Source: Penicillus capitatus (lineage: Eukaryota; Plantae; Chlorophyta). From it: a stretch of 64,000 nt of DNA. The translations under genes and the position numbers were made by a program. The stretch lies in NCBI GenBank assembly GCA_965649825.1, contig OZ287694.1, positions 991,197 through 1,055,196 of the forward strand, written 5' to 3'. Positions 1-64,000 of the stretch are shown here, one piece after another (within the stretch, counting starts at the first letter, position 1; the number at the start of each line of letters is the position of its first letter). The notes beneath the pieces are model-generated. The model searched no databases. It saw only the letters and a program-made list of their open reading frames with translations, and had not been told where the DNA came from.

Positions 1-444
1 GAACTGTTCGGTTTGTTAAATGTCGCCGGTATGTCTGCTATAGAAACGGCCGAAGGCGTTGCGATTGGCATTCCGTTTTCACTTAACTGGACAAATGTGG
101 TGTCAGCCATGGACGTTGATGCGAAAACAGTGTCGTCTTCGTCGGACCAATCCGTACATAGACGAACAGTTGCCCTTTCAAATGCGGGCTTTGTTATGGA
201 GCTCGCAACCGACAGCATCTGTTCGTTCTCATCGGACCTCATTTCGGATGGCAATCTTTGTTATGATTCGCATACACCTTATCATGGAGTGGTCGCAGTT
301 CCGGATGTCCTCGTAACGAGAGGTGAAGCTCTCTATGACCTTCCCATAATAGACCATTCTAAGAAACACGCATGGTTCACTAGGCGGTACGCATCGTATG
401 AGGACGAAATCCATGGACCATGGACGCGAGTCATGGGGCAGTAG
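1..444 (+). CDS. Hypothetical protein, probably the 3' end of a gene starting before the window
   Basis: Frame open from base 1 to TAG at 442-444 with protein-like composition; no family recognised. Confidence 0.4.
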   Translation, partial: ELFGLLNVAGMSAIETAEGVAIGIPFSLNWTNVVSAMDVDAKTVSSSSDQSVHRRTVALSNAGFVMELATDSICSFSSDLISDGNLCYDSHTPYHGVVAVPDVLVTRGEALYDLPIIDHSKKHAWFTRRYASYEDEIHGPWTRVMGQ

Positions 445-796
445 TGTCTATTGTGACCCGCCTTACGACGACCAATGCAGTCCTATGAGTGAGAGCACCC
501 TTCGTCGTGTGCGTTCTTCTCGAAGATGGAATCAATCTGTGGCGCGGTCATCCTCTCGCTTGTTCGATGTCCTCGAATGCGACGCTCTTGAAGAAAGTGT
601 AGATGATAAGCTTCGGACGAGTCGTCTGTCCAGTAAGAGATCCAGCAGCGTACGGGAAAGAAATTCTGGATTGTCGTCAAGAAGCGGAATCCCAATTCAG
701 GGCATCGCCGATAGCTTTGTTTTTAGCGCAGAAGGAAGGCCCGTATCTCAAAGCATGACAAGCACTCCGACATCGAAATCGACGTAAACCTTGTCG

Positions 797-3037
797 CTAT
801 CTAATGCGTTCGTCCTTATCGGACGCGTGTGTGATGATCAGGATGCAATCGCAAGATCTTTGGCAATATCGCGATATGAAGGATATCCGTCCGTACCGAT
901 CGATGACAAGGCATCGAAATTGGAGATCGTCTTTGACAAAGGTTTTCCGTTGTTGCTGCGTGCGGCCACCCAACGTAAAACAATGATCAGCTAAGCTGTG
1001 CTCGTCCATTAACGCATAGATGTGGTTGAGGATCTATCAATAAAGGGAGATGTCTTTTCCAACAGTACTTGTTTTGCTGAGCTTTTCGAATAATCCTGCC
1101 GGCGATGAAGTGGTTTCCAACGTGTGTTCTGCCATCCAAGGTATGATTCGCCTTATATACGAATGGTTTTTGCAATACACACAGACAACAGACTCGATAT
1201 TGAATCATGGCGTCGACACAATACGTCGTTTTGCCAATTTGTGTTCATCGCTTTCAGATTGCTTTGTTCTTTTCCTCTTTGAATGTCATTGTCATGTCAT
1301 TGTACATTTTATGGCCAACCAAGATATATCATGCGATTCATTTACATTGTGGAAACAACTCAATCCCTCGTACTGGTCGTGATTTTCAAGCTGTTGTTGA
1401 CCTTTGTTTCAGGGGGATGCCTCTCAATTACATTAAGTATAAACAACATACCATCCCGCCAAATAGCTGCCAGTTTAGTTGAATCGGCAGCAACGCACAT
1501 AAGACTGAGTCGCCCGTCGACTCTCAAAAAACCCAGTAGCAATGATCAGCAGTGATCTATGTGTCCACTTCTACGACTGAACGCGACAACCAGAGATCCG
1601 ACAACGTTGGCGTGTGCCAGAATGAAATCTGCGTGTCTCGAGTCGTGCTTGCCAACGAGCAGTGAGAAGTTGAATGATCTGTACGTTGGAAATGAAAGGT
1701 AGTGCGCAGGAGCCACGAGACCCGCCAACGCAATGTCGTGCTTTCTAGCCATCAGCCGTGGCAGCACGAGAGGCGGAATGGGAATTGCAACACAACAGAC
1801 AGCGAACAAACGACGGTGTGCGTCTTCCATTGCGCCCGGCATCGCGCATAGGCTTTGTCTCGTCGATCGTCGGCAACGGCGCTTGGTTCATTTGATTGAT
1901 CAGCAGAAATGTCGAAGAGTGTGTTCGTCGAGATCGGCAACAACACCGAAACGGGCTTGCTCTTCTAAAGATACCTAACAACAAACAACACTGTTGCCTC
2001 GATGTACCGACGACAAAGCGTCGAGGCGCACTCAGCATCATCGGTCGCTCTTTGTGGGATGAAGAAGGTGAGTGCGTTGACTTGGAACTCAACGTTAACG
2101 ATCTGGGATTCTTGTCGACAGAGAAACCGTCCGGCTCTCTGAGTTCGTGGATATCCACGCTGTGCTGTTCTTGGCGGGTACTGACAGACGTTCGTTTTCG
2201 CTCATGCATATGTCTGCTCGCTTCTCTTAATGTCATCATCATTGTGGAATTCGCGTTATCCGGGACGGAAGATCCAGATCTGGCCCGCTTGAGAGGGGGT
2301 GTCGACTGCTTCCGGATACCCAGGAATCCATCATCCATGGAGAACTGTATCGGTGCCTTGACAGTTCCATCGATGATGGTCTGAAACATGAATTGGTTTT
2401 CTCTGTGCATTCGCTCGAGGTCATTTCGAGGATAGCGATTCCCTGCACAGAAACAGGAAACTGCTCTTTTTCGAATCGCAGTGACGACCATGTAATGCTT
2501 ACGCGCAAAATCGAAGGGCCTGCTCATGGCGTCTTTTCTCTGATGAGGGTTTCTCTAATCGCTTTCGATTTCTATCCAGTGAGATGTCATACACGCGTCA
2601 GTTGCGTCAACGCGTTTCCAAAACGTCAACGCTGTTGTTGCTGACAAGTCAAACGTGATATTCTGATGCGCCTCGTCGATTCGACGTTTCTTCGTACTCC
2701 CGAGCTCAGGCAAATAGTACTCGGGACGGATAACGCGAACTGCACTGCAAACCGTCTTTTTCGTCCTGCAAAACTCTTCCTCTGAGAGATTGGCTCGGGC
2801 ACAACTCTTTTGACAACTCGAGGCAGAATTGTTCAAACAAGAGGTATTGTATCTTATGATTCAGTCCGTGTACGCAATTACACGGTACCGGTACTTCTGC
2901 AATGTTTCGCGTACGTGTTGTGAAGAATCCATGACTCGGATTGGAATCGCACACAAACCTGTTGATTCTGGCCAGATGACCTTCAGAAGAAGGGGCTTAT
3001 CGTTCGTCACGTTTGCTGATGAAAAATCTGTCTGCAT
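797..3037 (-). CDS. Multi-exon hypothetical protein; 3' end uncertain
   Basis: ATG at 3037; ORF segments (KPLLLKVIWPEST, VPVPCNCVHGLNHKIQYLLFEQF, TKKTVCSAVRVIRPEYYLPEL, RKDAMSRPFDFARKHY) join in frame across ~50-60 nt GT-AG introns; downstream exons (1546-1842, 1360-1542, 797-1208) only tentatively linked. Confidence 0.45.
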
Positions 3038-3171
3038 CGGGGTCGTTACAGTAATCGATTCGGGGCGCCTTGGGCGGCTGATCACGTACGCTGTAAAGGT
3101 CACATCAATGCCTCTTCATACACGACATCTCGTGACTACCACCTGGACGCATACATTCAACACGTACTGCA

Positions 3172-3943
3172 ATGTGGCGCCTTCTGCTTTCACTACTCAT
3201 CTTCTCCGTCACGGTTCTCGGCCAGACGGAGTTGGAAGAAGACATCTACGAATACGCAGAAGATGAGGTCGAAGAACGGGCGTTTCTCGTTATTCGGAAG
3301 AAGTTTCTCGAATCCGAAGTTCCAGACGGGTCAAACATGACTCTCGTCCTCACCGTATTCAATGCAGGAACGCGGTCTGTACCGTCCAACCATTTCGTAT
3401 TGAACTTCACGCACCGGCTGTTTAACACAGAGCGGCAGGAAAGATTGTGATAAAAGATGCTGCATGGCCTGAGAATGTCGAGATCCTTTCGGATGAGACG
3501 ACAGCTGTCCCGGTGGAGAGACTGAATCCAGGTCTGACCATATCTCTCCGCACCATTCTGCGTCCATTGGCTACGGGTCACATGGTTCTGCAACCGACGA
3601 CTGTGACCTATGCTCCAACACTGGAAGCATCCGAACAGCAAGTCGTGTATTCAACGCTTGCAGAAATCATGGTGTTGACAACCAATGAATATCTGGTGTC
3701 CAAGATCTTGCTCATGGTTCGATGCACGGTGACACATCTCCTGAAAACAATTGGATGATCATCTAGGGCTCATACGTGTCACTGGGATTGCTGAAAACCA
3801 AGACGGAATGGAATCGTTTTGGAATGTTTGCTGGCGCTGTTGCATTGCTGTTCGTCCTACAATACGTGTGGCAGAAGCTATCGTTGGCACGTCAGGAAAG
3901 AGTGAGAACAAAAGCGAGAGAGATGCTAGAGAAGAGTGAATAG
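3172..3943 (+). CDS. SSR2: Translocon-associated protein subunit beta (3 exons)
   Basis: Signal peptide, AFLVIRKKF...MTLVLTVFNAGT..I.D..W motif, C-terminal TM; introns ~3375-3430 and ~3718-3770 restore frame to TAG 3941-3943. Confidence 0.85.
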
Positions 3944-4023
3944 AGATTTGACAGAACAAATAACTGTCTTCGAATCTCTGCTACTGTCGGATGCTTCTGA
4001 ATCAACGTCAAGGCTCTCTGCTG

Positions 4024-5442
4024 CTATAATGGCTCCAGTACTGTGTCTCTCTGTCGACATCGCTCCTCGTATTGTGTCCGATTCGAAAGAATCTTCACCA
4101 TTGCTGATATCGATTCTTCATAGCTTAAACATTCAATCACGCTCTCCACTTCTTCTGGATCGCGAAGTAGGATCTCAGGATGTTTCTTCATGATGCTTAG
4201 AACATCAGGTCGCTTCGCCTCCACGCCATTCATAATGCTCCGCATGATTTGCGTGACATCTTCAATGTCAACTGTGCTGCCAAAGAGCAGAGGGCAGGTA
4301 ATGAAAAGATGATCCAGGATCGCATCGTTGTGGTAGATTAAGTCACGGATCTGTTCGATTCTCTTGACGAGGTGTGGTATACTCAGGCCAAACAGAGAAG
4401 GACATGTCATGAAGTCCAGGCTTTCACTTTTAACGATTTTCAGATTCTTCCTCTTTCCTTCGGTGATGTTCATCTTCAAACAGAAGAATTCGATCTTGCG
4501 TTTAATATTGTTCTCGATTTCGCAAGAGAAGATCTGAGGAAAGTGTGGTAGATACGTGGTAAATTTCTTGACATCGACCTCCAAGACGTCGAGAAAGAAC
4601 TCGATCTTTTCTTTGATGTGTGTCTCCAACGACATGTCGAGGAAAGCAGGGAAAGATAGAATTGCATGTTTCATATCCATGTCCGGCAGTCGAGATAAGA
4701 GGTAGTCTATCTTGGGCTGAATCGATTTCTCGATGCTGAGACAGAGGATGGATGGATATGCCTCGATGATACAGTAGAGTTCGATCGCATCACACCCGAG
4801 ATTCTGTAAGAAAGCAATGTTTCGGCGAATCTCCTCCAAATCGTATGTTAAGACGACAGGAGACTGGGAGATAAGATCGATGACCCATATACGACTGTTA
4901 AGCGTCTCTGTTAGGAAGTCCAGAATCGACTGTACATCCGAAGGCAGGTCGAGCCCGAAAACTTCTGGATGCGCGACTAGCATCTCAAAAACCGCTGTCT
5001 TCTTCATCCCGGCCTCTCTGAAGCAGTTTGTTTGAGCAAGAAGTCGAGTGGCGCCGATTTGCAGAATCTCTGGATAGCGATGTATGCAGGCGACGATTTT
5101 TTCCTCCGGAATTTGCGCTTCCAGTAAGAAAGACACCAACTCGGCGATGCATTTTTGATCGACAGGCGGCACACAAAACGAGACAGGATGGATGGAGGCG
5201 ACGACTTTGGAAAGTGCACTGTCCAGGGGGTCGAATTGCGCACAAGACTGTCCTTGACCTTCCGTAATGGAACCCCGTTGTGCCTTCGGCTTAAGAAATA
5301 CGGCACGTTCTGGAACGAGTTCGAACTCTGACGGAGTAGGCGTCTCCGTTTGTGGCTCGGAATCGGATGTCGCCGGGACAGAAAGGGAAGTGATCGATCG
5401 AAAGGCGCTACGAACGATCGCACGAGATGTTGACAACTTCAT
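4024..5442 (-). CDS. Organelle-targeted mTERF family protein, apparently intronless
   Basis: Repeated mTERF motifs (HRYPEILQI, AHPEVFGL, EAYPSILCLSIEKSIQPKIDYL, HFPQIFSCEIENNIKRKIEFF); first true ATG at 5442 followed by an S/R/T-rich targeting-like N-terminus. Confidence 0.88.
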   Translation of the reverse strand: MKLSTSRAIVRSAFRSITSLSVPATSDSEPQTETPTPSEFELVPERAVFLKPKAQRGSITEGQGQSCAQFDPLDSALSKVVASIHPVSFCVPPVDQKCIAELVSFLLEAQIPEEKIVACIHRYPEILQIGATRLLAQTNCFREAGMKKTAVFEMLVAHPEVFGLDLPSDVQSILDFLTETLNSRIWVIDLISQSPVVLTYDLEEIRRNIAFLQNLGCDAIELYCIIEAYPSILCLSIEKSIQPKIDYLLSRLPDMDMKHAILSFPAFLDMSLETHIKEKIEFFLDVLEVDVKKFTTYLPHFPQIFSCEIENNIKRKIEFFCLKMNITEGKRKNLKIVKSESLDFMTCPSLFGLSIPHLVKRIEQIRDLIYHNDAILDHLFITCPLLFGSTVDIEDVTQIMRSIMNGVEAKRPDVLSIMKKHPEILLRDPEEVESVIECLSYEESISAMVKILSNRTQYEERCRQRDTVLEPL

Positions 5443-5512
5443 GACAGCGCGAGTGGCGAAGATGAATTCACCGTCGTTGCAAGAACTTAAACGTAAGAAC
5501 AAGATCCGGATA

Positions 5513-6070
5513 CTATCTCCGTGAGAACAGTGCTGCCGCCACTGCGCCAAATCCCGCAACAGCCACGACGCTGATGCCGACACCTAGACCGATCAGTCCT
5601 TCACGAATCAGTCCTTCCTCAACTAAACCCTTCAGCTCAGTAGCTTGACGAAAATTCGGCCATCGCTATGATGAAAAAACACTGTTCGCAGAATCGGCAG
5701 TCATTTTCAGTCCGCACTTCAAGAATGCCGTTGATCCGAGAGCGTGCTGAGAGGTAATGACCCATTCTGTACAGTCCAACTGCAATGACACATGTTCTGT
5801 TTTTACCGAAGGGTGTTAGAGAAGACTGGTGATACCTGCGATGTAGTACTCAGGCTCACGTGGTTCTGTTTCTTCCAGCCGGAGGAGCTGTTCGGCAAGG
5901 TCAACTCCGAGCTGTATCTTTGTCTTGTCTTTGGCGTGGACGAGGGACCAGGCTAGACGATGCTGTGCTTCGCGCACTTGGTCGACTGCTTCCTGTCGAA
6001 CCGCGTTGGAGTACTCCACTTGAGCCTGCGCGACCATTTCATTGTCTACCTCTGGAAGCTCGTAACGCAT
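5513..6070 (-). CDS. FIS1: Mitochondrial/peroxisomal fission protein FIS1 (3 exons)
   Basis: LAWSLVH...IQLGVDL..LL...REPEYYIAVGLYRMGHYLSAR TPR pattern; last exon RWPNFRQATELKGLVEEGLIREGLIGLGVGI... tail-anchor TM, RR-TAG. Confidence 0.9.
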
Positions 6071-7926
6071 GAGGATTGAACAAAATGCGCAAAAGAAATG
6101 ACTTAAATGCACACGAAAGAACAAGCTGATGTCGCGATCAAATCGGACAACGAAATCACTTTTGCTCTCATTGCGCTGATAAGCATATGTGCCGATGTCG
6201 ACAGGAATGAATAGTGCCAGTTTGATGATGAGCCATGATCGTGTTCTTCGGCAGCGAAACCCCTAGTCTAGTTTTTGTCGAATCTCGAATCGATCGATAG
6301 CAAACGATGGGCATCGTCGAACGCCGATAATAGGCTTCGAATCTTCTGATCGCTATCGCTGGATTTTGATTTGATCGATCGTCAATAATCGGTTTCGATC
6401 TCGTCGACTGCTATGGATTAATGTTGATAGTACTATGCGATAAGCCAACTTTGTTCGATGAAGCTGAGTGTCCGATTAAACCGATTGATCGCAAAGAGAG
6501 TTCTACGGGTCTTTCTTTGTCGGTCAAAGAATGGAACTGCTATGGCAACTGTAAATCTCAAGGTAACAATACCTTGGAGATCGATTTGCGACTTACGATC
6601 GGATCGAATGGCGTCCGCCGATCATCGATCATTTCCATGTCGTCATTTATGATTCGAAGGATTTCAATCGATCCTTCCGCAACTTCTAGACATATGAAAC
6701 AACGAACAGCAAGCACGCTATAATACCGCCGAACTCGTAGATTGTTTCTGTTGTCATCCGACAAGGCGATCGAGCAAGATCTTCAGCCCGCATAAGTAGC
6801 TAGTCAGGCTGGATAGTGAGCACGTTTCGATAAACATGTGAGGAATAGATAATAATGAAAGAGCATCTCCAAACGTGCGACTGAGTATTTGAAAGTTTTT
6901 GTTCTCCGGCGTGTGCGTTCGGTAGCGTTCACAAATACACACGATTGCCAATATATAATCGAATCAATCTACGATGTTCTTCGCGTTCGATCTCGTCGGC
7001 CGGCAGGCACTACTAATATCATGAATTTGGCGCACAGATGTTAAAAAGTTTGTTTCTTGTCGATCCTCTGTCGATGACAGACTTCACAACCTCAAAGCAG
7101 GTTCTACAATGAAAGTTTTGGTTGTCTATATTCTCCCTCCCATGCATTTTCACCTCTAGATCATCTTGGAGTGACGACAGAGCAATACTGCAACTAATAC
7201 TACCCACATCGAGATATGTCTCTTTAATCGTCAACTACAGAGCTCTTGTTGGTAATTAGCAGACGAGTAAAGTAATACCGAGATCATTTAAGGCTTCCAA
7301 GTGACTGCGATTTTCATCCGATTTCGTCGCAAAGTAAACTGCCTTTTGCCAATCGATAAGCGTCGAATAACAAAGCAGGAGAAACGTCGACGTATGGACA
7401 AAAGAGTTCCATTCGATCAAAACAGTGAGCGCCGCTGACGCGAACGAAAAAGCATCGATAACCGAACTGTGACAGCCATCGGCAATACTTGTTCGTCGAT
7501 GATGCGGCTGGATCTCTCCTTAGAAAAAGTACAGTATTCGTTGTCGGCTTGTTGAAGATTGTCAGGGGTAAAACCCTAAGGGTTGTGACTGTACGGCAAA
7601 GCCACCTTGTCGTCAGGCGTCTGTCAACATGCAAAGAGAACAGTCATTGAATTCACATCAATGCTTCGCAGAGCCGGAGATACTACGGATGACTCAAAGA
7701 ACCACCGCTGCTTAAAGGGAACCTTTCGTTGTAAAAACGCACTTACTAAAGAAGTTTGTTTCAGTTCGAACGGTACTTTTGCAACACGATTAGAGGCCCC
7801 ATCGAAGCGCGACGGACGACTGTTGGAGATCGATCGGTGTATTTTTGACAAATCGACAGTTGTGCTTGTTGTATAGAAAGATCTCGTGTTGGTGACTTGA
7901 CTGATCGATGTATATAAACTTAGTCT

Positions 7927-7988
7927 TCGATTATCTTACGGCCATCGATCGACTTCTATCGATTATCTTACGGCCATCGATCGACTTC
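7927..7988. repeat. Two tandem copies of a 30-nt sequence (period 32)
   Basis: tcgattatcttacggccatcgatcgacttc at 7927 and 7959. Confidence 0.9.
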
Positions 7989-8169
7989 GATGATTGCATT
8001 ATCGATTGAAGCGATTGCTCGATTGTCAAATCGTCCAGTGTGTTTCGTTGTCGCGCGATTCGATGGTGTCACTCGGGCCTAGTTGCATGATACAATGTTC
8101 AATATGATGAATATCTATCTTTTCTTCCCTGGCACGCAGAAGCTCGCTACCACTCGTGCACTTTACAGG

Positions 8170-10324
8170 TCATCTAGGATCGTAGTCCATATCATAGTTT
8201 ATGCGTTTAAATGTGGTGGATGGCAGATAATGAACACGCCGTGGCATGGATTGGGCCGTCGACACGTTTGTCTGTGTCATTGCGGGTTTTGGATGCCAGT
8301 GTTGAGTTGTGGATTCACGTCGGAAATAGCTGTTTTCCGTCTGAATTCCTTTGATCTTTTCATTTCTTTTGCGAATTACACACAGAGCCCTGAACCACAT
8401 GTAAGCATGAAGTCAAGCATGCTTTGTGAACCATCACCTTTTCCGGACGTTCCATAGATTCCAATCGTACTTCGCGTTTATGCAGCGATCAATGAAGTGT
8501 ACGGGTGTTTGAGATTCGGCGTCACACATACGACATTCCTCAGATAGCTGTTGGACGATGGCGTCAACGTCAAATTGATTTTCTAGTCTACTGCCAAATC
8601 TCAATACGCAAGCAAACATAGGCTCTTGTTCCAACAGCATCTCTGCGGCCTGCTACATAGCAATGCTCTCGCGCTGATAGAATGCTGATGCGGAACTAAA
8701 AGATGGGCGTCTGGATCGTTGTCGAATGCACATTTGCATTCCGTACTGCAGAATCTGAGAAAGTATTCGCCGTTCGTTCGTCGATCGAACTCCTTCGAAG
8801 CGAGCGTCAATCGACCGTTTTCGCTGGTGAATGTTACGAAGCAGAAATTTTCCTCTTCGCATCGTCGGCTACTCGTCCACGTCGCATCGCGATCTGCGTC
8901 TGCTCGTTTCGTGCCATTCATTTGTGGACGACAGTCCTAAACGCTTTCAACTGCGCGGCACTGAAGAAGATCGCGACATGTACTCACCTCAAGCCAAGAT
9001 TGTCTTCTTGTCAAGATAGACAATGAATTCAGCGATGCTGTTATTTTTTCGAATGTCTCCTGCAATCTAATCAGTTGTGTATTCAGATCGCCAAGCCGTT
9101 CAAATGCACGAGCGACATCCACTCTTGCAACGTACTCCTCGTTTTCCATCAATTGATCGAGCTTTTCGAGAGCTCTTTTCTTCGATTCGTCAATTTGAAA
9201 TTTTGATTCCTGCAGATCCGTCTGTGAGAGTCCCGACAGCAAATGGTCACTTATACCAGCATTCGCCGGAGCTGTTGGCAATGGCTTGCGTATTGCAAGT
9301 AACAGGACCAGGCGGCGATCATCTTCAGACAGGCGAATTCTTTCTCAGATGTCCGATCGCTGCGGCCGTAAACTTCACTCCAATACTCGCCGCATTGTCG
9401 CCATCGATCCGTTCCCCGCTCTCCGCACTCGGCCATTTCAGCAAGACACTTCGCGGAAAAGGGCGATTCGTCTTCGTCTCTCGCCTGCGAGTATTGTAGC
9501 ATCCCAAGAGTCGTGTGCACCATCGTCTGATCTCAAGAAAAAGAGTCTGGATGTGAATGCAGCAGATGCACAACCATGAGTCGATTTCGTTTGTGTTCTC
9601 TGTCCAGAAGCAAGTAGGCTGTCCAGGAAGAAGCTGCATACGTTTCGTCTAACAGTGCAACGTAGGCGTCCACAATGTCTGGACGCAAAACGACCATCAA
9701 CCTCGCAACCTGTCAACCCAACATATGAACCGCGAGCAGTAAGGGACTAAACCTTTTGTTTCAGCTGGGAAAAATCTTTCTCTTCTGTTAAACTCATGTC
9801 CAGAATCTCTGCCATGGCGATCCCAACGCCGTTCTCTCAATTTCTGGCGTCTTACCGTCTTCTAGTGACGATCGGCTCTTCCGAAATCGTTCGTTCTCGG
9901 CCACGAGACTGTTTTTCTGCGCCTTTTTGATCTTAGCCAGTTCCATCTGCAATCGGCGATCCGATCGACGCACATGGCGACGAGATAGAACTAGCAATTG
10001 CCTGGAGACTCAATGCCGATAACAGCTCCTGAGATGCAGATTCGAAACGTTCTCTGATCGCTTGCAGCGTAGGATCCATCAGATCTGTGCGTCCGCCCGC
10101 GTCCCGCAGAACCGTTTTCAGCGCCTTCGTCTCAACGTCATCATCATTATTGCGGAGCAGCCAGCGCTGGATCCAAATTCCGATCAGGACGACATCCATC
10201 TGCCTCGATTCATGTCTCCACACCACGACGATCGACACATGCGAGCGACCTGCGTTTCTCCATGGTATTTCTTCAGCCCCGATGCGATCGGCAGCAGGCT
10301 ATCGGTGACAGTGACAGGATGCAT
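8170..10324 (-). CDS. Multi-exon hypothetical protein with coiled-coil segments
   Basis: ATG 10324 (MHPVTVTDSLLPIASGLKKYHGETQ) spliced to MDVVLIGIWIQRWLL; further exons join across short introns (strong GTGAGT...TTTAG intron ending at ~8937); coiled-coil exon ESKKRALEKLDQLMENEE; no family recognised. Confidence 0.65.
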
Positions 10325-10445
10325 AATGATATTGACGGCACCCGTCATCCGGACTACGTTTCATGACCGGTTTCTGAATCTTTGCGTACACAGCGTCCGT
10401 TTGTGTACATTTTGCGTTTCTTCGTCTTCTTGTCGTTCGAAGCTA

Positions 10446-13062
10446 ATGGAGTCGACTGGGGTTATGTGTAGCGCTTATGCGCCAGTTCCGTGCGCGCGAC
10501 AGTACCTCACACTCTCTACCGTTCCTTTGCGTCGAGCGTCGACATCCTACACGCCTTTAAGCTTAGCGTCACGGCGACGCGCATCGACTAAGGGACGGCA
10601 ACCGCTCGCCATCTCTTGTTCTTTGACTGACCTCGGCGTCATCGATAACCTCAAAGAACTGAAATCGACTGTCGTCGACACGTGGAAGGAAGAGTATCAG
10701 AAATCAGCCAAGAACCTTAAAGGAGATCTGTTTGGCGGTTTTACAGCGGCAGTTGTCGCTTTGCCCCTGGCTCTCGCATTTGGCGTTGCTTCGGGTGAAA
10801 CGCACCTGGCGTCGATAAGCAAGGTCCAACGAGGGATGTACGTGCTGTAGGTGCTGGTCCGTTGGCTGGATTGTATGGCGCTACTTTCGCTGGTTTCTTT
10901 GCAGCGTTGTTTGGAGGGACACCTGCACAGGTTACGGGACCGACAGGTCCAATGACTGTCGTTGCAGCTTCTTTGTTCTCCACTTTCTCATCGGATCCTT
11001 CCATCGCCTTTTCTGTTGTTGTCCTCTCCGTAAGATCGTCCAGTGGCTGTCACACATCGGTTACACATATTTCTGTCTAAAGGGCATTCTCCAAATTGTC
11101 ATGGGAGCCATGAAACTGGGTAGATTTATCAGGTAACGTGCGCTCTTCGATATCGATGGCGACATCAGACCTGTCACTGTCAGATTGGTTCCTGCTCCTG
11201 TGATTTCTGGATTTATGTCTGGCATTGGCTGTATCATTCTGTCGACTCAACTTCTTCCTCTTTGTGGAATGCAAGCGGCTCCTAATGCTCTGGTACGCAT
11301 CTATGTTCGATCATGCTTCCGATGATTGACGCATCTGGTGTATGTGTCTCACAGAAAGCCGTTCAGGCTTTGCCATCTCTCATATCGAATATGAATATCC
11401 ACGCATTCTTTATTGGGGCAGTTTCTTTGGCTCTTTGTACTTTTACACCTAAGAAGATAACTCGGATCATACCAGGATCTCTGCTTGCATTAGCTGCAGG
11501 AACGGTTCTTACCATGGCAGCTGGATTCAGTAGGCTTCCCTTATTGATATGGCAATTCTTTTTCATGTATTCTGTTTCTAGACGTGCCACTGCTGGGACA
11601 CATTCCCACTCAGTTGCCGCTTCCATTGGCACTGAAGTTTCCCACAGCCTTGATGCCGTTGATGATGAAATCTGCTTTCATCCTGGCATTGTTGGGGACG
11701 ATTGACAGTCTTTTGACTTCCCTCGTGGCTGACAACCTAACAGAGACATACCATGATTCCGATCAGGAAATGATTGGACAGGGAATTGGAAATGCTCTGG
11801 CTGGATTATTTGGGGGCATTCCAAGCGCGGGTTCGAATCTCCACCTCTCTCTGTCATTATTCATCCATTCAGTGTCACGGCAGGAGCAACAATGCGCACC
11901 GTTGTGAATATTCGCTCGGGTGGACGTACACGTCTGGCGGGAATGGTGCATTCCATGCTTCTCCTGACGATCTTGATGGGAGGAGGTAGCCTGGCTAAGA
12001 ATATCCCGTTGGCAGCCTTGGCCGGTATTCTGATGAAGACTGGATGGGATATTATCGATAAGAGATTCATCGCACGTCTTTCAAAACTCCCTCCGGCCAC
12101 CGGCATTGTCATGGTCGGCCCATTTCTCGTTCTCTCACACGCATCTCACACTTTGATGTATGGCAGTGGACAGTATTGCTGACGACTGTATTTGTGGATT
12201 TGATTGTGGCGGTGGGTGCTGGATGTGTCCTCGCTTCGCTTCTCCTCGTCAACCAAATGTCCAGGACAGAAGTCCATCGATGCACGATCATCACAACAAA
12301 GAAAATCGATGCGGGTCATATTTTTAGCGACCTGTCTCAGTTGGAAAGGTCTCTCATCAAATCAGGTCCGAGCATTCCATTGTCCTTTGACTGTCGTCGT
12401 TCAAGCAGACATGCAGGTGGCGATCAATTGGGTGTGGTCAAAATGTATGGGTCTTTCACTTTCAGTGCGGCCAATGGAATTCTCCGAAAAGTCGTCCCGG
12501 CCATTCAACCACTAAAATCTGTCATTGTGGATCTCAGCAGCGTTTCTCTTATGGATGGAGATGCCGTCTTGGCTATCGAACAACTTGCCCAAAAGTAACC
12601 TCTGTGCTTTCTTTCCATGGATCATATCTGCCTTCTAGAGCGATGTCTGAGAAAAAATGTTTCATGATCTGTGGTGCCTCTGACGAGATTTGTGCACTCA
12701 TGAAAAAGAGCGGACTGACAGCAGAGCTGCCTGTGGAACCTTCTACAGATCGCACACGGTGCTTGTATGAAGCATTGGCCGAAATATGTGATGTCACCCC
12801 GCTGCCATCCGATATCGATCCAAATCTGAATAACGCTGTCAAGCTAAGATCTACTGTCTGGACACCGCCTATGACTCTGCCTGTCGTCTCCGACTCTGAT
12901 GAAGTACCCACCACAGTCTCTCTGGGCCGTGGAATGGATGTTGTGTTTAGGTGGGTGACCAGATCCAACCTTCCGAGTAGATGGCCTTCCAAGTCTATGC
13001 AGCATTCAGATAAGAGCCAAAACCTCAAGAAAGACCTTTCACAACACATTTGTTGCTGGTAA
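10446..13062 (+). CDS. SulP/SLC26 anion transporter of the cyanobacterial BicA-like type, with STAS domain and N-terminal transit-peptide-like extension
   Basis: GDLFGGFTAAVVALPLALAFGVASGAGPLAGLYGATFAGFFAALFGGTPAQVTGPTGPMTVV; ISGFMSGIG; IDSLLTSLVADNLT..HDSDQEMIGQGIGN; GATMRTVVNIRSGGRT; STAS (YGSFTFSAA...VIVDLSSVSLMDGDAVLAIE); many short introns. Confidence 0.92.
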
Positions 13063-15492
13063 TGTGATCATAGCTTTCTGTATTTTTGCGAGCTCGTAAA
13101 AGCTGCCAAACAAAGCTTCTCTTCGAAGGGGTTACTGTCGAGACGGTGGCGTCCGTTACTTATTCAAAAGGAAGCCACATATTGTTATACGGTCTGTCTA
13201 TTGTTTGTCTCAAGTAGATGATATACTCTGACTGAGTACAACAATTACCGGAGAGTTGTCGATTGCTGCTGTTGTTGGACCAAAAGTGTAGCTGTTGTCT
13301 TTTGTGCATGGTGTGAGAGAGACGTGACGGCACCTTCTTTGTGTCATTCATGTTGATTGATGGTTGGTCGTATGATGTGAGTGAATGTGTGAGCATTGTT
13401 GCGTGCGTACGCGCGTTTCGATCGTCGGGCGCAGAGAACGATATGGACTCACTCCTAAAGGCTCCATAGTATTGATAACACACACATTACTCAGTTTAGC
13501 GCCCTCCCATCAGTTATTTACTTTATCATTTGCCTTTGCAAATGGTGCAGATGCACTAAGAAGGGAATGAAAGGCTGCAGGATACAACCTTTGTGTTTCA
13601 GTTATGTGACTTCCTTCGATCAGTGTCTTGTTTCAGATGAACTAGAGCATTATCACTCTTGCAGACAGACTCAGAAAACAGACTTAAAAAATGCAAAACG
13701 CGGATTCAATCTAAGTGATGCCGAGCATCCATTGAGGAGGAACGGGAAGGCCTTCCTTGCATGCAATCTGAATGACTAACAACAAGCGGCGGTCCTTCAA
13801 TGAGTCTACAGAGACAAGTTGAGAGATTTGACTAGATTCATCTGTGGAAACGTCTTGTGAACGTGACAAGAAGAATCTGATTCCAAGAAGAAGAAAAACC
13901 AAACAGTGTTGTAGAGAGCATTATGCACAACAACGTCCATCCACCAGTACTCAAACTGTTCAGTGACGGATTCCATTGAATAACTTCACACATGAACAAA
14001 AAAGAGGATGTACGTACGTACGATATGGAAAGAGAGACAAACAGCCAACATACCTTTCTGCAAAGTCATCCTTGTTAAATAATCACCCGACATTGCTGCT
14101 TTTCTTGAGCAGAGAGCAAAGAGCCAAAACAAAATCTTCTAACAGCAAAACAAACGAATAACCTTGTTCGAAGTTCCAACGTCCCGTTTCCCATGTTTAT
14201 GTTTACTATTTGTTTGTTTTTTCTGTTTTTGTGTGGACGGCTTATCAATTACCCGCGAACTTCGGCAGATTGCGTCGTGATGACAGACAGATCTGCACTC
14301 CATTGAAATAGGAAATGGATGTATTCTTGGACAGTCAAAATGAAAAATGCAGCTGGTGATTAAGAGGCGTCTTCTTGGGAATTAACAACACAGACGGTCA
14401 GTCAATAGACCTATTCTATCACAATTCAATACTGGCTTGATCATTCGTCATAAATGTTGCCATTCTAATCATAACCCAAGGATGACGCTCCATGCACATC
14501 TAGGGAGGGACTTCAGACACAGCCTTCACACCCTAATAAAGGCCAGCGCACTTGGTGTCTTGACAAATTGTTTCGTCGACGAAGCAGTAACAACAACAAA
14601 AAGCTAAGGAAGGACATACACCCACTGATATATGCTGCTGATCATCATCAATGATCCATCCATCCTTGCCACAGTCCCATACATCCATTCCACATTAGGT
14701 TCATGAAATCAGGACAAAGACGAGCAAAGGGTCATCATGTATTCAGACGCGAACGGTGCTGATGGCATCTGAAGAATCATCAAAAAACACAGATCAATCG
14801 GAAGAGTCTTCCTCCCCAAAGAGAACAAACAGTTCCATGATTTCGTGTTCTCATCTTTTTCAGCACACATCTTAGAACTGAAGCCAATATCATTATCATC
14901 ATGATCATCGGTGAAAATGCAATCTGCGTCAAGGAAGACAGGCTCTAACTGACTCAGTGTATACAGTTTATGATCTTTTTCAGCGGCACTGTACAATCAC
15001 TGAGCAAGAGAGATTCCATGGTCATTCATCGTTCTTGCACAAGGGTTTGGCTAAGCAGGGATATGCTTTTGACGAAAACAGTGTTTTCTTATGAACACGC
15101 TCAAACATGAGCGCCCTTCTGCAGCTTATTTACCACAGATTCAGAATTCTTTGAAGCAACCAACACGTCAAGTGTCCAGTACGACCACCATCACAAACAA
15201 GAGCACAAAGAAGGGAGATCATGTACAAGCAGTTCTCTTCAAAAGCTCGAAATACGAGAGCGGGTGGTTTTTAATGCACCAGTAATCCACTAAGAAAGGA
15301 GGAACTACGACAGTAATGATGCCGCTCTCAGAAAGGATTCCCATGTCAAATCCATTGAAGATTGAGTATCTGAGGAGGCGGCCTCTGGGATATCTGAATG
15401 TTTTGGCATTGTTGCACGCATCATCATCATGATTTCAGATACCCAGCAAGCAAGTACAAACAACAAGCGCAAGAGCAATTGCATTCACTGCG

Positions 15493-15559
15493 AACAAACA
15501 GACACACAGACACACAGACAAACTAACGAGAAAACGAACTAACGAACGAACGAACGAAC
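15493..15559. repeat. Compound microsatellite (ACAG/AC and AACG units)
   Basis: aacaaacagacacacagacacacagacaaactaacg...aacgaacgaacgaacgaac. Confidence 0.85.
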
Positions 15560-16039
15560 ACTTCACCCCCCATTGAATGCCGCACAACCGGGGCAAAATC
15601 GAACAACTCTGTCTAGTCATGCGTAACAGATCTCATCCATCGTTTGATTTTTGATGATGAAGACTGGCCGAATGTAACAAACTCACGATAGGGCAGTTCA
15701 TGGATTGCCATCCAAGTTACCATAGGAAAATGAGGACACCCGCCATTGATCCTTGGCCACAAAGAGGCAAAATAAATGTTGCCTTGGAGAAGAGAGGATA
15801 CGTGGTAGTCATCGTCGTCGTAGGTTTGAGACCCAACAGTTTCTACTGAGAAATGCAAAAGGATAGCATGCTCAACCCTTGAGGAGAATGCTTTTATAGA
15901 TCATTTTGGTTTCCGGGCAAAATAATGTACGTGATAGCACTGCACAGAGATGCAGAAACGAGAAAAGGCAACATCGTCATTATCACGTTACCAGCCAGAG
16001 AACAAAAATCATAAAAGAAAAACACGCAGCAGATTTATG

Positions 16040-16079
16040 TGACACGTATGACACCTGTGACACCTGTGACCCAAATGAC
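16040..16079. repeat. Degenerate 9-nt tandem repeat, five TGAC cores
   Basis: TGAC at 16040, 16049, 16058, 16067, 16076. Confidence 0.8.
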
Positions 16080-16266
16080 CAGAGCCTCATTCCGCAAACA
16101 TCTTTCCCCAGTCCCTGAAGTAGAGCGAGAGAGACGGCATTCATGGGCTACTTTGGAATAGCCAATCTAGTTCATGGTTGCTGCTGCAAACGGATGCAAC
16201 AATCCATGTCCAGCAGTCATGTCATTAATCCATTGTGTTTCTCCTAGACAGTCAAGGATACCGCCA

Positions 16267-17643
16267 TCACGACAGATGGTATGTGTGCAAGGAGGCATTA
16301 CCAGTCGACACATCGACAGTGAATGGCCTTCCATTTGGATCCACAAGGAAGAGAACATTGCCGTTGTTGTTTGATCTGGGTGAAAGACGAGAGGAATTGG
16401 GGTTTTCAGCAGAGTCAGAAACGTCACTATAGGAGCTTCCGCCGCTAGAAGCTTTCAGAAATTGAGTCAACTGTTGGAAATTCGACGCCAAGTCACTCTC
16501 TGCTGTGGAAGATATCTGATGGCTATCCGGTTCTGATGGGAAAGCACTGCCAAATCCTGCTGAAGCAGTAAGAGAGCCAGTTGTGTTCGCCCCAGCTGGC
16601 CAACCACAGGACAGTTCTGGAGAAATGGAGCCGGACAGGGGTGAGGATACGCCTCCAGAGTTATGAAGCTCCAATGGAAAGGAAGATGACAGGTTGAGTG
16701 GACTGCTGCCGCTCAGCATTGTCCCGGGCACAGCGGCGTCGGAGAAGGGTAGACCGAGATCGCCGATCGCAGGCAGTCCTGTCGACTTCTGCATGGGAGA
16801 GACGGCGGTATCCTGCATCGCCTGCGACAGACCACCTAAAAGTCACCTCACTCAAGGATGTGCATGAGGACAGATATGCATGCAGACCTGAGTGAAGCAA
16901 ACCAAGAGATGACATCGAAGAGAGATTTGCACAGCCAGTTGCTGCCGTAGACGACATTGCAGTCGTTTGTGGAAATCCACTGGCTCCTAACGACAGTTTA
17001 TCAAGAGTACTGTTGAAACCCTAGAACGCATCCACACCACAACTTCAAATCACATCCTCTCACGTCATCATGATGACGCATTGGTCAACAGTGTTGGATG
17101 GTATTACCATGAGAAGGGGCGACGTCGAGAGAGCTTGGGTTTTGGCTTTGCTTTCCAAATATGAGGGCAGCACATTTTGAAACTGCGACGCGACGAAATT
17201 GGGCGTCGGTTGCGTCATCCCCAGTTTGGCCTGAGCCTCAGCAAACGAGTTCGCGGAATAGACCTGTGGTCCACGCGTTTGCATCAGCCGCCTCGATGAC
17301 AGCCTCGTGTATGTACCTGCTGTGAAGGCGGAATGAGTCCATAGCCGGGTGCGTAGACGGGCTGACAGACGGTCGCATCCCCTTTGGCCTGTTCGTTTGT
17401 AACTTGTCGCAGCATGGCGAAACCTTTAAACGTGCCGTTGACGATGTCCGTCACCATTGAGATGGCCAAACGGACACTCTCTGCCGTTCCAGATATCGTG
17501 ACTTTCATAGGGTCTGTCGATTGGTCGATCTGAATGAGCGCCCCTGAGTAATTCTGAAGGGCGCGGATTGTCTCGCCGTTTTTCCCGATAACACGGCCGA
17601 CCATGCTCTTCGGGCAGCTGACAGTCTGCATTTGTTTCTTCAT
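16267..17643 (-). CDS. KH-domain RNA-binding protein with long Ser/Gly-rich tail (4 exons)
   Basis: VSCPKSMVGRVIGKNGETIRALQNYSGALIQI KH motif with GxxG loop; introns traced near 17320, 17110 and 16870. Confidence 0.85.
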
Positions 17644-18215
17644 AGCCACAGCGGAAAACAGAACGGAACGTTGTTCGTGCGTTGAGAAAGCTCCTTAAGG
17701 ATATGCCGCGCGCAATAAAACCACAGAAATTAAGAGTCGTTGCGATGTTCTACACGAGCGAAAGCCTGAAAACTAATTACGCGGCCACAAATTTGAGTCT
17801 TTGTATCCCGCGAAGTTGGCACGGTTAAGCGACTTCCGCGTACCAATCACCGCTGATGTGACAGGGAGCTCGACCTCTTAGGCCACAAAATTGTCTGACA
17901 AGTGTAGTGCCTTACAAAACCGTTTCATGTCAGTTTCCTCTTTTCTTCACAGCATGGGGCGCAGCAAACAATTTTCGAGACCGTTTTCGTCCACAACAGT
18001 GGCATTTTTGGAGATGCATGCATTGTTCTGCCACATTTTGCCGGAAACCGCGTCGCGGCCTCGCAGCAAACGTTGGAGGGAATCGTCAAGGGACGCTGTT
18101 TAGCGTTCTGTTGGATCAACGGCACCATCCGTCGCCGCGTGGTGGACACAAACAGGTACCGGCATTTCTCAACATATCGGAGCCGCGCCGCGGCTTGGCA
18201 CGACGCAACCGCTTC

Positions 18216-19673
18216 TTACAACGTCATCGACTCGGCGAGTTCTCCCAGAAGTTCTTTCTGGTCCAGCGCAATCATCTCCTGTAGACACTCTTCCAACTCT
18301 CCAGCCAAAAAACGTGTTAGATCATAATTGGATTTCAGCCGATGGTCTGAAACACGACTGTCTTTGAAATTGTATGTGCGAATCTTCTCGGACCGATCGC
18401 CACTGCCGACCTACATGCAACACTCTGTCATCGACAGACAAGCCATGGCTGACAGTATCCCACCCACCTGAGACTTGCGCTTCCTTGTCATCTCTTCACG
18501 TCTCTTGTTCTGTTCGATTTCGAACAGCTTTGCTCGCAAGATTTTGAAAGCACGGTTCTTGTTCTTCAGCTGAGATCGCTCTTCTTGACAGAAAACGCGT
18601 ATTCCGGTCGGCTTGTGCACCAAATCGATGGCCGTTTCCACTTTGTTGACGTTCTGTCCGCCAGCTCCGCTCGCTCGTGCCGTGCGTAATTCGATATCGT
18701 TGGGATCGATCTCCACCTCGACCTCGTCAACTTCCGGCATGACCGCTACCGTTGCTGTGGATGTGTGCACGCGTCCTTGAGATTCCGTTGCCGGAACGCG
18801 CTGGACGCGATGAACACCGCCCTCGTACTTAAGCTTGCTGTACACCATGTTGCCGCGGATCTGTAAAAGACACTCGCGCAGACCGCCGCCCTCAACGGTG
18901 GCAGAGTTCAGCAATTCGTGCTTCCATCCCGCAAGGGTGGCGTATCGCTGATACATCCGCAGCAAATCCGCCGCCCAGAGTGTCGCCTCATCCCCTCCAG
19001 CACCTGCTCGGACCTATGACGTACGGTCTCGGTACATCTACGTGGCGCCAGCACAGCAGATCACCTCCAACACGATGTTGCGTTCGTCCAGGGGATCCTT
19101 TGGCAACAGCATCTGCTTCATCTTCTGTTCGAGTTGTGTCGTCTCCCATCCGAGTGATGTGACCTCTTCCTGAGCGAGTTCTCGGAGATCGGGGTCATCT
19201 GACGATGACATGTACTTCACAGAGCTACCCAGAAGGTGCAACCTGTCCACCTTCTGCGTTTCTGACGAGGTCCTGTGCCTCGACGAGCTGTTCCTTTTTG
19301 TTCTGATACTCCTGATAAACCTGCACGACGTCTTCTAACTCGGCCATCGCCTTCGTCAGCTTGGTATACTCATTCAGATCTCCGGTCACCTCCGGCTCGG
19401 CCAAACGTTTCTGAGAGAACCTCTCTCTGTGTACAGCTGATGCTGTCGCAGTAGACGCGCACCTGCAACTCCTGGTAGGTAAGATGTGCCTGTTCAAGTT
19501 TCTTCACGACATACGGCTCCTAGTGCCAGCAGTACGACGAGCCGTTTGGACGAGGGGACGGCTCCCACCGCAGCTACGCGAACCGAACGCCGTCTTTCGT
19601 TGCAGCGTCCGTTCAGCTTAAGTTCTGCATTCTGTCGGTAGAGACGGGTAGCATGCGAGACGGCACGAATCAT
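18216..19673 (-). CDS. prfA: Organellar (probably plastid, APG3-like) peptide chain release factor 1
   Basis: [22 protein letters not shown] (PAT), [13 protein letters not shown] (GGQ), [21 protein letters not shown]; basic transit-peptide exon [14 protein letters not shown]... spliced to EPYVVKKLE. Confidence 0.93.
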
Positions 19674-19707
19674 CGTTGGGGCGACCTTCCAAGTTACATA
19701 GAGTCCA

Positions 19708-21436
19708 TTATGACTTGAATCTAAAAGACACCGGTTTCCAGTTTCCTGCCCCGTTCGATTTTAGCTCTTCCTCTTCCACAGGTCTCGAATCTGCTTTTCC
19801 TAGATCTGCATCTACCGTCTTGGAACCGCCTGTCAACAGCGCCTCGAGATTTAGTCCCATATCGCTGTGCTGATTCCATTCCTCTGCCATCTTCAATGCC
19901 TCTTCCATCAACCGCTGTCCCCTCTTCTCTGCCCTCTGGTCACTCACCAAAGCCTCAGCAGAAAATCGCCGAAACCAGTGTACGTTGGTGCGTTGCCTCA
20001 GATCGTGCTGATGTTTGAGGGCGGTGAGGGCATTGACAAGAAGGGTTCCCCGTCTGCCACTTGTCTCCACGAGTGACTCACGTTCCAGACGTGCCGCTTC
20101 GACTCGGGCCTTCAGTTCTTCCACTTCCTTCTCTCTCTTCTCCAATCGAGAACGCAGCTCTTCGATTTGACACTGCGATTGCTCATCCTTCTCTCTCAGT
20201 TCCTCCAATTTCTGCACCACCTCACTCAAGGATCGATTGCGTTCTACTGCCACCGTCTTGGCCATCGATCGATTCATCTTGCGAGGCATTCATTACCTGA
20301 ACTCAGTGTTATATCTGAATCATCTGTGCTCCCGTAACTGCGTTTGCGTTCCCTGGATGCTGGATGACGATTTCCTCGAGGAGAAGATGTCCATCTCTCG
20401 CTTCTCTGGTGACTAAACATCCATTGATGCATGTCGGCAGATGATATTCGTGATGCTCGATGCATACTGTGACGAGCGATGTCTGTTGTAGGGACTATTC
20501 GATCTAGATCGACTCCTATCGTGATCGCCCCAACGACCTGGCGAGGTCGATCGACGCGAACGGTGTGCCATTTCCTGGCCAAACCTGCACATATATTCCC
20601 ATCTTACACCGAGGCATGCATTCCATGTCACACAACGACGGCACGATCTCAACAGCATCCTGTTCGCGTCTAGAGACCCGAAATGGATACCGTCGTGAAA
20701 GAAAAAAAGCCAGAAATGATGGGAACGATGGAGAGAAAGAGCTCCGCGAGATTACCTTCGATGCGGCAGCGTTTCTCCTCGCCTCGATGAAGAGGGTGAG
20801 TACGACATGAGACTGCATCGGACGGCGGTTCCTTTCAACACCTGACCATGCCATTCGTCAGTTCTCAGGACTTCTCTCACGCTTCGTGTGCAGCAGTCTT
20901 ACGCGTCCGTGTGCACGGTAGACAGCTCCATCTGCTTCACGAGGATGTCCGAATCTTACATAACCCGTGGGCAGGGATGTCCTTGCTTCACCGTCCAAGA
21001 CAATCTGTACCGCATCTTTATTCCTGGCCACGTGTGGCTTCAACGACCTTCGTTTCGAGGACGTTGCCGTAGGGCTGGAAAAATGCTCGAAGGTCTCTCT
21101 CTGTCGTCTCCGCAGCTAGTCGGCTAACGCAGACCGTTGTCATTGTGTTGTCGTCATCTGAGCCTCTGCGTTCGTAAGACGCTCGACGACTGTGGCGTCG
21201 ACGGCGCTCCTTTCCCTGAAGACAGCAATGATGGCCTCTTAGCTCGGCCTCCAGAGAAGCGCTTGGCGCGACGCAACGTGACTGAAGGAGCGCGAACGTG
21301 AAGAAAACGACCGTGCGTCGCGAGAATCACTGCGTGGCGTTCGTGAAGGAGGCGAGGAACGCAGAGGCGGTTCTTCGCGTGGCATTTCGCCAGATTCCGG
21401 GGAGGAGGAGGACGATGAAGACGACGACGAGGACAT
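19708..21436 (-). CDS. RRM protein with RS-rich regions and C-terminal coiled coil (SR-like)
   Basis: Spliced model MSSSSS...RSFSSRSRSFSH|GKERRRRHS...TTVCVSRLAAETTERDLRAFFQPYGNVLETK|IVLDGEARTSLPTGYVRFGHPREADGAV (RNP2/RNP1); last exon VERNRSLSEVVQKLEELREK... Confidence 0.75.
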
Positions 21437-21539
21437 TTCTGAAGGCCGCGCTCGATAGGACGACCATGCGGCGAACGACGTCTCGACACATCACACCAGA
21501 TGTCGTACCATTCATCCACTGTCACCATCATTGGACACA

Positions 21540-24500
21540 TCAATTCAAGAATCCACGGCAGTTCGGTGCTCCACAATTGCAGATGAGTTTATTTTCTTCG
21601 ACCTCTTCCTTGAAACGGTAGTCATATGTCAGCTCCTGTCCAGCTGTGATATCGTAGCGGGCAAAGAAGCAGAGGTGATGTCGACCATCGACCTGGATAT
21701 CTTTGCAGTACATACACGGCTCGCAGCAGTGATTGATGAAACGGGCGATGGAACCCTTGACGGTTGCATCGATAATGAAGGAATCGTTCACGTGAAACAG
21801 ATAGCAGTCTTTCTGGTTTTCCCTAAGGAACCAAACAGAGATGCGGCAGGAGGTCATCACGAACGGCACGAGATGCAGACCGGTAACGCTGCTCGCGCAT
21901 GTCGGCGACGGCAGGAGTAACGATTTCACCCTTGTATTCGATGATCATTTCATCCTGTCGGTGATTGACCAGAGCAAAGAGACCCCATCCGTGAATACCA
22001 GACTACGCATACGGCGCTTCTCAGGCAGGTGGTGTAGAGAGGCAAGGTCGCTCACCTTTCCGAAGGCGACGCGTTGGTCTTCTGTCTCGTTGCATTGCCG
22101 CAACTGGATTTTCCACTTGGCTGTCTTGCACATGATCTCACTCTGAGTGGATGCAGTGTTGGTTGTTCCTTCCTGCTGTGTCTGCAGATGGCGAAGCCAA
22201 TCATGTACACTCCAGCACTTCGAGGCCGGGATTTCGTGTGGCATATGGCGTGTAATGCCGCCCACAATTTGAGGCACAGCTCTCACGTATGCCCGTTTCC
22301 CGTACCTTGAGAAAACAGACAGACAACACGTCAATTGGTAGTGGCTGGCAACCAGGGATCGTGCATGCCTGATGCCTGGACCATGTGCCCTCAGAGCGGC
22401 CAGCGTCGTGGCAGGCTGCCATTTTTCCACTCTTCTAGAATCCTCCTTCTCCATGCGTCCAGTGAGATTACACTGAGAAGCACGACGCCTCGACTGTCTG
22501 CAAACAATGCACTGACATCCCGCTTGATGTCTCTGTTTTCGGTGCTTTGGCGCCAACCAACTGATATCTCCCACTCGAGATGCACGTGATCTCTGAAACA
22601 TGCTTGAACGAGAGGTCATTCTTCGTTGGCGCACATTTTTGCTGCTCTCTGGCAAACAGCCACTTCGAATAAGCCATTCGCCCAAAGTCATCATGCCACT
22701 GCCATCTGGTTTCTTCACCTTGATACTGTTCTTCCATTTCTTGGCGGCTCCTTTGCCAGCAGCCCGTTCAAAATCTCTCGGTGTCATTCGCAGCCCTTGA
22801 TCCGAGAGAATCATTTTCTCCTTGACCAAGAACGTCGCGCTGAATTCTTTGCAGAAAACTTCGATTCTCTCTGGCAGTTCAGTGGACGAGACGACGGGTT
22901 CTTGTTCCTCCTCCATCTGCTGCGAACTCGAATCGGGTTGCGGTCTCCGGAGCGTGAACAGGGATTCCTCTGCATTCCATGCCACCTGCTCTGAATTCAG
23001 ATCGATCCATTCTTCATGCCCATCCTCAAAAGCGACACAGTGATCACCATTCGTCTCTCTGTATCGCATAATGGTTCCCTGAATACACTGGGAGCAACTT
23101 CCGGCCCTCCATGCCGCAATGTTCTTTCCAAGGATCTCTGCTCCGTACGGTTTGGTGTAATCAACTTTGTACTCTCCTTCGGAAACGTTCTCGTCTGATG
23201 GATCGACTTCTTCAAAGAACGGCGATTCCATCTCCATTTCGTCTTCATGACCCGCATCGGAATGAAGATTGGTCGTATCCATATTGTGATCTCCGATGGA
23301 TTCTGGCAGTTCTTTGTCGCTCGAAGCCTCAGAACAGAACATCTGCAGGGTAGCACGAAAGGACAGTCTTTGTGTATGCGTGGTCGGGGGCAATACCTGT
23401 TCAGACAGAGGAGAGGCCTCACGCGCAGCATCTTCTGATAGAATATCTCCTGCGCTCGGTGACACATCTCGCATTGTCTCTTCTCGCGTCGACGGTGTGT
23501 GCATGGTGTCATGTGCGGTGTCTTCTGGAGCAGCATCCCCTTCTTCTGTATGATCCTCTTCGGGCTGTTCGTCGCCTAAGAACAACAAAGATGTGACATT
23601 CAATGGCAGACCATGGCAATGACGTGCAATACTGACCACAGATGGAGTCGACTATTCGTGATAGCACTCCTGATACTTGGTTCTTGACATGTACATCATA
23701 TGCTTCGTGATCTTGATAGTTTTCTCTCAGTGCAAACAGCATCTTGCGATCTAGACTCACTCTCGACAGCCACATCTGATGCACGTCACTTCTAAGAAGA
23801 TGATTATGCTTCGAGAGGCAACGTACACTCATTTGCATTTCTGCTGTTTTTGTTTCTTCATTGACGTACCACAGACTCGATTTCCATTTCTTTGCGTCGC
23901 CTCTTCCGCATAGTGTCTCAAAACGAGCGGCCGGGATGAGAGCGTCCTGATGTAAGACTCTCTGACACCGAACATGAAACATGCCGCGCATGCCATTGCA
24001 TTCCACAGGCACTGTCTCCGGGACGCCTTTGGGCAATGGCATCAATTCCACCTGTCGTCAGTCACATCAGGATGCATCTGGTCTGCGGCAGAAAGGGTCA
24101 TACTGGAAGAAGGGCATCGGTGTCATTTTCATCCAGCTTCATGAGTTTGTTCCTGCTGCGACGATATGGACCTTTTGTCCGTCGCTTGCGAAATCGAGGA
24201 ATGATCTGCGGATCGATCGGTGTACCATCTGGATGGACATAGTTTCCGAAATCGTCCATCTTTGGTCTCAGCGGAATCCAGAATGCCTTAACTGACCCAT
24301 AGCCTGATCCTGAACCGTGAGACTTGCGCTCCCATTCTCCTATGGGCTGCACCACACCGTTCGGCAATGATAGCGATACATCGAATGATACCTGGGCACG
24401 GGCACACCCTGCTTGAGGGACAGAGACACCAACAGCTCGAGCTTCTGGATAGGGCTGGCGATTGAAAAGCATCCCTGGAGTGTCTTCTTCATGATCGAAG

Positions 24501-27104
24501 GCCAACTTGATCCCAGAGAGCTCTGGATGTGGTGCTGCATGTCGTGGACAGTAGGTGATCAAATCCAAAGGTCCTGCTGGTCCTTGTGGCCCATCCTTCA
24601 TTTCCATATGCATTCCGGCAATCCGTGCACACAGAGGATGGTAAGATGTGTAACATGCCGTGCATTGAATCTTCGCACCCATCTTCTGTTTGCAGAAGTG
24701 ACAGTTCAACTCCCACCTCTCCTTCTGAATGCATTCAATTCTGGACACAGGCTCCATTTTCATAGGATTCGTAACCGTCACCTGAACACAGGATACTTGA
24801 TTGCATTCATCAAAAAAGCAATCGAGTGTGACCTCTGGGATCCATTGCATGCATGCGACATGACACCACAGCCCTGGAATGGTTGTGGGTTTGCGAGCGC
24901 CCTCAGCAATGGGGCACAGACAGCACTCGGCATTCTCCGTTCCTTGTGCCCGACAGACATTGCACAGCCAGACTTCATCATTGGAGACCTTCTCATGTAC
25001 ACCATAGCACGTCTGATGAACCGTGATGCCACACTTGTCACACGAAATCAACTGATCACAGTCATAATCCACATCCGCATCACAGACACTACAACGATCT
25101 CCTGCATACTTGACCTGATCATCACCTCACTCATTAAACAATAGAAGGCATCGGAAGACGGACGTGGATTTTTATGTAGCCCCCTACGCGGACTTGATCC
25201 CATGGCTTGACTTCCGATTGGTGAGAGCGCTCAAATTCTGCGAAACTGGAACTGGAGTATGCTGACTGCCTCTTGGTGGATCGGCTTCCGTCTCTCTTGC
25301 GACTGGAGACTGGGACACGTGTGACGAGTTCGTCGATGCCTTTCATGACAAACCATCTGCCCAGAGGAAGAGGGGGATCGCTGAGTGACACTTCAGGAAC
25401 ACCTCCAGGGCGAATGCGCACGGACGCTTTCCATTTCTTGGCGGATCCTGCACCGCAGTGCTGTTCAAAGTGGGTAGCTGTGAAGATCCGTTCGCTTTCT
25501 GGTTTCTCTGAACATTCATTACAGGCACAAATGACTCTCTGCTCTCCAAACAGAAACGTCCCTGCGATTCCATTGCATTCCACTGAAATCTCTCTCTGTA
25601 TCTGGAGATCGTCTAGTGACATGAGACCCGATTCAACGCCTCCAGAAAGCGAAAGGCTCGGAAGATGCGGAGAGCCGCCGCCGCCAATTCTCGCAGATGG
25701 CAATGGTCGTTCCTTATGCTCATCTGGCGGCGCAGACTTTGTAAAGAGTGCGGAATCTTCTACATTTGGCCCGACTCTGCGAGAATCTGCTGCTCGGATG
25801 GTTGTTCTCTTGTGTAACGTCGCCATTTTAATGTACTTCTTCCTGGAACTACCTTCTGCCATTCGAGCACCTATACCACCACACGCTCATCTGCTGCTAT
25901 CTCTGGGATGGGCGGACGAGGAGTACTGCTCTTGTGAAAATGTAACATTGTGTTACTGAATTCGCGTTGCACGATGCTATAGAGCTGATTGCATTCGTCT
26001 GTGGTGGCCGAGGTCTCTGTCTCTTCTTTGATCTGTGTTCCAGAATCGTCCAGCGTCCCCATTTTCATCAATGGCAACTCGCGACGGTAGTCATCAATAA
26101 ATTGTTTCTGTTCCTGTGCTTCTATACCTCTCGAACGACAATTTGGACAGAAATACACACATGCGCGATTCGCCGCTTCTGCCTGCAACGCAATGCTCTC
26201 CACAATACCTCCATAAAGAACGGCCTTACGCGTGATGGTACAATGGCCAGGATATCACACTCGACATGCACACGGTGTGCACATTTGCTGCACGCAACGA
26301 AGAGATCTTCACAGTCTTCATGGCAGATACAGCACAAACCTAGTATCTGGACACACACATCTCAAGCACATCGGTCGATGGTATCATCCATTGTTAGGCA
26401 TCTTACATTGCGGGACACACTCGATGGCCTCTGTCGACGCAACGGTGCGACAGGCGTCCGCATTTCGGTTCCCTAAACATCACGCCTACGTGATACAGCG
26501 TCGGATCCTGTAACCGTACGTCATGCATCGGAATCGATCCAGGACGCTGATCTTGTACAGCCTTCTGCCCCTGGGAAGCTCTCGCATTCAAAATCATCGC
26601 AAACGCACAGAGCAACGAACCCACTTCGATGATCGCAGTCTTGAAAGCCGTTTCTTCTTTTCGGTTGACTTCCTGTCTCTATCGCAATCGCAAGTGTGAG
26701 AGACATGTGTGCCATTCATCGCTAGACAGCAAATCGATGTATCGAACCTGCATAGTTTCGAGGTTGTCTTCCCACGGACGAATGTCCCTTTCTTCTCTGC
26801 AATACCAGTCCCGCGTCATATTCTGCTCAAAGAACACGAGACGCTACAGTGAGCAGAGTCTGTGTGCTGGGCATACGGATTTGCTCGAGGGTCCATAAAA
26901 CATCAAACAAACACGTCCACTCACGGCTGAACGGCGCAACGATGGCGGGGCGTCACGTTCCACGTCGGCTACAATCGCCTGCACAAACATACTCTCTCGC
27001 TCGCGTCTGACGTTGCCGTCGAAGGATCGCTGTACAGGCCAGTAGACATTTCGATGAAACGCGTTTTTTGCCCAGACAACCTCTCCAGGTGCAAAGCGCG
27101 ACAT
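21540..27104 (-). CDS. Trithorax/ATX-type histone H3K4 methyltransferase (PWWP-PHD-SAND-PHD-ePHD-SAND-Tudor-like-SAND-SET-postSET)
   Basis: PWWP (GEVVWAK...YWPAIV), PHD ([18 protein letters not shown]...HVEC), PHD/ePHD ([14 protein letters not shown]; WCHVACMQW; [26 protein letters not shown]), three SAND-like K-K-W-K motifs, SET ([19 protein letters not shown]) and postSET ([13 protein letters not shown]). Confidence 0.9.
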
Positions 27105-27445
27105 CGCCGTATCGATTCCCTCTTGCTGATGCGACGGGCGATGCGACCCCTCAGGTTCTAATGCTCATTGGCCTTTTGAACGAAGCCCTGTGTCGATGGT
27201 GAAGACGACGCCGCGTGCTTTAACGGATTGCATTCCGACCGTCGCCTCGTCTTCATATCCCAACCGTCCTGCACGTTGTGTTCGGGCACACGCCTCCCCC
27301 TCCTCCGTGGAGATCGAAATTGCGCGTACGCGCGTTTGAGACGTGTGTTTGTTTGTTCGTGTAGCACCGAATCCGACAGGCACAACCGAACGCTGCGCGA
27401 CGCCTGACGACGGTCGCCGTATCGACTGCTGATACTAGTGTCGGA

Positions 27446-28617
27446 ATGAAAATCGCTAAAGATGTCACGGAACTCATCGGTTGGGTGTTGCCAAAAGATC
27501 CGATGACGATACGCCCTATGATTTATAGGAAACACGCCGCTTGTTTACCTGAACCGCGTGACTGACGGTTGCGGAGCCAAGGTGGCGGCGAAACTCGAGA
27601 GCATGGAACCCTGCTCGAGTGTCAAAGACAGGTAGATAATCCACTCCATCTCCAATCCCGCTTCATTTCTGTACCACTGTGTCAGAATTGGCTACTCCAT
27701 GATTCAATCGGCAGAAGAAGCAGGAAAGATCAAACCAGGCGTGGTGTGTGAGATCTTTATGTACTTGGTGATGATGATGTGACATTTGTGTGATATCAGA
27801 CCACATTGGTGGAACCGACAAGTGGAAACACAGGCATTGCTCTTGCATTCATTGCGGCCGCCAAAGGTTACAAGCTCATCTTGACGATGCCATCTTCGAT
27901 GTCCGTCGAGAGAAGAATTTTGTTAAGAGCTTTTGGAGCTCAATTGGTTCTCACGGATCCAGCCAAAGGAATGAAAGTGTGACCAGATATAAGAGTGCCG
28001 AACCTCTTAACCCCTGCATCGCTGTCTAGGGAGCTGTTGCCAAAGCCGAAGAAATCGCTGCCAATACACCAGACTCACACGTTCTACAACAGTTTGAGAA
28101 TCCAAACAACCCCCGTATTCATTACGAGACCACAGGCCCCGAGATCTGGGAGGGTACAGAAGGCAAAGTCGATGTCTTCGTTTCAGGAGTGGGAACGGGA
28201 GGGACGATCAGTGGAGCCGGCAAATATCTCAAAGAGAAAAATCCAGCCATTCACGTTGTTGCCGTCGAGCCCACAGAATCTCCCGTTCTCTCTGGCGGCA
28301 GTCCCGGCCCACACAAGATCCAAGGCATCGGAGCTGGATTTATCCCTGGCATCCTGGACACAAAGATCTACAACGAAGTTATTCAAGTGTCCTCAGAGGA
28401 TTCCATTGACATGGCGCGTCGTCTGGCATTGGAAGAGGGACTCTTTGTCGGTATCTCCTCCGGTGCGGCAGTGGCGGCTGCTCTGCAGATGGCCAAGCGT
28501 CCCGAGATGGAAGGCAAGTTGGTTGTCTGCATCATTCCCAGCTTCGGCGAGCGCTATCTCTCTTCTGTCCTCTTCCAGTCCATTCGCGAAGAGGCCCAGC
28601 GCATGACATTTGAATAA
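27446..28617 (+). CDS. cysK: Cysteine synthase / O-acetylserine(thiol)lyase, no transit peptide (likely cytosolic)
   Basis: [20 protein letters not shown]...[58 protein letters not shown]. Confidence 0.95.
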
Positions 28618-28688
28618 GACCATCATCACGAATGAGAATATTGGACACACACTGCTTGAACGCTCATTGTTTTGAATCAAACGTTCTC

Positions 28689-30455
28689 ATGTTGTCTAAG
28701 CGACTATTGAGTGATACAGAGAATCTTGTGCAGGAGAGCTTGGAGGGGTTGTGCATTGCGGCCCCTCACCTGCGTCTCTTGGACGGCTTTCCTCATTTCA
28801 AAGTCGCACTCGACGCGGAACACAACCGACACCGCCACGTGGCATTAATTTCGGGTGGCGGGAGTGGACATGAACCCGCCTTTGCCGGCTACGTTGGTAC
28901 AGGAATGCTGACCGCCGCCGTCTGCGGAGATATCTACGCCGCACCATCGGCAGAAGCGATCCTGTCCGCCATCCGTAGCGTCACTGGCGATGCGGGATGT
29001 CTTCTCCTGCCGATAAACTACACGGGAGACCGTCTGAATTTCGAGAAGGCGCAGGAGAGAGCACGGGCGTTGGGATATTGCGTCGAGACGGTTCTCATTG
29101 ACGACGATTGCGCTGTGGTGGACACAGGTTCTGTTGGACGGCGCGGTCTGGCAGGATCAGTTCTCTTGATCAAACTCGTGGGGGCCCTTGCGCAGAGGGG
29201 AGGGTCGCTGAATGCATTGACTGCGTTTGCTCAGAAAGCTGTGCGCAATTTGGGTACGATGGGCATCGGTTTGGATACCTGTGCTCTTCCTGGAGAACCG
29301 CGGTCGGCCTCCCGACTGCAACCGGATGAAATTGAGCTCGGACTTGGCATTCACGGGGAACCCGGTGTCCAGAAGATGCAAGATGTATCCTTGGACAGCG
29401 CTGTTGAGAAAATGGTCCGTTCCGTTACATCCTATCTACCATCTCCTTTCGTCAAGGACTCCAAAGTCGGCGTTCTGGTCAACAACTTAGGCGGAATGGC
29501 CGTGATCGATCTCAACGTTATTGGTAAGCGAACTGTGCAGACGCTGAGAGAAAAGTGTGACCTTGACGTCGATTTCATGCTCGCTGGGACATTCATGACG
29601 TCTGTGTCTGTGGCGGGATTCTCCATCACTCTGTTGAAAATGGAAGAGGAGGAGGAGAACGAGAAGTATATCGATTTGTTGAATGCGTCGACGGCGGCAG
29701 TGGCGTGGACACCGAAGCACATCTCTCCGTTTCGCCCGCAGCCAAAAATTCCACTGCCGTTCGCTGCAGAAGAAGAATATGTGGCCGAAGCATTGACGCC
29801 CTTGGGCAGTATTCATCGCAGATGTGTCGAAGCAGTGGTCGACTGCATGATCGCCAAGGAAGAGATCTTGAACGATTGGGATCGGCAAGTCGGAGATGGA
29901 GATTGTGGCTCGACACTTGCCAATGCCTGCAAAGCCATCCGCACAGACATGGACAGCGCTTATCCCTTCAACAGAGCCGTTTCGCTGCTCAGAGCCATTG
30001 GCCGTTCCATTGGACGCGCATCGGGCGGCACCTCAGGCAGTCTCTACCAAACATTGCTATATTCCGCTGCCGATTCCATGGAATCGACACCTGAAGATAT
30101 GACTGGCCTTGCTCGATGGGTCCGGGCATTTGAGAGTGGCGTCGAGGCTGTTCAAAAACAAGGTGGAGCACAGACGGGCGATCGAACGATGATTGATGCC
30201 CTCGAGCCGGCATCTCGTGCCCTCTCGTCATCCCTCGATGCGGGTGACACGATAGCGGCAGCTTTACAGAAGACGAGACGTGCCGCGGAGCAAGGTGCCG
30301 AGTCAACACTAGGCATGTTCGCCCGACGCGGCCGGTCGACCTACGTCTCCGCTGAACTCTACGCGTCCACGCCTGACCCTGGAGCAAAGGCTGTTGAATT
30401 CTGGATCTCTGCCCTCGTGGATTGTCTTCTCACAGAGACCGTCGGGAACAATTAG
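28689..30455 (+). CDS. DAK: Dihydroxyacetone kinase / triokinase (fused DhaK-DhaL), intronless
   Basis: ISGGGSGHEPAFAGYVGTGMLTAAV, NYTGDRLNF, VGRRGLAG, LGIHGEPG, VGDGDCGST, GDRTMIDAL, RRGRSTY, DPGAKAV; an extra in-frame ATG at 28632. Confidence 0.95.
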   Translation: MLSKRLLSDTENLVQESLEGLCIAAPHLRLLDGFPHFKVALDAEHNRHRHVALISGGGSGHEPAFAGYVGTGMLTAAVCGDIYAAPSAEAILSAIRSVTGDAGCLLLPINYTGDRLNFEKAQERARALGYCVETVLIDDDCAVVDTGSVGRRGLAGSVLLIKLVGALAQRGGSLNALTAFAQKAVRNLGTMGIGLDTCALPGEPRSASRLQPDEIELGLGIHGEPGVQKMQDVSLDSAVEKMVRSVTSYLPSPFVKDSKVGVLVNNLGGMAVIDLNVIGKRTVQTLREKCDLDVDFMLAGTFMTSVSVAGFSITLLKMEEEEENEKYIDLLNASTAAVAWTPKHISPFRPQPKIPLPFAAEEEYVAEALTPLGSIHRRCVEAVVDCMIAKEEILNDWDRQVGDGDCGSTLANACKAIRTDMDSAYPFNRAVSLLRAIGRSIGRASGGTSGSLYQTLLYSAADSMESTPEDMTGLARWVRAFESGVEAVQKQGGAQTGDRTMIDALEPASRALSSSLDAGDTIAAALQKTRRAAEQGAESTLGMFARRGRSTYVSAELYASTPDPGAKAVEFWISALVDCLLTETVGNN

Positions 30456-30526
30456 GTCTGCCTGTCTGCCTGTCATCTCTTGTCACAGATCCACTTGTCG
30501 ATCGCAGATTTCGCTCGGTGCTTTAA

Positions 30527-32834
30527 ATGGGTGTTCTCGGGTCTGTTGACATTGCCGTTATCATCATTTCCCTCTGTGCTGTCTTCGGTTTGAGTTTGTG
30601 GACAGCGTTCCGTGCGAAACGCATCGGCGATGCCGCGCACGATTATTTTTTGGCCGGAAAGGATGCTCTTTGGTGGCTCATTGCTGCCTCTCTTGTCGCA
30701 TCCAATATCGGCACGGAGCACTTTGTCGGTCAGGCCGGTGCCGCGGCGTATTCGGGTATCGTATTATCGTGGTATGGTACGCCCCACAATCATCTATCGC
30801 CGCTCTCGCCGACGGCAGCCTCTTTTCAGAATGGTGCGCCGCATACTTGGTGCTCTCTTTGGGATGGTTCTTTGCTCCTGTCTATCTTCGCACACAACTG
30901 ACGACCATTCCACAGTTTCTCGAGACGAGATTCAACAAACACTGCAGAGCGCTGTACGTGACGATGCTGATGATCTTATACGTGCTATCGAAGATTGGAA
31001 CGTCTGTCTATGCCGGAGCCGTGCTCTTCGACGTCATTCTCGGCTGGTCTCTGTGGAAATCTGTGCCCGTCATTCTCATCAGCACAGCGTTGTACACCAT
31101 GGGTGGTGGTCTCAGAGTACGGAACGCGTACTCCTCCTAAGGGATGATGATGCATCAAAGATCTGTTCACTAGACGGTGATGTTCACGGACGCTTTGCAG
31201 TTGGCGATCTTTCTCGTGGGAGGACTGACCGGCACCGTGATATCTCTCAATCTGGTTGGCGGTATTCCGGGACTGTTTGGCAAACTAGAGCGTGCAGGAC
31301 TCGAAAACGCACCGCATATGTTCCGTAGCATTGATGATCGAGATTACCCTTGGTCCACTGCCGTCATGTTCTTTATCGTCGCGGCAGCGGCATGCGTCTT
31401 AGGCTGGCCATGATTCTGTGTGTTTTTGTTACGGGTCCTGCTTACTGGTGCATCGATCAGGAGATGGCTCAGCGCGTCTTGGCTGGGAAGAATCTGAGCG
31501 AAGTGCGTCTAGGCACATCCACGGCTGGATTGCTCAAGCTCCTTCCGCCATTCATCACAGGCAATGTCTTTACTTTTCCATTGGCAACGACTAACGGCGT
31601 TTCTTCACCGTCTTCAGTCATCCCTGGCATGATTGCGCGTTCGCTGTTCGAGATGTGCGTGGCAGATCCGGAGAACACTGAATTTCCAGAATGGTGTTCG
31701 GCGGGGTTGGATCAAAGCAAGAACTCAGATCGTGCCTATCCCCTTCTCATCGTCAACAATTTTCCGAGCGGCCTCAAAGTGAGCGGGTTCTTGTTCCAGT
31801 CACATCATTCCTGATCCATCATCCTTCGGCACAGGGTCTCATGATCGCTTCCTTTCTCGCAGCGATGATGTCATCCATCTCATCCGTTTTCAATTCGGCG
31901 GCTACTGTGTTCACGTACGATATCTACCAACGCATTTTTGAACCGTCAGGTTTTGAATGACATCTCTACTTGTGCTGGATTCTCAGTAATGCGCCGTAGG
32001 TGGATCGAATCCATCGAGGTTGACTCTGGTAGGGCGCATCGTGATCTGTGGATTGACGATATTGACATTGTGTTATCTACCCATCATCGAGGCATTGGAC
32101 AGAGGCCTTTATGTGGTGGGCTACATGGCCCTATCGCATCTTGCTCCGCCGATTTCGGCCGTTTTCATCTCCGGCATCTTCATAAGAAGCTCAAATGGTC
32201 CGGGTGCACTTGCAGGCTTTGGAGTGGGTTCGTTGATCGGATTGATCCGATTTGTCCTCTCCATTCTTTTCCAGCATCAATGCGACAGTGATTGTGAAGA
32301 ACAAACACAAGTGAGAACGCGTCATCATTCGATCATACAGATAGATTGGTGTCTGCATACTGCTGCAGCATTTGACGTGGTCCAATGTCTTTGTGTGCTT
32401 GAATTTCAATTACTTTGCCATTCTTCTCATGATCTTCACGATGGGAACGATTTTGATCGTCAGCAGCTTTTACCCACCGACCGATCCCTCTATCCTGAGA
32501 AGTGCGCCTCGCTATACCCGTCTGCCGTTGTCCATTTTCTTTGATCTTGTGGCGATGAAGGCCACACATTCAGATGTCGCGATCTGTCGTTGGCGTGCCC
32601 CTCCGAAGAGCGTTCAGATGAAGAAAACGCTGCAATGTGTGTGCATCTCTGGACACACTTGATGTGACAGCGTGAACCTCTTTGCTGTGCAGGTTACTAC
32701 TGCCCGAGAGTTCAGACTCGCTGAAGAAAGAAGATCCCTCCACAGAAGCACAGTTCCTGAAATACTGTCTGGCCATAGCTGTGAGTCTCTTGGCTATTGT
32801 TGCCGTCAACACTTCTTTGATTGTCTTCCGCTGA
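30527..32834 (+). CDS. Sodium:solute symporter, SLC5 (SGLT/myo-inositol-like), multi-exon
   Basis: [33 protein letters not shown]; [10 protein letters not shown]; [17 protein letters not shown]; [25 protein letters not shown]; final TM exon ends TGA 32832-32834. Confidence 0.9.
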
Positions 32835-33109
32835 AAACCTCTGCTTTTTTGTTTCCCTGATCTCCTCTTCTTTGTTGAGGGTCAGTTTTTTCGCATTAAG
32901 ACGATGATGCAGGTGCATTCTTGTGCCAATCTCACTCTATCGACTGTAGCATCTTGGGATGTATGTGTCCATACAGTACGGTCGATCGTTTCGAGCACAG
33001 AGGGGTGCATACAGAGTCACCAATTTCATGACCCCGGCGCGCAATGCGTCGGTTGGTTGGAATTGTCACGTCTTGTCTACGGTATCCATACGGTAGGTAG
33101 GTCGTGTCC

Positions 33110-35616
33110 ATGGCGCTCGTGCCGCAGAATCTTGAAGAGTTTCAGACGACAGAATTCTGGGATGGGTTTTTCCAAGCACGAGGAGAGAAGGCTTTTGAAT
33201 GGTACTGCGATTATGCGGCACTGAAGCAAAAGATTCTAAAACGATGCCATGGCAAGACGATCCTCATACCAGGATGTGGCAATTCTGACCTCTCTGCCCA
33301 ACTGTCCCTTCCCCTCATCAATATCCACTGCCTACAGCACCGCTCGCTTCTTTTAGTTACGACGATGGCGTGATGGACATCACGAACGTAGATTTTTCGA
33401 AGCCAGTGATTCGAGAGATGTTGGGTAAAAATGTGCGAAAGAGGCCCCGAATGAAGTGGCTGGTCATGGACATCACACAGATGAAGGTGTCTATCAGATC
33501 TGAAAGGGTAGAAGGCAGTGGTGTATCTGCTGTCTGCTGTTCAGTTCAGCGAGGGTGCTTTCGATGTGGTGTTGGACAAAGGAGCATTGGATGCATTGAT
33601 GGGTGATTCCGAAGCGGATTCCACGGAGAAAGCCGAACAGTATCTCCAAGAAGTTCACTCTTCGCACAGCTTACGGCTGCAACGCCCATGTGCATGCAGG
33701 TATTGCGAATGATGCCGCCATGTGGCCTGTTCTTCTGCGTTTCTCTACTGCAGCGCCATGTGTTGAGTAATGCTGTCCGCTTTCGCATTGTCGCCATTCC
33801 TGATGGGTATGTATTGGTGTGGACCTTAGAAATGTTGCTCAGTCGCTTTGTTTATGGTTTCCACCTGAGCATTGAGCGAATCGATGAGCAACAGGAAAAA
33901 CAGGTCTCAGAGATCCAGTCCTTCCTATTCATAGCTGAACGCCAAAATGCGGCGGAGAATCTTCCGCCCATCCAACTCGACATGACATCGAGCACTCTGT
34001 CAAGCACTTACCAGGAGCAGATGACAGATATAGCAAATGTGCTTGTCTCCTCCACCCATCTCATGTTTCCAAGTGCACACGTCTGGTGTAGATCGTGGAG
34101 AGTGAGAATGCCGCCAGAGAAGAAGGAAAGACACATTTCTTGAAGACGGGAGATATGGAAGACTATGATCGCATCCATCCAGGCAGAAGAAACGTTCTGG
34201 ACAACATGAAGTGTGTTTACTCGAAGAAGTGGAAGAGGAAGATTCCATTTACGGCAGTGGTGCTGGACAATTCCGAGAGTTTCACATTGATGTGTGCGGT
34301 CTATATCGTCCCTGTGGGACAGGAACAGTCGTGGTAGCTGATGATGTGACGTCAGATGATCTTTTTGATCTTGCGTATTGGGCACAGGTTGTACGGGACA
34401 GCTGAAGGACAATGGGTTGTCAGTCGACAGTGCCAAGCACAGAGAGTGATTGTGGTGAAACTGGAGCAACAGGAAGAAAAGAGAGATTTGAGTGAGATGC
34501 AGGTATCCCATTGTGTGATGCTGTGTTCGGTATCTTTAAGTGTTTTCTGTAGGAAGCGCTTTCTCCCAGTCTGCTGCATTTGATCCCAAAAGCCATTCGG
34601 TTCACACCCAAGGCCACACCTTTCTTAACATCAAACGAAGAGGTGGATGTGTTCTGTGATCGGGGCAGCTATGATTCTGCCATATCTGGTAAGATTGTGG
34701 TACGCGACTGTATCAAAGACGGCAGCATTGTCCGTTGTCTCCACTTTGGCCAAAATGCTTCTCTTATTCAATCCGAAATGCCATTGCAGCTCAAAACCTC
34801 AGACAATACACCAGATCTGAGTGAGACCCCTAGATGCACCTTGCAATGTGCATATCGCCAAGCTCCTTGTGTTCTCAGTGACAGTGCCAGACATCGAAGC
34901 CCTTCAAATAGATACTGGATCTCTCTCGGCCAAATACCACCAAGTGATGGTATCTGGACTGTATGCTTTGCTCCCTGCAATGCGAGAAGGGAAGCAGTTG
35001 ACAGCGATCTTAGTCGGACTGGGCGGTGGCCTATTACCGACGTATCTGATGTCACACTTTCATCTGACGCTCCTGACCATAGAACTGGATCCCATCGTCG
35101 TCGAGATTGCTCAAGAGTGGTTTGGCATGACAAAATCTGTGGAGGTGCACATAGGAGATGGAATTGAGTACATCCGTCGACGGTCCAGCGAGGTTGATTC
35201 CCTGTTTGGCTTTACATCAGCTCAAGTCGCGCTTTCAGGAGAGCGCAGTGGACATCATGATGGTCGATGCAGGCGGCGAAGACAACGAGAGCGGAATGTC
35301 ATGTCCTCCACATGGTTTTGTGTCCGATGCTTTCCTTTCAGATGCACACAAGTGTCTGACAGAAACCGGCCTACTGGTTATCAATTTTGTTGCACGATCT
35401 GTCAGAGCGTACAAGACAGCTATGGAGACAGTGAAGATGCATTTTCCCTTTGTCTACACAGTAGATGTCGTCGAAGATGTCAACCGCGTCGCTTTTGCAT
35501 CAAAAATGGCTTTGGATGTGACATCTTTTCAGAAAACCGAGGCACAGCAGAGAACGTGGAGTCCGCAATGGAGCCCAGAAGACATGTTGCAATCTCTGTC
35601 CCTCGAACAACACTAA
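33110..35616 (+). CDS. METTL13: Dual methyltransferase METTL13 (eEF1A lysine and N-terminal methyltransferase)
   Basis: EFWDGFF..RGEKAFEWY...ILIPGCGNSDLS, FDVVLDKGALDALM; second domain ILVGLGGGLLPTYL, IELDPIVVEIAQEWFG, GDGIEYI, GLLVINFVAR. Confidence 0.88.
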
Positions 35617-36057
35617 CTTGAATGCACATCTCCAGTAATGGGAACATTATGTCGGCATTTAAGACAAGGCGCTTTACATCATTGAGTTTACCTTGCTTGT
35701 CTATTTGAGCGATGTGGACCTGGATCAGAAGATGTGGAGGGCAGTGGTCGAGCCCGTCACATCATCTTGACGACAAAACTTTTGACAAACGCGACGATAG
35801 ACTGCTTGCTACGCGACGCGTGGCCAAAGATTACCTAATAGGTTTCGAGAAAGGATAAGTGTGGTCGCGAGCAGATAAAAGGGGAAGGAACGCAGGAGCG
35901 CCGTCGATTGCTTTGCAAAACGCGTTTGGATTTTACAGCTCATCACTTTGACCTCCATCACAACTTTTCCTTATCGATTGCTGTCTCCGACAGTTGATTC
36001 ACTCTGTCCATTTCCGGCGACAACCCTTCATCCAACACCGGCGTCGTTATCCCAGAC

Positions 36058-36952
36058 ATGGCAACGGAATATGCTTTCTGGGAAAGAAAATGGGGAGAGG
36101 ACTTTGCACCCGGCAAGGTATACTCTCATATAACATCACGTCCATCTCTTTAGACGGAATCTTTGTCGTCCAGTTCTGGGATTTGGGCGAACCACACAAG
36201 GCTCTGGCCGAACTTCTCGATTCAGATCGATTCGACGTCAACGATAAGCGCATCGTCATTCCGGGATGCGGGTACGTCATAGTGCACATCGCAGCGACGC
36301 GGCATGACATCGCTGTGTCCACGAAGGAGAGGGTACGATGCCATTCTGTTGGCCGAGAGAGGAGGCCAGGTCGAAGGACTGGAACTCGTCGACCGTGCGG
36401 TACGTGAGATATACCATGCTCAACTGTGGAGACAGAGAAGTGCCGTTTTAGGTAACAGAAGCACGTGCCTATCTCGAGGAATACAACACAAAGAACCATT
36501 CCAATGTGAAGGTGACCTACACGACAGGTGCGTCTTACTTAGATCGTGCTTTGCCGAACGGTGTGCTGTGTGGATATGAAGTTGATTTTTTCGAGCACAA
36601 GGGTGTGTATGATGGGGGCTATGACTACACGTTCCTCTGCGCTTTGCCTCCGGATGCCCGACACAAGTGGGCGGAGAAATGGACGGAACTGATAGTTTCC
36701 GGCGGCGTTCTGCTGACGCTTGTGTTTCCGATCTATCCGGGAAAAGTAGACGGACCTCCATGGCACATCGACCAATCGATCGTCACGGAATTGCTCCACA
36801 AGAGTCACTCATTTTCCATCTGCCAGTCCATAACTGACGCGCCTGTCTTTGCTGCAGATTTCGATCTCGTTCTCGAAGAGAAGGTCCCAGACGCATGGAG
36901 CAAACCGAACAGGGCAGGAAGAGAGGTCGTCATGCTATGGAAGAAGAAATGA
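36058..36952 (+). CDS. Halide/thiocyanate (HOL/TPMT-family) SAM methyltransferase
   Basis: FWERKW...WDLGEPHKAL, IVIPGCGRGYDAILL, DFFE...YDYTFLCALPP..RHKWA, GGVLLTLVFPI...GPPW, GREVVMLWKKK. Confidence 0.85.
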
Positions 36953-37032
36953 AGGCAGAGAACATTTGACCCGTGCATTGTATTCTTGTACTCCCTTTAT
37001 TAAGACGCGTACAGCACATTGCTGTGGCGACA

Positions 37033-40000
37033 TCAGTTCGTACATTCGGTGTGCGTCGCGGCGCCGTCATCCCGTTCCCTTTGTTCAAAGGCCTCCAAAT
37101 CGAAAGTGAGAACAGCGCTTCCTCCACTCTTGAGGTCACGAGTGACACCCACAAGTCCATCTGCCTTGTGGAAGAAGGCATCTTTCAACGAGATCGCAAT
37201 ACTCTGAAAACGCTCTTCTGCATTCGGCCGAGTCCTTTCTCGAATGTAATCCACGACGCGACGTACATTCTCCTACACCACATCACGCGTTCGAGATACA
37301 CAGACGGGCACAGACGCTCACTCACGGCATCAAGAGAGGCATCGATTTCATCTAAGATGAAGAAAGGACAGGGTTTGTAGGAGTGTATGGCAAAGAGCAG
37401 GGCCAAAGCAATGACGGTCTTTTCGCCTCCCGACAGCTGGTCCATTTCTCGATAGCGCTTTCCAGGTGGAATGGCTGTAAACTTGATGCCATGCAAGAAA
37501 GGCGCCTCTTCGTGTGACTCGACATACAGAGCAGCACTGCCGCCACAGGGGTGCATCTCACTCTTGGTGAGATCTTTGTAGATGTTGTCGATTTTGGACG
37601 ATACATGATGAAAGGCTTCCATGAATGCATCGTAACGTTGACGATGGATTTGCTGAAAGGCATTCATAATCTCGGCATCCTTTTGCCGTTCAGCCTCAAG
37701 CATCTCACTCTGTGCCGTCTCCTGATCTTTAATCTGGTGATACTGATCTGAGGCTTTGAGATTGGGTGCAGAATGAAGCAATTGCTTCGTCAGCTCTTCC
37801 ACCCGCAAGCAGATCTTCCCCTCTACCTCTGCCTTCTCCGTTTCGCTGCTCAAAATCGCGTCGGCCGTCCATTCGCGAGGCAGCAGGTCAAAATCTGGTG
37901 TGACGTCAAAGCCGACCTCCAGACGGGTACTCTGGATCACGAAATGCACAAAGGCATTCCACCTGCCAGGCGATACCTGTATGACGTCGGTTATGCGTTC
38001 CGACAGGAGCTGCGCTCTGGACACAAGGACATCGCGCTTCGACTCCAACTCCCGTAGCGTCGTGCACTGCGCCTCCGTTGCATCTTGGTATTCGCGCAAG
38101 GCGATTTTGACGGTAGCAACGGAAGACTGAATCCTCGACCATTCCTCCTGCGCCTTCTCAACCTCTGCGGACATCTGCGTCACACAAAGCGGGTGGCATT
38201 TCGCCGCGAGCCAGAGACAGGAGAACGTGGCGTTGTTTTTCTGCAGCACGGTGTGCATCGTCCTCCAGTTTCTGAAGCAGCAAGGAGTCTGACTGGATCT
38301 TGGCCGAGATTTCGTCGATGGGCTTCTGAAGATTACGCGAAGATTCGTACTCAAGCTGTGCCTTCAGATGCCCAAGCTGCGTCTCCAATTCCTTACGCTG
38401 CTGCCTTGTCTGCTTGGCTCGCTGCAGGTACTGCTCCTCATACTCTCGGTAGTTCTGTACACCGAGTCGCTGACTGAACGCACGAAACTCTCTAGAAGAA
38501 AGACACCGTATTCAGAAGAATGCGCTCTTCTGTCTTACCGATCCGCCACTTCGTCGATCTGGTTCTTCAGTTGCCGAAGATGACCATCGCGTTCGGTGAT
38601 CTCATCCTCTAGGATTGCCATCTCGGGCATCCGTTTCTCCAACTCTCCTCGCAGTTTCTCGACCTCACTGTGCTTCTCCTCCCTTTGGCTCTCGTAGCGT
38701 TGGATTTCGGACTGAAGATGGGCGAGGCGATGCTGAAGGCGCTGGAGCTCTGACTCGAGACGCGTGTCTTCGGCTTGACGCTCTCTCATGGGCGGCAACT
38801 TGTTCAGCTCGGCATCCAATGTCGCCCTTTCTCTTCGCAGCATGGCAAGTCGTTCATCATCCCACCTAAGCCGTCACATCACAATCAGATCTCAACATCT
38901 CGTCCATGGCAGCAGACGTGGCTGCTTTCGATTCCATGTTTTGGGACATGCCGCCAGTCATGTAGCCCATCTTGTGTATCATTGTCCCATCGAGGGTCAC
39001 CACTTTGACGCCAATCTAGACAGCTGCGGCTGAGAGGCACAAGGATGGGATGGAAGGGGGAGACCTGTTGGCGATAAGCAAGATGCTTTGCTTCCTCCAA
39101 TGTATCACACACCACGGCATTGCCACAGACAAAGAGAAAACCCTTCTCGTATCTCCGATCGAAATTCAGCGCATCGATGGCAAGTCGAGCAGATCCACCG
39201 AGACGGCGCAGATCTTCTCGGAGAGGCTTTGCTGTGATGGAATCGAGCGGGAGAAAGTTCAGAGGCAACTGCCTGGAAAGACACATTTCCAGACACAGCT
39301 TCACGCGAAACGCGAAAGACCTGTGATTCTTCAAGTGTTGAATGCATGCTTTGGCTGTATCTCTTGACTCGACCAGGACAGAATCCAAATCCGCTCCCAG
39401 GGCAACAGCCAGAGCCAGATTGTACTTCGTCTGGCGCACCTTACCTGAACACAACATCTGTCACGAGAGTACAAGAAAACGAAGACATGCCACACCGAGG
39501 CTTGTGATTCGACCATGGACGCCAGGAATGCAACGTTTCATTGCTTCGATGGAGGCAGCGATGGAGGCATCTCTCTTCGTCTCCTGACGGACCGCCTTTG
39601 CTTCTGCGATTTCTCTATCCAGCTTTTCACCCTGTACATACCCCATGCTTTCCATCCAGTCGAAAATAAGCTGAGAAACGTACAGCCATCAAGCACGTAT
39701 CGCGTTTTGCAGCTTCCTCCTGGATCTTCTCTCCGAGATGCCGCTTCTCATACTCCGTTTCGCAGATCTGGTGATGCACTTCTTTCAGCTCCTGTTGAGT
39801 GGCAGTCTTCTTGTTTCCCAACACTTCAATCATTCCTTGCCAGCTGTCCATTTGCGACTGAATTGTGGCTGTTTTTGATTTCAGCCGTTCCAGAGACTCC
39901 ACAGCAGTCGTCTGCGTCGCATCTAACGCCGCTTTCTCCTGCTGGAGACGTCCCGTCATAGAAACGACGCCATTCTGAATGCGATGATAAGCATCTAGAT

Positions 40001-41279
40001 CCTCATCACTCAACCGCACGCCTTTTCCTTCACCCTGTTCGATGATCTCTTCAAACCGGCGATGGGCATTCTGCAGTTCTGCCAAATCGCCTCTCAATTT
40101 CCTGCCCAGCACAACAGTCTCGACCACAGCGAGCAGCAGACAGCAACAACGTTATGTGACGTGTCCACTTCTCGAGGCGCTGTTCATGCTCTGTACGTTT
40201 CCGGGCCATGGCTTGAGATCTCTTCTCCAATCGTTGACGCTCTTCATGGATTCGGATCAATTCGGGATCAGATGTCTCCGTCGCTTTCTGCAGAGACAAG
40301 AGCCTGTTCTCGCGTTCTGTCATCTCCCGTGACAATCCTTCCCACTCCTGTCGCTTCTCCCGAGTCCTTCTCTCCGACACCGACCTCTTCTTCGCGACCT
40401 CTTTTATCTCGGCCTCTGCCTGTCCCCTCGATTTATCGACCTCTGTCCTCTCCTGTCATTCCTCTTTCGCAAAACCGCAGCTGAGCAAGGCTGCGTTACC
40501 TGCTCCAGTGCGTAGACTCTCCATGCGCAGAGCCGTAGACGTTCGTTTTTGAGTTCTTCTTCAGCTCTACGGTGCTTCTCAGCTTCAGCCATCTGCCCTT
40601 TCTTCTGTCGTGCCTCGGCCAAGAGACTCTTCTTGCGTCCATAGAGCTGCATCAGTACGCTTTCTGCCTCTTCCTTCTGAGCTTTCAATCTTTCATACTC
40701 TTGAGCGAACCGATAAGATCCTGAAACGTGCTCGAACATCTTCGTCAGCTGAATGGGATGCATCGCCGCAAACAACTCGATATCACCCTATCCATCCACA
40801 CATCGCAATCCAACACTCTCTCGCTCTCTTCTTGGACTCGCCTGAAACACGAGAAAATTGCGCGCCTTGACGAGGATGCCATAGCTCTGGAGTTTTTGAA
40901 GATATGCCTCCCCCGTAACAACTTGGCCATCCAGGCGATACTCGCTTGTGTAGTGAACGTCCGGCGTTGGCCTCGACGGAACGATCCCGCGCGAAAACTC
41001 GATGCGCTGGCCGTCGCTTTGCTCGTAGACCAGTTTGACACCTCCGTGCGTCGCGTGGCCGTTGCCACGGTCGTAAAGGAGATCTTTGAGGCGCCCTCGA
41101 AGATGCTCCGTCCTTACGCCCAGGACAAAACTGATGGCGTCCATGATATTCGACTTGCCGGAGCCGTTAGGGCCGACGATCGCAGTGAACGAGCGGAAGG
41201 GTCCGATGGTCACGACGCCACCGTAAGACTTGAAGTTGTGCAGTTCGAGCAGATGTATGCGACCACCTCGCTGTGCCAT
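37033..41279 (-). CDS. SMC1: Cohesin subunit SMC1, multi-exon
   Basis: LHNFKSYGG..IGPFRSFTAIVGPNGSGKSNIMDAISFVLG (Walker A); hinge (IPGVHGR; ALGADLDSVLVE; LNFLPLD); LSGGEKTVIALALLFAIHSY..CPFFILDEIDASLD (signature, Walker B). Confidence 0.95.
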
Positions 41280-41646
41280 GACGGACGACTCCCGCCAAAA
41301 TCTGTGACAGAAAGAACGGCGACGTCAGTGACGACATGAGCTCATTGCGGACGTCCGTCGCATCATTGTCGTGGACATTGGAGACGGTGAATGCAACGCC
41401 GACTGTCAGTCCACGCACTGCCGGGCGCTTGACGCCGGAACTCGGCCTGCAAAGTCCTCAGTACGCGAACTGCATCCAGCAGTACGAAATCAGCCCCAGA
41501 GGTTCGGCTCTTGTCCTACCGAAACATGAAGTTCTGTATGGGTGTTGCAGGCAATGAGCCGGGGCAGATCGAAAGTCTAGGACCCGCTGAAGCGAGAGGC
41601 CTTTCCACAAAATGCACGAGCAATCGATCTTTTCAACATGTCTGGT

Positions 41647-43148
41647 TTATATGTAGAAATCCGTCTGTTTGCTTGTGGCGGCCACCTCCTTCAATTTCGA
41701 TAAGATGCGTTTGAAATACTCGTCCAAGTAGGATTCGACGGTGGTAATGGAGGACGGGTCGATTCGCAGCAGCTTCATGGTCTCTTCCATCTCAGCGCTG
41801 AAGACTTCGTTCGAAGAGAGCACTTCGGCGAAGGCCAATCGATCGGCGGCGTCTTTGGCCCACTGAAGACCGCGGAGAAACGCCCGTGTTGCCTTCAGGA
41901 CGCCCACAGGCACCTACGAGTGCTCCCGTCATGACTATCTCTTGTCTTCACCGTGATGGACATCCGACCTTTGTGACCTTCGCTGTGGCATTCGCCCTCT
42001 TCTCGCACATCTCGATGATCTCGTCTGTTGTGTAAGCCTTCGGCCCTGCCAACGTCAACGTCTTGCCTAGCGCAGAAGCCGATGACAGATGAGAAGGATC
42101 GACCGGCGCCATTTCCCTTACCAAATGTCTCTCTGTTGCGGAGAGCGGCCATCGTCATCCGAGCGATGTCTTGACTGTCGAGGTACGACGTGCGCGTGTC
42201 GTCGTCTGTACTCCACACCTGAGTCTCTTCCAGAATGGGAACCGCGTAGTTTCCGATGATGGCCTGCATGGAGTCAACACCCAATCGCTGCCTTGTGTGC
42301 ACACGACTGGCCAACCTGCATGAATCCACACAACCGGAAGATGGTGTAGTTCAGTCCACTCTCTGCCAGGAACTCCTCGGTGCAGGTCTTGATGTTCATC
42401 AGTGGGACTTCTGGATGCTTGTCGCAGTTAAAGATAGAGAAGAAAATGTATCGCTGAATCCCCACCGCCTGCGTCAGGAGAGGTGTGTGAAGAAAGGTGT
42501 GTGACCTCTGCATTGGTCACACTTGGGCGCATTGAATGAGAGCAACTTTGCCCTCCCAATCGAGCTTCTGCGCCGATTCTTCTGGCCGTGCCGTGGCGCA
42601 GTCGATGACGGTATGAATTCCGACCATTGCAGCAGGTAGCGATGCGGGGTTCGTCAGATCGGCCTGCGAGGAACACCGATCTGCATCTAGCAGAGTAGAG
42701 GGGCCTCCCCGTACGAGTGCCTTACCGAAACGGTCGTGGCACCCCAGTCCCGCAAGAAGTCTGCTGGATTCTGCCGCGCTCGGACGATGCAGCGAACGTC
42801 GTACCCATCATCCAACGCCTTGCGCACGACCTACGATCGAGTAACGCCTTTCGATGTTGTGGGGTCGCGAGATGCGGAGACCTGCCGACCCAATGTTCCT
42901 GTTCCACCGATGACCAGAATGCTCCGACTCGAGACAGTCTTCCCTCCAACTGCGGGTTCAAAAGCTTCGGGCGAAGCAGCTTCGCCGACGATCCGAACAG
43001 ATACTCGTCGCCGCGGCCACTGAGCGCGAGAGGACGGCGATGCTGAAGAGCGCTGAGTTGAAGGAGACGACGCGACGCGCAAGGAGACGCGTGTATGGGC
43101 GAGAGGTGCCAAAGAGGAAACACCGATGCAGCTGGCTGAAGGCGCCAT
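41647..43148 (-). CDS. HCF244: HCF244/Ycf39 atypical SDR, photosystem II assembly factor, with transit peptide
   Basis: [88 protein letters not shown]. Confidence 0.93.
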
Positions 43149-43906
43149 GGCAATCAAGGAGGAGAGAGCTGTTGCGATCGAATGGCACGATTAGCTGTAA
43201 AATGCGTTTGAATACCTATGCTGAATGCACGTCGGCAAACAAACACGGCGAAAATTGCATCTGCTTTGATTTTAAGCAACCGTATCTCCTAGGTTCTCGT
43301 GGCGATGTGACTGTCTCGTGGAAAGGGGTCCTACCTTTCGAGGGGCACTCGATGTCTTTTCACAGAGCCCTTTGGGATTTCGAGGGGCGCTTTTCCTTGG
43401 CTCTCGTTTGTCGCTGACTCATCCTGCCCAGGGGTCATCTCACTATCCGGGTATTTGACAGAGAACTCGAACCATTCGATACTTTCTCCGAACGCTTGTT
43501 CTTTCTTTCTTTCTCGCGACGTATCCGGTCGAGACGCAGCCGCTGCCACATCTTCATGTGCGATTCCCATCTGAGCCTCTGTCAGATGCTCACGCTGTTC
43601 TAGGCGGCCTTAGCCGAAGACGTGCCGTACAGTTCAGCCTGGCACCTTATGGCGCAACAACTCGCGCGGTCAGAGACGCCACGGAAATACCGCTTGGCCG
43701 CGCGACTGTTGAGGAGAATGGCACCGACGTACACTCAGATCCCCGCCGCGCCCTTCGACGGTCCTCCAGTCGTGCTGAGCACGGACGGACTTTGAGAGCG
43801 GTAAGAATAGGGTGGCTCATAGTTGATGATAAGTGGTATGGATGCAGGATCTACGTTCAGCTCGGTGGCCAATCAGTGTGAAAGGCTACCTGTCTTTGTT
43901 CTACAG

Positions 43907-44415
43907 CAGAACCGTCCGAAGCCATGCCAACCGAAGCCACTGTGGTCATTCAAGGGCATCACACACTCCACCGAGCCACGTCGATGTTCCTCCGGCGCCA
44001 GAATCGTCCGAAGCCACACCAGCCGAAGCCACTGTGGTCGCTCCAGAGCATCACACAGTCCATCGAGCCCAATCGATGTTCCTCCGGCACCAGAATCGTC
44101 TGAAGTTACGCCGGCCGAAGCCCGATCTTTTGCTCCGGAGTCCTTTAGAAGGTTTGTCACTCCAATGCCCCAATACCGACGAAGCCATATACTGACCTTT
44201 AGGTGCCCTGACTCTACACCAGAATCGTCCGAAGCCATGCCAGCCGAAGCCACTGTGGTCACTCCAGAGCATCAAAAGGCTCCATCGTGCCCCATCGATG
44301 ATCCCCTGACGCCAGTATTGTCCGAAACCATGCCAACTGAAGCTGAAGATGAATTCGTCAAATCAATGAACAGCAGTCCATCGAGCCCCATCGATGATCC
44401 CCTGGCGCCAGAATG
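43907..44415 (+). repeat. Imperfect coding tandem repeats (PAPESSE-x-TPAEA-TVV / SSPIDDPL)
   Basis: ccagaatcgtc(c/t)gaag...ccgaagcc recurs about five times; fewer copies in the duplicate at 61975-62295. Confidence 0.85.
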
Positions 44416-44595
44416 ATTGACGGAGCCATCCAGACCGAAGCGGATGTCAATCACCTCTCGTGCAAGAAGCAAAATCGAGCCAGATCCCATCGATGGATCT
44501 GTGAAGAGGTCACCTGCCTGTCAGCTCGCATCTCCTGTAGAAGAGGAGACGCCTACGACGCACGAAGACAGCCAGAGCATCCTTGGCAAGAGGCC

Positions 44596-44720
44596 TGTAC
44601 ATGAGTCTGTCGATGATCTGCCTTTGATGCAGATCATCGCAGACCTTGTACATAGCTACACCCGTGTGCATGAGTCTGTCGATGATCTGCCTTTGATGCA
44701 GATCATCACAGACCTGCACA
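44596..44720. repeat. Hairpin pair A (two ~57-nt inverted-repeat units, period 69)
   Basis: tgtacatgagtctgtcgatgatctgc-ctttgat-gcagatcatcgcagaccttgtaca; second unit bounded by tgtgca...tgcaca. Confidence 0.92.
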
Positions 44721-44799
44721 TGGAGGCTGATCAACGAGCCATAGCTACACATCTGTGCATGAGTCTTCCGAAGCTCTGCCAGTCGAAGCAGTGCAACGA

Positions 44800-46135
44800 G
44801 GTCCTGCACATGAAGACAACTCGATTGTTCTCATGCATCGATGCAGCATTGAATCGAACATGGCGAGCTATGGAGCTGGACGGAGTGTTGCCAAAGAGCA
44901 AACGTTGTGCTCGAGAACTCCACAGTCTTACCAAACCGTGCAGGCAACCTCGGTGGAGGCATTTACAGTCATGGCGCCACATTCTGTACAAGAGACGTCA
45001 CTTTTTAGAATAACTCCGCGGGTGACCAAGGGGGAGCGTTGTTTGGAGACCAGATGAGTGCCTTGACAATCGAAGAATCGATCATCAACGGCAGTGGATC
45101 CAGATACGGAGCTGGCATCTTTGGCCGTGTGAACAGCAGTGTGACGATCCGTCTCAGCGAAATGCAACACAATCTGGCGACTGAAGCTGGAGGTCGAGTC
45201 CATTCGGAGAATTCAGTCGTGAACGTGCGTCAGAGCAGCTTCTCGAGAAACAAAGCATCCATTGGTGGTTCGTTGTTGCTCGCGCATTCAAATCTGCAAG
45301 TGGACAACGCCAGCTTTTTGCACGACGAGGCCACACAATCTGGAGGGTCGATGGCCTTGATGCAGAACAGTTCAGAGCGGTGATCGATGTGTTCGTCAAG
45401 AGCTGTACGGCGAGGACGGGAGGCGGTATAACACTTTCTGGATCGAATATGACATCTTCTGAACTGTGGATCTCCGCTTGCCACGCTGAGGTTAAAGGCG
45501 GCGGCGTCTTCGCAGACAGATCATCGAGATTCCTGTCATCCAGCTCTTCGTTCAGCGACAATGTCGCTGGAGAACATGGCGACGGCATCGCCTTCGAATC
45601 GGACGTGCCGCAGAATCTGGCACTGCAGCTGAACGAATGTGCATTCAATTACAACAGAGCTGATCTAGGAGGTGCGTTCAACGACCTGCGATCATCCATT
45701 CTGAATACCCACGTGTGCAGGTGCTGTCCACGTGTCTACTGGATGCGGACCGAGAAGCTGTTCTCGAACCAATGCTTCGTGCACATTCGTCGCCGTAACT
45801 GGCTGCCGTCTCTTGGGAAACAGCGCCGACGTTGCAGGTGGCGGCGTATTTGTTCAAGATGCCAACATCTTGCGCTACTCATGTGGCAGCAAGAAGACAA
45901 ACGTTCCACCAGAGCTGTACTCGAACAAGACCCTCCAGAAACTCGACACCTTCCGTCCAAATCGCGAAGCGTGTTCCGATTGGGAATCAAACGATGCCCA
46001 TCGCTACGGTCCGATTCTTGCGTCCTACGCCCAGTCCACTCGGGCAGTCATCGAGAACCCAGAGAGTCCAAACGAAGAGGCACGCTTCAAAGATTATCGA
46101 GCCGCTGTTCGCAATCACAGAAGTGGAGATCACCT
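44800..46135 (+). pseudogene. Fragment of a Pmp-type beta-helix gene (paralogue of the 51-54k gene), frameshifted, intron retained
   Basis: GAGIFG...NLATEAGGRVHS...FSRNKASIGGSL...ALQLNECAFNYNRADLGG|intron|AVHVSTGC; same intron position as at ~53925. Confidence 0.8.
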
Positions 46136-46215
46136 GCCTGCCAGCTCGAATCTCCTGTCGAAGAGGAGACATTTCCGACGCACGAAGACCATCAGACCAT
46201 CCTTGGCAAGAGGCC

Positions 46216-46364
46216 TGTACATGAGTCTGTCGATGATCTGCCTTTGATGCAGATCATCGCAGACCTTGTACATAGCTATATCCAACGAGCCATAGCTATA
46301 CCCATGTGCATGAGTCTGTCGATGGTCTGCCGTTGATGCAGATCATCACAGACCTTGTACATGG
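46216..46364. repeat. Hairpin pair B (period 89)
   Basis: Same unit as pair A; second unit ccatgtgca...tgtacatgg. Confidence 0.92.
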
Positions 46365-47452
46365 AGACAACCCAACAAGCCAGAGAATGACGTCCCTACC
46401 CAGTCGTCTTCATCATCTGACACCCCTGGAACAATTGCATTCATGAATCCGTCACCTTCAGGTTCTGGAGAAAATGCACCGATGGACCCAATGGCTCGTC
46501 GGAAACACGAATCCTCTCCCCTCAAGCTGGACAGGCCACCAATCGAATCATGTCGGAGACGATGACGGCGATCTCATGCACAGTCTCATTGCCTTCGCCA
46601 TGTTCCAAGATGATGGACAAATAGTTTCAGAAGATTTCGTTCGGCAGCAATCTCTTCTTCTGGATTGCTACAGAAGCGCTCGAGACCTCAAGGATCGACT
46701 GCCGCTTGACAAACCTGTTGGAATGAGGCCGCCAAGATCCCTCAGCAACCCCCAGACAATGCATGGACGGGCAAGATTTTCCTCCATGACGACCAAATCG
46801 TCAATGCCACTGCAGAATGTCCTGTGACATCACCTCCTCGACTCATGATCGAATCAAGAGTTTCTACGGCATGCGTGTCCAAAAGGGCCGAAAAACCAGA
46901 CATCGAGGAGATGGAGCATTACTTCTTCCTTATCACTCCCGCTGCGCCCAATGGCCCCTTCAGCGAACTATTGAGCAATCTCAAAGAATATCGAACCGCT
47001 GGTGTTGTGCAACTCGAGGAGCTCAACATTACTCTGTATTTCGTTCCTGCTTCGGAATCGAGGTTTAGACAATTGAGTGACATAGGGGATCCAAAGAACG
47101 CCCTCGTGTGTTTTTTGACTGTGACATCATGATATGAGATGTTGCTGCTGTGTGTTAAACATGTTGTCTTTGCAGTGACAGCTGTGTATAAGCATCGTCC
47201 ATTGTTCATCGATTTTCAACTCGGCACGTGCGTTACGCGACATGTTGAGCGACAGCGTTGCGGCGAGAGTTATCGCCGGAATCGTACTACAAGGAGAACA
47301 ACGCAAGAGTGTAGGTGGTGCACAAAGCAGTGAACTCTGGTTCAGGTGATGGATCTCTCGATGCGTGTATTGTCCTCTGGATCTAGAAGCCTTCTTTGAT
47401 CGCCACTGCGTCTGCGATTGTGATTACGATCACATCCTTTTCTGCGTCGTTC

Positions 47453-47677
47453 GATCGGATGTCCCCGTCGCTTTCTGCAAAGACAAGAGCCTGTTCTCGT
47501 GTTCTGTCATCTCCCGTGACAACTCTTCCCACTCCTGTCGCTACTCCCTTGTCCTTCTCTCGGACATCGACCTCTTCATTCCTGCCTTCTTTGTCTTAGA
47601 CTCAGGCTGTCACCTCAGTTTGACGACCTCTGTCCTCTCCTGCTATTCCTTTTTCAAAAGTCGCAGCTGAGCAAGGC
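47453..47677 (-). pseudogene. Duplicated internal fragment of SMC1 (source 40266-40491, including intron sequence)
   Basis: Near-colinear match gatc(a/g)gatgtc(t/c)ccgtcgctttctgca...gcagctgagcaaggc. Confidence 0.9.
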
Positions 47678-48123
47678 CGCCAAAGAGGAACGGCAAGTGA
47701 CTCTCTCTGCCATTGAATCTGTAGACCGGCAGAGACGAAACGGCTTAAAGCACATATGGTTCAGTCGACATTCATAAAGTCACCCTGGCCGATACGCTTC
47801 TATACCAGCGTTTGGACCGAGATTTCGTACTATACGGTCGAAGGAGGCCTATGTTGTGGGAGATAGGGACGACGCCGTCGCGAAACGTCCATCTGGTGAA
47901 CCAGGGATTGTTTCAACATAGCGGAACTGATTACTAGATTGTTCGATGACAAGACGTTCATCCATACAATCGCCATTAGGTGCAACTTGAGATACAAAAA
48001 AGAGAGAATTCTCGACCAGCTCTTGCTCGAGCTGAACTGGTCGAATTCTTTAGACGCACAACTCAAAATGCGAAATAGAAGTCATCATGAACACTAAACG
48101 AGAACTTGGAAAATGCTTGCTCC

Positions 48124-48681
48124 TCATCTGCCATGGGGCATGTCCGGCGATGCTTTGGCCGATGCCGTTGCAGAAACTTGGATGCTGCCGCCAGTGTCTT
48201 TCTTCTGAATACTTTCCTGCGCACGGAACTCGGCCTTGTCTTCTTCTGTTGCTCGGTAGTCTTCAAGAGAAACTCCAGGCGGAAGCTGAGGGATAGTGAC
48301 ACCCCTTGGAATCTCTTCGAAAAAAATGGCGTTCGGTTTGAGTTTGAATGGCACTTTCGCTTTGAGAAGAGCATCGACGACAGCGGCATCGTTCTGATTG
48401 CAAACCGAGAATCGTCTTCTTATGGCCATTTGCACGTCTTCCGATGCCTCGCATGTTTGACTCACATTCTTTTGCGGAAGACATTCAGCCATCGCCAGTA
48501 ACGTTCCTCCATCGCCGGTGGAGGTCAGTGCCGATGCCGAACCGGATGCTGCCCCAGAAGTAACTACTTCAGCGACGGCAAGTTTCATGGCGACAACGGG
48601 TAGGGGAGGGCAGGCGATACGGTAGATCCAGTACAAGAGGTGTCTTTGCGGTTTTCCAAACACCGTCGCAGCGTCTCTCAT
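48124..48681 (-). CDS. Hypothetical protein
   Basis: Open frame with protein-like C-terminal half (AAVVDALLKAKVPFKLKPNAIFFEEIPRGVTIPQLPPGVSLEDYRATEEDKAEFRAQE); start and possible extra exons uncertain. Confidence 0.5.
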   Translation of the reverse strand: MRDAATVFGKPQRHLLYWIYRIACPPLPVVAMKLAVAEVVTSGAASGSASALTSTGDGGTLLAMAECLPQKNVSQTCEASEDVQMAIRRRFSVCNQNDAAVVDALLKAKVPFKLKPNAIFFEEIPRGVTIPQLPPGVSLEDYRATEEDKAEFRAQESIQKKDTGGSIQVSATASAKASPDMPHGR

Positions 48682-49398
48682 CGCAGAAAGATTCGCAGCC
48701 CCATCGTCGGCAAAAGGACGCGTCGCTAAAGAACACGCGAGTGAGCGACACTTAAAGTGGAATCTTTTTAAGAACCGGCACCTGTTCCGTAGGCAAAACA
48801 GAGAACGGCCATCTGCCACAGAGAGTGTTCAGACATCTTCGCCGATTGGCATCGACAGACTTACGAGACAGTAGAGGAGTCTAATGGAAGAAGAGCTCGC
48901 CATGGTAGTCGAACGGATAGGGTATTTTCCTTCGTTCGTCTCCAGGGAGTTTCGAGTCTGTTTTTTCGCAAGAGGACTTTGCGTTGGCGTCGATGCGCAT
49001 GGCCGGCTAAATAGTCGAGAGACCTTCGCGTTTGTTCATCTCAGATTCATGCCGCGTTCTGCTGAACTCTGAAATTCAGCCGTTTTTCCGTCGTACGCGA
49101 AATTGTCTGTCGGCTGCCACAAATCGCCAGCTGTTGATTGCGCGATCGAAATGGCACACAGGATGCCGAATGATGATGATGATGAGCTTAATCTGTTGAG
49201 CAGTGAAGTCTTTAGAGGCGTGAGATGGTCAGGAACTTAGCTTACCTCGTTGACAGAGTGGCTGTTGCTTCTTGCCTCCATTGCTAACACCTTGTGCTCA
49301 CAGACCTGCTACCTCAATGCACTGTTCGATCGTTTAGTCTTGTCAGACCGTTGCTTGAATAACTTACTGAATGCCGGAACGATTTTTGGGCCATAGAA

Positions 49399-50285
49399 CT
49401 ACACTGCTACCCTATTGAATCCCTCCGCCTCAGCGGGGCAGAGAAAAGAACCAAAGATTCTCCTCATCTTAAACAATGATTCGGCGAACGCCTTGAAGCT
49501 CACTGAATGATTTGATGCCTTTCGCTGCCGAATCGGCCAGAATGGAGAGTGCTCCTTTGATCCGAATGCCGTGTCATGGGATATCTTCTCGTCGTCCACA
49601 CCCCGCACAACATCAATGGGCATCATGCCAAACAGCCTGCCTTGTAAGCAATCATCGCGAATGCGTTTGACACCTGCATTCTGTAGCCAGTCAGGCTCTT
49701 GTTCTGGTTGCATGTGACCCATGGGCCATCTGAGAAAAGCAATGAGGCATGAAAAACAACGCACACCTAAAACGGAACCGACAACCATTCTCAACGCAAA
49801 GAATTCGTGGAAGAACGCAACTGCCAAAACAAAATCGACGCGGACTGATGAGCCGACTTCAGAAGATAAGAGATTCGGCGCTTCGGAGACGATGCATCCA
49901 ACAACACGCCGTTGCTCAACGCTCTCGTTTTCCCGTCGTCGTCCCATGTCACGCGACGACGCACTTCGAGGGCTTTATACTGGGCATCGGCGGAGAATCC
50001 ACTCCGCGTGAAAACAAACCGCCACCGTAGACGACGGGGATGCCCGCTTCTGACCGACTCCGCAGAATCCATCGTCGCTTCTCCGGCCTTTCTTCGAGCA
50101 GCAATGGTACAGGGTCGGTGCCTGTCAGCTTCTATCTTCTGATCTCCTGAACGCATCTTTGGTCCACTTATCACAGCTTCATCATGCCTCATCAGCGGCC
50201 GTCTGCCACGCGGCGCATTATTTATACCGACTGCAGGCACTGCAGTTTTCAAACGAAGAGACAACGAGGCGTTATATGCTTTCAA
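49399..50285 (-). CDS. Possible two-exon hypothetical protein
   Basis: Protein-like segments RRLRWRFVFTRSGFSADAQYKALEVRRRVTWDDDGK and PDWLQNAGVKRIRDDCLQGRLFGMMPIDVV separated by a pyrimidine-rich GT-AG stretch. Confidence 0.35.
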
Positions 50286-50838
50286 AAACAGCAGACTCTG
50301 TGGGAAAGCCAGTTACGTTGCCTCGTCTGTTAAGCATTAACCGAGAAACACGTTCGGTCATGAACCGCCTGGCCGGGCGTTCGTCGAAGCGCTTCGCGCT
50401 GATTCTCGCAGTCTTCGCTCTTTTGCTCAAAGTGCACTGCGCCTTGGAGAACATGGACAGAACCAGCGATGTTTTATCGATGCCGAAACGCTCTGCGGGT
50501 ATGCCGCTCTCGACGGTGTGCCGACCTACGATAGATACTTCGTATACGGCGAATATCTTTCCGTACTTATTCGCCTTCGTCGTCGATCATTCTTGCAAGC
50601 GGCAGTGCAAGACAAGAGCATTTTCTAGGGCCCATTCGATCTCCCGTTTCGCCATGGTCGGCAAAGGAGGCACATTTCGAACACGACGCCCAAGTACTCT
50701 GCGTTTCGTCACCATGTGTGCTGTCGTATGAGATGCGATGCATTGCTAGACGCGTGAGGACACTCGTGGTCTTCTGCAAGAGACGCGCCGACGTTCACGA
50801 ACCGAAAGTAGCTCTCCAGCGTTTTCCATCCTCACTGT

Positions 50839-53800
50839 ATGACCCCGTACATTTCAGTTGCGGTCCCGGAATGTCGACTCGAGCGACAAGAGATATCCGA
50901 GTTGTTGGACGCGGCGACCCGAACGTGGACGATCGATAATGCTGCCCTGGAAAGGATGTCCAATGACATCAGTGCCGTCGTCAACTGCACGGCAAAGGAC
51001 GATGTCGTTCTTCTTCGCGTCGAAAGGGACATGCGATTTCCCGCTCGTGTGTTCGTTCCCTGGAATCTAACGTTGACATCCTACATCGAGAACGCCCAGA
51101 TGGAAGACGGCGTTCTCCCTCGGTCAGATGTCAAACTCGAATCCGTTGTCCGTCGAACGCCGGCGCCTTTGAGATCGGGTGATCACGCGTCTCGACTCGG
51201 TCTGTCGTACAAAGCATGGCTTTTGCAGGTCGCCGAGTGTCGCTCTTGCCAACCTCGTCTTCCAAGGGTGTGACCTAGAGGCCTCAGATGCATCCATCAT
51301 CAGAATCGCCAGCCAATGCGCTTCGGATGACGATGGACAAGGAGTGATCAAGTTGCACCACGTGACCTTCCGACGCAACACACTGAATGGATCCAAAGGT
51401 CTCTCGGCTACCCAGCCATCGTGCCCCTCTGTGGAAATGGTCGATGTTGTCTTCTTGGGCAATGCCTGTGGCGATCGGTGCTTTGCCGCACTTGCCATGC
51501 AGAATGTCCTGAACGGCATGGTCCTCCAGAGAAACAGACGGCTGTCTGACGGCGACTCGCCGATCGCGTTGATGTCGGCGCCGTCTGGATCCTCGACCAC
51601 CGTCTCCGGTCTGGTCGCAAGGTCCAATGAATTCTCGATTCTTCGCGCTGTGGAAAGCAACGTCGACATAGCAGACGCCGACATCGAAAAGAGTTCCAGA
51701 GATCCTCCCTTTGTGTTCGATCGTGCTGTGTCCGTCGTTGTCACCGACAGCTCCATTCGCAGAAATTCTGTCTCCCATTCCGGCGGTGCCATTCTCGCAA
51801 ATGCCACCGAGCTGCTCAGTATCTCCCGCTGCATCTTTGAGGGAAACGTCGCAGAGAGCGGTGCTGCCATCGCCTCCATCGATGGTAATTTGACGATCAG
51901 CAACTGCTCCTTCCACCACAACATTGCGAAGACGGATGCTGGAGCACTCCATCTGTCAAACGGTCGTTTGGAACTGCGCGCCTCCGTCTTTGAGAGCAAC
52001 AATGCTACCGGGAACGGAGGCGCAGTCTTCCTCCGAGAAAGCCGCCCTTCAACATTCTCCGAAGTGCAATGTCGCAACAACACGGCTGGAGATGGTGGGT
52101 GTCTGTCAGCGTCGGCCGCCAGGGAGCTCATCATCGAGAACTCCGCATTCGAAAACAATACGGCGACCAACGGAGGCGCCATTCGCTGTGATCGCATGTC
52201 TCTCGGCATGATTGCGAACTCGGTGATGAATAGGAACGTGGCTCTCGGCAAAGGCGGCGGCATCTCGTTGGTCGCATCTCCCAGAATGGAGATCCGCAAT
52301 TGCTCTCTGAATAACAATTCTGCCGAAGCGGGCGGTGGCCTCGACAGCCGATCGTCGCGAGACGTCATCGTAAATCGATGCACCTTCTCTGGCAATTCGG
52401 CTTCGCTCAATGGAGGCGGAGCATGGATCTTCGAACAGAGCAGCGTCCTTGTACAAGCATCGAACTGGACGATGAACCGCGCCGCGAGTAAAGGCGGCGG
52501 AATCGGCGTGGAGGAATCAAATCTCACGGCGCAGTCTTCGACCGTATCCCACAACACAGCTCAAGAAGGATCCGGAGTGAGAACCGAATTTGGAGATGTT
52601 GATCTGAATCAGGTCGCCTTGATCGGAAACCGTGCGTCGGCGTCAGGGGGCGGAATGACGATCCAGCACGGAAGAGCGACGATCGTAGACTGTCACATCG
52701 CACAGAACATTGCCAATGTCTTCGCCGGTGGACTCAATATCGCCAAGGCTCCCAGGGTCATCCAGAACACGACCTTCATTGAGAACAGCGCCCTCAACAA
52801 CCGTGGCGGTGGTCTGGCTTGTTTTGACAGCAATATGTCGATCGCAGATTCAGAATTCCGAGCAAACAAGGCCCACAGTAGTGGCGGCGCGTTTCATATT
52901 GTTTTCACTATGTTTGTCGCAGCAGAGAGGCTCATCATAAGAGATAATCAATGTACAATAGACGGCGGCGGAATCGGAATCGCTGAAAGGAGTGGACTCA
53001 ATATCTCCGACTCCACGATCCAGAACAACACCGCAGCACAGGGCGGTGCTATCTTCTGTCTCAACTCGACCGTCCATGCAACTGACTGCAACATCCATTC
53101 GAATCGTGCGACAAATGGAGGAGGGATTTTTGTCACCAAAGGTTCGAGGTTCTTCCTCGAGAACTCGACTTCCATCTCCAACAAGGCTCAGTCGATCGGT
53201 GGAGCGATAACGAGCTTCGGTGGTAGTACGACACGGATCAAGGCGGTGACGTTCTCAGACAACGAAGCACAAGGCAGTGGAGGATGTGCGCATGCCTAAG
53301 AATCGAGTGTCTTCGTGATAACAGATGCACGTATTGTTAGCGGTCGTGCGCACCAGGGTGGAGGGATCCATGCCCAATCAAACTCAGCAATCGCCCTCTA
53401 TGATAGCATCATCCGTAACAACACAGCGACAAAAGAGGGAGGCGGTTTGCTTCTGGATAGCTCTGAAGGGAATGTGAACGAGACGATCTTCGAGGGAAAT
53501 GTGGCGTCGATCGGAGGATCCATCATTATGAAGAATTCAAGCCTGCAACTAACGAAGTCTGTTCTCGAATATGATAGGGCCACTCTGGCTGGCGGGTCCA
53601 TTGCCGCGAATCAGAACAACTCGTTAATTATCCTGAAGACATCGCTTTTAAACACCAAAACGAAAAATGGCGGAAGCATTTGGCTTTCTGGGTCGACTCT
53701 CAATGCTAATGCGCTCAAGGTCTCTAATTGCGAGGCGAAGAAGGCAGGTGGGGCCATTTTTGCAAATGCCTCTTCCATTGTACTGTGTGCCAATTGCACC

Positions 53801-54483
53801 TTCGACAAAAACAGGGCTGGAAAAAAAAGGGGAGCGATTGCCTTTCATTTTCTCGGAGCCCCGCTATCCCGCGCTGCAGCTGAACGACTGCACGTTCAAC
53901 GAAAACAATGCCAGTATTGGTGGTATAGTAATTGTCCGAAAGCAAACAATTCCTAACAATTATCATGCTATAGGTGCAGTGCACGTTGCCACTCATCGTC
54001 GTCGAGAGGGTTGCGCGAATTCAGGGGATCCCTGCACCTTTGTGGCAGTGACAGGCAGCAGGTTTTCGAGGAACAAGGCGAAGACGTCAGGGGGTGCCAT
54101 CTTCCTAAAGGATCCAACAGTCCTACGTTACTCTTGCTCTCCCCAAGTCACAGAAGCCCCTCCAGCGATCGATGCGACAGACGTTTTAGAAGAATCAAAC
54201 GCGCTGGAATCGGCCAAGGATATCTGTCCAGAGTGGTCCACAAACGAGGCTGGCCTATACGGCCCAAACATCGCCTCGTCTGCCAGATCCGTCAGGGGAT
54301 TCACAGTCGACAGCGATGCAATGAACAACGAGAAGCCGGTCAAGAACAACGAACTTGTTTCCAAGAATCACCGAAGTGGCGCCTCCCTGCCAACGCTTCT
54401 CGTCGAGGTACTGGATGGGTATGGACAGAGTCCTGCGCTCGGCGAAGGCGACGCGTTCGTCCAGGCAACCATGCATTCTCTCG
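50839..54483 (+). pseudogene. Pmp-like (GGA(I/L)...FxxN) parallel beta-helix protein gene, disabled and 3'-truncated
   Basis: Many GGAI/GGGI...FxxN repeats over 51179-53850; frameshift at ~51133, in-frame TAA 53297-53299, frameshift ~53845; interrupted at 54484; 5' exons probably extend to ~50650 or further. Confidence 0.82.
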
Positions 54484-54812
54484 AACTGCGGATTCAAAAG
54501 CTTCGGGCGAAGTGGCTTCGCCGACGATCCGAACAGATGCTCGTCGCCGCAGCCATTGAGCGTGAGAGGACAGCGAAGCCGTAGAGCGCTGAGTAGAAGG
54601 AGACGACGAGACGCGCAAGGAAACGCGTGCATGGGCGAGAGGAGCCAAAGAGGAAACACCGATGCAGCAGGATGAAGGCGCCACGGCGATCAGGGAGGAG
54701 ACAGCTGCTGCGATCGAATGGCGCGATTGGCTGCAAAAGCGTTTGGATACCGATGCTGAATGCACGTCGGCGAACAAACATGGAGAAGAATGCATTTGTT
54801 TGATATTTAAGC
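54484..54812 (-). pseudogene. Duplicated HCF244 5' flank plus transit-peptide coding region (source 42948-43277)
   Basis: aactgcgg(g/a)ttcaaaagcttcgggcgaag...tttaagc colinear with the source; start codon ATG changed to GTG. Confidence 0.92.
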
Positions 54813-57360
54813 GACTATTTGTACGTTTGTTTGTTCGTTCTTTCTTAGACTGCGAACTGAGTTTCTTGCGAACTCCTGCGACCTTGCGCGCGCTCGCCTT
54901 TTTACGATGGATACCGATTCCCACGGTGAACGTAAGCGTTCACCGAAGCCTCCGAGTCAGCTGGCCAATCGCCCGCGACGCAATCCCATCGAGACACCAC
55001 CGCCGCTGCATCTGCGACGCCTTCACGGCTTGACAGCGGATGCCTGTGCTGCCATATAGGCCGGAGCTCGATGCAAAATCATCGAAGATAGAAGAGCTAA
55101 GGAGTTGAGACATGAGACAGAAGGGCTTTTGAAGAGGTCAATCCGCTCCGGCATCGAGCCAGGATCCAGTCTTCTTTGAGATCACTCCGGGCAACAGTCC
55201 CTTCCCTCGACGGGGCCTGTGCCTTCTACCCCTCAAATCCCTGCTGCAATTCCCGAGAATCCTCCAGTCGTGCTGAGCACGAATTACAAGCGCCGTAGGT
55301 GTAGAAAGGCTCATTGTCCATGCTAAGTGGGTAACGGTTGCAGAATCTACATCCTGTTTGGTGGCTGATGAGTATGGACATGTCCTCTGGTTCGTGTCTC
55401 CGCCCGGAAACCTGGGAAATGACGGAGTCAGTGCTGCCTGTAAACAGTACGGAAGAGTTTCCAGAGTCATCTCTCCTGAAGTCTCGCTCGCCAAAGCTCT
55501 CGTTATGTTCGAATCCACAAAGTTTGGAGCAGTGTTGTCCGATCTGTCACATCTCATGTACCATTTCTAGAGAGGCCCACAAGTGCTACCAAGGACTCCT
55601 GGAGAATCCAGACTACGCATCCGAACGCCTGGCTTACATGCTGGTTCCTTCTGTGCGGCACATGAGGGAAGGGCGCTATTCCGCCTTGTTGTGGATGGAT
55701 GGATCGCGCACCTACTCGACCATCCCTCACGTGACCAAATACTTTGACAGTGCTGGCCACTGTGCTCCTGAACACAGCATCGAAGTCGAGGACTCTATAA
55801 GAGAAGGCGCCCCGATCTGATTACCGACGCTCATTCTTCAAAGACTGATCTGTCTCCGGAATTGTTGTTCGAAGCTCCGAAGATCGAGAAGATGAAGTTG
55901 TGTCTGCGAGTCCCTCAGCCTTCTCTCGGGAATCTCGATCCTCGCCATTCTCGGAGAAAGAGAACGAGGAAGGATGCGTTCGCATCGAGATCGGATCTTC
56001 CTCCCCATGAAGAAGAGACAACCCAGGAACGCCTGTGGCGCCGAGACCTCTGTCCTTGTCTGCTACGGACGCGTGCGATGCATCAACGGAAGATACTGCT
56101 GGTGACACTGCAGACGGGCAAGATCATAGAAAATCCAAAGAATCCATAACTCCGGACTCCCATACAAGTCATGCGGCGTCTGAGGACAGAAACACGAACA
56201 CGACAACCCAAAGTACAGCGAACTTGTCGTGTACCCACGGTGGAAATTGCTTCCTCATTATAGAAGAGGATTCCGTTAGTGAAGAATCTCTGCCGAAGCC
56301 AGAAGACAACCCCCACCCTAGACAAACATCAAGTCCTATAGAAGACATTCCTACTATGTCTTCAACAGAGTTGCCAACTGAAGCGGAGCAACATCAACCA
56401 GAAGATGTAGAAGATCTCAGTCCAAGCCTCAGCGACGACGTTCCTGCCGAGTCTTCGACAGTCGCGCCAGCTGAAGTGAAGCATCAGCAAGCTGAAAATA
56501 AAGAAGTGCTGCTTCAAGCCCTCGCAAAGGCGTCGCTCGTGAGCCTTTAGCGGTTGCGCCAAATGGTGTAGATCAACAGCAAACTGCAGAAGACTACAAC
56601 AAATCAAGTTCAGTCGAGGAGTTTAGACACGAGTCATTAGAAGCTCTGCAAATGGATGCGGCGAAGGAACAGTCTGTGCATGAAGAGGCATGCATCATCA
56701 GGCTAAAGGGAAGACGCTCCTACTGAGTCTTCAACAACTATGCCAGCAGATCTGGAGCAGAACAAACTAGTAGAAGCAACAACAAATTAAGTCCCAGAGA
56801 AGACCCTACACAGGTGTCTGTTGAAGCCCTGCCAGATGTTGCGGAACAGCATCAGTGTGTAGACGAAGATGTATGGCGAAGTCACAGAGAAGGCGTTGCT
56901 GTTGATCCTTGGACTGCCATGACGATAGATGCAGTTGAAGAGCAAGCTGGACGTGAAGATGTCTGGCAAGGTCATGGAGAAGGCGTTTCTACCGGACGTT
57001 TAGCGACTATGATGATGGGTGCGGAAGAGTGGCAAGCTGTAGATGAAGAAGCAGCCAATTCAACACTCAGAGAAGTCCATCATGCTGAGACTTTGACGCA
57101 CATCCGCCCATCCTGATTCCACTGATGATGACTTACCAGACTACGATGATCCAAACAAAGTTGAGTTTGGCACAGCGGACTGTGGGCGAATGGGTGTTCG
57201 GTCTGTTAGGACCGAGGGGCGTCACGAGAGGCATGGGCGCTTCGAGGCCGTTAGTGGAGACGAATAGGACGGGTATTTCTACAGGACGATCAGCACATCG
57301 TTGTATAGTTAAACGTCCTGTCATTCTACAGTGACGTACGTCTCTTGATCTAACAGGTCA

Positions 57361-57660
57361 GACATGACGTGACATCTACCGCCCTATAAATGGGCGCATG
57401 GGGCGCATGAGATGTTTAATGATTCTGTTTCGTGGTGCTGCCGCGTGGGCGCGCTGCGCGCCCGCCTCCGCTCTCGGGCCGCACTCGCGCCATCCGTCTT
57501 CCGCTGCGGCGCCTCGGCGCGATTGGCCGACGTCTGGTTTCGGAGCGTTTTACGCTCTTCATTTTGACTGCGGCAAGCGCAGTGCGAGAGCCGGTCCGTG
57601 ACAGATTAGCTGGAGACCTCAAACCTGGTCGACTCCGAGGTTGACCGAGGAGGACGCGAT
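57361..57660 (+). promoter_or_regulatory. GC/CpG-rich segment with TATAAA, promoter-like, embedded in F2
   Basis: ccgccctataaatgggcg at ~57379-57396 followed by a very GC-rich tract containing gggcgcgc-t-gcgcgccc. Confidence 0.35.
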
Positions 57661-58105
57661 TCCCGTCGAGCAGAGAAAAGGTTTTCTGTGGCTGTGGCGA
57701 GGTCCTACGTGGACGCCACCTTCGGCTGGTGCATGAGTTCAACCGTCAGGCGGTCCGACGATGCAAGTCTTTGCTGTCGCGCGAGGCGAACTTTTGCCAC
57801 GGACGTGAACCAGACAGTGGTTCTTCTGTCGAAAAGCAGACGTTGCACGAGAGAGACACGGCTTGAGCGGGTTAACCCAGAACTCCATGTGGTACTGGAA
57901 AATCTGCGAGCTTTCGAACACGTGATGATTGACGGATCTGGGCAGACCGAAGCGGACGCCAATCGCCTCTCGTGCACGAAGAAATCGAGCCAGATCCCGT
58001 CGATGGATCTGTGAACAGATCTCCTGCCTGCCAACTCGAATCTCCTGTCGAAGAGGAGACATTTCCGATGCATGAAGACAACCAGACCATGCTTGGCAAG
58101 AGGCC

Positions 58106-58253
58106 TGTACATGAGTCTGTGATGATCTGCCTTCGATGCAGATCATCGCAGACCTTGTACATAGCTATATCCAACGAGCCATAGCTATACCCATGTGCAT
58201 GAGTCTGTTGATGGTCTGCTGTTTGATGCAGATCATCACAGACCTGCACATGG
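58106..58253. repeat. Hairpin pair C
   Basis: Units 58106-58161 and 58191-58253 (ccatgtgca...tgcacatgg). Confidence 0.92.
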
Positions 58254-58899
58254 AGGCTCTGAACAAGCCAGAGAATGACGTCCCTATCCGACTCACCTTC
58301 CTCGTCTCAAGCCCTGGAACAATTGCATCCATAAATCCGTCAGGTCCTTCAAGTTCCAGAGAAACTGCACCGATGGACCCAATGGCTAGTCGGAAACACG
58401 AATCCTCTCCCCTCAAGCTGGACAGGCCACCAATCGAATCATGTCGGAGAGGATGAGGGTGATCTTAAATGCAATATTATTATTGCCTTCTCCGTGTTCC
58501 AAGATGATGGACTGGGAGATCCAGAAGCTTCATTCGACAGCAATCTCGCCTTCTGGATGGTTGCAGAGACGCCCGAGACCTCGAGGATTGGCTACCGGTT
58601 GATAAACCTGCTGGAATGACACCGCCAAGCATTCCGCAGCAACCCCCAGACGATGCATAGACCGGCAGAATTTTCCTCCATGAGAACGAAGTCTCCGATG
58701 CCACTGCAGAATGTCCTGTTGCATTACCTCCTCGACTCGCGATCGAGTCGAGAGTTCCCATGGCAACGTGTCCAGAATGGCTGAAAATCCAGCCATCGAA
58801 GAAATGGACCATTACTTGCTCCATGTTGCTCCCGCTGCTCCCAATCACCCCTTCTGCGAACTACAGAGAGATCCCAGAGAACAGCAGTCCATTAAGCCT

Positions 58900-60022
58900 C
58901 ACCGATAATTCTGTGACAGAATCGTCTGAAGCCATCCAGACCGAAGCGGAATGACAATCGCCTCTCTTGTACATGAAGAAATCGAGCCAGACCCCATCGA
59001 CGGATCTGAGAACATATCACCGACTTGCCAGCTCGCATCTCCTGTCGAAGAGGATACGCCTACGTCGCATGAAGACAACCAGACCATGCTTGGCAAGAGG
59101 CCTGTACATGAGTCTGTCGATGGTCTGCCGTTGATGCAGATCATCGCAGACCTTGTACATAGCTATATCCAACGAGCCATAGCTATACCCATGTGCATGA
59201 GTCTGTCGATGGTCTGCCGTTGATGCAGATCATCACAGACCTTGTACATGGAGACAACCCAACAAGCCAGAGAATGACGTCCCTACCCAGTCGTCTTCAT
59301 CATCTGACACCCCTGGAACAATTGCATTCATGAATCCGTCAGGTCCTTCAGGTTCTGGAGAAAATGCACCGATGGACCCAATGGCTCCTCGAAAACACGA
59401 ATCCTCTCCCCTCAAGCTGGACAGGCCATCAACTGAATCATGTCGAAGACGATGACGGCGATCTCATGCACAGTCTCATTGCCTTCGCCATGTTCCAAGA
59501 TGATGGACAAATAGTTTCAGAAGATTTCGTTCGGCAGCAATCTCTTCTTCTGGATTGCTACAGAAGCGCTCGAGACCTCAAGGATCGACTGCCGCTTGAC
59601 AAACCTGCTGGAATGAGGCCGCCAAGGTCCCTCAGCAACCCCCAGACAATGCATGGACGGGCAAGATTTTCCTCCATGACGACCAAATCGTCAATGCCAC
59701 TGCAGAATGTCCAGTTGCATTACCTCCTCGACTCACGATCGAGTCCAGAATTCCCATGACATTCGTGTCCATAATGGCCGAAAAACCAGACATCGAGGAG
59801 ATGGAGCATTACTTCTTTTTTATCACTTCCGCTGCGCCCAATCGCCCACTCAGCGAACTACTGAGTGATCTTAGAGTCACACAAACCGCTGGTGTTGTGC
59901 AACTCGAGGAGCTCAACATTACTCTGTATTTCGTTCCTGCTTCGGAATCGAGGTTTAGACAGTTGAGTGACATAGGGGATCCAAAGAACGCCCTCGCCTG
60001 TTTCTTAACTGTGACATCATGA
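58900..60022 (+). pseudogene. Spen/FPA-like 3' duplicate F3 (linker plus complete SPOC-like domain)
   Basis: Colinear with 44425-44595 and 46140-47132; SPOC open from TGG 59654 to TGA 60022; shares the upstream 1-nt shift with F1. Confidence 0.75.
59103..59251. repeat. Hairpin pair D
   Basis: Units 59103-59159 and 59189-59251. Confidence 0.92.
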
Positions 60023-60232
60023 TATGAGATGTTGCTGCTGTGTGTTAAACATATTGTCTTTGCTGTGACAGCTGTGTATAAGAATCATCCATTGTCAATC
60101 GATTTTAAACTCGGCACGTTTGTTAAGCGCCTATGTTGAGCGACAGCGTTGCGGCGAGAGTTATCGCTAAAATCTTACAACAAGGAGAACAACGCAAGAG
60201 TGTAGGTGGTGCACAAAGCAGTGAACTCTGGT

Positions 60233-61079
60233 TCAGGTAATGGAACTCTCGATGCGTGTATTGTCCTCTGGATCTAGAAGCCTTCTTTGATCGCCACTGC
60301 GTCTGCGATTGTGATTACGATCACACATTTTTCTGCGTCGTCCAACCAGATCTCCGTCGCAGATGGGCAAAGAGGTCTCTCGCTTGTCATCGTGCGTCCC
60401 TTGACCAAACAACGTCAACACCGACCTCCATGGCCAATGGACCATCTCTGGTTGCCGAGATGTTATGCAAAAGTACTGAGGTCCGCAAGACCTATGCATC
60501 GTTGCGAGACATGTCATTCCTAGGGTTTGACTTCGTATTTCCAGTAAAGATCCCGCAGGTATTGAGCGTTCCGCGGAGAGTCGCGCGAAACTGTTATGAT
60601 CTAGAGAAGAAAAGAGACAACGTGCCTTGAATCCAATCTGCATTGTCAGGTCTTCCTGCTTAATTGTCTGTTTCTTGAGGGAGCGATATGCGAACTCCCT
60701 TGTCTCAATGTTGCCTTGTTCTGTGTAAAATGCGTTGCTAGAGAGAGCGTAGCTCTCTTTGGTCTGCATCCTGTACTGTCTCTTTAAAGAGTCTGTTCCC
60801 TATGCGTGTGGTGGCTTTCAGATTCAAAGCTTTAACATTCGACTGTTTCGACAATGTCCTTGCAGACAGCAAAGTTCTGTCAGCACTGAAGATAAGGCGT
60901 TCGCTGCATATCATTGAGTTCACAGTCCTTTCCTCTTTGAGCGATGTGGAAATGGATCAAACGATGCGGAGGGCAGTGGTCGGGCTTAGTCACATGTTCT
61001 TGGTGACAAAACCATTGACAAACGCGTCTATATTCTTTAGCTGAGAGGGGAAGCCAAGTCGAAGGACTGGAGCTGTTGA
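60233..61079 (-). pseudogene. Remnant of an unidentified gene convergent with the SPOC copies
   Basis: Broken protein-like frames (FSADRTLLSARTLSKQSNVKALNLKATTRIGNRLFKE; FYTEQGNIETREFAYRSLKKQ; SRDSPRNAQYLRDLYWKYEVK); its 3' end is also copied at ~47340-47450. Confidence 0.35.
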
Positions 61080-61438
61080 CCGTGCGTCGCGTGGCCATTG
61101 CCTCGGTCATAAAGGAGATCTTCGAGGCGCCCTCGAAGATGTCCCATCTCTACGCCCAGGACGAAACTGATGGCATCCATGATATTCGATTTGCTAGAGC
61201 CGTTGGGGGGCCTACGATCGCAGCGAACGAGCGGAAGGGTCCGATGCTCACGGCGCCGCCATAAAACTCGAAGTTGTGCCGTTCGAGCAGATGGATGCGA
61301 CCACCTCGCTGTGTCATGACGGACGGCTTTCGCCAAAGGCTGCGACAGAGAGAACGGCGACGTCAGTGACGACATGAGCTTATTGTGGACGTCCGTCGCA
61401 TCATTGTCGTGGACATTAGAGACGGTGAATGCAACGCC
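61080..61438 (-). pseudogene. Duplicated SMC1 5' flank and N-terminus (source 41044-41400), frameshifted in the P-loop
   Basis: ATG 61317 MTQRGGRIHLLERHNFEFYGGAVSIGPFRSFAAIVGP, then +2 nt (ggccccccaacggc vs ggccctaacggc). Confidence 0.92.
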
Positions 61439-62473
61439 AGAGAGCCTTCTGAGATCTCGAGGGGCGCTTTTCCTTGGCTCTCGTTCGTCGCTGACTCATC
61501 CTGCCCAGGGGTCACCTCACTATCCGGGTATTTGACAGCGAACTCGAACCATTCGATGCTTTCTCCGAACGCTTGTTCTTTCTTTCTTTCTCGCGACGTA
61601 TCCGGTCGAGACGCAGCCGCTGCCACATCTTCATGTGCGATTCCCATCTGAGCCTCTGTCAGATGCTCACGCTGTTCTAGGCGGCCTTAGCCGAAGACGT
61701 GCCGCACAGTTCAGCCTGGCACCCTATGGTGCAACAACGCGCGGTCAGAGACGCCTTAGAAAAAGCGCTTGGCCGCGCGGCTGTCGAGGAAAATGGCCGA
61801 GGTACCCTCAGATCCCTGCCGCGCCCTTCGACGGTCCTCCAGTCGTGCGGAGCACGGACTTTGAGAAAGGTAAGAATACGATGGCTCATGGTGAATGATT
61901 AATGGTAATATTTGCAGGATCTACGTTCAGCTTGGTAGCTGATCAGTGTGGAATGCTACCTGCCCTGGTTCTGCAGCTGAGTCATTCGAAGCCATTCCGG
62001 CCGAAGTTGAAAATGCCCCTCAACTGCGCCAGCTCCACCAGTTAAGCACCATCAATGGTCCTGCACCAGAATCGTCTGAAGTTACGCCAGCCGAAGCCCA
62101 ACCTTTTGCTCCGGAGTCCTTTAGAAGGTTTGTCACTCCAATGCCCCAATACCGACGAAGCCATATACTGACCTTTAGGTGCCCTGATTCTACACCAGAA
62201 TCGTCCGAAGCCATGCCAACCGAAGCCACTATGGTCACTCCAGAGCATCACAAGACTCCATCGAGCCCCATCGATGATCCCCTGGCGCCAGAATGATTGA
62301 CGGAGCTAGGCAGACCGAAGCGGATGCCAATCACCTCATGTGCACGAAGAAATCGAGCCAGATCCCATCGATGGATCTGTGAAGAGATCACCTGCCTGCC
62401 AGCTCGCATCTCCTATCGAAGACCCGACACCTACGACGCACGAAGACCATCAGAGCATCTTTGGCAAGAGGCC

Positions 62474-62599
62474 TGTACATGAGTCTGTCGATGATCTGCC
62501 GTTTGATGCAGATCATCGCAGACCTTGTACATAGCTACACCCGTGTGCATGAGTCTGTCGATGATCTGCCTTTGATGCAGATCATCGCAGACCTGCACA
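62474..62599. repeat. Hairpin pair E
   Basis: Units 62474-62531 and 62544-62599 (tgtgca...tgcaca). Confidence 0.92.
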
Positions 62600-62689
62600 T
62601 GGAGGCTGCTCAACGAGATATAGCTACGCCAATGTGCATGAGTCTTCCGAAGCTCTGCCAGTCGAAGCAGTGCAACGAGGTCCTGCACT

Positions 62690-64000
62690 TGAAGACAACT
62701 CGACTGTTTTCATGCATCAATGCAGCATTGGATCGAACATGGCGAGCAATGGAGCAGGACTGAGTGTCTACTAAAGAGCAAACGTTGTGTTCGAGAACTC
62801 CACAGTCTTATCCAACCGTGCAGGCAACCTCGGTGGATGCATTTACAGTCATGGCTCCACATTCAGTACAAGAAAGGTCACTTTTCGGAATAACTCCGCG
62901 GGTGAACAAGGGCGAGCGTTGTTTGGAGACCAGATGAGTGTCTTGACAATCGCAGAATCGATCATTAACGGCAATAGATCCAGATACGGAGCTGGCATCT
63001 TTGGCCGTGTGAACAGCAGTGTGACGATCCGTCTCAGCGAAATGCAACACAATCTGGCGACTGAAGCTGGAGGTGGAGTCCATTCGGAGAATTCGGTCGT
63101 GAACGTCAGTCAGAGCAGCTTCTCGAGAAACAAAGCATCCATTGGTGGTTCGTTGTCGCTCGCACATTCAAATCTGCAAGTGGACAACGCCAGCTTTTTG
63201 CACGACGAGGCCACACAATCTGGAGGGTCGATGGCCTTGATGCAGAACAGTTCAGCAGCGGTGATCGATGTGTTCGTCAAGAGCTGTACGGCGAGGACGG
63301 GAGGCGGAATAACACTTTCTGGATCGAATATGACATCATCTGAACTGTGGATCTCCGCGTGCCGCGCTGAAGTTAAAGGCGGCGGCGTCTTCGCAAACTG
63401 ATCATCGATTCCTGTCATCCAGCTCTTCGTTCAGCGACAATGACGCTGGAGAACATGGCGGCGGCATCGCCTTCGAATCGGACGTGCCGCAGAATCTGGC
63501 ACTCCAGCTGAACGAATGTGCATTCAATTACAACAGAGCTGATCTAGGAGGTGTGTTTAACCATTTGCGATCATCCATTCTGAATACCCACGTGTGCAGG
63601 TGCTGTCCATGTCTCTACTGGATGCGGACCGAGAAGCTGTTCCCGGACCAATGCTTCGTGCACATTCGTCGCCGTAACTGGCTGCGGTCTCTTGGGAAAC
63701 AGCGCCGACGTTGCAGGTGGCGCCATCTTTGTGCAAGATGCCAATATCTTGCGCCATTCATGTGGCAGCAAGAAGACAAGCGTCCCACCAGAGCTGCACT
63801 CGAACAAGACCCTCCAGAAACTCGACACCTTCTGTCCAAATCGCGAAACATGTTCCGATTGGGAATCAAACAATGCCCATCTCTACGGTCCGATTCTTGC
63901 GTCCTACGCCCAGTCCACTCGGGCATTCATCAAGAACCCAGAGAATCCAAACGAAGAGGCACGCTTCAAAGATCATCGAGTCGTTGTTCGCAATCACAGA
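62690..64000 (+). pseudogene. Second copy of the Pmp beta-helix fragment
   Basis: EDNSTVFMHQCSIGSNMASNGAGLSVY*RANVVFENSTVLSNRAGNLGGCIYS...GGGVFAN*; stops and frameshifts differ from the 45k copy. Confidence 0.82.

Follow-up and report, generated by a model that had tools for sequence, protein, structure and literature searches.

A putative bacterial-type SulP/SLC26 anion transporter gene with an organelle-targeting-like leader in the green alga Penicillus capitatus

Does a Penicillus capitatus gene resembling the cyanobacterial bicarbonate transporter BicA encode an organellar HCO3- transporter, and from which source was it acquired? The locus lies in a 64,000-nucleotide stretch of DNA (the window), where an intact SulP/SLC26 gene occupies positions 10446-13062 of the plus strand as a single copy with 10 exons and 9 introns. 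Its coding sequence of 2142 nt begins with the ATG at 10446, ends with the TAA at 13060-13062, and is joined from exons 1-5 (10446-10794, 10851-11029, 11083-11132, 11184-11292 and 11355-11529) and exons 6-10 (11582-11830, 11884-12113, 12167-12365, 12417-12594 and 12639-13062). The many spliceosomal introns noticed originally number nine, all of the GT-AG type and 44-62 nt in length, and the exon junctions are free of gaps when the spliced protein is aligned to BicA. A second in-frame ATG is located upstream of the predicted start, at 10326; the start at 10446 is favored because 10366-10445 contains no ATG. The divergent neighbor on the 5' side consists of minus-strand ORFs at 9794-10238. Genes flanking the locus in the window are eukaryotic (mTERF, PHD-finger and SMC among them), and an Rfam search of the window returned no match. 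The features of the locus are as follows.

10239-10445, unstranded: short intergenic stretch shared with the divergent upstream gene, presumed to hold the promoter and 5'UTR
10446-13062, plus strand: whole gene from ATG to TAA, encoding a 713-aa SulP/SLC26 protein (gene model with Pfam, NCBIfam and PDB matches)
10446-10715, plus strand: N-terminal extension (aa 1-90), presequence-like over aa 1-60, with a charged segment (aa 61-90) before TM1
10716-12098, plus strand: transmembrane transport domain (aa 91-442; Pfam Sulfate_transp), interrupted by introns 1-6
10937-10945, plus strand: TM3 site codons G146-P147-T148, with T148 equivalent to BicA T69 and G146 in place of the BicA1-specific E67
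11704-11718, plus strand: TM8 site codons from D329 (BicA D258) to T333 (BicA T262)
11831-11883, plus strand: intron 6, 53 nt long and in phase 1, which interrupts codon G371 within the TM10 motif and is found at this place in the window gene only
11884-11897, plus strand: TM10 motif (S)AGATMR, with A372 and T373 equivalent to BicA A301 and T302, and R375 at the position of BicA1 G304
12428-12747, plus strand: STAS domain (aa 518-609; PF01740), spanning intron 9 and weakly matching 6KI2, the structure of BicA STAS
12796-13059, plus strand: 88-aa tail at the C-terminus (aa 626-713), predicted coding and absent from all relatives

The protein matches PF00916 (Sulfate_transp) over aa 91-442 (E 5.7e-81; 272.6 bits against a cut-off of 23.2) and PF01740 (STAS) over aa 518-609 (E 5.3e-9; 36.2 bits against a cut-off of 22.6), and thus shows the domain order typical of the SulP/SLC26 superfamily, a transport domain with STAS on its C-terminal side. 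All motifs quoted in the original prediction are present in the spliced protein, including GDLFGGFTAAVVALPLALAFGVASG starting at aa 93, ALFGGTPAQVTGPTGPMTVV, ISGFMSGIG at aa 200, SLLTSLVADNLT at aa 330, and GATMRTVVNIRSGGRT. The fold is settled by a PDB sequence match: residues 9-392 of 6KI1, the membrane domain of BicA, align at E 1.9e-98, the next-best match being SLC26Dg (E 1.7e-40), with prestin at E 4.5e-28 and AtSULTR4;1 (7LHV) at E 1.6e-25. BicA1 (Synechocystis PCC 6803 and Synechococcus PCC 7002; 6KI1, 6KI2; NF050096), which shares the fold, the STAS domain and the core length, is therefore the best structural match, and it also provides the best NCBIfam model, NF050096; however, the score of 477 bits is about half the equivalog cut-off of 880. 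The model for the C4-dicarboxylate transporter DauA (NF008660) scores 273.8 bits against a cut-off of 614, and the generic sulP model matches below its own cut-off. Plant SULTR and animal SLC26 proteins (prestin, pendrin and SLC26A9) have the same architecture and belong to the same superfamily, but they are far more distant (E 1e-25 to 1e-6) and constitute a separate eukaryotic lineage. Judged by these matches, the protein belongs with the bacterial-type SulPs, in the broad subfamily containing BicA, as originally assigned, and is neither a plant SULTR nor an animal SLC26.

Counterparts have already been deposited as hypothetical proteins from other algae, so the gene is not peculiar to the Penicillus capitatus genome. 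Orthologues or close relatives occur in Bryopsis sp. KO-2023 (BSKO_09674), Ostreobium quekettii, Symbiochloris irregularis, Apatococcus fuscideae and Pedinophyceae sp. YPF-701; the first four share 50-59% overall identity with the window protein, and the membrane domain of the Pedinophyceae protein shows 54% identity. Exons of 179, 50, 109 and 175 nt are identical in size in the window, Bryopsis and Ostreobium, and five introns occupy the same alignment column and phase in these three and in Symbiochloris, that is, in ulvophytes and one trebouxiophyte. The spliceosomal introns, together with the Bryopsis and Ostreobium orthologues with the same exon sizes, place the gene in a eukaryotic algal nucleus, as had been proposed. 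The window introns are shorter than those of the algal relatives (44-62 nt versus about 100-1600 nt), and intron 6 is displaced, its counterpart in the relatives being located 17 codons upstream. In the phylogenetic trees, the window protein, Bryopsis, Ostreobium and sequence P0003 are united with 100% bootstrap support, and the clade of seven core algal sequences has 92-95%. Other eukaryotic sequences (Pedinophyceae, an Ostreococcus-like contig, a GC-rich picoeukaryote and a dinoflagellate) are sister to this core clade in 62-83% of 200 replicates. By these comparisons, the gene is a member of a clade of chlorophyte genes, together with those of Bryopsis, Ostreobium, Symbiochloris and Apatococcus; the Pedinophyceae are probably part of it as well.

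The reading that we prefer, tentatively and with a probability of roughly 0.45 for the model as a whole, is that of a chlorophyte SulP of bacterial ancestry residing in an organelle membrane, where it would move a small oxyanion with a coupling different from that of BicA1. It starts from the observed structure, family, clade, site residues and extension, from which we infer location, substrate and coupling. The intact nuclear gene, from a siphonous-type alga nearest to the Bryopsidales, would encode a homodimeric-type SulP/SLC26 anion transporter operating by an elevator mechanism, with a 14-TM domain followed by STAS. A chlorophyte ancestor may have acquired the gene, most simply from a non-cyanobacterial bacterium, with vertical inheritance since then, during which the gene would have gained introns and an N-terminal presequence of 80-107 aa. 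The presequence would direct the protein to a membrane of an organelle, for which the inner envelope of the plastid is the most probable choice; the orientation would be that of bacteria, so that STAS faces the stroma, and the protein would carry a small oxyanion into the stroma, for which HCO3- is the leading candidate.

With respect to the substrate, five residues of the BicA pocket are kept in the Penicillus protein (T148, D329, T333, A372 and T373). The first three correspond to BicA T69, D258 and T262, reportedly residues of the HCO3-/metal site (Wang et al. 2019). The other two correspond to A301 and T302, conserved HCO3-/metal-site residues of BicA (PMC13588710). Transport of HCO3- by the protein is plausible, and SulP transporters active on HCO3- have been described in autotrophic Proteobacteria (PMC10880623). 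However, conservation of pocket residues is not sufficient for activity, as shown by a SulP of Richelia that keeps all six residues of the bicarbonate site and yet failed to rescue a mutant in Ci uptake (PMC12596568).

The competing explanation that survives best, possible although rather unlikely in our estimation, is that the protein is an organellar or other SulP for a different anion, such as sulfate, molybdate, chloride or C4-dicarboxylate, and is unrelated to carbon concentration. SulP/SLC26 members transport many different anions (PMC10880623), some close bacterial relatives also match the MOT1 molybdate-transporter Pfam model, and the DauA and generic sulP models match the Penicillus protein. 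Moreover, the Arg-type BicA2 and the site-conserved Richelia paralogues failed in HCO3- assays, and the four bacterial gene neighborhoods that were checked contain no carbonic anhydrase or other CCM link. However, the BicA model scores well above DauA (477 versus 274 bits), with the generic sulP match under its own cut-off, the Ala-Thr pair of the BicA pocket is retained along with the Thr, Asp and Thr residues, and gene neighbors in two algae point to inorganic carbon. A Na+/H+ exchanger (NHX) gene adjoins the homologue in Bryopsis, an arrangement that has also been reported next to BicA-like genes for Nitrospira marina, and a gene for an LCIB-type carbonic anhydrase is located 7 kb from the homologue on a picoeukaryote contig. 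These neighbors constitute a circumstantial link between the algal SulP and inorganic carbon; NHX and LCIB homologues were also looked for in the window, and neither was found there. If sulfate or another anion is carried, the locus would represent an ordinary old bacterial gene transfer.

For coupling, the position of interest is in TM10. The BicA1 signature is GAGATMGTV, in which Gly304 has been implicated in Na+ coordination (PMC13588710), and Gly occupies this position in 120/120 of the BicA1 matches listed, whereas the Penicillus protein reads SAGATMRTV and carries Arg375. Because Arg replaces the Na+-site Gly, the coupling is probably not the Na+ symport of BicA1, and under the preferred reading it would more likely be Na+-independent (exchange or uniport) or activation-dependent. 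The Arg-type TM10 motif, (G/S)AGATMRTV, is shared with BicA2 of Prochlorococcus and marine picocyanobacteria, in the form GAGATMRTV, and these proteins have been proposed to need activation or a different coupling (PMC13588710). It counts against the preferred reading that native Prochlorococcus BicA2, which has the Arg form, took up no HCO3- in E. coli until this residue was changed to Gly (PMC13588710). The motif is also widespread in non-cyanobacterial SulPs, and no match to the BicA2-1986 numbering (T71, R309) was obtained among the retrieved proteins, including the 120 closest clusters and 150 closest representatives. The substitution offers a direct test of coupling differences within the BicA-like subfamily.

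Evidence on location comes from the N-terminus. The transit-peptide-like extension pointed out originally is borne out: 91 aa lie ahead of the conserved core, and the first 60 aa are acid-poor and rich in Ser/Thr/Arg/Ala (Ser+Thr 26.7%, Arg 11.7%, Ala 11.7%, and Asp+Glu 1.7%, a single acidic residue). Leaders of BicA1 and the bacterial relatives are short (median 12, maximum 25; 113 bacterial relatives), whereas those of the full-length eukaryotic relatives span 80-107 aa, are acid-poor, and are rich in Ser, Thr, Arg, Ala, Gly or Pro. Besides the window protein, five full-length eukaryotic members have such leaders, similar in composition but not conserved in sequence, and the full-length models among the named algal relatives have the same type. 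The extension is best described as an organelle-targeting-like leader that would suit either plastid or mitochondrion; plastid targeting is plausible. An improbable alternative is that the extension is a cytosolic regulatory segment of a protein of the plasma membrane or tonoplast, functioning, for example, in HCO3- uptake from seawater. The charged, helix-like rather than transit-peptide-like character of aa 61-90 is consistent with this, and BicA-like proteins of Chara have been modeled at the plasma membrane (PMC12222935). However, the first 60 aa combine one acidic residue with 27% Ser+Thr, the extension has no hydrophobic signal-peptide core, and extensions alike in composition but not in sequence across at least five eukaryotic relatives are what is usually seen for targeting peptides and not for regulatory segments.

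The origin of the gene was addressed with neighbor-joining (NJ) trees only, in two sets of 200 bootstraps in which BicA was represented by BicA1; relatives among representatives were found with a profile of six algal orthologues, and four distant bacterial loci (34-40% identity) served as outgroups. A reading in which the gene came from the cyanobacterial endosymbiont and codes for a genuine BicA-type, Na+-dependent symporter of HCO3- in the plastid is very unlikely, although BicA is the best solved structure and best NCBIfam model for the protein, the five binding-site residues are kept, and the leader is presequence-like. Named BicA1 sequences, at least 80% identical among themselves, form a tight clade with 100% support that lies apart from the algal clade in both bootstrap sets and never falls in its sister group; the smallest clade uniting the two comprises at least 25 taxa (median 63). 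Membrane-domain identity to Synechocystis BicA (46.8%) and the Thermostichus-type representative P0252 (47.6%) does not exceed that to a Selenomonadaceae SulP (48.5%), and is below that to proteins of Alphaproteobacteria and Nitrospirota MAGs (57-58%) and to P0007 (59.6%). No named cyanobacterial protein was found among the 120 closest clusters. The low NF050096 score, Arg375 in place of Gly304, the closer non-cyanobacterial SulPs and the tree leave the "cyanobacterial" and BicA-family parts of the original prediction unsupported, as does G146 in place of E67, so that its claim of BicA affinity stands for the broad subfamily but not for the Na+-dependent family. Eukaryotic gene structure, the 91-aa leader and the 88-aa tail further distinguish the window gene from BicA1.

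The closest prokaryotic sequences are unnamed bacterial SulPs (51-60% membrane-domain identity), which resemble the window protein in carrying the equivalents of G67 and R304 but differ in having neither presequence nor introns. Most are metagenome proteins without taxonomy; the taxa recovered are Alphaproteobacteria, Nitrospirota, Gammaproteobacteria and Sulfurimonas/Thiomicrolovo (Campylobacterota), and gene neighborhoods suggest that P0087 and P0066 are proteobacterial. Several come from lineages that include autotrophs, where BicA-like SulPs have been proposed as inorganic-carbon transporters. Apart from the bacterial affinity of the protein, nothing speaks for an artefact, either bacterial contamination or a dead pseudogene, and with nine canonical introns at conserved positions, a frame open throughout and eukaryotic flanking genes, its probability is negligible.

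To our knowledge, few plastid-envelope bicarbonate carriers of green algae have been identified outside Chlamydomonas, in which LCIA (NAR1.2) is the proposed chloroplast-envelope route for HCO3-. In the literature searched, no paper connected BicA with chlorophytes; the only mentions were of "BicA-like" genes of the streptophyte Chara and of diatom SLC26 candidates. LCIA belongs to an unrelated family of the formate/nitrite transporter type and would be only a functional analogue of the algal SulP. A more specific and rather doubtful proposal is that chlorophytes ranging from prasinophyte-like picoplankton to siphonous seaweeds, apparently not including Chlamydomonas, share an ancient non-cyanobacterial SulP to which a transit peptide was added, and which would let HCO3- in through the plastid envelope as part of their CCMs, with Arg-type, Na+-independent or regulated coupling. 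If this is true, nature would have arrived at what chloroplast engineers have sought with BicA, whose introduction into crop chloroplasts has been hampered by mistargeting or lack of activity (PMC8438413). A BicA-like transporter that evolution has fitted for a nuclear gene and for import into an organelle, and that several classes of green algae have kept, would offer a concrete candidate both for the algal envelope carrier and for chloroplast engineering.

Two minor observations concern the 3' part of the gene and its surroundings. The C-terminal tail, found in the window protein but not in its algal relatives, is open over 88 codons in the gene frame, whereas the other two frames contain 4 and 6 stops. 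The window also contains a neighboring intronless Dak ORF.

The window gene encodes an intact SulP transporter whose pocket is BicA-like and which carries Arg where BicA1 (the cyanobacterial Na+-dependent HCO3- transporter) has Gly304. It also has a STAS domain and a leader resembling a presequence, and we place the probability of the structural and evolutionary statements on it at about 0.95. Translation of the three forward frames of 10300-13200, joined at GT-AG boundaries, gave one clean model only, with a coding sequence of 2142 nt (713 aa) whose ATG and stop codon delimit exactly the 10446-13062 interval originally predicted.

Features of the SulP gene (exons from frames joined at GT-AG boundaries)
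10446-10794 (+), exon 1
10851-11029 (+), exon 2
11083-11132 (+), exon 3
11184-11292 (+), exon 4
11355-11529 (+), exon 5
11582-11830 (+), exon 6
11831-11883 (+), intron 6, splitting the Gly371 codon within the substrate-site motif of TM10
11884-12113 (+), exon 7
12167-12365 (+), exon 8
12417-12594 (+), exon 9
12639-13062 (+), exon 10
13060-13062 (+), stop codon TAA

All nine introns (44-62 nt each) are GT-AG, and the splice choices, including the weakest donor (GTCGGC, after 12113), are validated by an alignment of the spliced protein with its best solved relative that is gapless at the junctions. Use of an in-frame ATG at 10326 would lengthen the protein by 40 residues; the start at 10446 is favoured because 10366-10445 lacks any ATG and several out-of-frame ATGs lie within 10262-10365. 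Downstream of the STAS domain, the 88-residue C-terminal tail (12796-13059) is matched in none of the relatives; it is probably coding, since its frame contains no stop and the other two contain 4 and 6. The gene is single-copy within the 64-kb window.

The Pfam domains Sulfate_transp (aa 91-442, E 5.7e-81) and STAS (aa 518-609) were identified in the protein, and its top solved-structure match is the Synechocystis BicA membrane domain (6KI1, E 1.9e-98), followed by the bacterial fumarate transporter SLC26Dg (1.7e-40), prestin (4.5e-28) and Arabidopsis SULTR4;1 (1.6e-25). Among NCBIfam models, the BicA equivalog ranks first (477 bits), with DauA at 274 bits. These matches uphold the earlier assignment to bacterial BicA-like SulP proteins rather than plant SULTRs, and all motifs quoted for it are present. 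In addition, A301, T302, T69, D258 and T262 (BicA numbering) are conserved; T69, D258 and T262 are reportedly BicA pocket residues (Wang et al. 2019).

On sequence criteria, the protein falls outside BicA as strictly defined, and the "cyanobacterial" label of the original prediction finds no support in score, TM10 motif, identity or trees. Its 477 bits are about half the curated BicA cut-off of 880 bits. A 2026 study names A301 and T302 as pocket residues of BicA, distinguishes the motif GAGATMGTV of BicA1 from GAGATMRTV of BicA2 (the Arg-type form of marine picocyanobacteria), implicates Gly304 of BicA1 in Na+ coordination, and reports that the native BicA2 of Prochlorococcus CCMP1986 shows no activity in E. 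coli unless Arg309 is changed to Gly (R309G) and that Cl-/HCO3- exchangers also carry Arg at this position (PMC13588710). The window motif is SAGATMRTV, with Arg375 at the Gly304 position, which is Arg in 106 of its 114 closest hits and Gly in all 120 BicA1 hits. The BicA1-specific Glu67 is replaced by Gly146, and every algal or nearby bacterial sequence likewise has Gly there. Pairwise identity among cyanobacterial BicA1 proteins is 80% or more, and the window membrane domain shares 46.8% identity with Synechocystis BicA and 47.6% with P0252, representing the early-branching Thermostichus-type BicA cluster, no higher than with a Selenomonadaceae SulP (48.5%). Identities reach 59.6% with the metagenome protein P0007 and 57-58% with Alphaproteobacteria and Nitrospirota MAG proteins. 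In trees built by neighbour-joining only (147 sequences without BicA2, 523 columns, 200 bootstraps), named BicA1 proteins are monophyletic at 100% and never fall in the algal sister group across the replicates, and the smallest clade uniting them with the algae never has fewer than 25 taxa (median 63).

Among prokaryotes, the nearest named relatives come from MAGs of Alphaproteobacteria, Nitrospirota and Gammaproteobacteria and from Sulfurimonas/Thiomicrolovo, and no named cyanobacterial protein occurs among the 120 closest clusters, though cyanobacterial entries are usually named. Of the two routes first proposed, endosymbiotic transfer is therefore the less favoured, and horizontal transfer from a non-cyanobacterial donor is preferred in these comparisons, the trees being neighbour-joining without BicA2. 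One bacterial relative adjoins system-I cytochrome c maturation and chemotaxis genes and another GGDEF/EAL and type II secretion genes, both neighbourhoods being proteobacterial-like; the contexts of four bacterial relatives were uninformative on function.

Among 5.8 billion proteins, the closest are from Ostreobium quekettii (59%), a Logan transcript contig (57%) and Bryopsis sp. KO-2023 (54%), then the trebouxiophytes Apatococcus and Symbiochloris (50%); searching 1.84 billion representatives with a profile added Pedinophyceae sp. YPF-701, the dinoflagellate Biecheleria cincta and two intron-poor eukaryotic metagenome contigs (L012, L015). The organism of the window is related to Bryopsidales. 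Exact exon structures were mapped in three deposited genomes. Exons of 179, 50, 109 and 175 nt recur at the same size in the window, Bryopsis and Ostreobium. Among these and Symbiochloris, five introns coincide in both alignment column and phase, and two more are common within the siphonous algae. Window introns are about 50 nt, versus 100-1600 nt in relatives, making the gene much more compact. Intron 6 reflects local intron turnover, as Bryopsis, Ostreobium and Symbiochloris carry an intron 17 codons upstream, the flanking exons summing to 479 nt in both arrangements. By neighbour-joining, the window protein, Bryopsis, Ostreobium and the retrieved homologue P0003 group at 100%, the seven core algal sequences at 92-95%, and the remaining eukaryotic sequences are sister to these in 62-83% of the full set of 200 replicates. 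The Pedinophyceae homologue (L016, 8001-10665) has four introns, none at positions common to ulvophytes and the trebouxiophyte, so the common introns either postdate its divergence or have disappeared from it. The simplest reading would be one old acquisition in Chlorophyta, with vertical descent and intron gain before the ulvophyte/trebouxiophyte split. An intronless homologue, P0398 (L015, 10001-11830), lies on an Ostreococcus-like contig (59% GC) beside plant-type neighbours (Senescence_reg, eukaryotic SMC), which suggests that the family reaches prasinophytes. The transcript-derived B. cincta homologue (P0294, EukProt; 840 aa, SulP core from about residue 324) may be a secondary transfer, because it groups with green-algal sequences in most neighbour-joining replicates.

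The transit-peptide-like extension was borne out: 91 aa precede the conserved core, which begins at residue 92, and residues 1-60 contain one acidic residue. Before the core, 113 bacterial relatives and BicA1 have a median of 12 and a maximum of 25 residues, and full-length eukaryotic members 80-107 (Bryopsis 96, P0003 80, P0004 107, Pedinophyceae 95, Ostreococcus-like 84). Eukaryotic leaders are not mutually alignable; in all of them acidic residues are few and Ser, Thr, Arg, Ala, Gly or Pro are in excess, and in the 84-aa leader of P0398 it is Ser, Thr, Pro and Arg that abound. Such composition is the pattern expected of an organelle presequence, plastid and mitochondrion not being separable by it, and the charged residues 61-90 are probably part of the mature protein.

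The protein would be imported into the plastid inner envelope and retain its bacterial topology, the stroma taking the place of the cytoplasm as the compartment that receives the anion; HCO3- would be the substrate, and coupling would differ from the Na+ symport of BicA1. Judged from sequence, the plastid is the somewhat favoured location, and HCO3- is a tentative substrate. Circumstantial support comes from three sides. In Bryopsis sp. KO-2023 (L009, BSYQ01000008.1), a Na_H_Exchanger gene (PF00999; 907-5533, -) lies head-to-head with the SulP orthologue (6001-10077, +), and Nitrospira marina BicA-like genes are reported beside Na+/H+ antiporters; the 64-kb window has no such neighbour. On L012, an intron-poor picoeukaryote metagenome contig (70% GC), an LCIB-type carbonic-anhydrase gene (PF18599; 142-1065) lies 7 kb from the intronless homologue P0272 (8001-9632), whose TM10 position is Leu, neither Arg nor Gly. 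HCO3--active SulPs are also reported in autotrophic Proteobacteria (PMC10880623). Against HCO3- count the inactivity of Arg-type BicA2 in E. coli and a Richelia SulP paralogue that, with site residues conserved, failed to complement a Ci-uptake mutant (PMC12596568).

In the literature searched, no link of BicA to chlorophyte algae was found. BicA is described as exclusively cyanobacterial in a 2026 CCM review, and other papers mention "BicA-like" genes in the streptophyte Chara (PMC12222935) and SLC26 candidates in diatoms. The database entries of the algal orthologues are labelled hypothetical proteins. The gene thus adds a member to a known family, and the clade-level picture of presequence, common introns, Arg-type site and non-cyanobacterial affinity appears undescribed there.

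Nearby ORFs encode mTERF, PHD-finger, SAND, SMC and Dak1/Dak2 domains, and the window is eukaryotic nuclear DNA. An upstream gene (9794-10238, -) with coiled-coil-like ORF pieces is divergently oriented; its start and the SulP ATG lie some 210 bp apart, which implies a short common promoter region. Two long intronless ORFs stand out in the otherwise intron-rich region, encoding a 607-aa dihydroxyacetone kinase (Dak1+Dak2; 28632-30455, +) and a 706-aa protein with Chlamydia-PMP-type repeats (51179-53299, +).

Follow-up and report, generated by a model that had tools for sequence, protein, structure and literature searches.

Tandem hairpin units with conserved stems in a segmentally duplicated gene module of Penicillus capitatus

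The window analysed here, a stretch of 64,000 nucleotides from the green alga Penicillus capitatus, contains ten strong hairpins that are the units of a tandem repeat with a period of 69 or 86-89 nt and two to three units per locus, every unit including an imperfect palindrome of 57 nt. As judged by comparing the copies with one another, the stems are under constraint on base pairing and on arm sequence, not on a protein product, and the hairpins were copied passively as the module that carries them multiplied by segmental duplication. Our preferred reading, which we hold tentatively, combines this passive spread with constrained stems that would act as sense-strand RNA hairpins in the host genes.

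The hairpin units and their folds

All ten units described in an earlier, sequence-only reading are present, every one on the + strand, but three of the starts given there (46302, 58191 and 59189) were each 3 nt early (Table 1). The perfect 10-bp core and imperfect stem of about 25 bp that it described are borne out by RNAfold, which gives the ten hairpins a perfect core of 10-11 bp, an imperfect stem of 23-25 bp and a loop of 7-8 nt, with energies from -30.7 to -34.7 kcal/mol and z scores of -6.3 to -8.8 against shuffled sequences. When all 60-nt windows across the 64 kb are scanned (mean -11.9, standard deviation 4.4), the hairpins form the extreme tail at -31 to -35.6. The 10-mer core, allowing at most one mismatch, occurs 27 times against 9.6 expected, a count that none of 100 shuffles reaches. 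An Rfam scan of the 64 kb gave no gathering-level match, the only models returned being of the mir type at 21-25 bits against cut-offs of 60-90, and the proposal of a structured element undescribed in Rfam stands, with a conserved stem and covariation.

The substitutions reported for the stems were recovered as well. First units end in TGTACA...TGTACA, A2, C2 and E2 in the compensated form TGTGCA...TGCACA, and B2 and D2 in the G-U intermediate TGTGCA...TGTACA; the change from GATGATC to GATGGTC also yields a G-U pair, and loop indels were found in E1 and C2. The loop bases at 58134 (C1) and 58220 (C2) mismatch the ENA record. Two decayed third units, folding at about -18.6 kcal/mol, had been absent from the earlier description; in A3, pairs 14-46 and 21-40 show compensatory change, yet the unit has several mismatches too.

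Table 1. Positions of the hairpin units and associated features in the window (CM, covariance model)
Feature	Coordinates	Strand	RNAfold (kcal/mol)	Remarks
Hairpin A1	44596..44652	+	-32.8	First unit, same sequence as B1; z -8.0; CM 82.6 bits
Hairpin A2	44665..44720	+	-32.4	Second unit, ends TGTGCA...TGCACA; CM 83.4 bits
Decayed third unit A3	44754..44810	+	-18.8	Weak hairpin; z -1.9; CM 66.5 bits
Hairpin B1	46216..46272	+	-32.8	
Hairpin B2	46305..46361	+	-30.7	G-U at pair 4-55
Hairpin C1	58106..58161	+	-34.7	Bulge removed by 1-nt deletion
Hairpin C2	58194..58250	+	-33.6	8-nt loop; T-A at pair 16-45
Hairpin D1	59103..59159	+	-32.2	
Hairpin D2	59192..59248	+	-30.7	Same sequence as B2
Hairpin E1	62474..62531	+	-33.3	8-nt loop
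Hairpin E2	62544..62599	+	-33.9	Top CM score, 86.3 bits
Decayed third unit E3	62633..62689	+	-18.4	
Shared upstream part of hairpin module	44377..44595	+		blastn among modules, alignments
SPOC-like ORF 3' of pair B	46710..47129	+		Paralogue of 59600-60019; alignments
SPOC-like ORF 3' of pair D	59600..60019	+		Pfam PF07744, E = 0.0026, 18.1 bits against cut-off of 25
PMP-type beta-helix gene fragment between pairs A and B	45009..46135	+		Paralogue 62775-64000 after pair E; translations
Block with every window hairpin	35639..64000			About 30.3 kb in total, reaching about 1.9 kb beyond the window end

The carrier module and its duplication

In the window, the repeat always lies on the + strand and inside the same module of about 400 nt, and all 36 known units (13 loci, spread over three contigs in a single assembly) share strand and homologous flanks. 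The window modules are 84-97% identical to one another, and homology to the shared upstream part begins at about -87 before B1 and at about -180 to -220 before C1, D1 and E1. A lineage-specific gene family carries the module, flanked on one side by an acidic, repeat-rich region and on the other by a SPOC-like C-terminal ORF; further copies belong to chimeras with fragments of PMP-type beta-helix genes (matches to Chlam_PMP, PF02415, at 62787-63401, E = 1.5e-4, and within 51179-54584, the most intact copy). The units had been assigned to a linker between RRM and SPOC domains, a context that the searches do not confirm: a Pfam search found no RRM in any upstream ORF at E <= 1, and the two SPOC matches are weak (E = 0.0026 and 0.014), both under the curated cut-off. 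A PDB profile search reached the SPOC domain of RBM15 at E = 1.3 only, and an AlphaFold model was unusable (pLDDT 36). The module family consists of multi-copy genes or pseudogenes; many copies are pseudogene-like, with frameshifts, in-frame stops, a dN/dS of about 0.6 and little difference between frames, which makes selection on them questionable.

All hairpins of the window fall within one block, which is absent from the syntenic position in a relative (L006, 85% nucleotide identity). L006 is collinear with window positions 29182-35638, and its collinearity resumes at 65918-70683 of the extended sequence. Within the window, all ten copies derive from recent segmental duplications and contribute only two covarying pairs. 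A covariance-model search of 183 kb (about 0.19 Mb of the genome was searched overall) found no unit outside the module, and no member of the family was found in the 85%-identity relative or in the other sequences searched, including the JGI metagenome contigs, which gave zero unit matches. Given this absence from the relative and elsewhere, the family is young, and the compensatory events are few, about 6-7. The region is heavily rearranged: fragments of PMP, SMC 5'-end and SPOC-like genes form chimeras, duplicates occur both in tandem and dispersed, and two cassettes 27 kb apart are inverted relative to each other.

A Helitron 3' end was considered and rejected. Such an end has a hairpin 10-12 nt 5' of a conserved CTRR terminus and inserts between A and T; CTGA-T follows A2 only, being absent in E2, F3, B2 and D2, and the hairpins are internal to duplicated cassettes.

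Constraint on the stems and competing explanations

For unit 1 at 12 loci, variable columns make up 41% of the upstream 85 nt and 38% of the loop, against 12% of the 5' arm and 0 of 24 in the 3' arm. The arms are thus about four times less variable than the loop and flanks (Fisher test, arms against flank p = 7e-6, against loop p = 0.03), and in B-type copies the hairpin diverges by 2.8%, compared with 8-16% in the flanks. The spacer between units is conserved as strongly as the stems, which counts against our preferred reading. The stronger evidence for covariation comes not from the window copies but from L003, a paralogue of 18-25% divergence on a different contig, in which three units about 82% identical to those of the window keep the fold (-25 to -32 kcal/mol) beside an ORF that is 75-81% identical to its window counterpart. 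Pairing holds in 95.5% of cells, and 7 of 23 pairs are altered on both sides, in a sample of paralogues with about 6-7 events for which template switching is an alternative source; the observed values were reached by 0-7 of 500 shuffles, and slid controls stayed near zero. The same three positions, 7, 9 and 15, stay unpaired in every strong copy, L003 included. Taken with a reading frame that is not kept, the conserved arms, free loop and compensatory changes argue for constraint on the stems and not on protein. The two strands do not differ in hairpin stability (Wilcoxon p = 0.53), and single changes of the G-U type number about 6-8 against 4 of the A-C type, so we infer, rather than observe, action at the RNA level and on the + strand. 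Variants common to the units of one locus (D1/D2, F1/F3 and A1/A2) show that the units are homogenised as well, through gene conversion or unequal exchange.

These last observations would also suit the main rival, a neutral palindromic minisatellite, which we hold somewhat unlikely. Here the units would have no function, foldability would be kept by template switching (one arm serving as template for the other, on the same strand or across strands) together with gene conversion and unequal crossing-over among units and among loci, and the loop would vary since the centre of a palindrome is hypermutable. The adjacent pairs 18-43 and 19-42 have changed jointly (GATG...CATC against GTCG...CGAC), F2 and I2 hold a half-converted state with 5' GATG and 3' CGAC, and template switching has been reported to make such multibase compensatory changes (PMC8794818). 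A unit number of 2 or 3, the pseudogene-like state of many host copies and a lineage-specific family point the same way. Nevertheless, arm-to-arm correction should remove bulges and mismatches, yet the three unpaired positions persist even in L003; conversion tracts would be expected to homogenise the 7-nt loop, yet it varies as much as the flanks do, next to a 3' arm without any variation at 12 loci; and concerted evolution alone cannot cut divergence in the arms only.

The remaining explanations fare worse. It is improbable that a DNA cruciform or hairpin acts as a hotspot of recombination or breakage that shuffles nearby gene fragments, as had been suggested with the idea of a recombination hub. 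The rearranged state of the region, the change in unit number at the repeat and the divergence of A-type from B-type modules about 20 nt past the last unit would fit such a hotspot, but the mapped homology breakpoints lie outside the palindromes, at about 87-220 nt upstream, about 20 nt past the last unit or kilobases off: PMP sequence is joined to B/F at about -87, the C/D tandem duplication has its junction at about 58873-58937, and the ends of the 30-kb block, 35638 and 65917, are at least 1.6 kb from any unit. At the repeat itself, only unit number varies. Breakage is known for long perfect palindromes, whereas these stems of 23-25 bp are imperfect, with their imperfections conserved. Still less credible is a protein linker in which HESVDDLPLMQIIADLVH would be translated as a peptide repeat, as with the in-frame Rickettsia palindromic elements (RPEs), and in which the palindromy would be incidental. 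The in-frame reading proposed earlier holds at 2 of 13 loci (both units of copy A and the three units of copy H) and is lost at the other 11, where the upstream frame hits a stop inside the block. The frame differs between units of a single locus, and neither the unit lengths (55-58 nt) nor the spacings (67, 69, 86-89 and 101 nt) preserve it. Indels of 1 nt are frequent in the loops, and translation of the 3' arm would give LMQIIADLVH in the window and RCRSTQSCTW in L003 while the nucleotides pair in both. An RPE-like in-frame coding insertion was rejected on the stops and the spacings that are not multiples of 3, and the comparison with RPEs that had been drawn loses its basis, as the units are not kept in frame. 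Finally, short units with terminal inverted repeats in many copies could recall a small mobile palindrome of the MITE or RPE kind, capable of inserting independently. We consider this the most improbable reading and dropped the candidate: all 36 units share orientation, module and homologous flanks, empty/filled-site pairs were not seen, no copy lies beyond the module in the 183 kb or among the JGI contigs, and no target-site duplication was found in the flanks (..AGGCC before and TAGCT.. after TGTACA...TGTACA, where TGTACA is itself stem).

Possible roles and related systems

If the stems do act as sense-strand RNA hairpins, the units would be part of a non-translated, probably intronic, stretch of the transcript. 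One option is that they compact an over-long intron in a genome with introns of 35-61 nt, of which the EF-Tu gene has about ten; others are a cleavage or processing site, or a small-RNA precursor. All 36 units have GT at stem position 2, and AG follows 3-10 nt past the stem, a GT-to-AG span of 57-65 nt per unit against the 35-61 nt of the genome's introns. In ORF tests, splicing one intron per unit leaves stop codons at most loci, and excising the block in one piece (first GT to the AG past the last unit) keeps 50 or more codons open at 8 of the 13 loci and fails at 5.

A more specific version, which we regard as improbable, is that the units are tandem mirtron-like hairpin introns of pre-miRNA size, handled by a spliceosome accustomed to introns of 35-61 nt in a green alga; splicing would then free each 57-60-nt hairpin as a Dicer substrate, with the invariant 3' arm as guide. 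Mirtrons are hairpin introns of about 56-70 nt whose ends are set by splicing. The units resemble them and pre-miRNAs in their length, imperfect 23-25-bp stem, small free loop, GT...AG at the base, conserved arms with one arm invariant, and tandem clustering, but have 3' tails of 4-6 nt rather than 2 nt and host genes that may be pseudogenes. No small-RNA target sites were found in the analysed sequence, and we know of no Dicer or Argonaute in the host organism.

RPEs are scattered through many unrelated genes as in-frame insertions. They share with the units the presence of palindromic repeats within ORFs, the latter being eukaryotic, tandem, confined to a single module and not kept in frame. 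Further parallels are the hairpin-forming introners of Amoebophrya (PMC7789003), the internally symmetrical stwintrons of Hypoxylaceae (PMC8469720) and the nonconventional introns of euglenids (PMC3935182), which are likewise short intragenic repeats with pairable inverted-repeat ends that bring the flanks together; the unit length also fits host introns, with GT at the 5' stem base and AG soon after the 3' base. In contrast to these, which are dispersed in unrelated gene positions and spliced according to RNA data, the units are tandem and occupy one homologous position in one gene family and its chimeras. Template-switch quasi-palindromes (PMC8794818) match them in multibase compensatory changes and in a half-converted intermediate in two lineages, but that mechanism restores pairing, leaving the persistent bulges and the lower variation of the arms than of the loop unexplained.

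If the stems are neutral, they would offer a clean case of mutational palindrome upkeep that mimics RNA covariation, and a warning for covariation-based RNA discovery in paralogous repeats. If, on the other hand, they are selected, they would represent a compact, lineage-specific structured element with a series of strong, half-converted and decayed units, and this series could show how hairpins are born and maintained in a genome of ultra-short introns, through selection as against template switching.

Hairpins with conserved stems

All ten hairpin units claimed by the sequence-only reading are present in the window, every one on the + strand, and seven of their starts stand; the other three had been placed 3 nt too early and are corrected in the table. 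Each unit is an imperfect palindrome of 55 to 58 nt. Its outermost 6 bp form a terminal helix (TGTRCA/TGYACA); positions 7 and 9 lie in small internal loops, a helix of 5 bp comes next, position 15 bulges out as a single base, and a perfect core of 10 to 11 bp closes on a loop of 7 to 8 nt. Their folding energies are -30.7 to -34.7 kcal/mol (z = -6.3 to -8.8 versus shuffles), and when all 60-nt windows of the 64 kb were folded (mean -11.9, sd 4.4), the ten units made up the most stable end of the distribution, between -31 and -35.6, with no second hairpin family of a similar kind within the 64-kb window. In an RNA fold of a unit pair, the two copies of ATAGCTAT in the long inter-unit spacer pair into a third, small hairpin, flanked by the large hairpin of each unit. 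Over 10.4 kb, the window departs from the ENA record (L001) at six positions, every one of them within module C (a module being a stretch of about 400 nt that carries tandem units) and two of them in the loops of its first and second units. Uncertain assembly or polishing could explain these differences, as could allelic conversion in the repeats, so the two loop variants are insecure.

Across the first units of 12 loci, 41% of the columns are variable in the upstream 85 nt and 38% in the loop (pairwise differences of 12.4% and 10.1%), against 12% in the 5′ arm (3.0%) and 0 of 24 in the 3′ arm. Fisher tests separate the arms from the flank (p = 7e-6) and from the loop (p = 0.03), with p = 1 for loop versus flank. 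Copies of the B-type module, one of two module kinds, differ by 2.6 to 2.8% in hairpins and spacer and by 8 to 16% in their flanks. The units of L003, a more diverged paralogue, are about 82% identical to those of the window, like their surroundings (75 to 81%), yet they fold at -25 to -32 kcal/mol, and the unpaired positions 7, 9 and 15 are retained in all strong copies.

Among 24 distinct sequences, standard pairs occupy 95.5% of pair cells, and both sides have changed at 7 of 23 pairs: 4-55 (GC/AU), 11-49, 14-46, 16-45 (CG/UA), 18-43 (AU/UA), 19-42 (UA/CG) and 21-40 (AU/GU/CG). The observed covariation measures were matched by 0 to 7 of 500 shuffles, and slid controls collapse. The covariation reported earlier rested on thinner evidence than it appeared to, because the window alone gives only pairs 4-55 and 16-45; in these alignments, it is the outside paralogue that makes the case. 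On sequence grounds, we conclude that the hairpin element is real, structured and under stem-level constraint. The proposal of an undescribed structured element holds as regards structure, and the element, which has no Rfam match, is apparently undescribed.

Modules, duplications and an absent block

The window comes from a contig of 1.84 Mb (ENA assembly ERZ25074695). Together with the neighbouring and paralogous loci that we fetched, it yields 36 units, distributed over 13 loci and three contigs: ten strong and two decayed units in the window, three just beyond its end, six each in the fetched sequences L002, L004 and L005, and three in L003, on another contig. The units recur in tandem with a period of 69 or 86 to 89 nt, one full repeat unit being CATAGCTAYACCC-hairpin-TGGAGGCTNNTCAACGAGC, and the module flanks are homologous at every locus over about 90 to 220 nt upstream and 20 nt downstream. 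Modules are nested in larger duplications, with the recurring order A-type module, PMP-type beta-helix gene fragment, B-type module and SPOC-like ORF. In L003, an acidic-repeat ORF of 1188 codons is followed by three hairpins and a SPOC-like ORF, a layout that looks closest to the parent gene. In this most intact paralogue, a TAG codon lies in frame at two places: within a repeat of the acidic ORF, which it breaks, and directly before the SPOC-like ORF.

The cassettes of L002 (record 1263219-1283554) and L005 (record 1289868-1310119, reversed) are 94 to 97% identical, inverted and about 27 kb apart on one contig; each carries one decayed unit besides its five strong hairpins, and they flank ribosomal-protein and EF-Tu genes. 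L004 (contig ctg330239_20x, 31.9 kb, 20x coverage versus 34x for the main contig) is 92 to 94% identical to window 40494-52652, the A-type/B-type hairpin pair included, and may be a haplotig or an additional paralogous copy.

A relative from another sample with 85% nucleotide identity (L006, assembly ERZ26696514) is collinear with window 29182-35638 and then directly with sequence 1.9 kb past the window end, so that a block of about 30.3 kb with all the window hairpins is absent there. The block also holds the SMC gene, PMP-type genes and SPOC-like gene copies, CAGTAA is present at both junctions, and the block may represent either an insertion here or a deletion in L006. Retroelement ORFs (RVT_1, rve, Exo_endo_phos_2) lie in L006 directly upstream of a Dak gene shortened to 398 aa, versus 607 aa in the window genome.

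Positions of the features discussed (window coordinates unless a fetched sequence is named)
Feature	Position	Strand	Remarks
Hairpin pair A	44596	+	
Hairpin pair B	46216	+	second unit 46305
Hairpin pair C	58106	+	second unit 58194
Hairpin pair D	59103	+	second unit 59192
Hairpin pair E	62474	+	
Decayed third unit after pair A	44754	+	about -18.6 kcal/mol
Decayed third unit after pair E	62633	+	about -18.6 kcal/mol
Long inter-unit spacer	46266-46297, 58155-58186, 59153-59184		self-complementary ATAGCTAT twice
Window/L001 differences	58134, 58186-58187, 58220, 58301, 58451		
92-nt tandem repeat	43907-44414, 62196-62294		directly upstream of A-type modules; resembles L003 acidic repeats
Larger duplication	41044-47460 vs 61080-65406		89-94% identity
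Duplication	57925-58873 vs 58937-59870		84% identity
SMC gene	37188-41279	-	head, coiled-coil and hinge domains
SMC 5′ end and upstream region, duplicated fragment	61080-61438; L002 12080-12655		in repeated cassettes
PMP-type gene	51173-54584; L002 7733-9850	+ (window)	
TAA stops in PMP-type gene (51173-54556)	53297, 53954		
Candidate 39-nt intron	about 53283-53321		begins GTGCGCATG, resembling hairpin 5′ ends
Block absent in L006	35639 to about 1.9 kb past end (L001 about 12297)		empty site L006 16393-16402
Junction, PMP fusion in B/F	about 87 nt upstream of the first unit		
Junction, C/D tandem	58873-58937		
Junctions, block ends	35638, 65917 (the latter past the window end)		
In-frame TAG codons	L003 9595-9597, 9977-9979		
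EF-Tu gene	L005 13000-15100	-	
Retroelement ORFs	L006 100-9469 (stretch with the shortened Dak gene)		

Host genes and introns

The gene content is eukaryotic (mTERF, PHD, SAND, SMC and Dak, with plastid-type genes nearby), and Dak has its nearest named homologues in two green algae, Caulerpa (49%) and Bryopsis (43%). The units had been assigned to an RRM-SPOC linker, but no RRM was found in the upstream ORFs, and SPOC persists as a weak match (E = 0.0026 and 0.014 in Pfam, short of its cut-off); a PDB profile search of the SPOC-like ORF gave E = 1.3 at best, and its AlphaFold model (pLDDT 36) was too poor for a fold search. The hairpin ORF and the SPOC-like profile, used as protein queries, matched only contigs of the same assembly. 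The product of the PMP-type gene is a eukaryotic protein whose repeats are of the Chlamydia PMP type (PF02415, E = 3e-20); in L002, it extends through a Cys-rich region to a transmembrane tail, and fragments of the gene are fused behind A-type hairpin modules. In the flanking ORFs, dN/dS is about 0.6 and hardly differs between frames, which gives no guidance as to whether the copies function; several gene copies may be pseudogenes.

The EF-Tu gene is split by about ten introns of 35 to 61 nt, GT-AG and GC-AG, with one junction fitting neither type. Adjacent long same-frame ORFs are often separated by a lone in-frame stop, as would fit tiny 3n introns; stop-codon reassignment was rejected because all three stop codons occur in such places. 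In each hairpin, stem position 2 starts a GT, and an AG lies 3 to 10 nt past the stem, so that GT to AG covers 57 to 65 nt. We rejected each unit as its own GT-AG intron, given stops or 10-nt micro-exons at most loci. With the entire block taken out, 8 of 13 loci keep 50 or more open codons; as the copies are related, this support is weak. Introns with hairpin ends are known elsewhere (PMC7789003, PMC8469720, PMC3935182), where they are dispersed and have been demonstrated to undergo splicing, whereas the present hairpins are confined to one module and their splicing is putative.

Possible roles of the hairpins

It had been suggested that the units encode an in-frame peptide, but the upstream frame (...GKRP, consistently open) hits a stop within the block at 11 of 13 loci, and on this frame test a coding peptide repeat was rejected. 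Units of one locus differ in phase, one-base indels are located in loops, and the 3′ arm reads LMQIIADLVH in the window versus RCRSTQSCTW in L003, both arms pairing with their own 5′ arms. We infer that the stem constraint is not of the protein-coding kind, and a translated peptide repeat seems very improbable. A mobile palindrome, the second earlier suggestion, can hardly be credited, with the same flanks and orientation at every unit; a covariance model of the 24 distinct units found only the 36 units over 183 kb, including 21 kb of the related genome, along with their palindromic echoes on the opposite strand. Two pattern scans of JGI metagenome contigs gave no relatives of the unit, and a Helitron-type end was rejected, as the CTRR terminus is not conserved. 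A DNA cruciform or recombination hotspot is improbable too: once breakpoint distances were checked, no mapped rearrangement junction lay inside a palindrome, and the sole change within the repeat itself is in unit number, 2 or 3.

The reading that we prefer, though tentatively, is that the units would act as sense-strand RNA, in intronic compaction, as a processing site or as a small-RNA precursor. Folds of the + and - strands are equally stable (p = 0.53) and single changes are about balanced between wobble-type and A-C-type, so neither a strand nor an RNA level of action is indicated, and no targets of putative small RNAs were found in the sequence examined. A neutral palindromic minisatellite, maintained by template switching and conversion, would account for the joint change of pairs 18-43 and 19-42 as dinucleotides, with a half-converted state in the second units of two loci outside the window (F2 and I2), since template switching has been reported to yield multibase compensatory changes of this kind (PMC8794818). 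Variants are also common to units of one locus, and thus conversion or unequal exchange is active. However, arm-to-arm copying should remove the conserved bulges, and conversion tracts should make the loop uniform, whereas it is as variable as the flanks; we regard such a minisatellite as rather unlikely, if worth serious consideration. We conclude that segmental duplications carried the hairpin element along as a passenger in a gene family that is young, lineage-specific and partly decayed; it is not mobile, judged from the 183 kb searched, nor, judged from the mapped junctions, a recombination hub.
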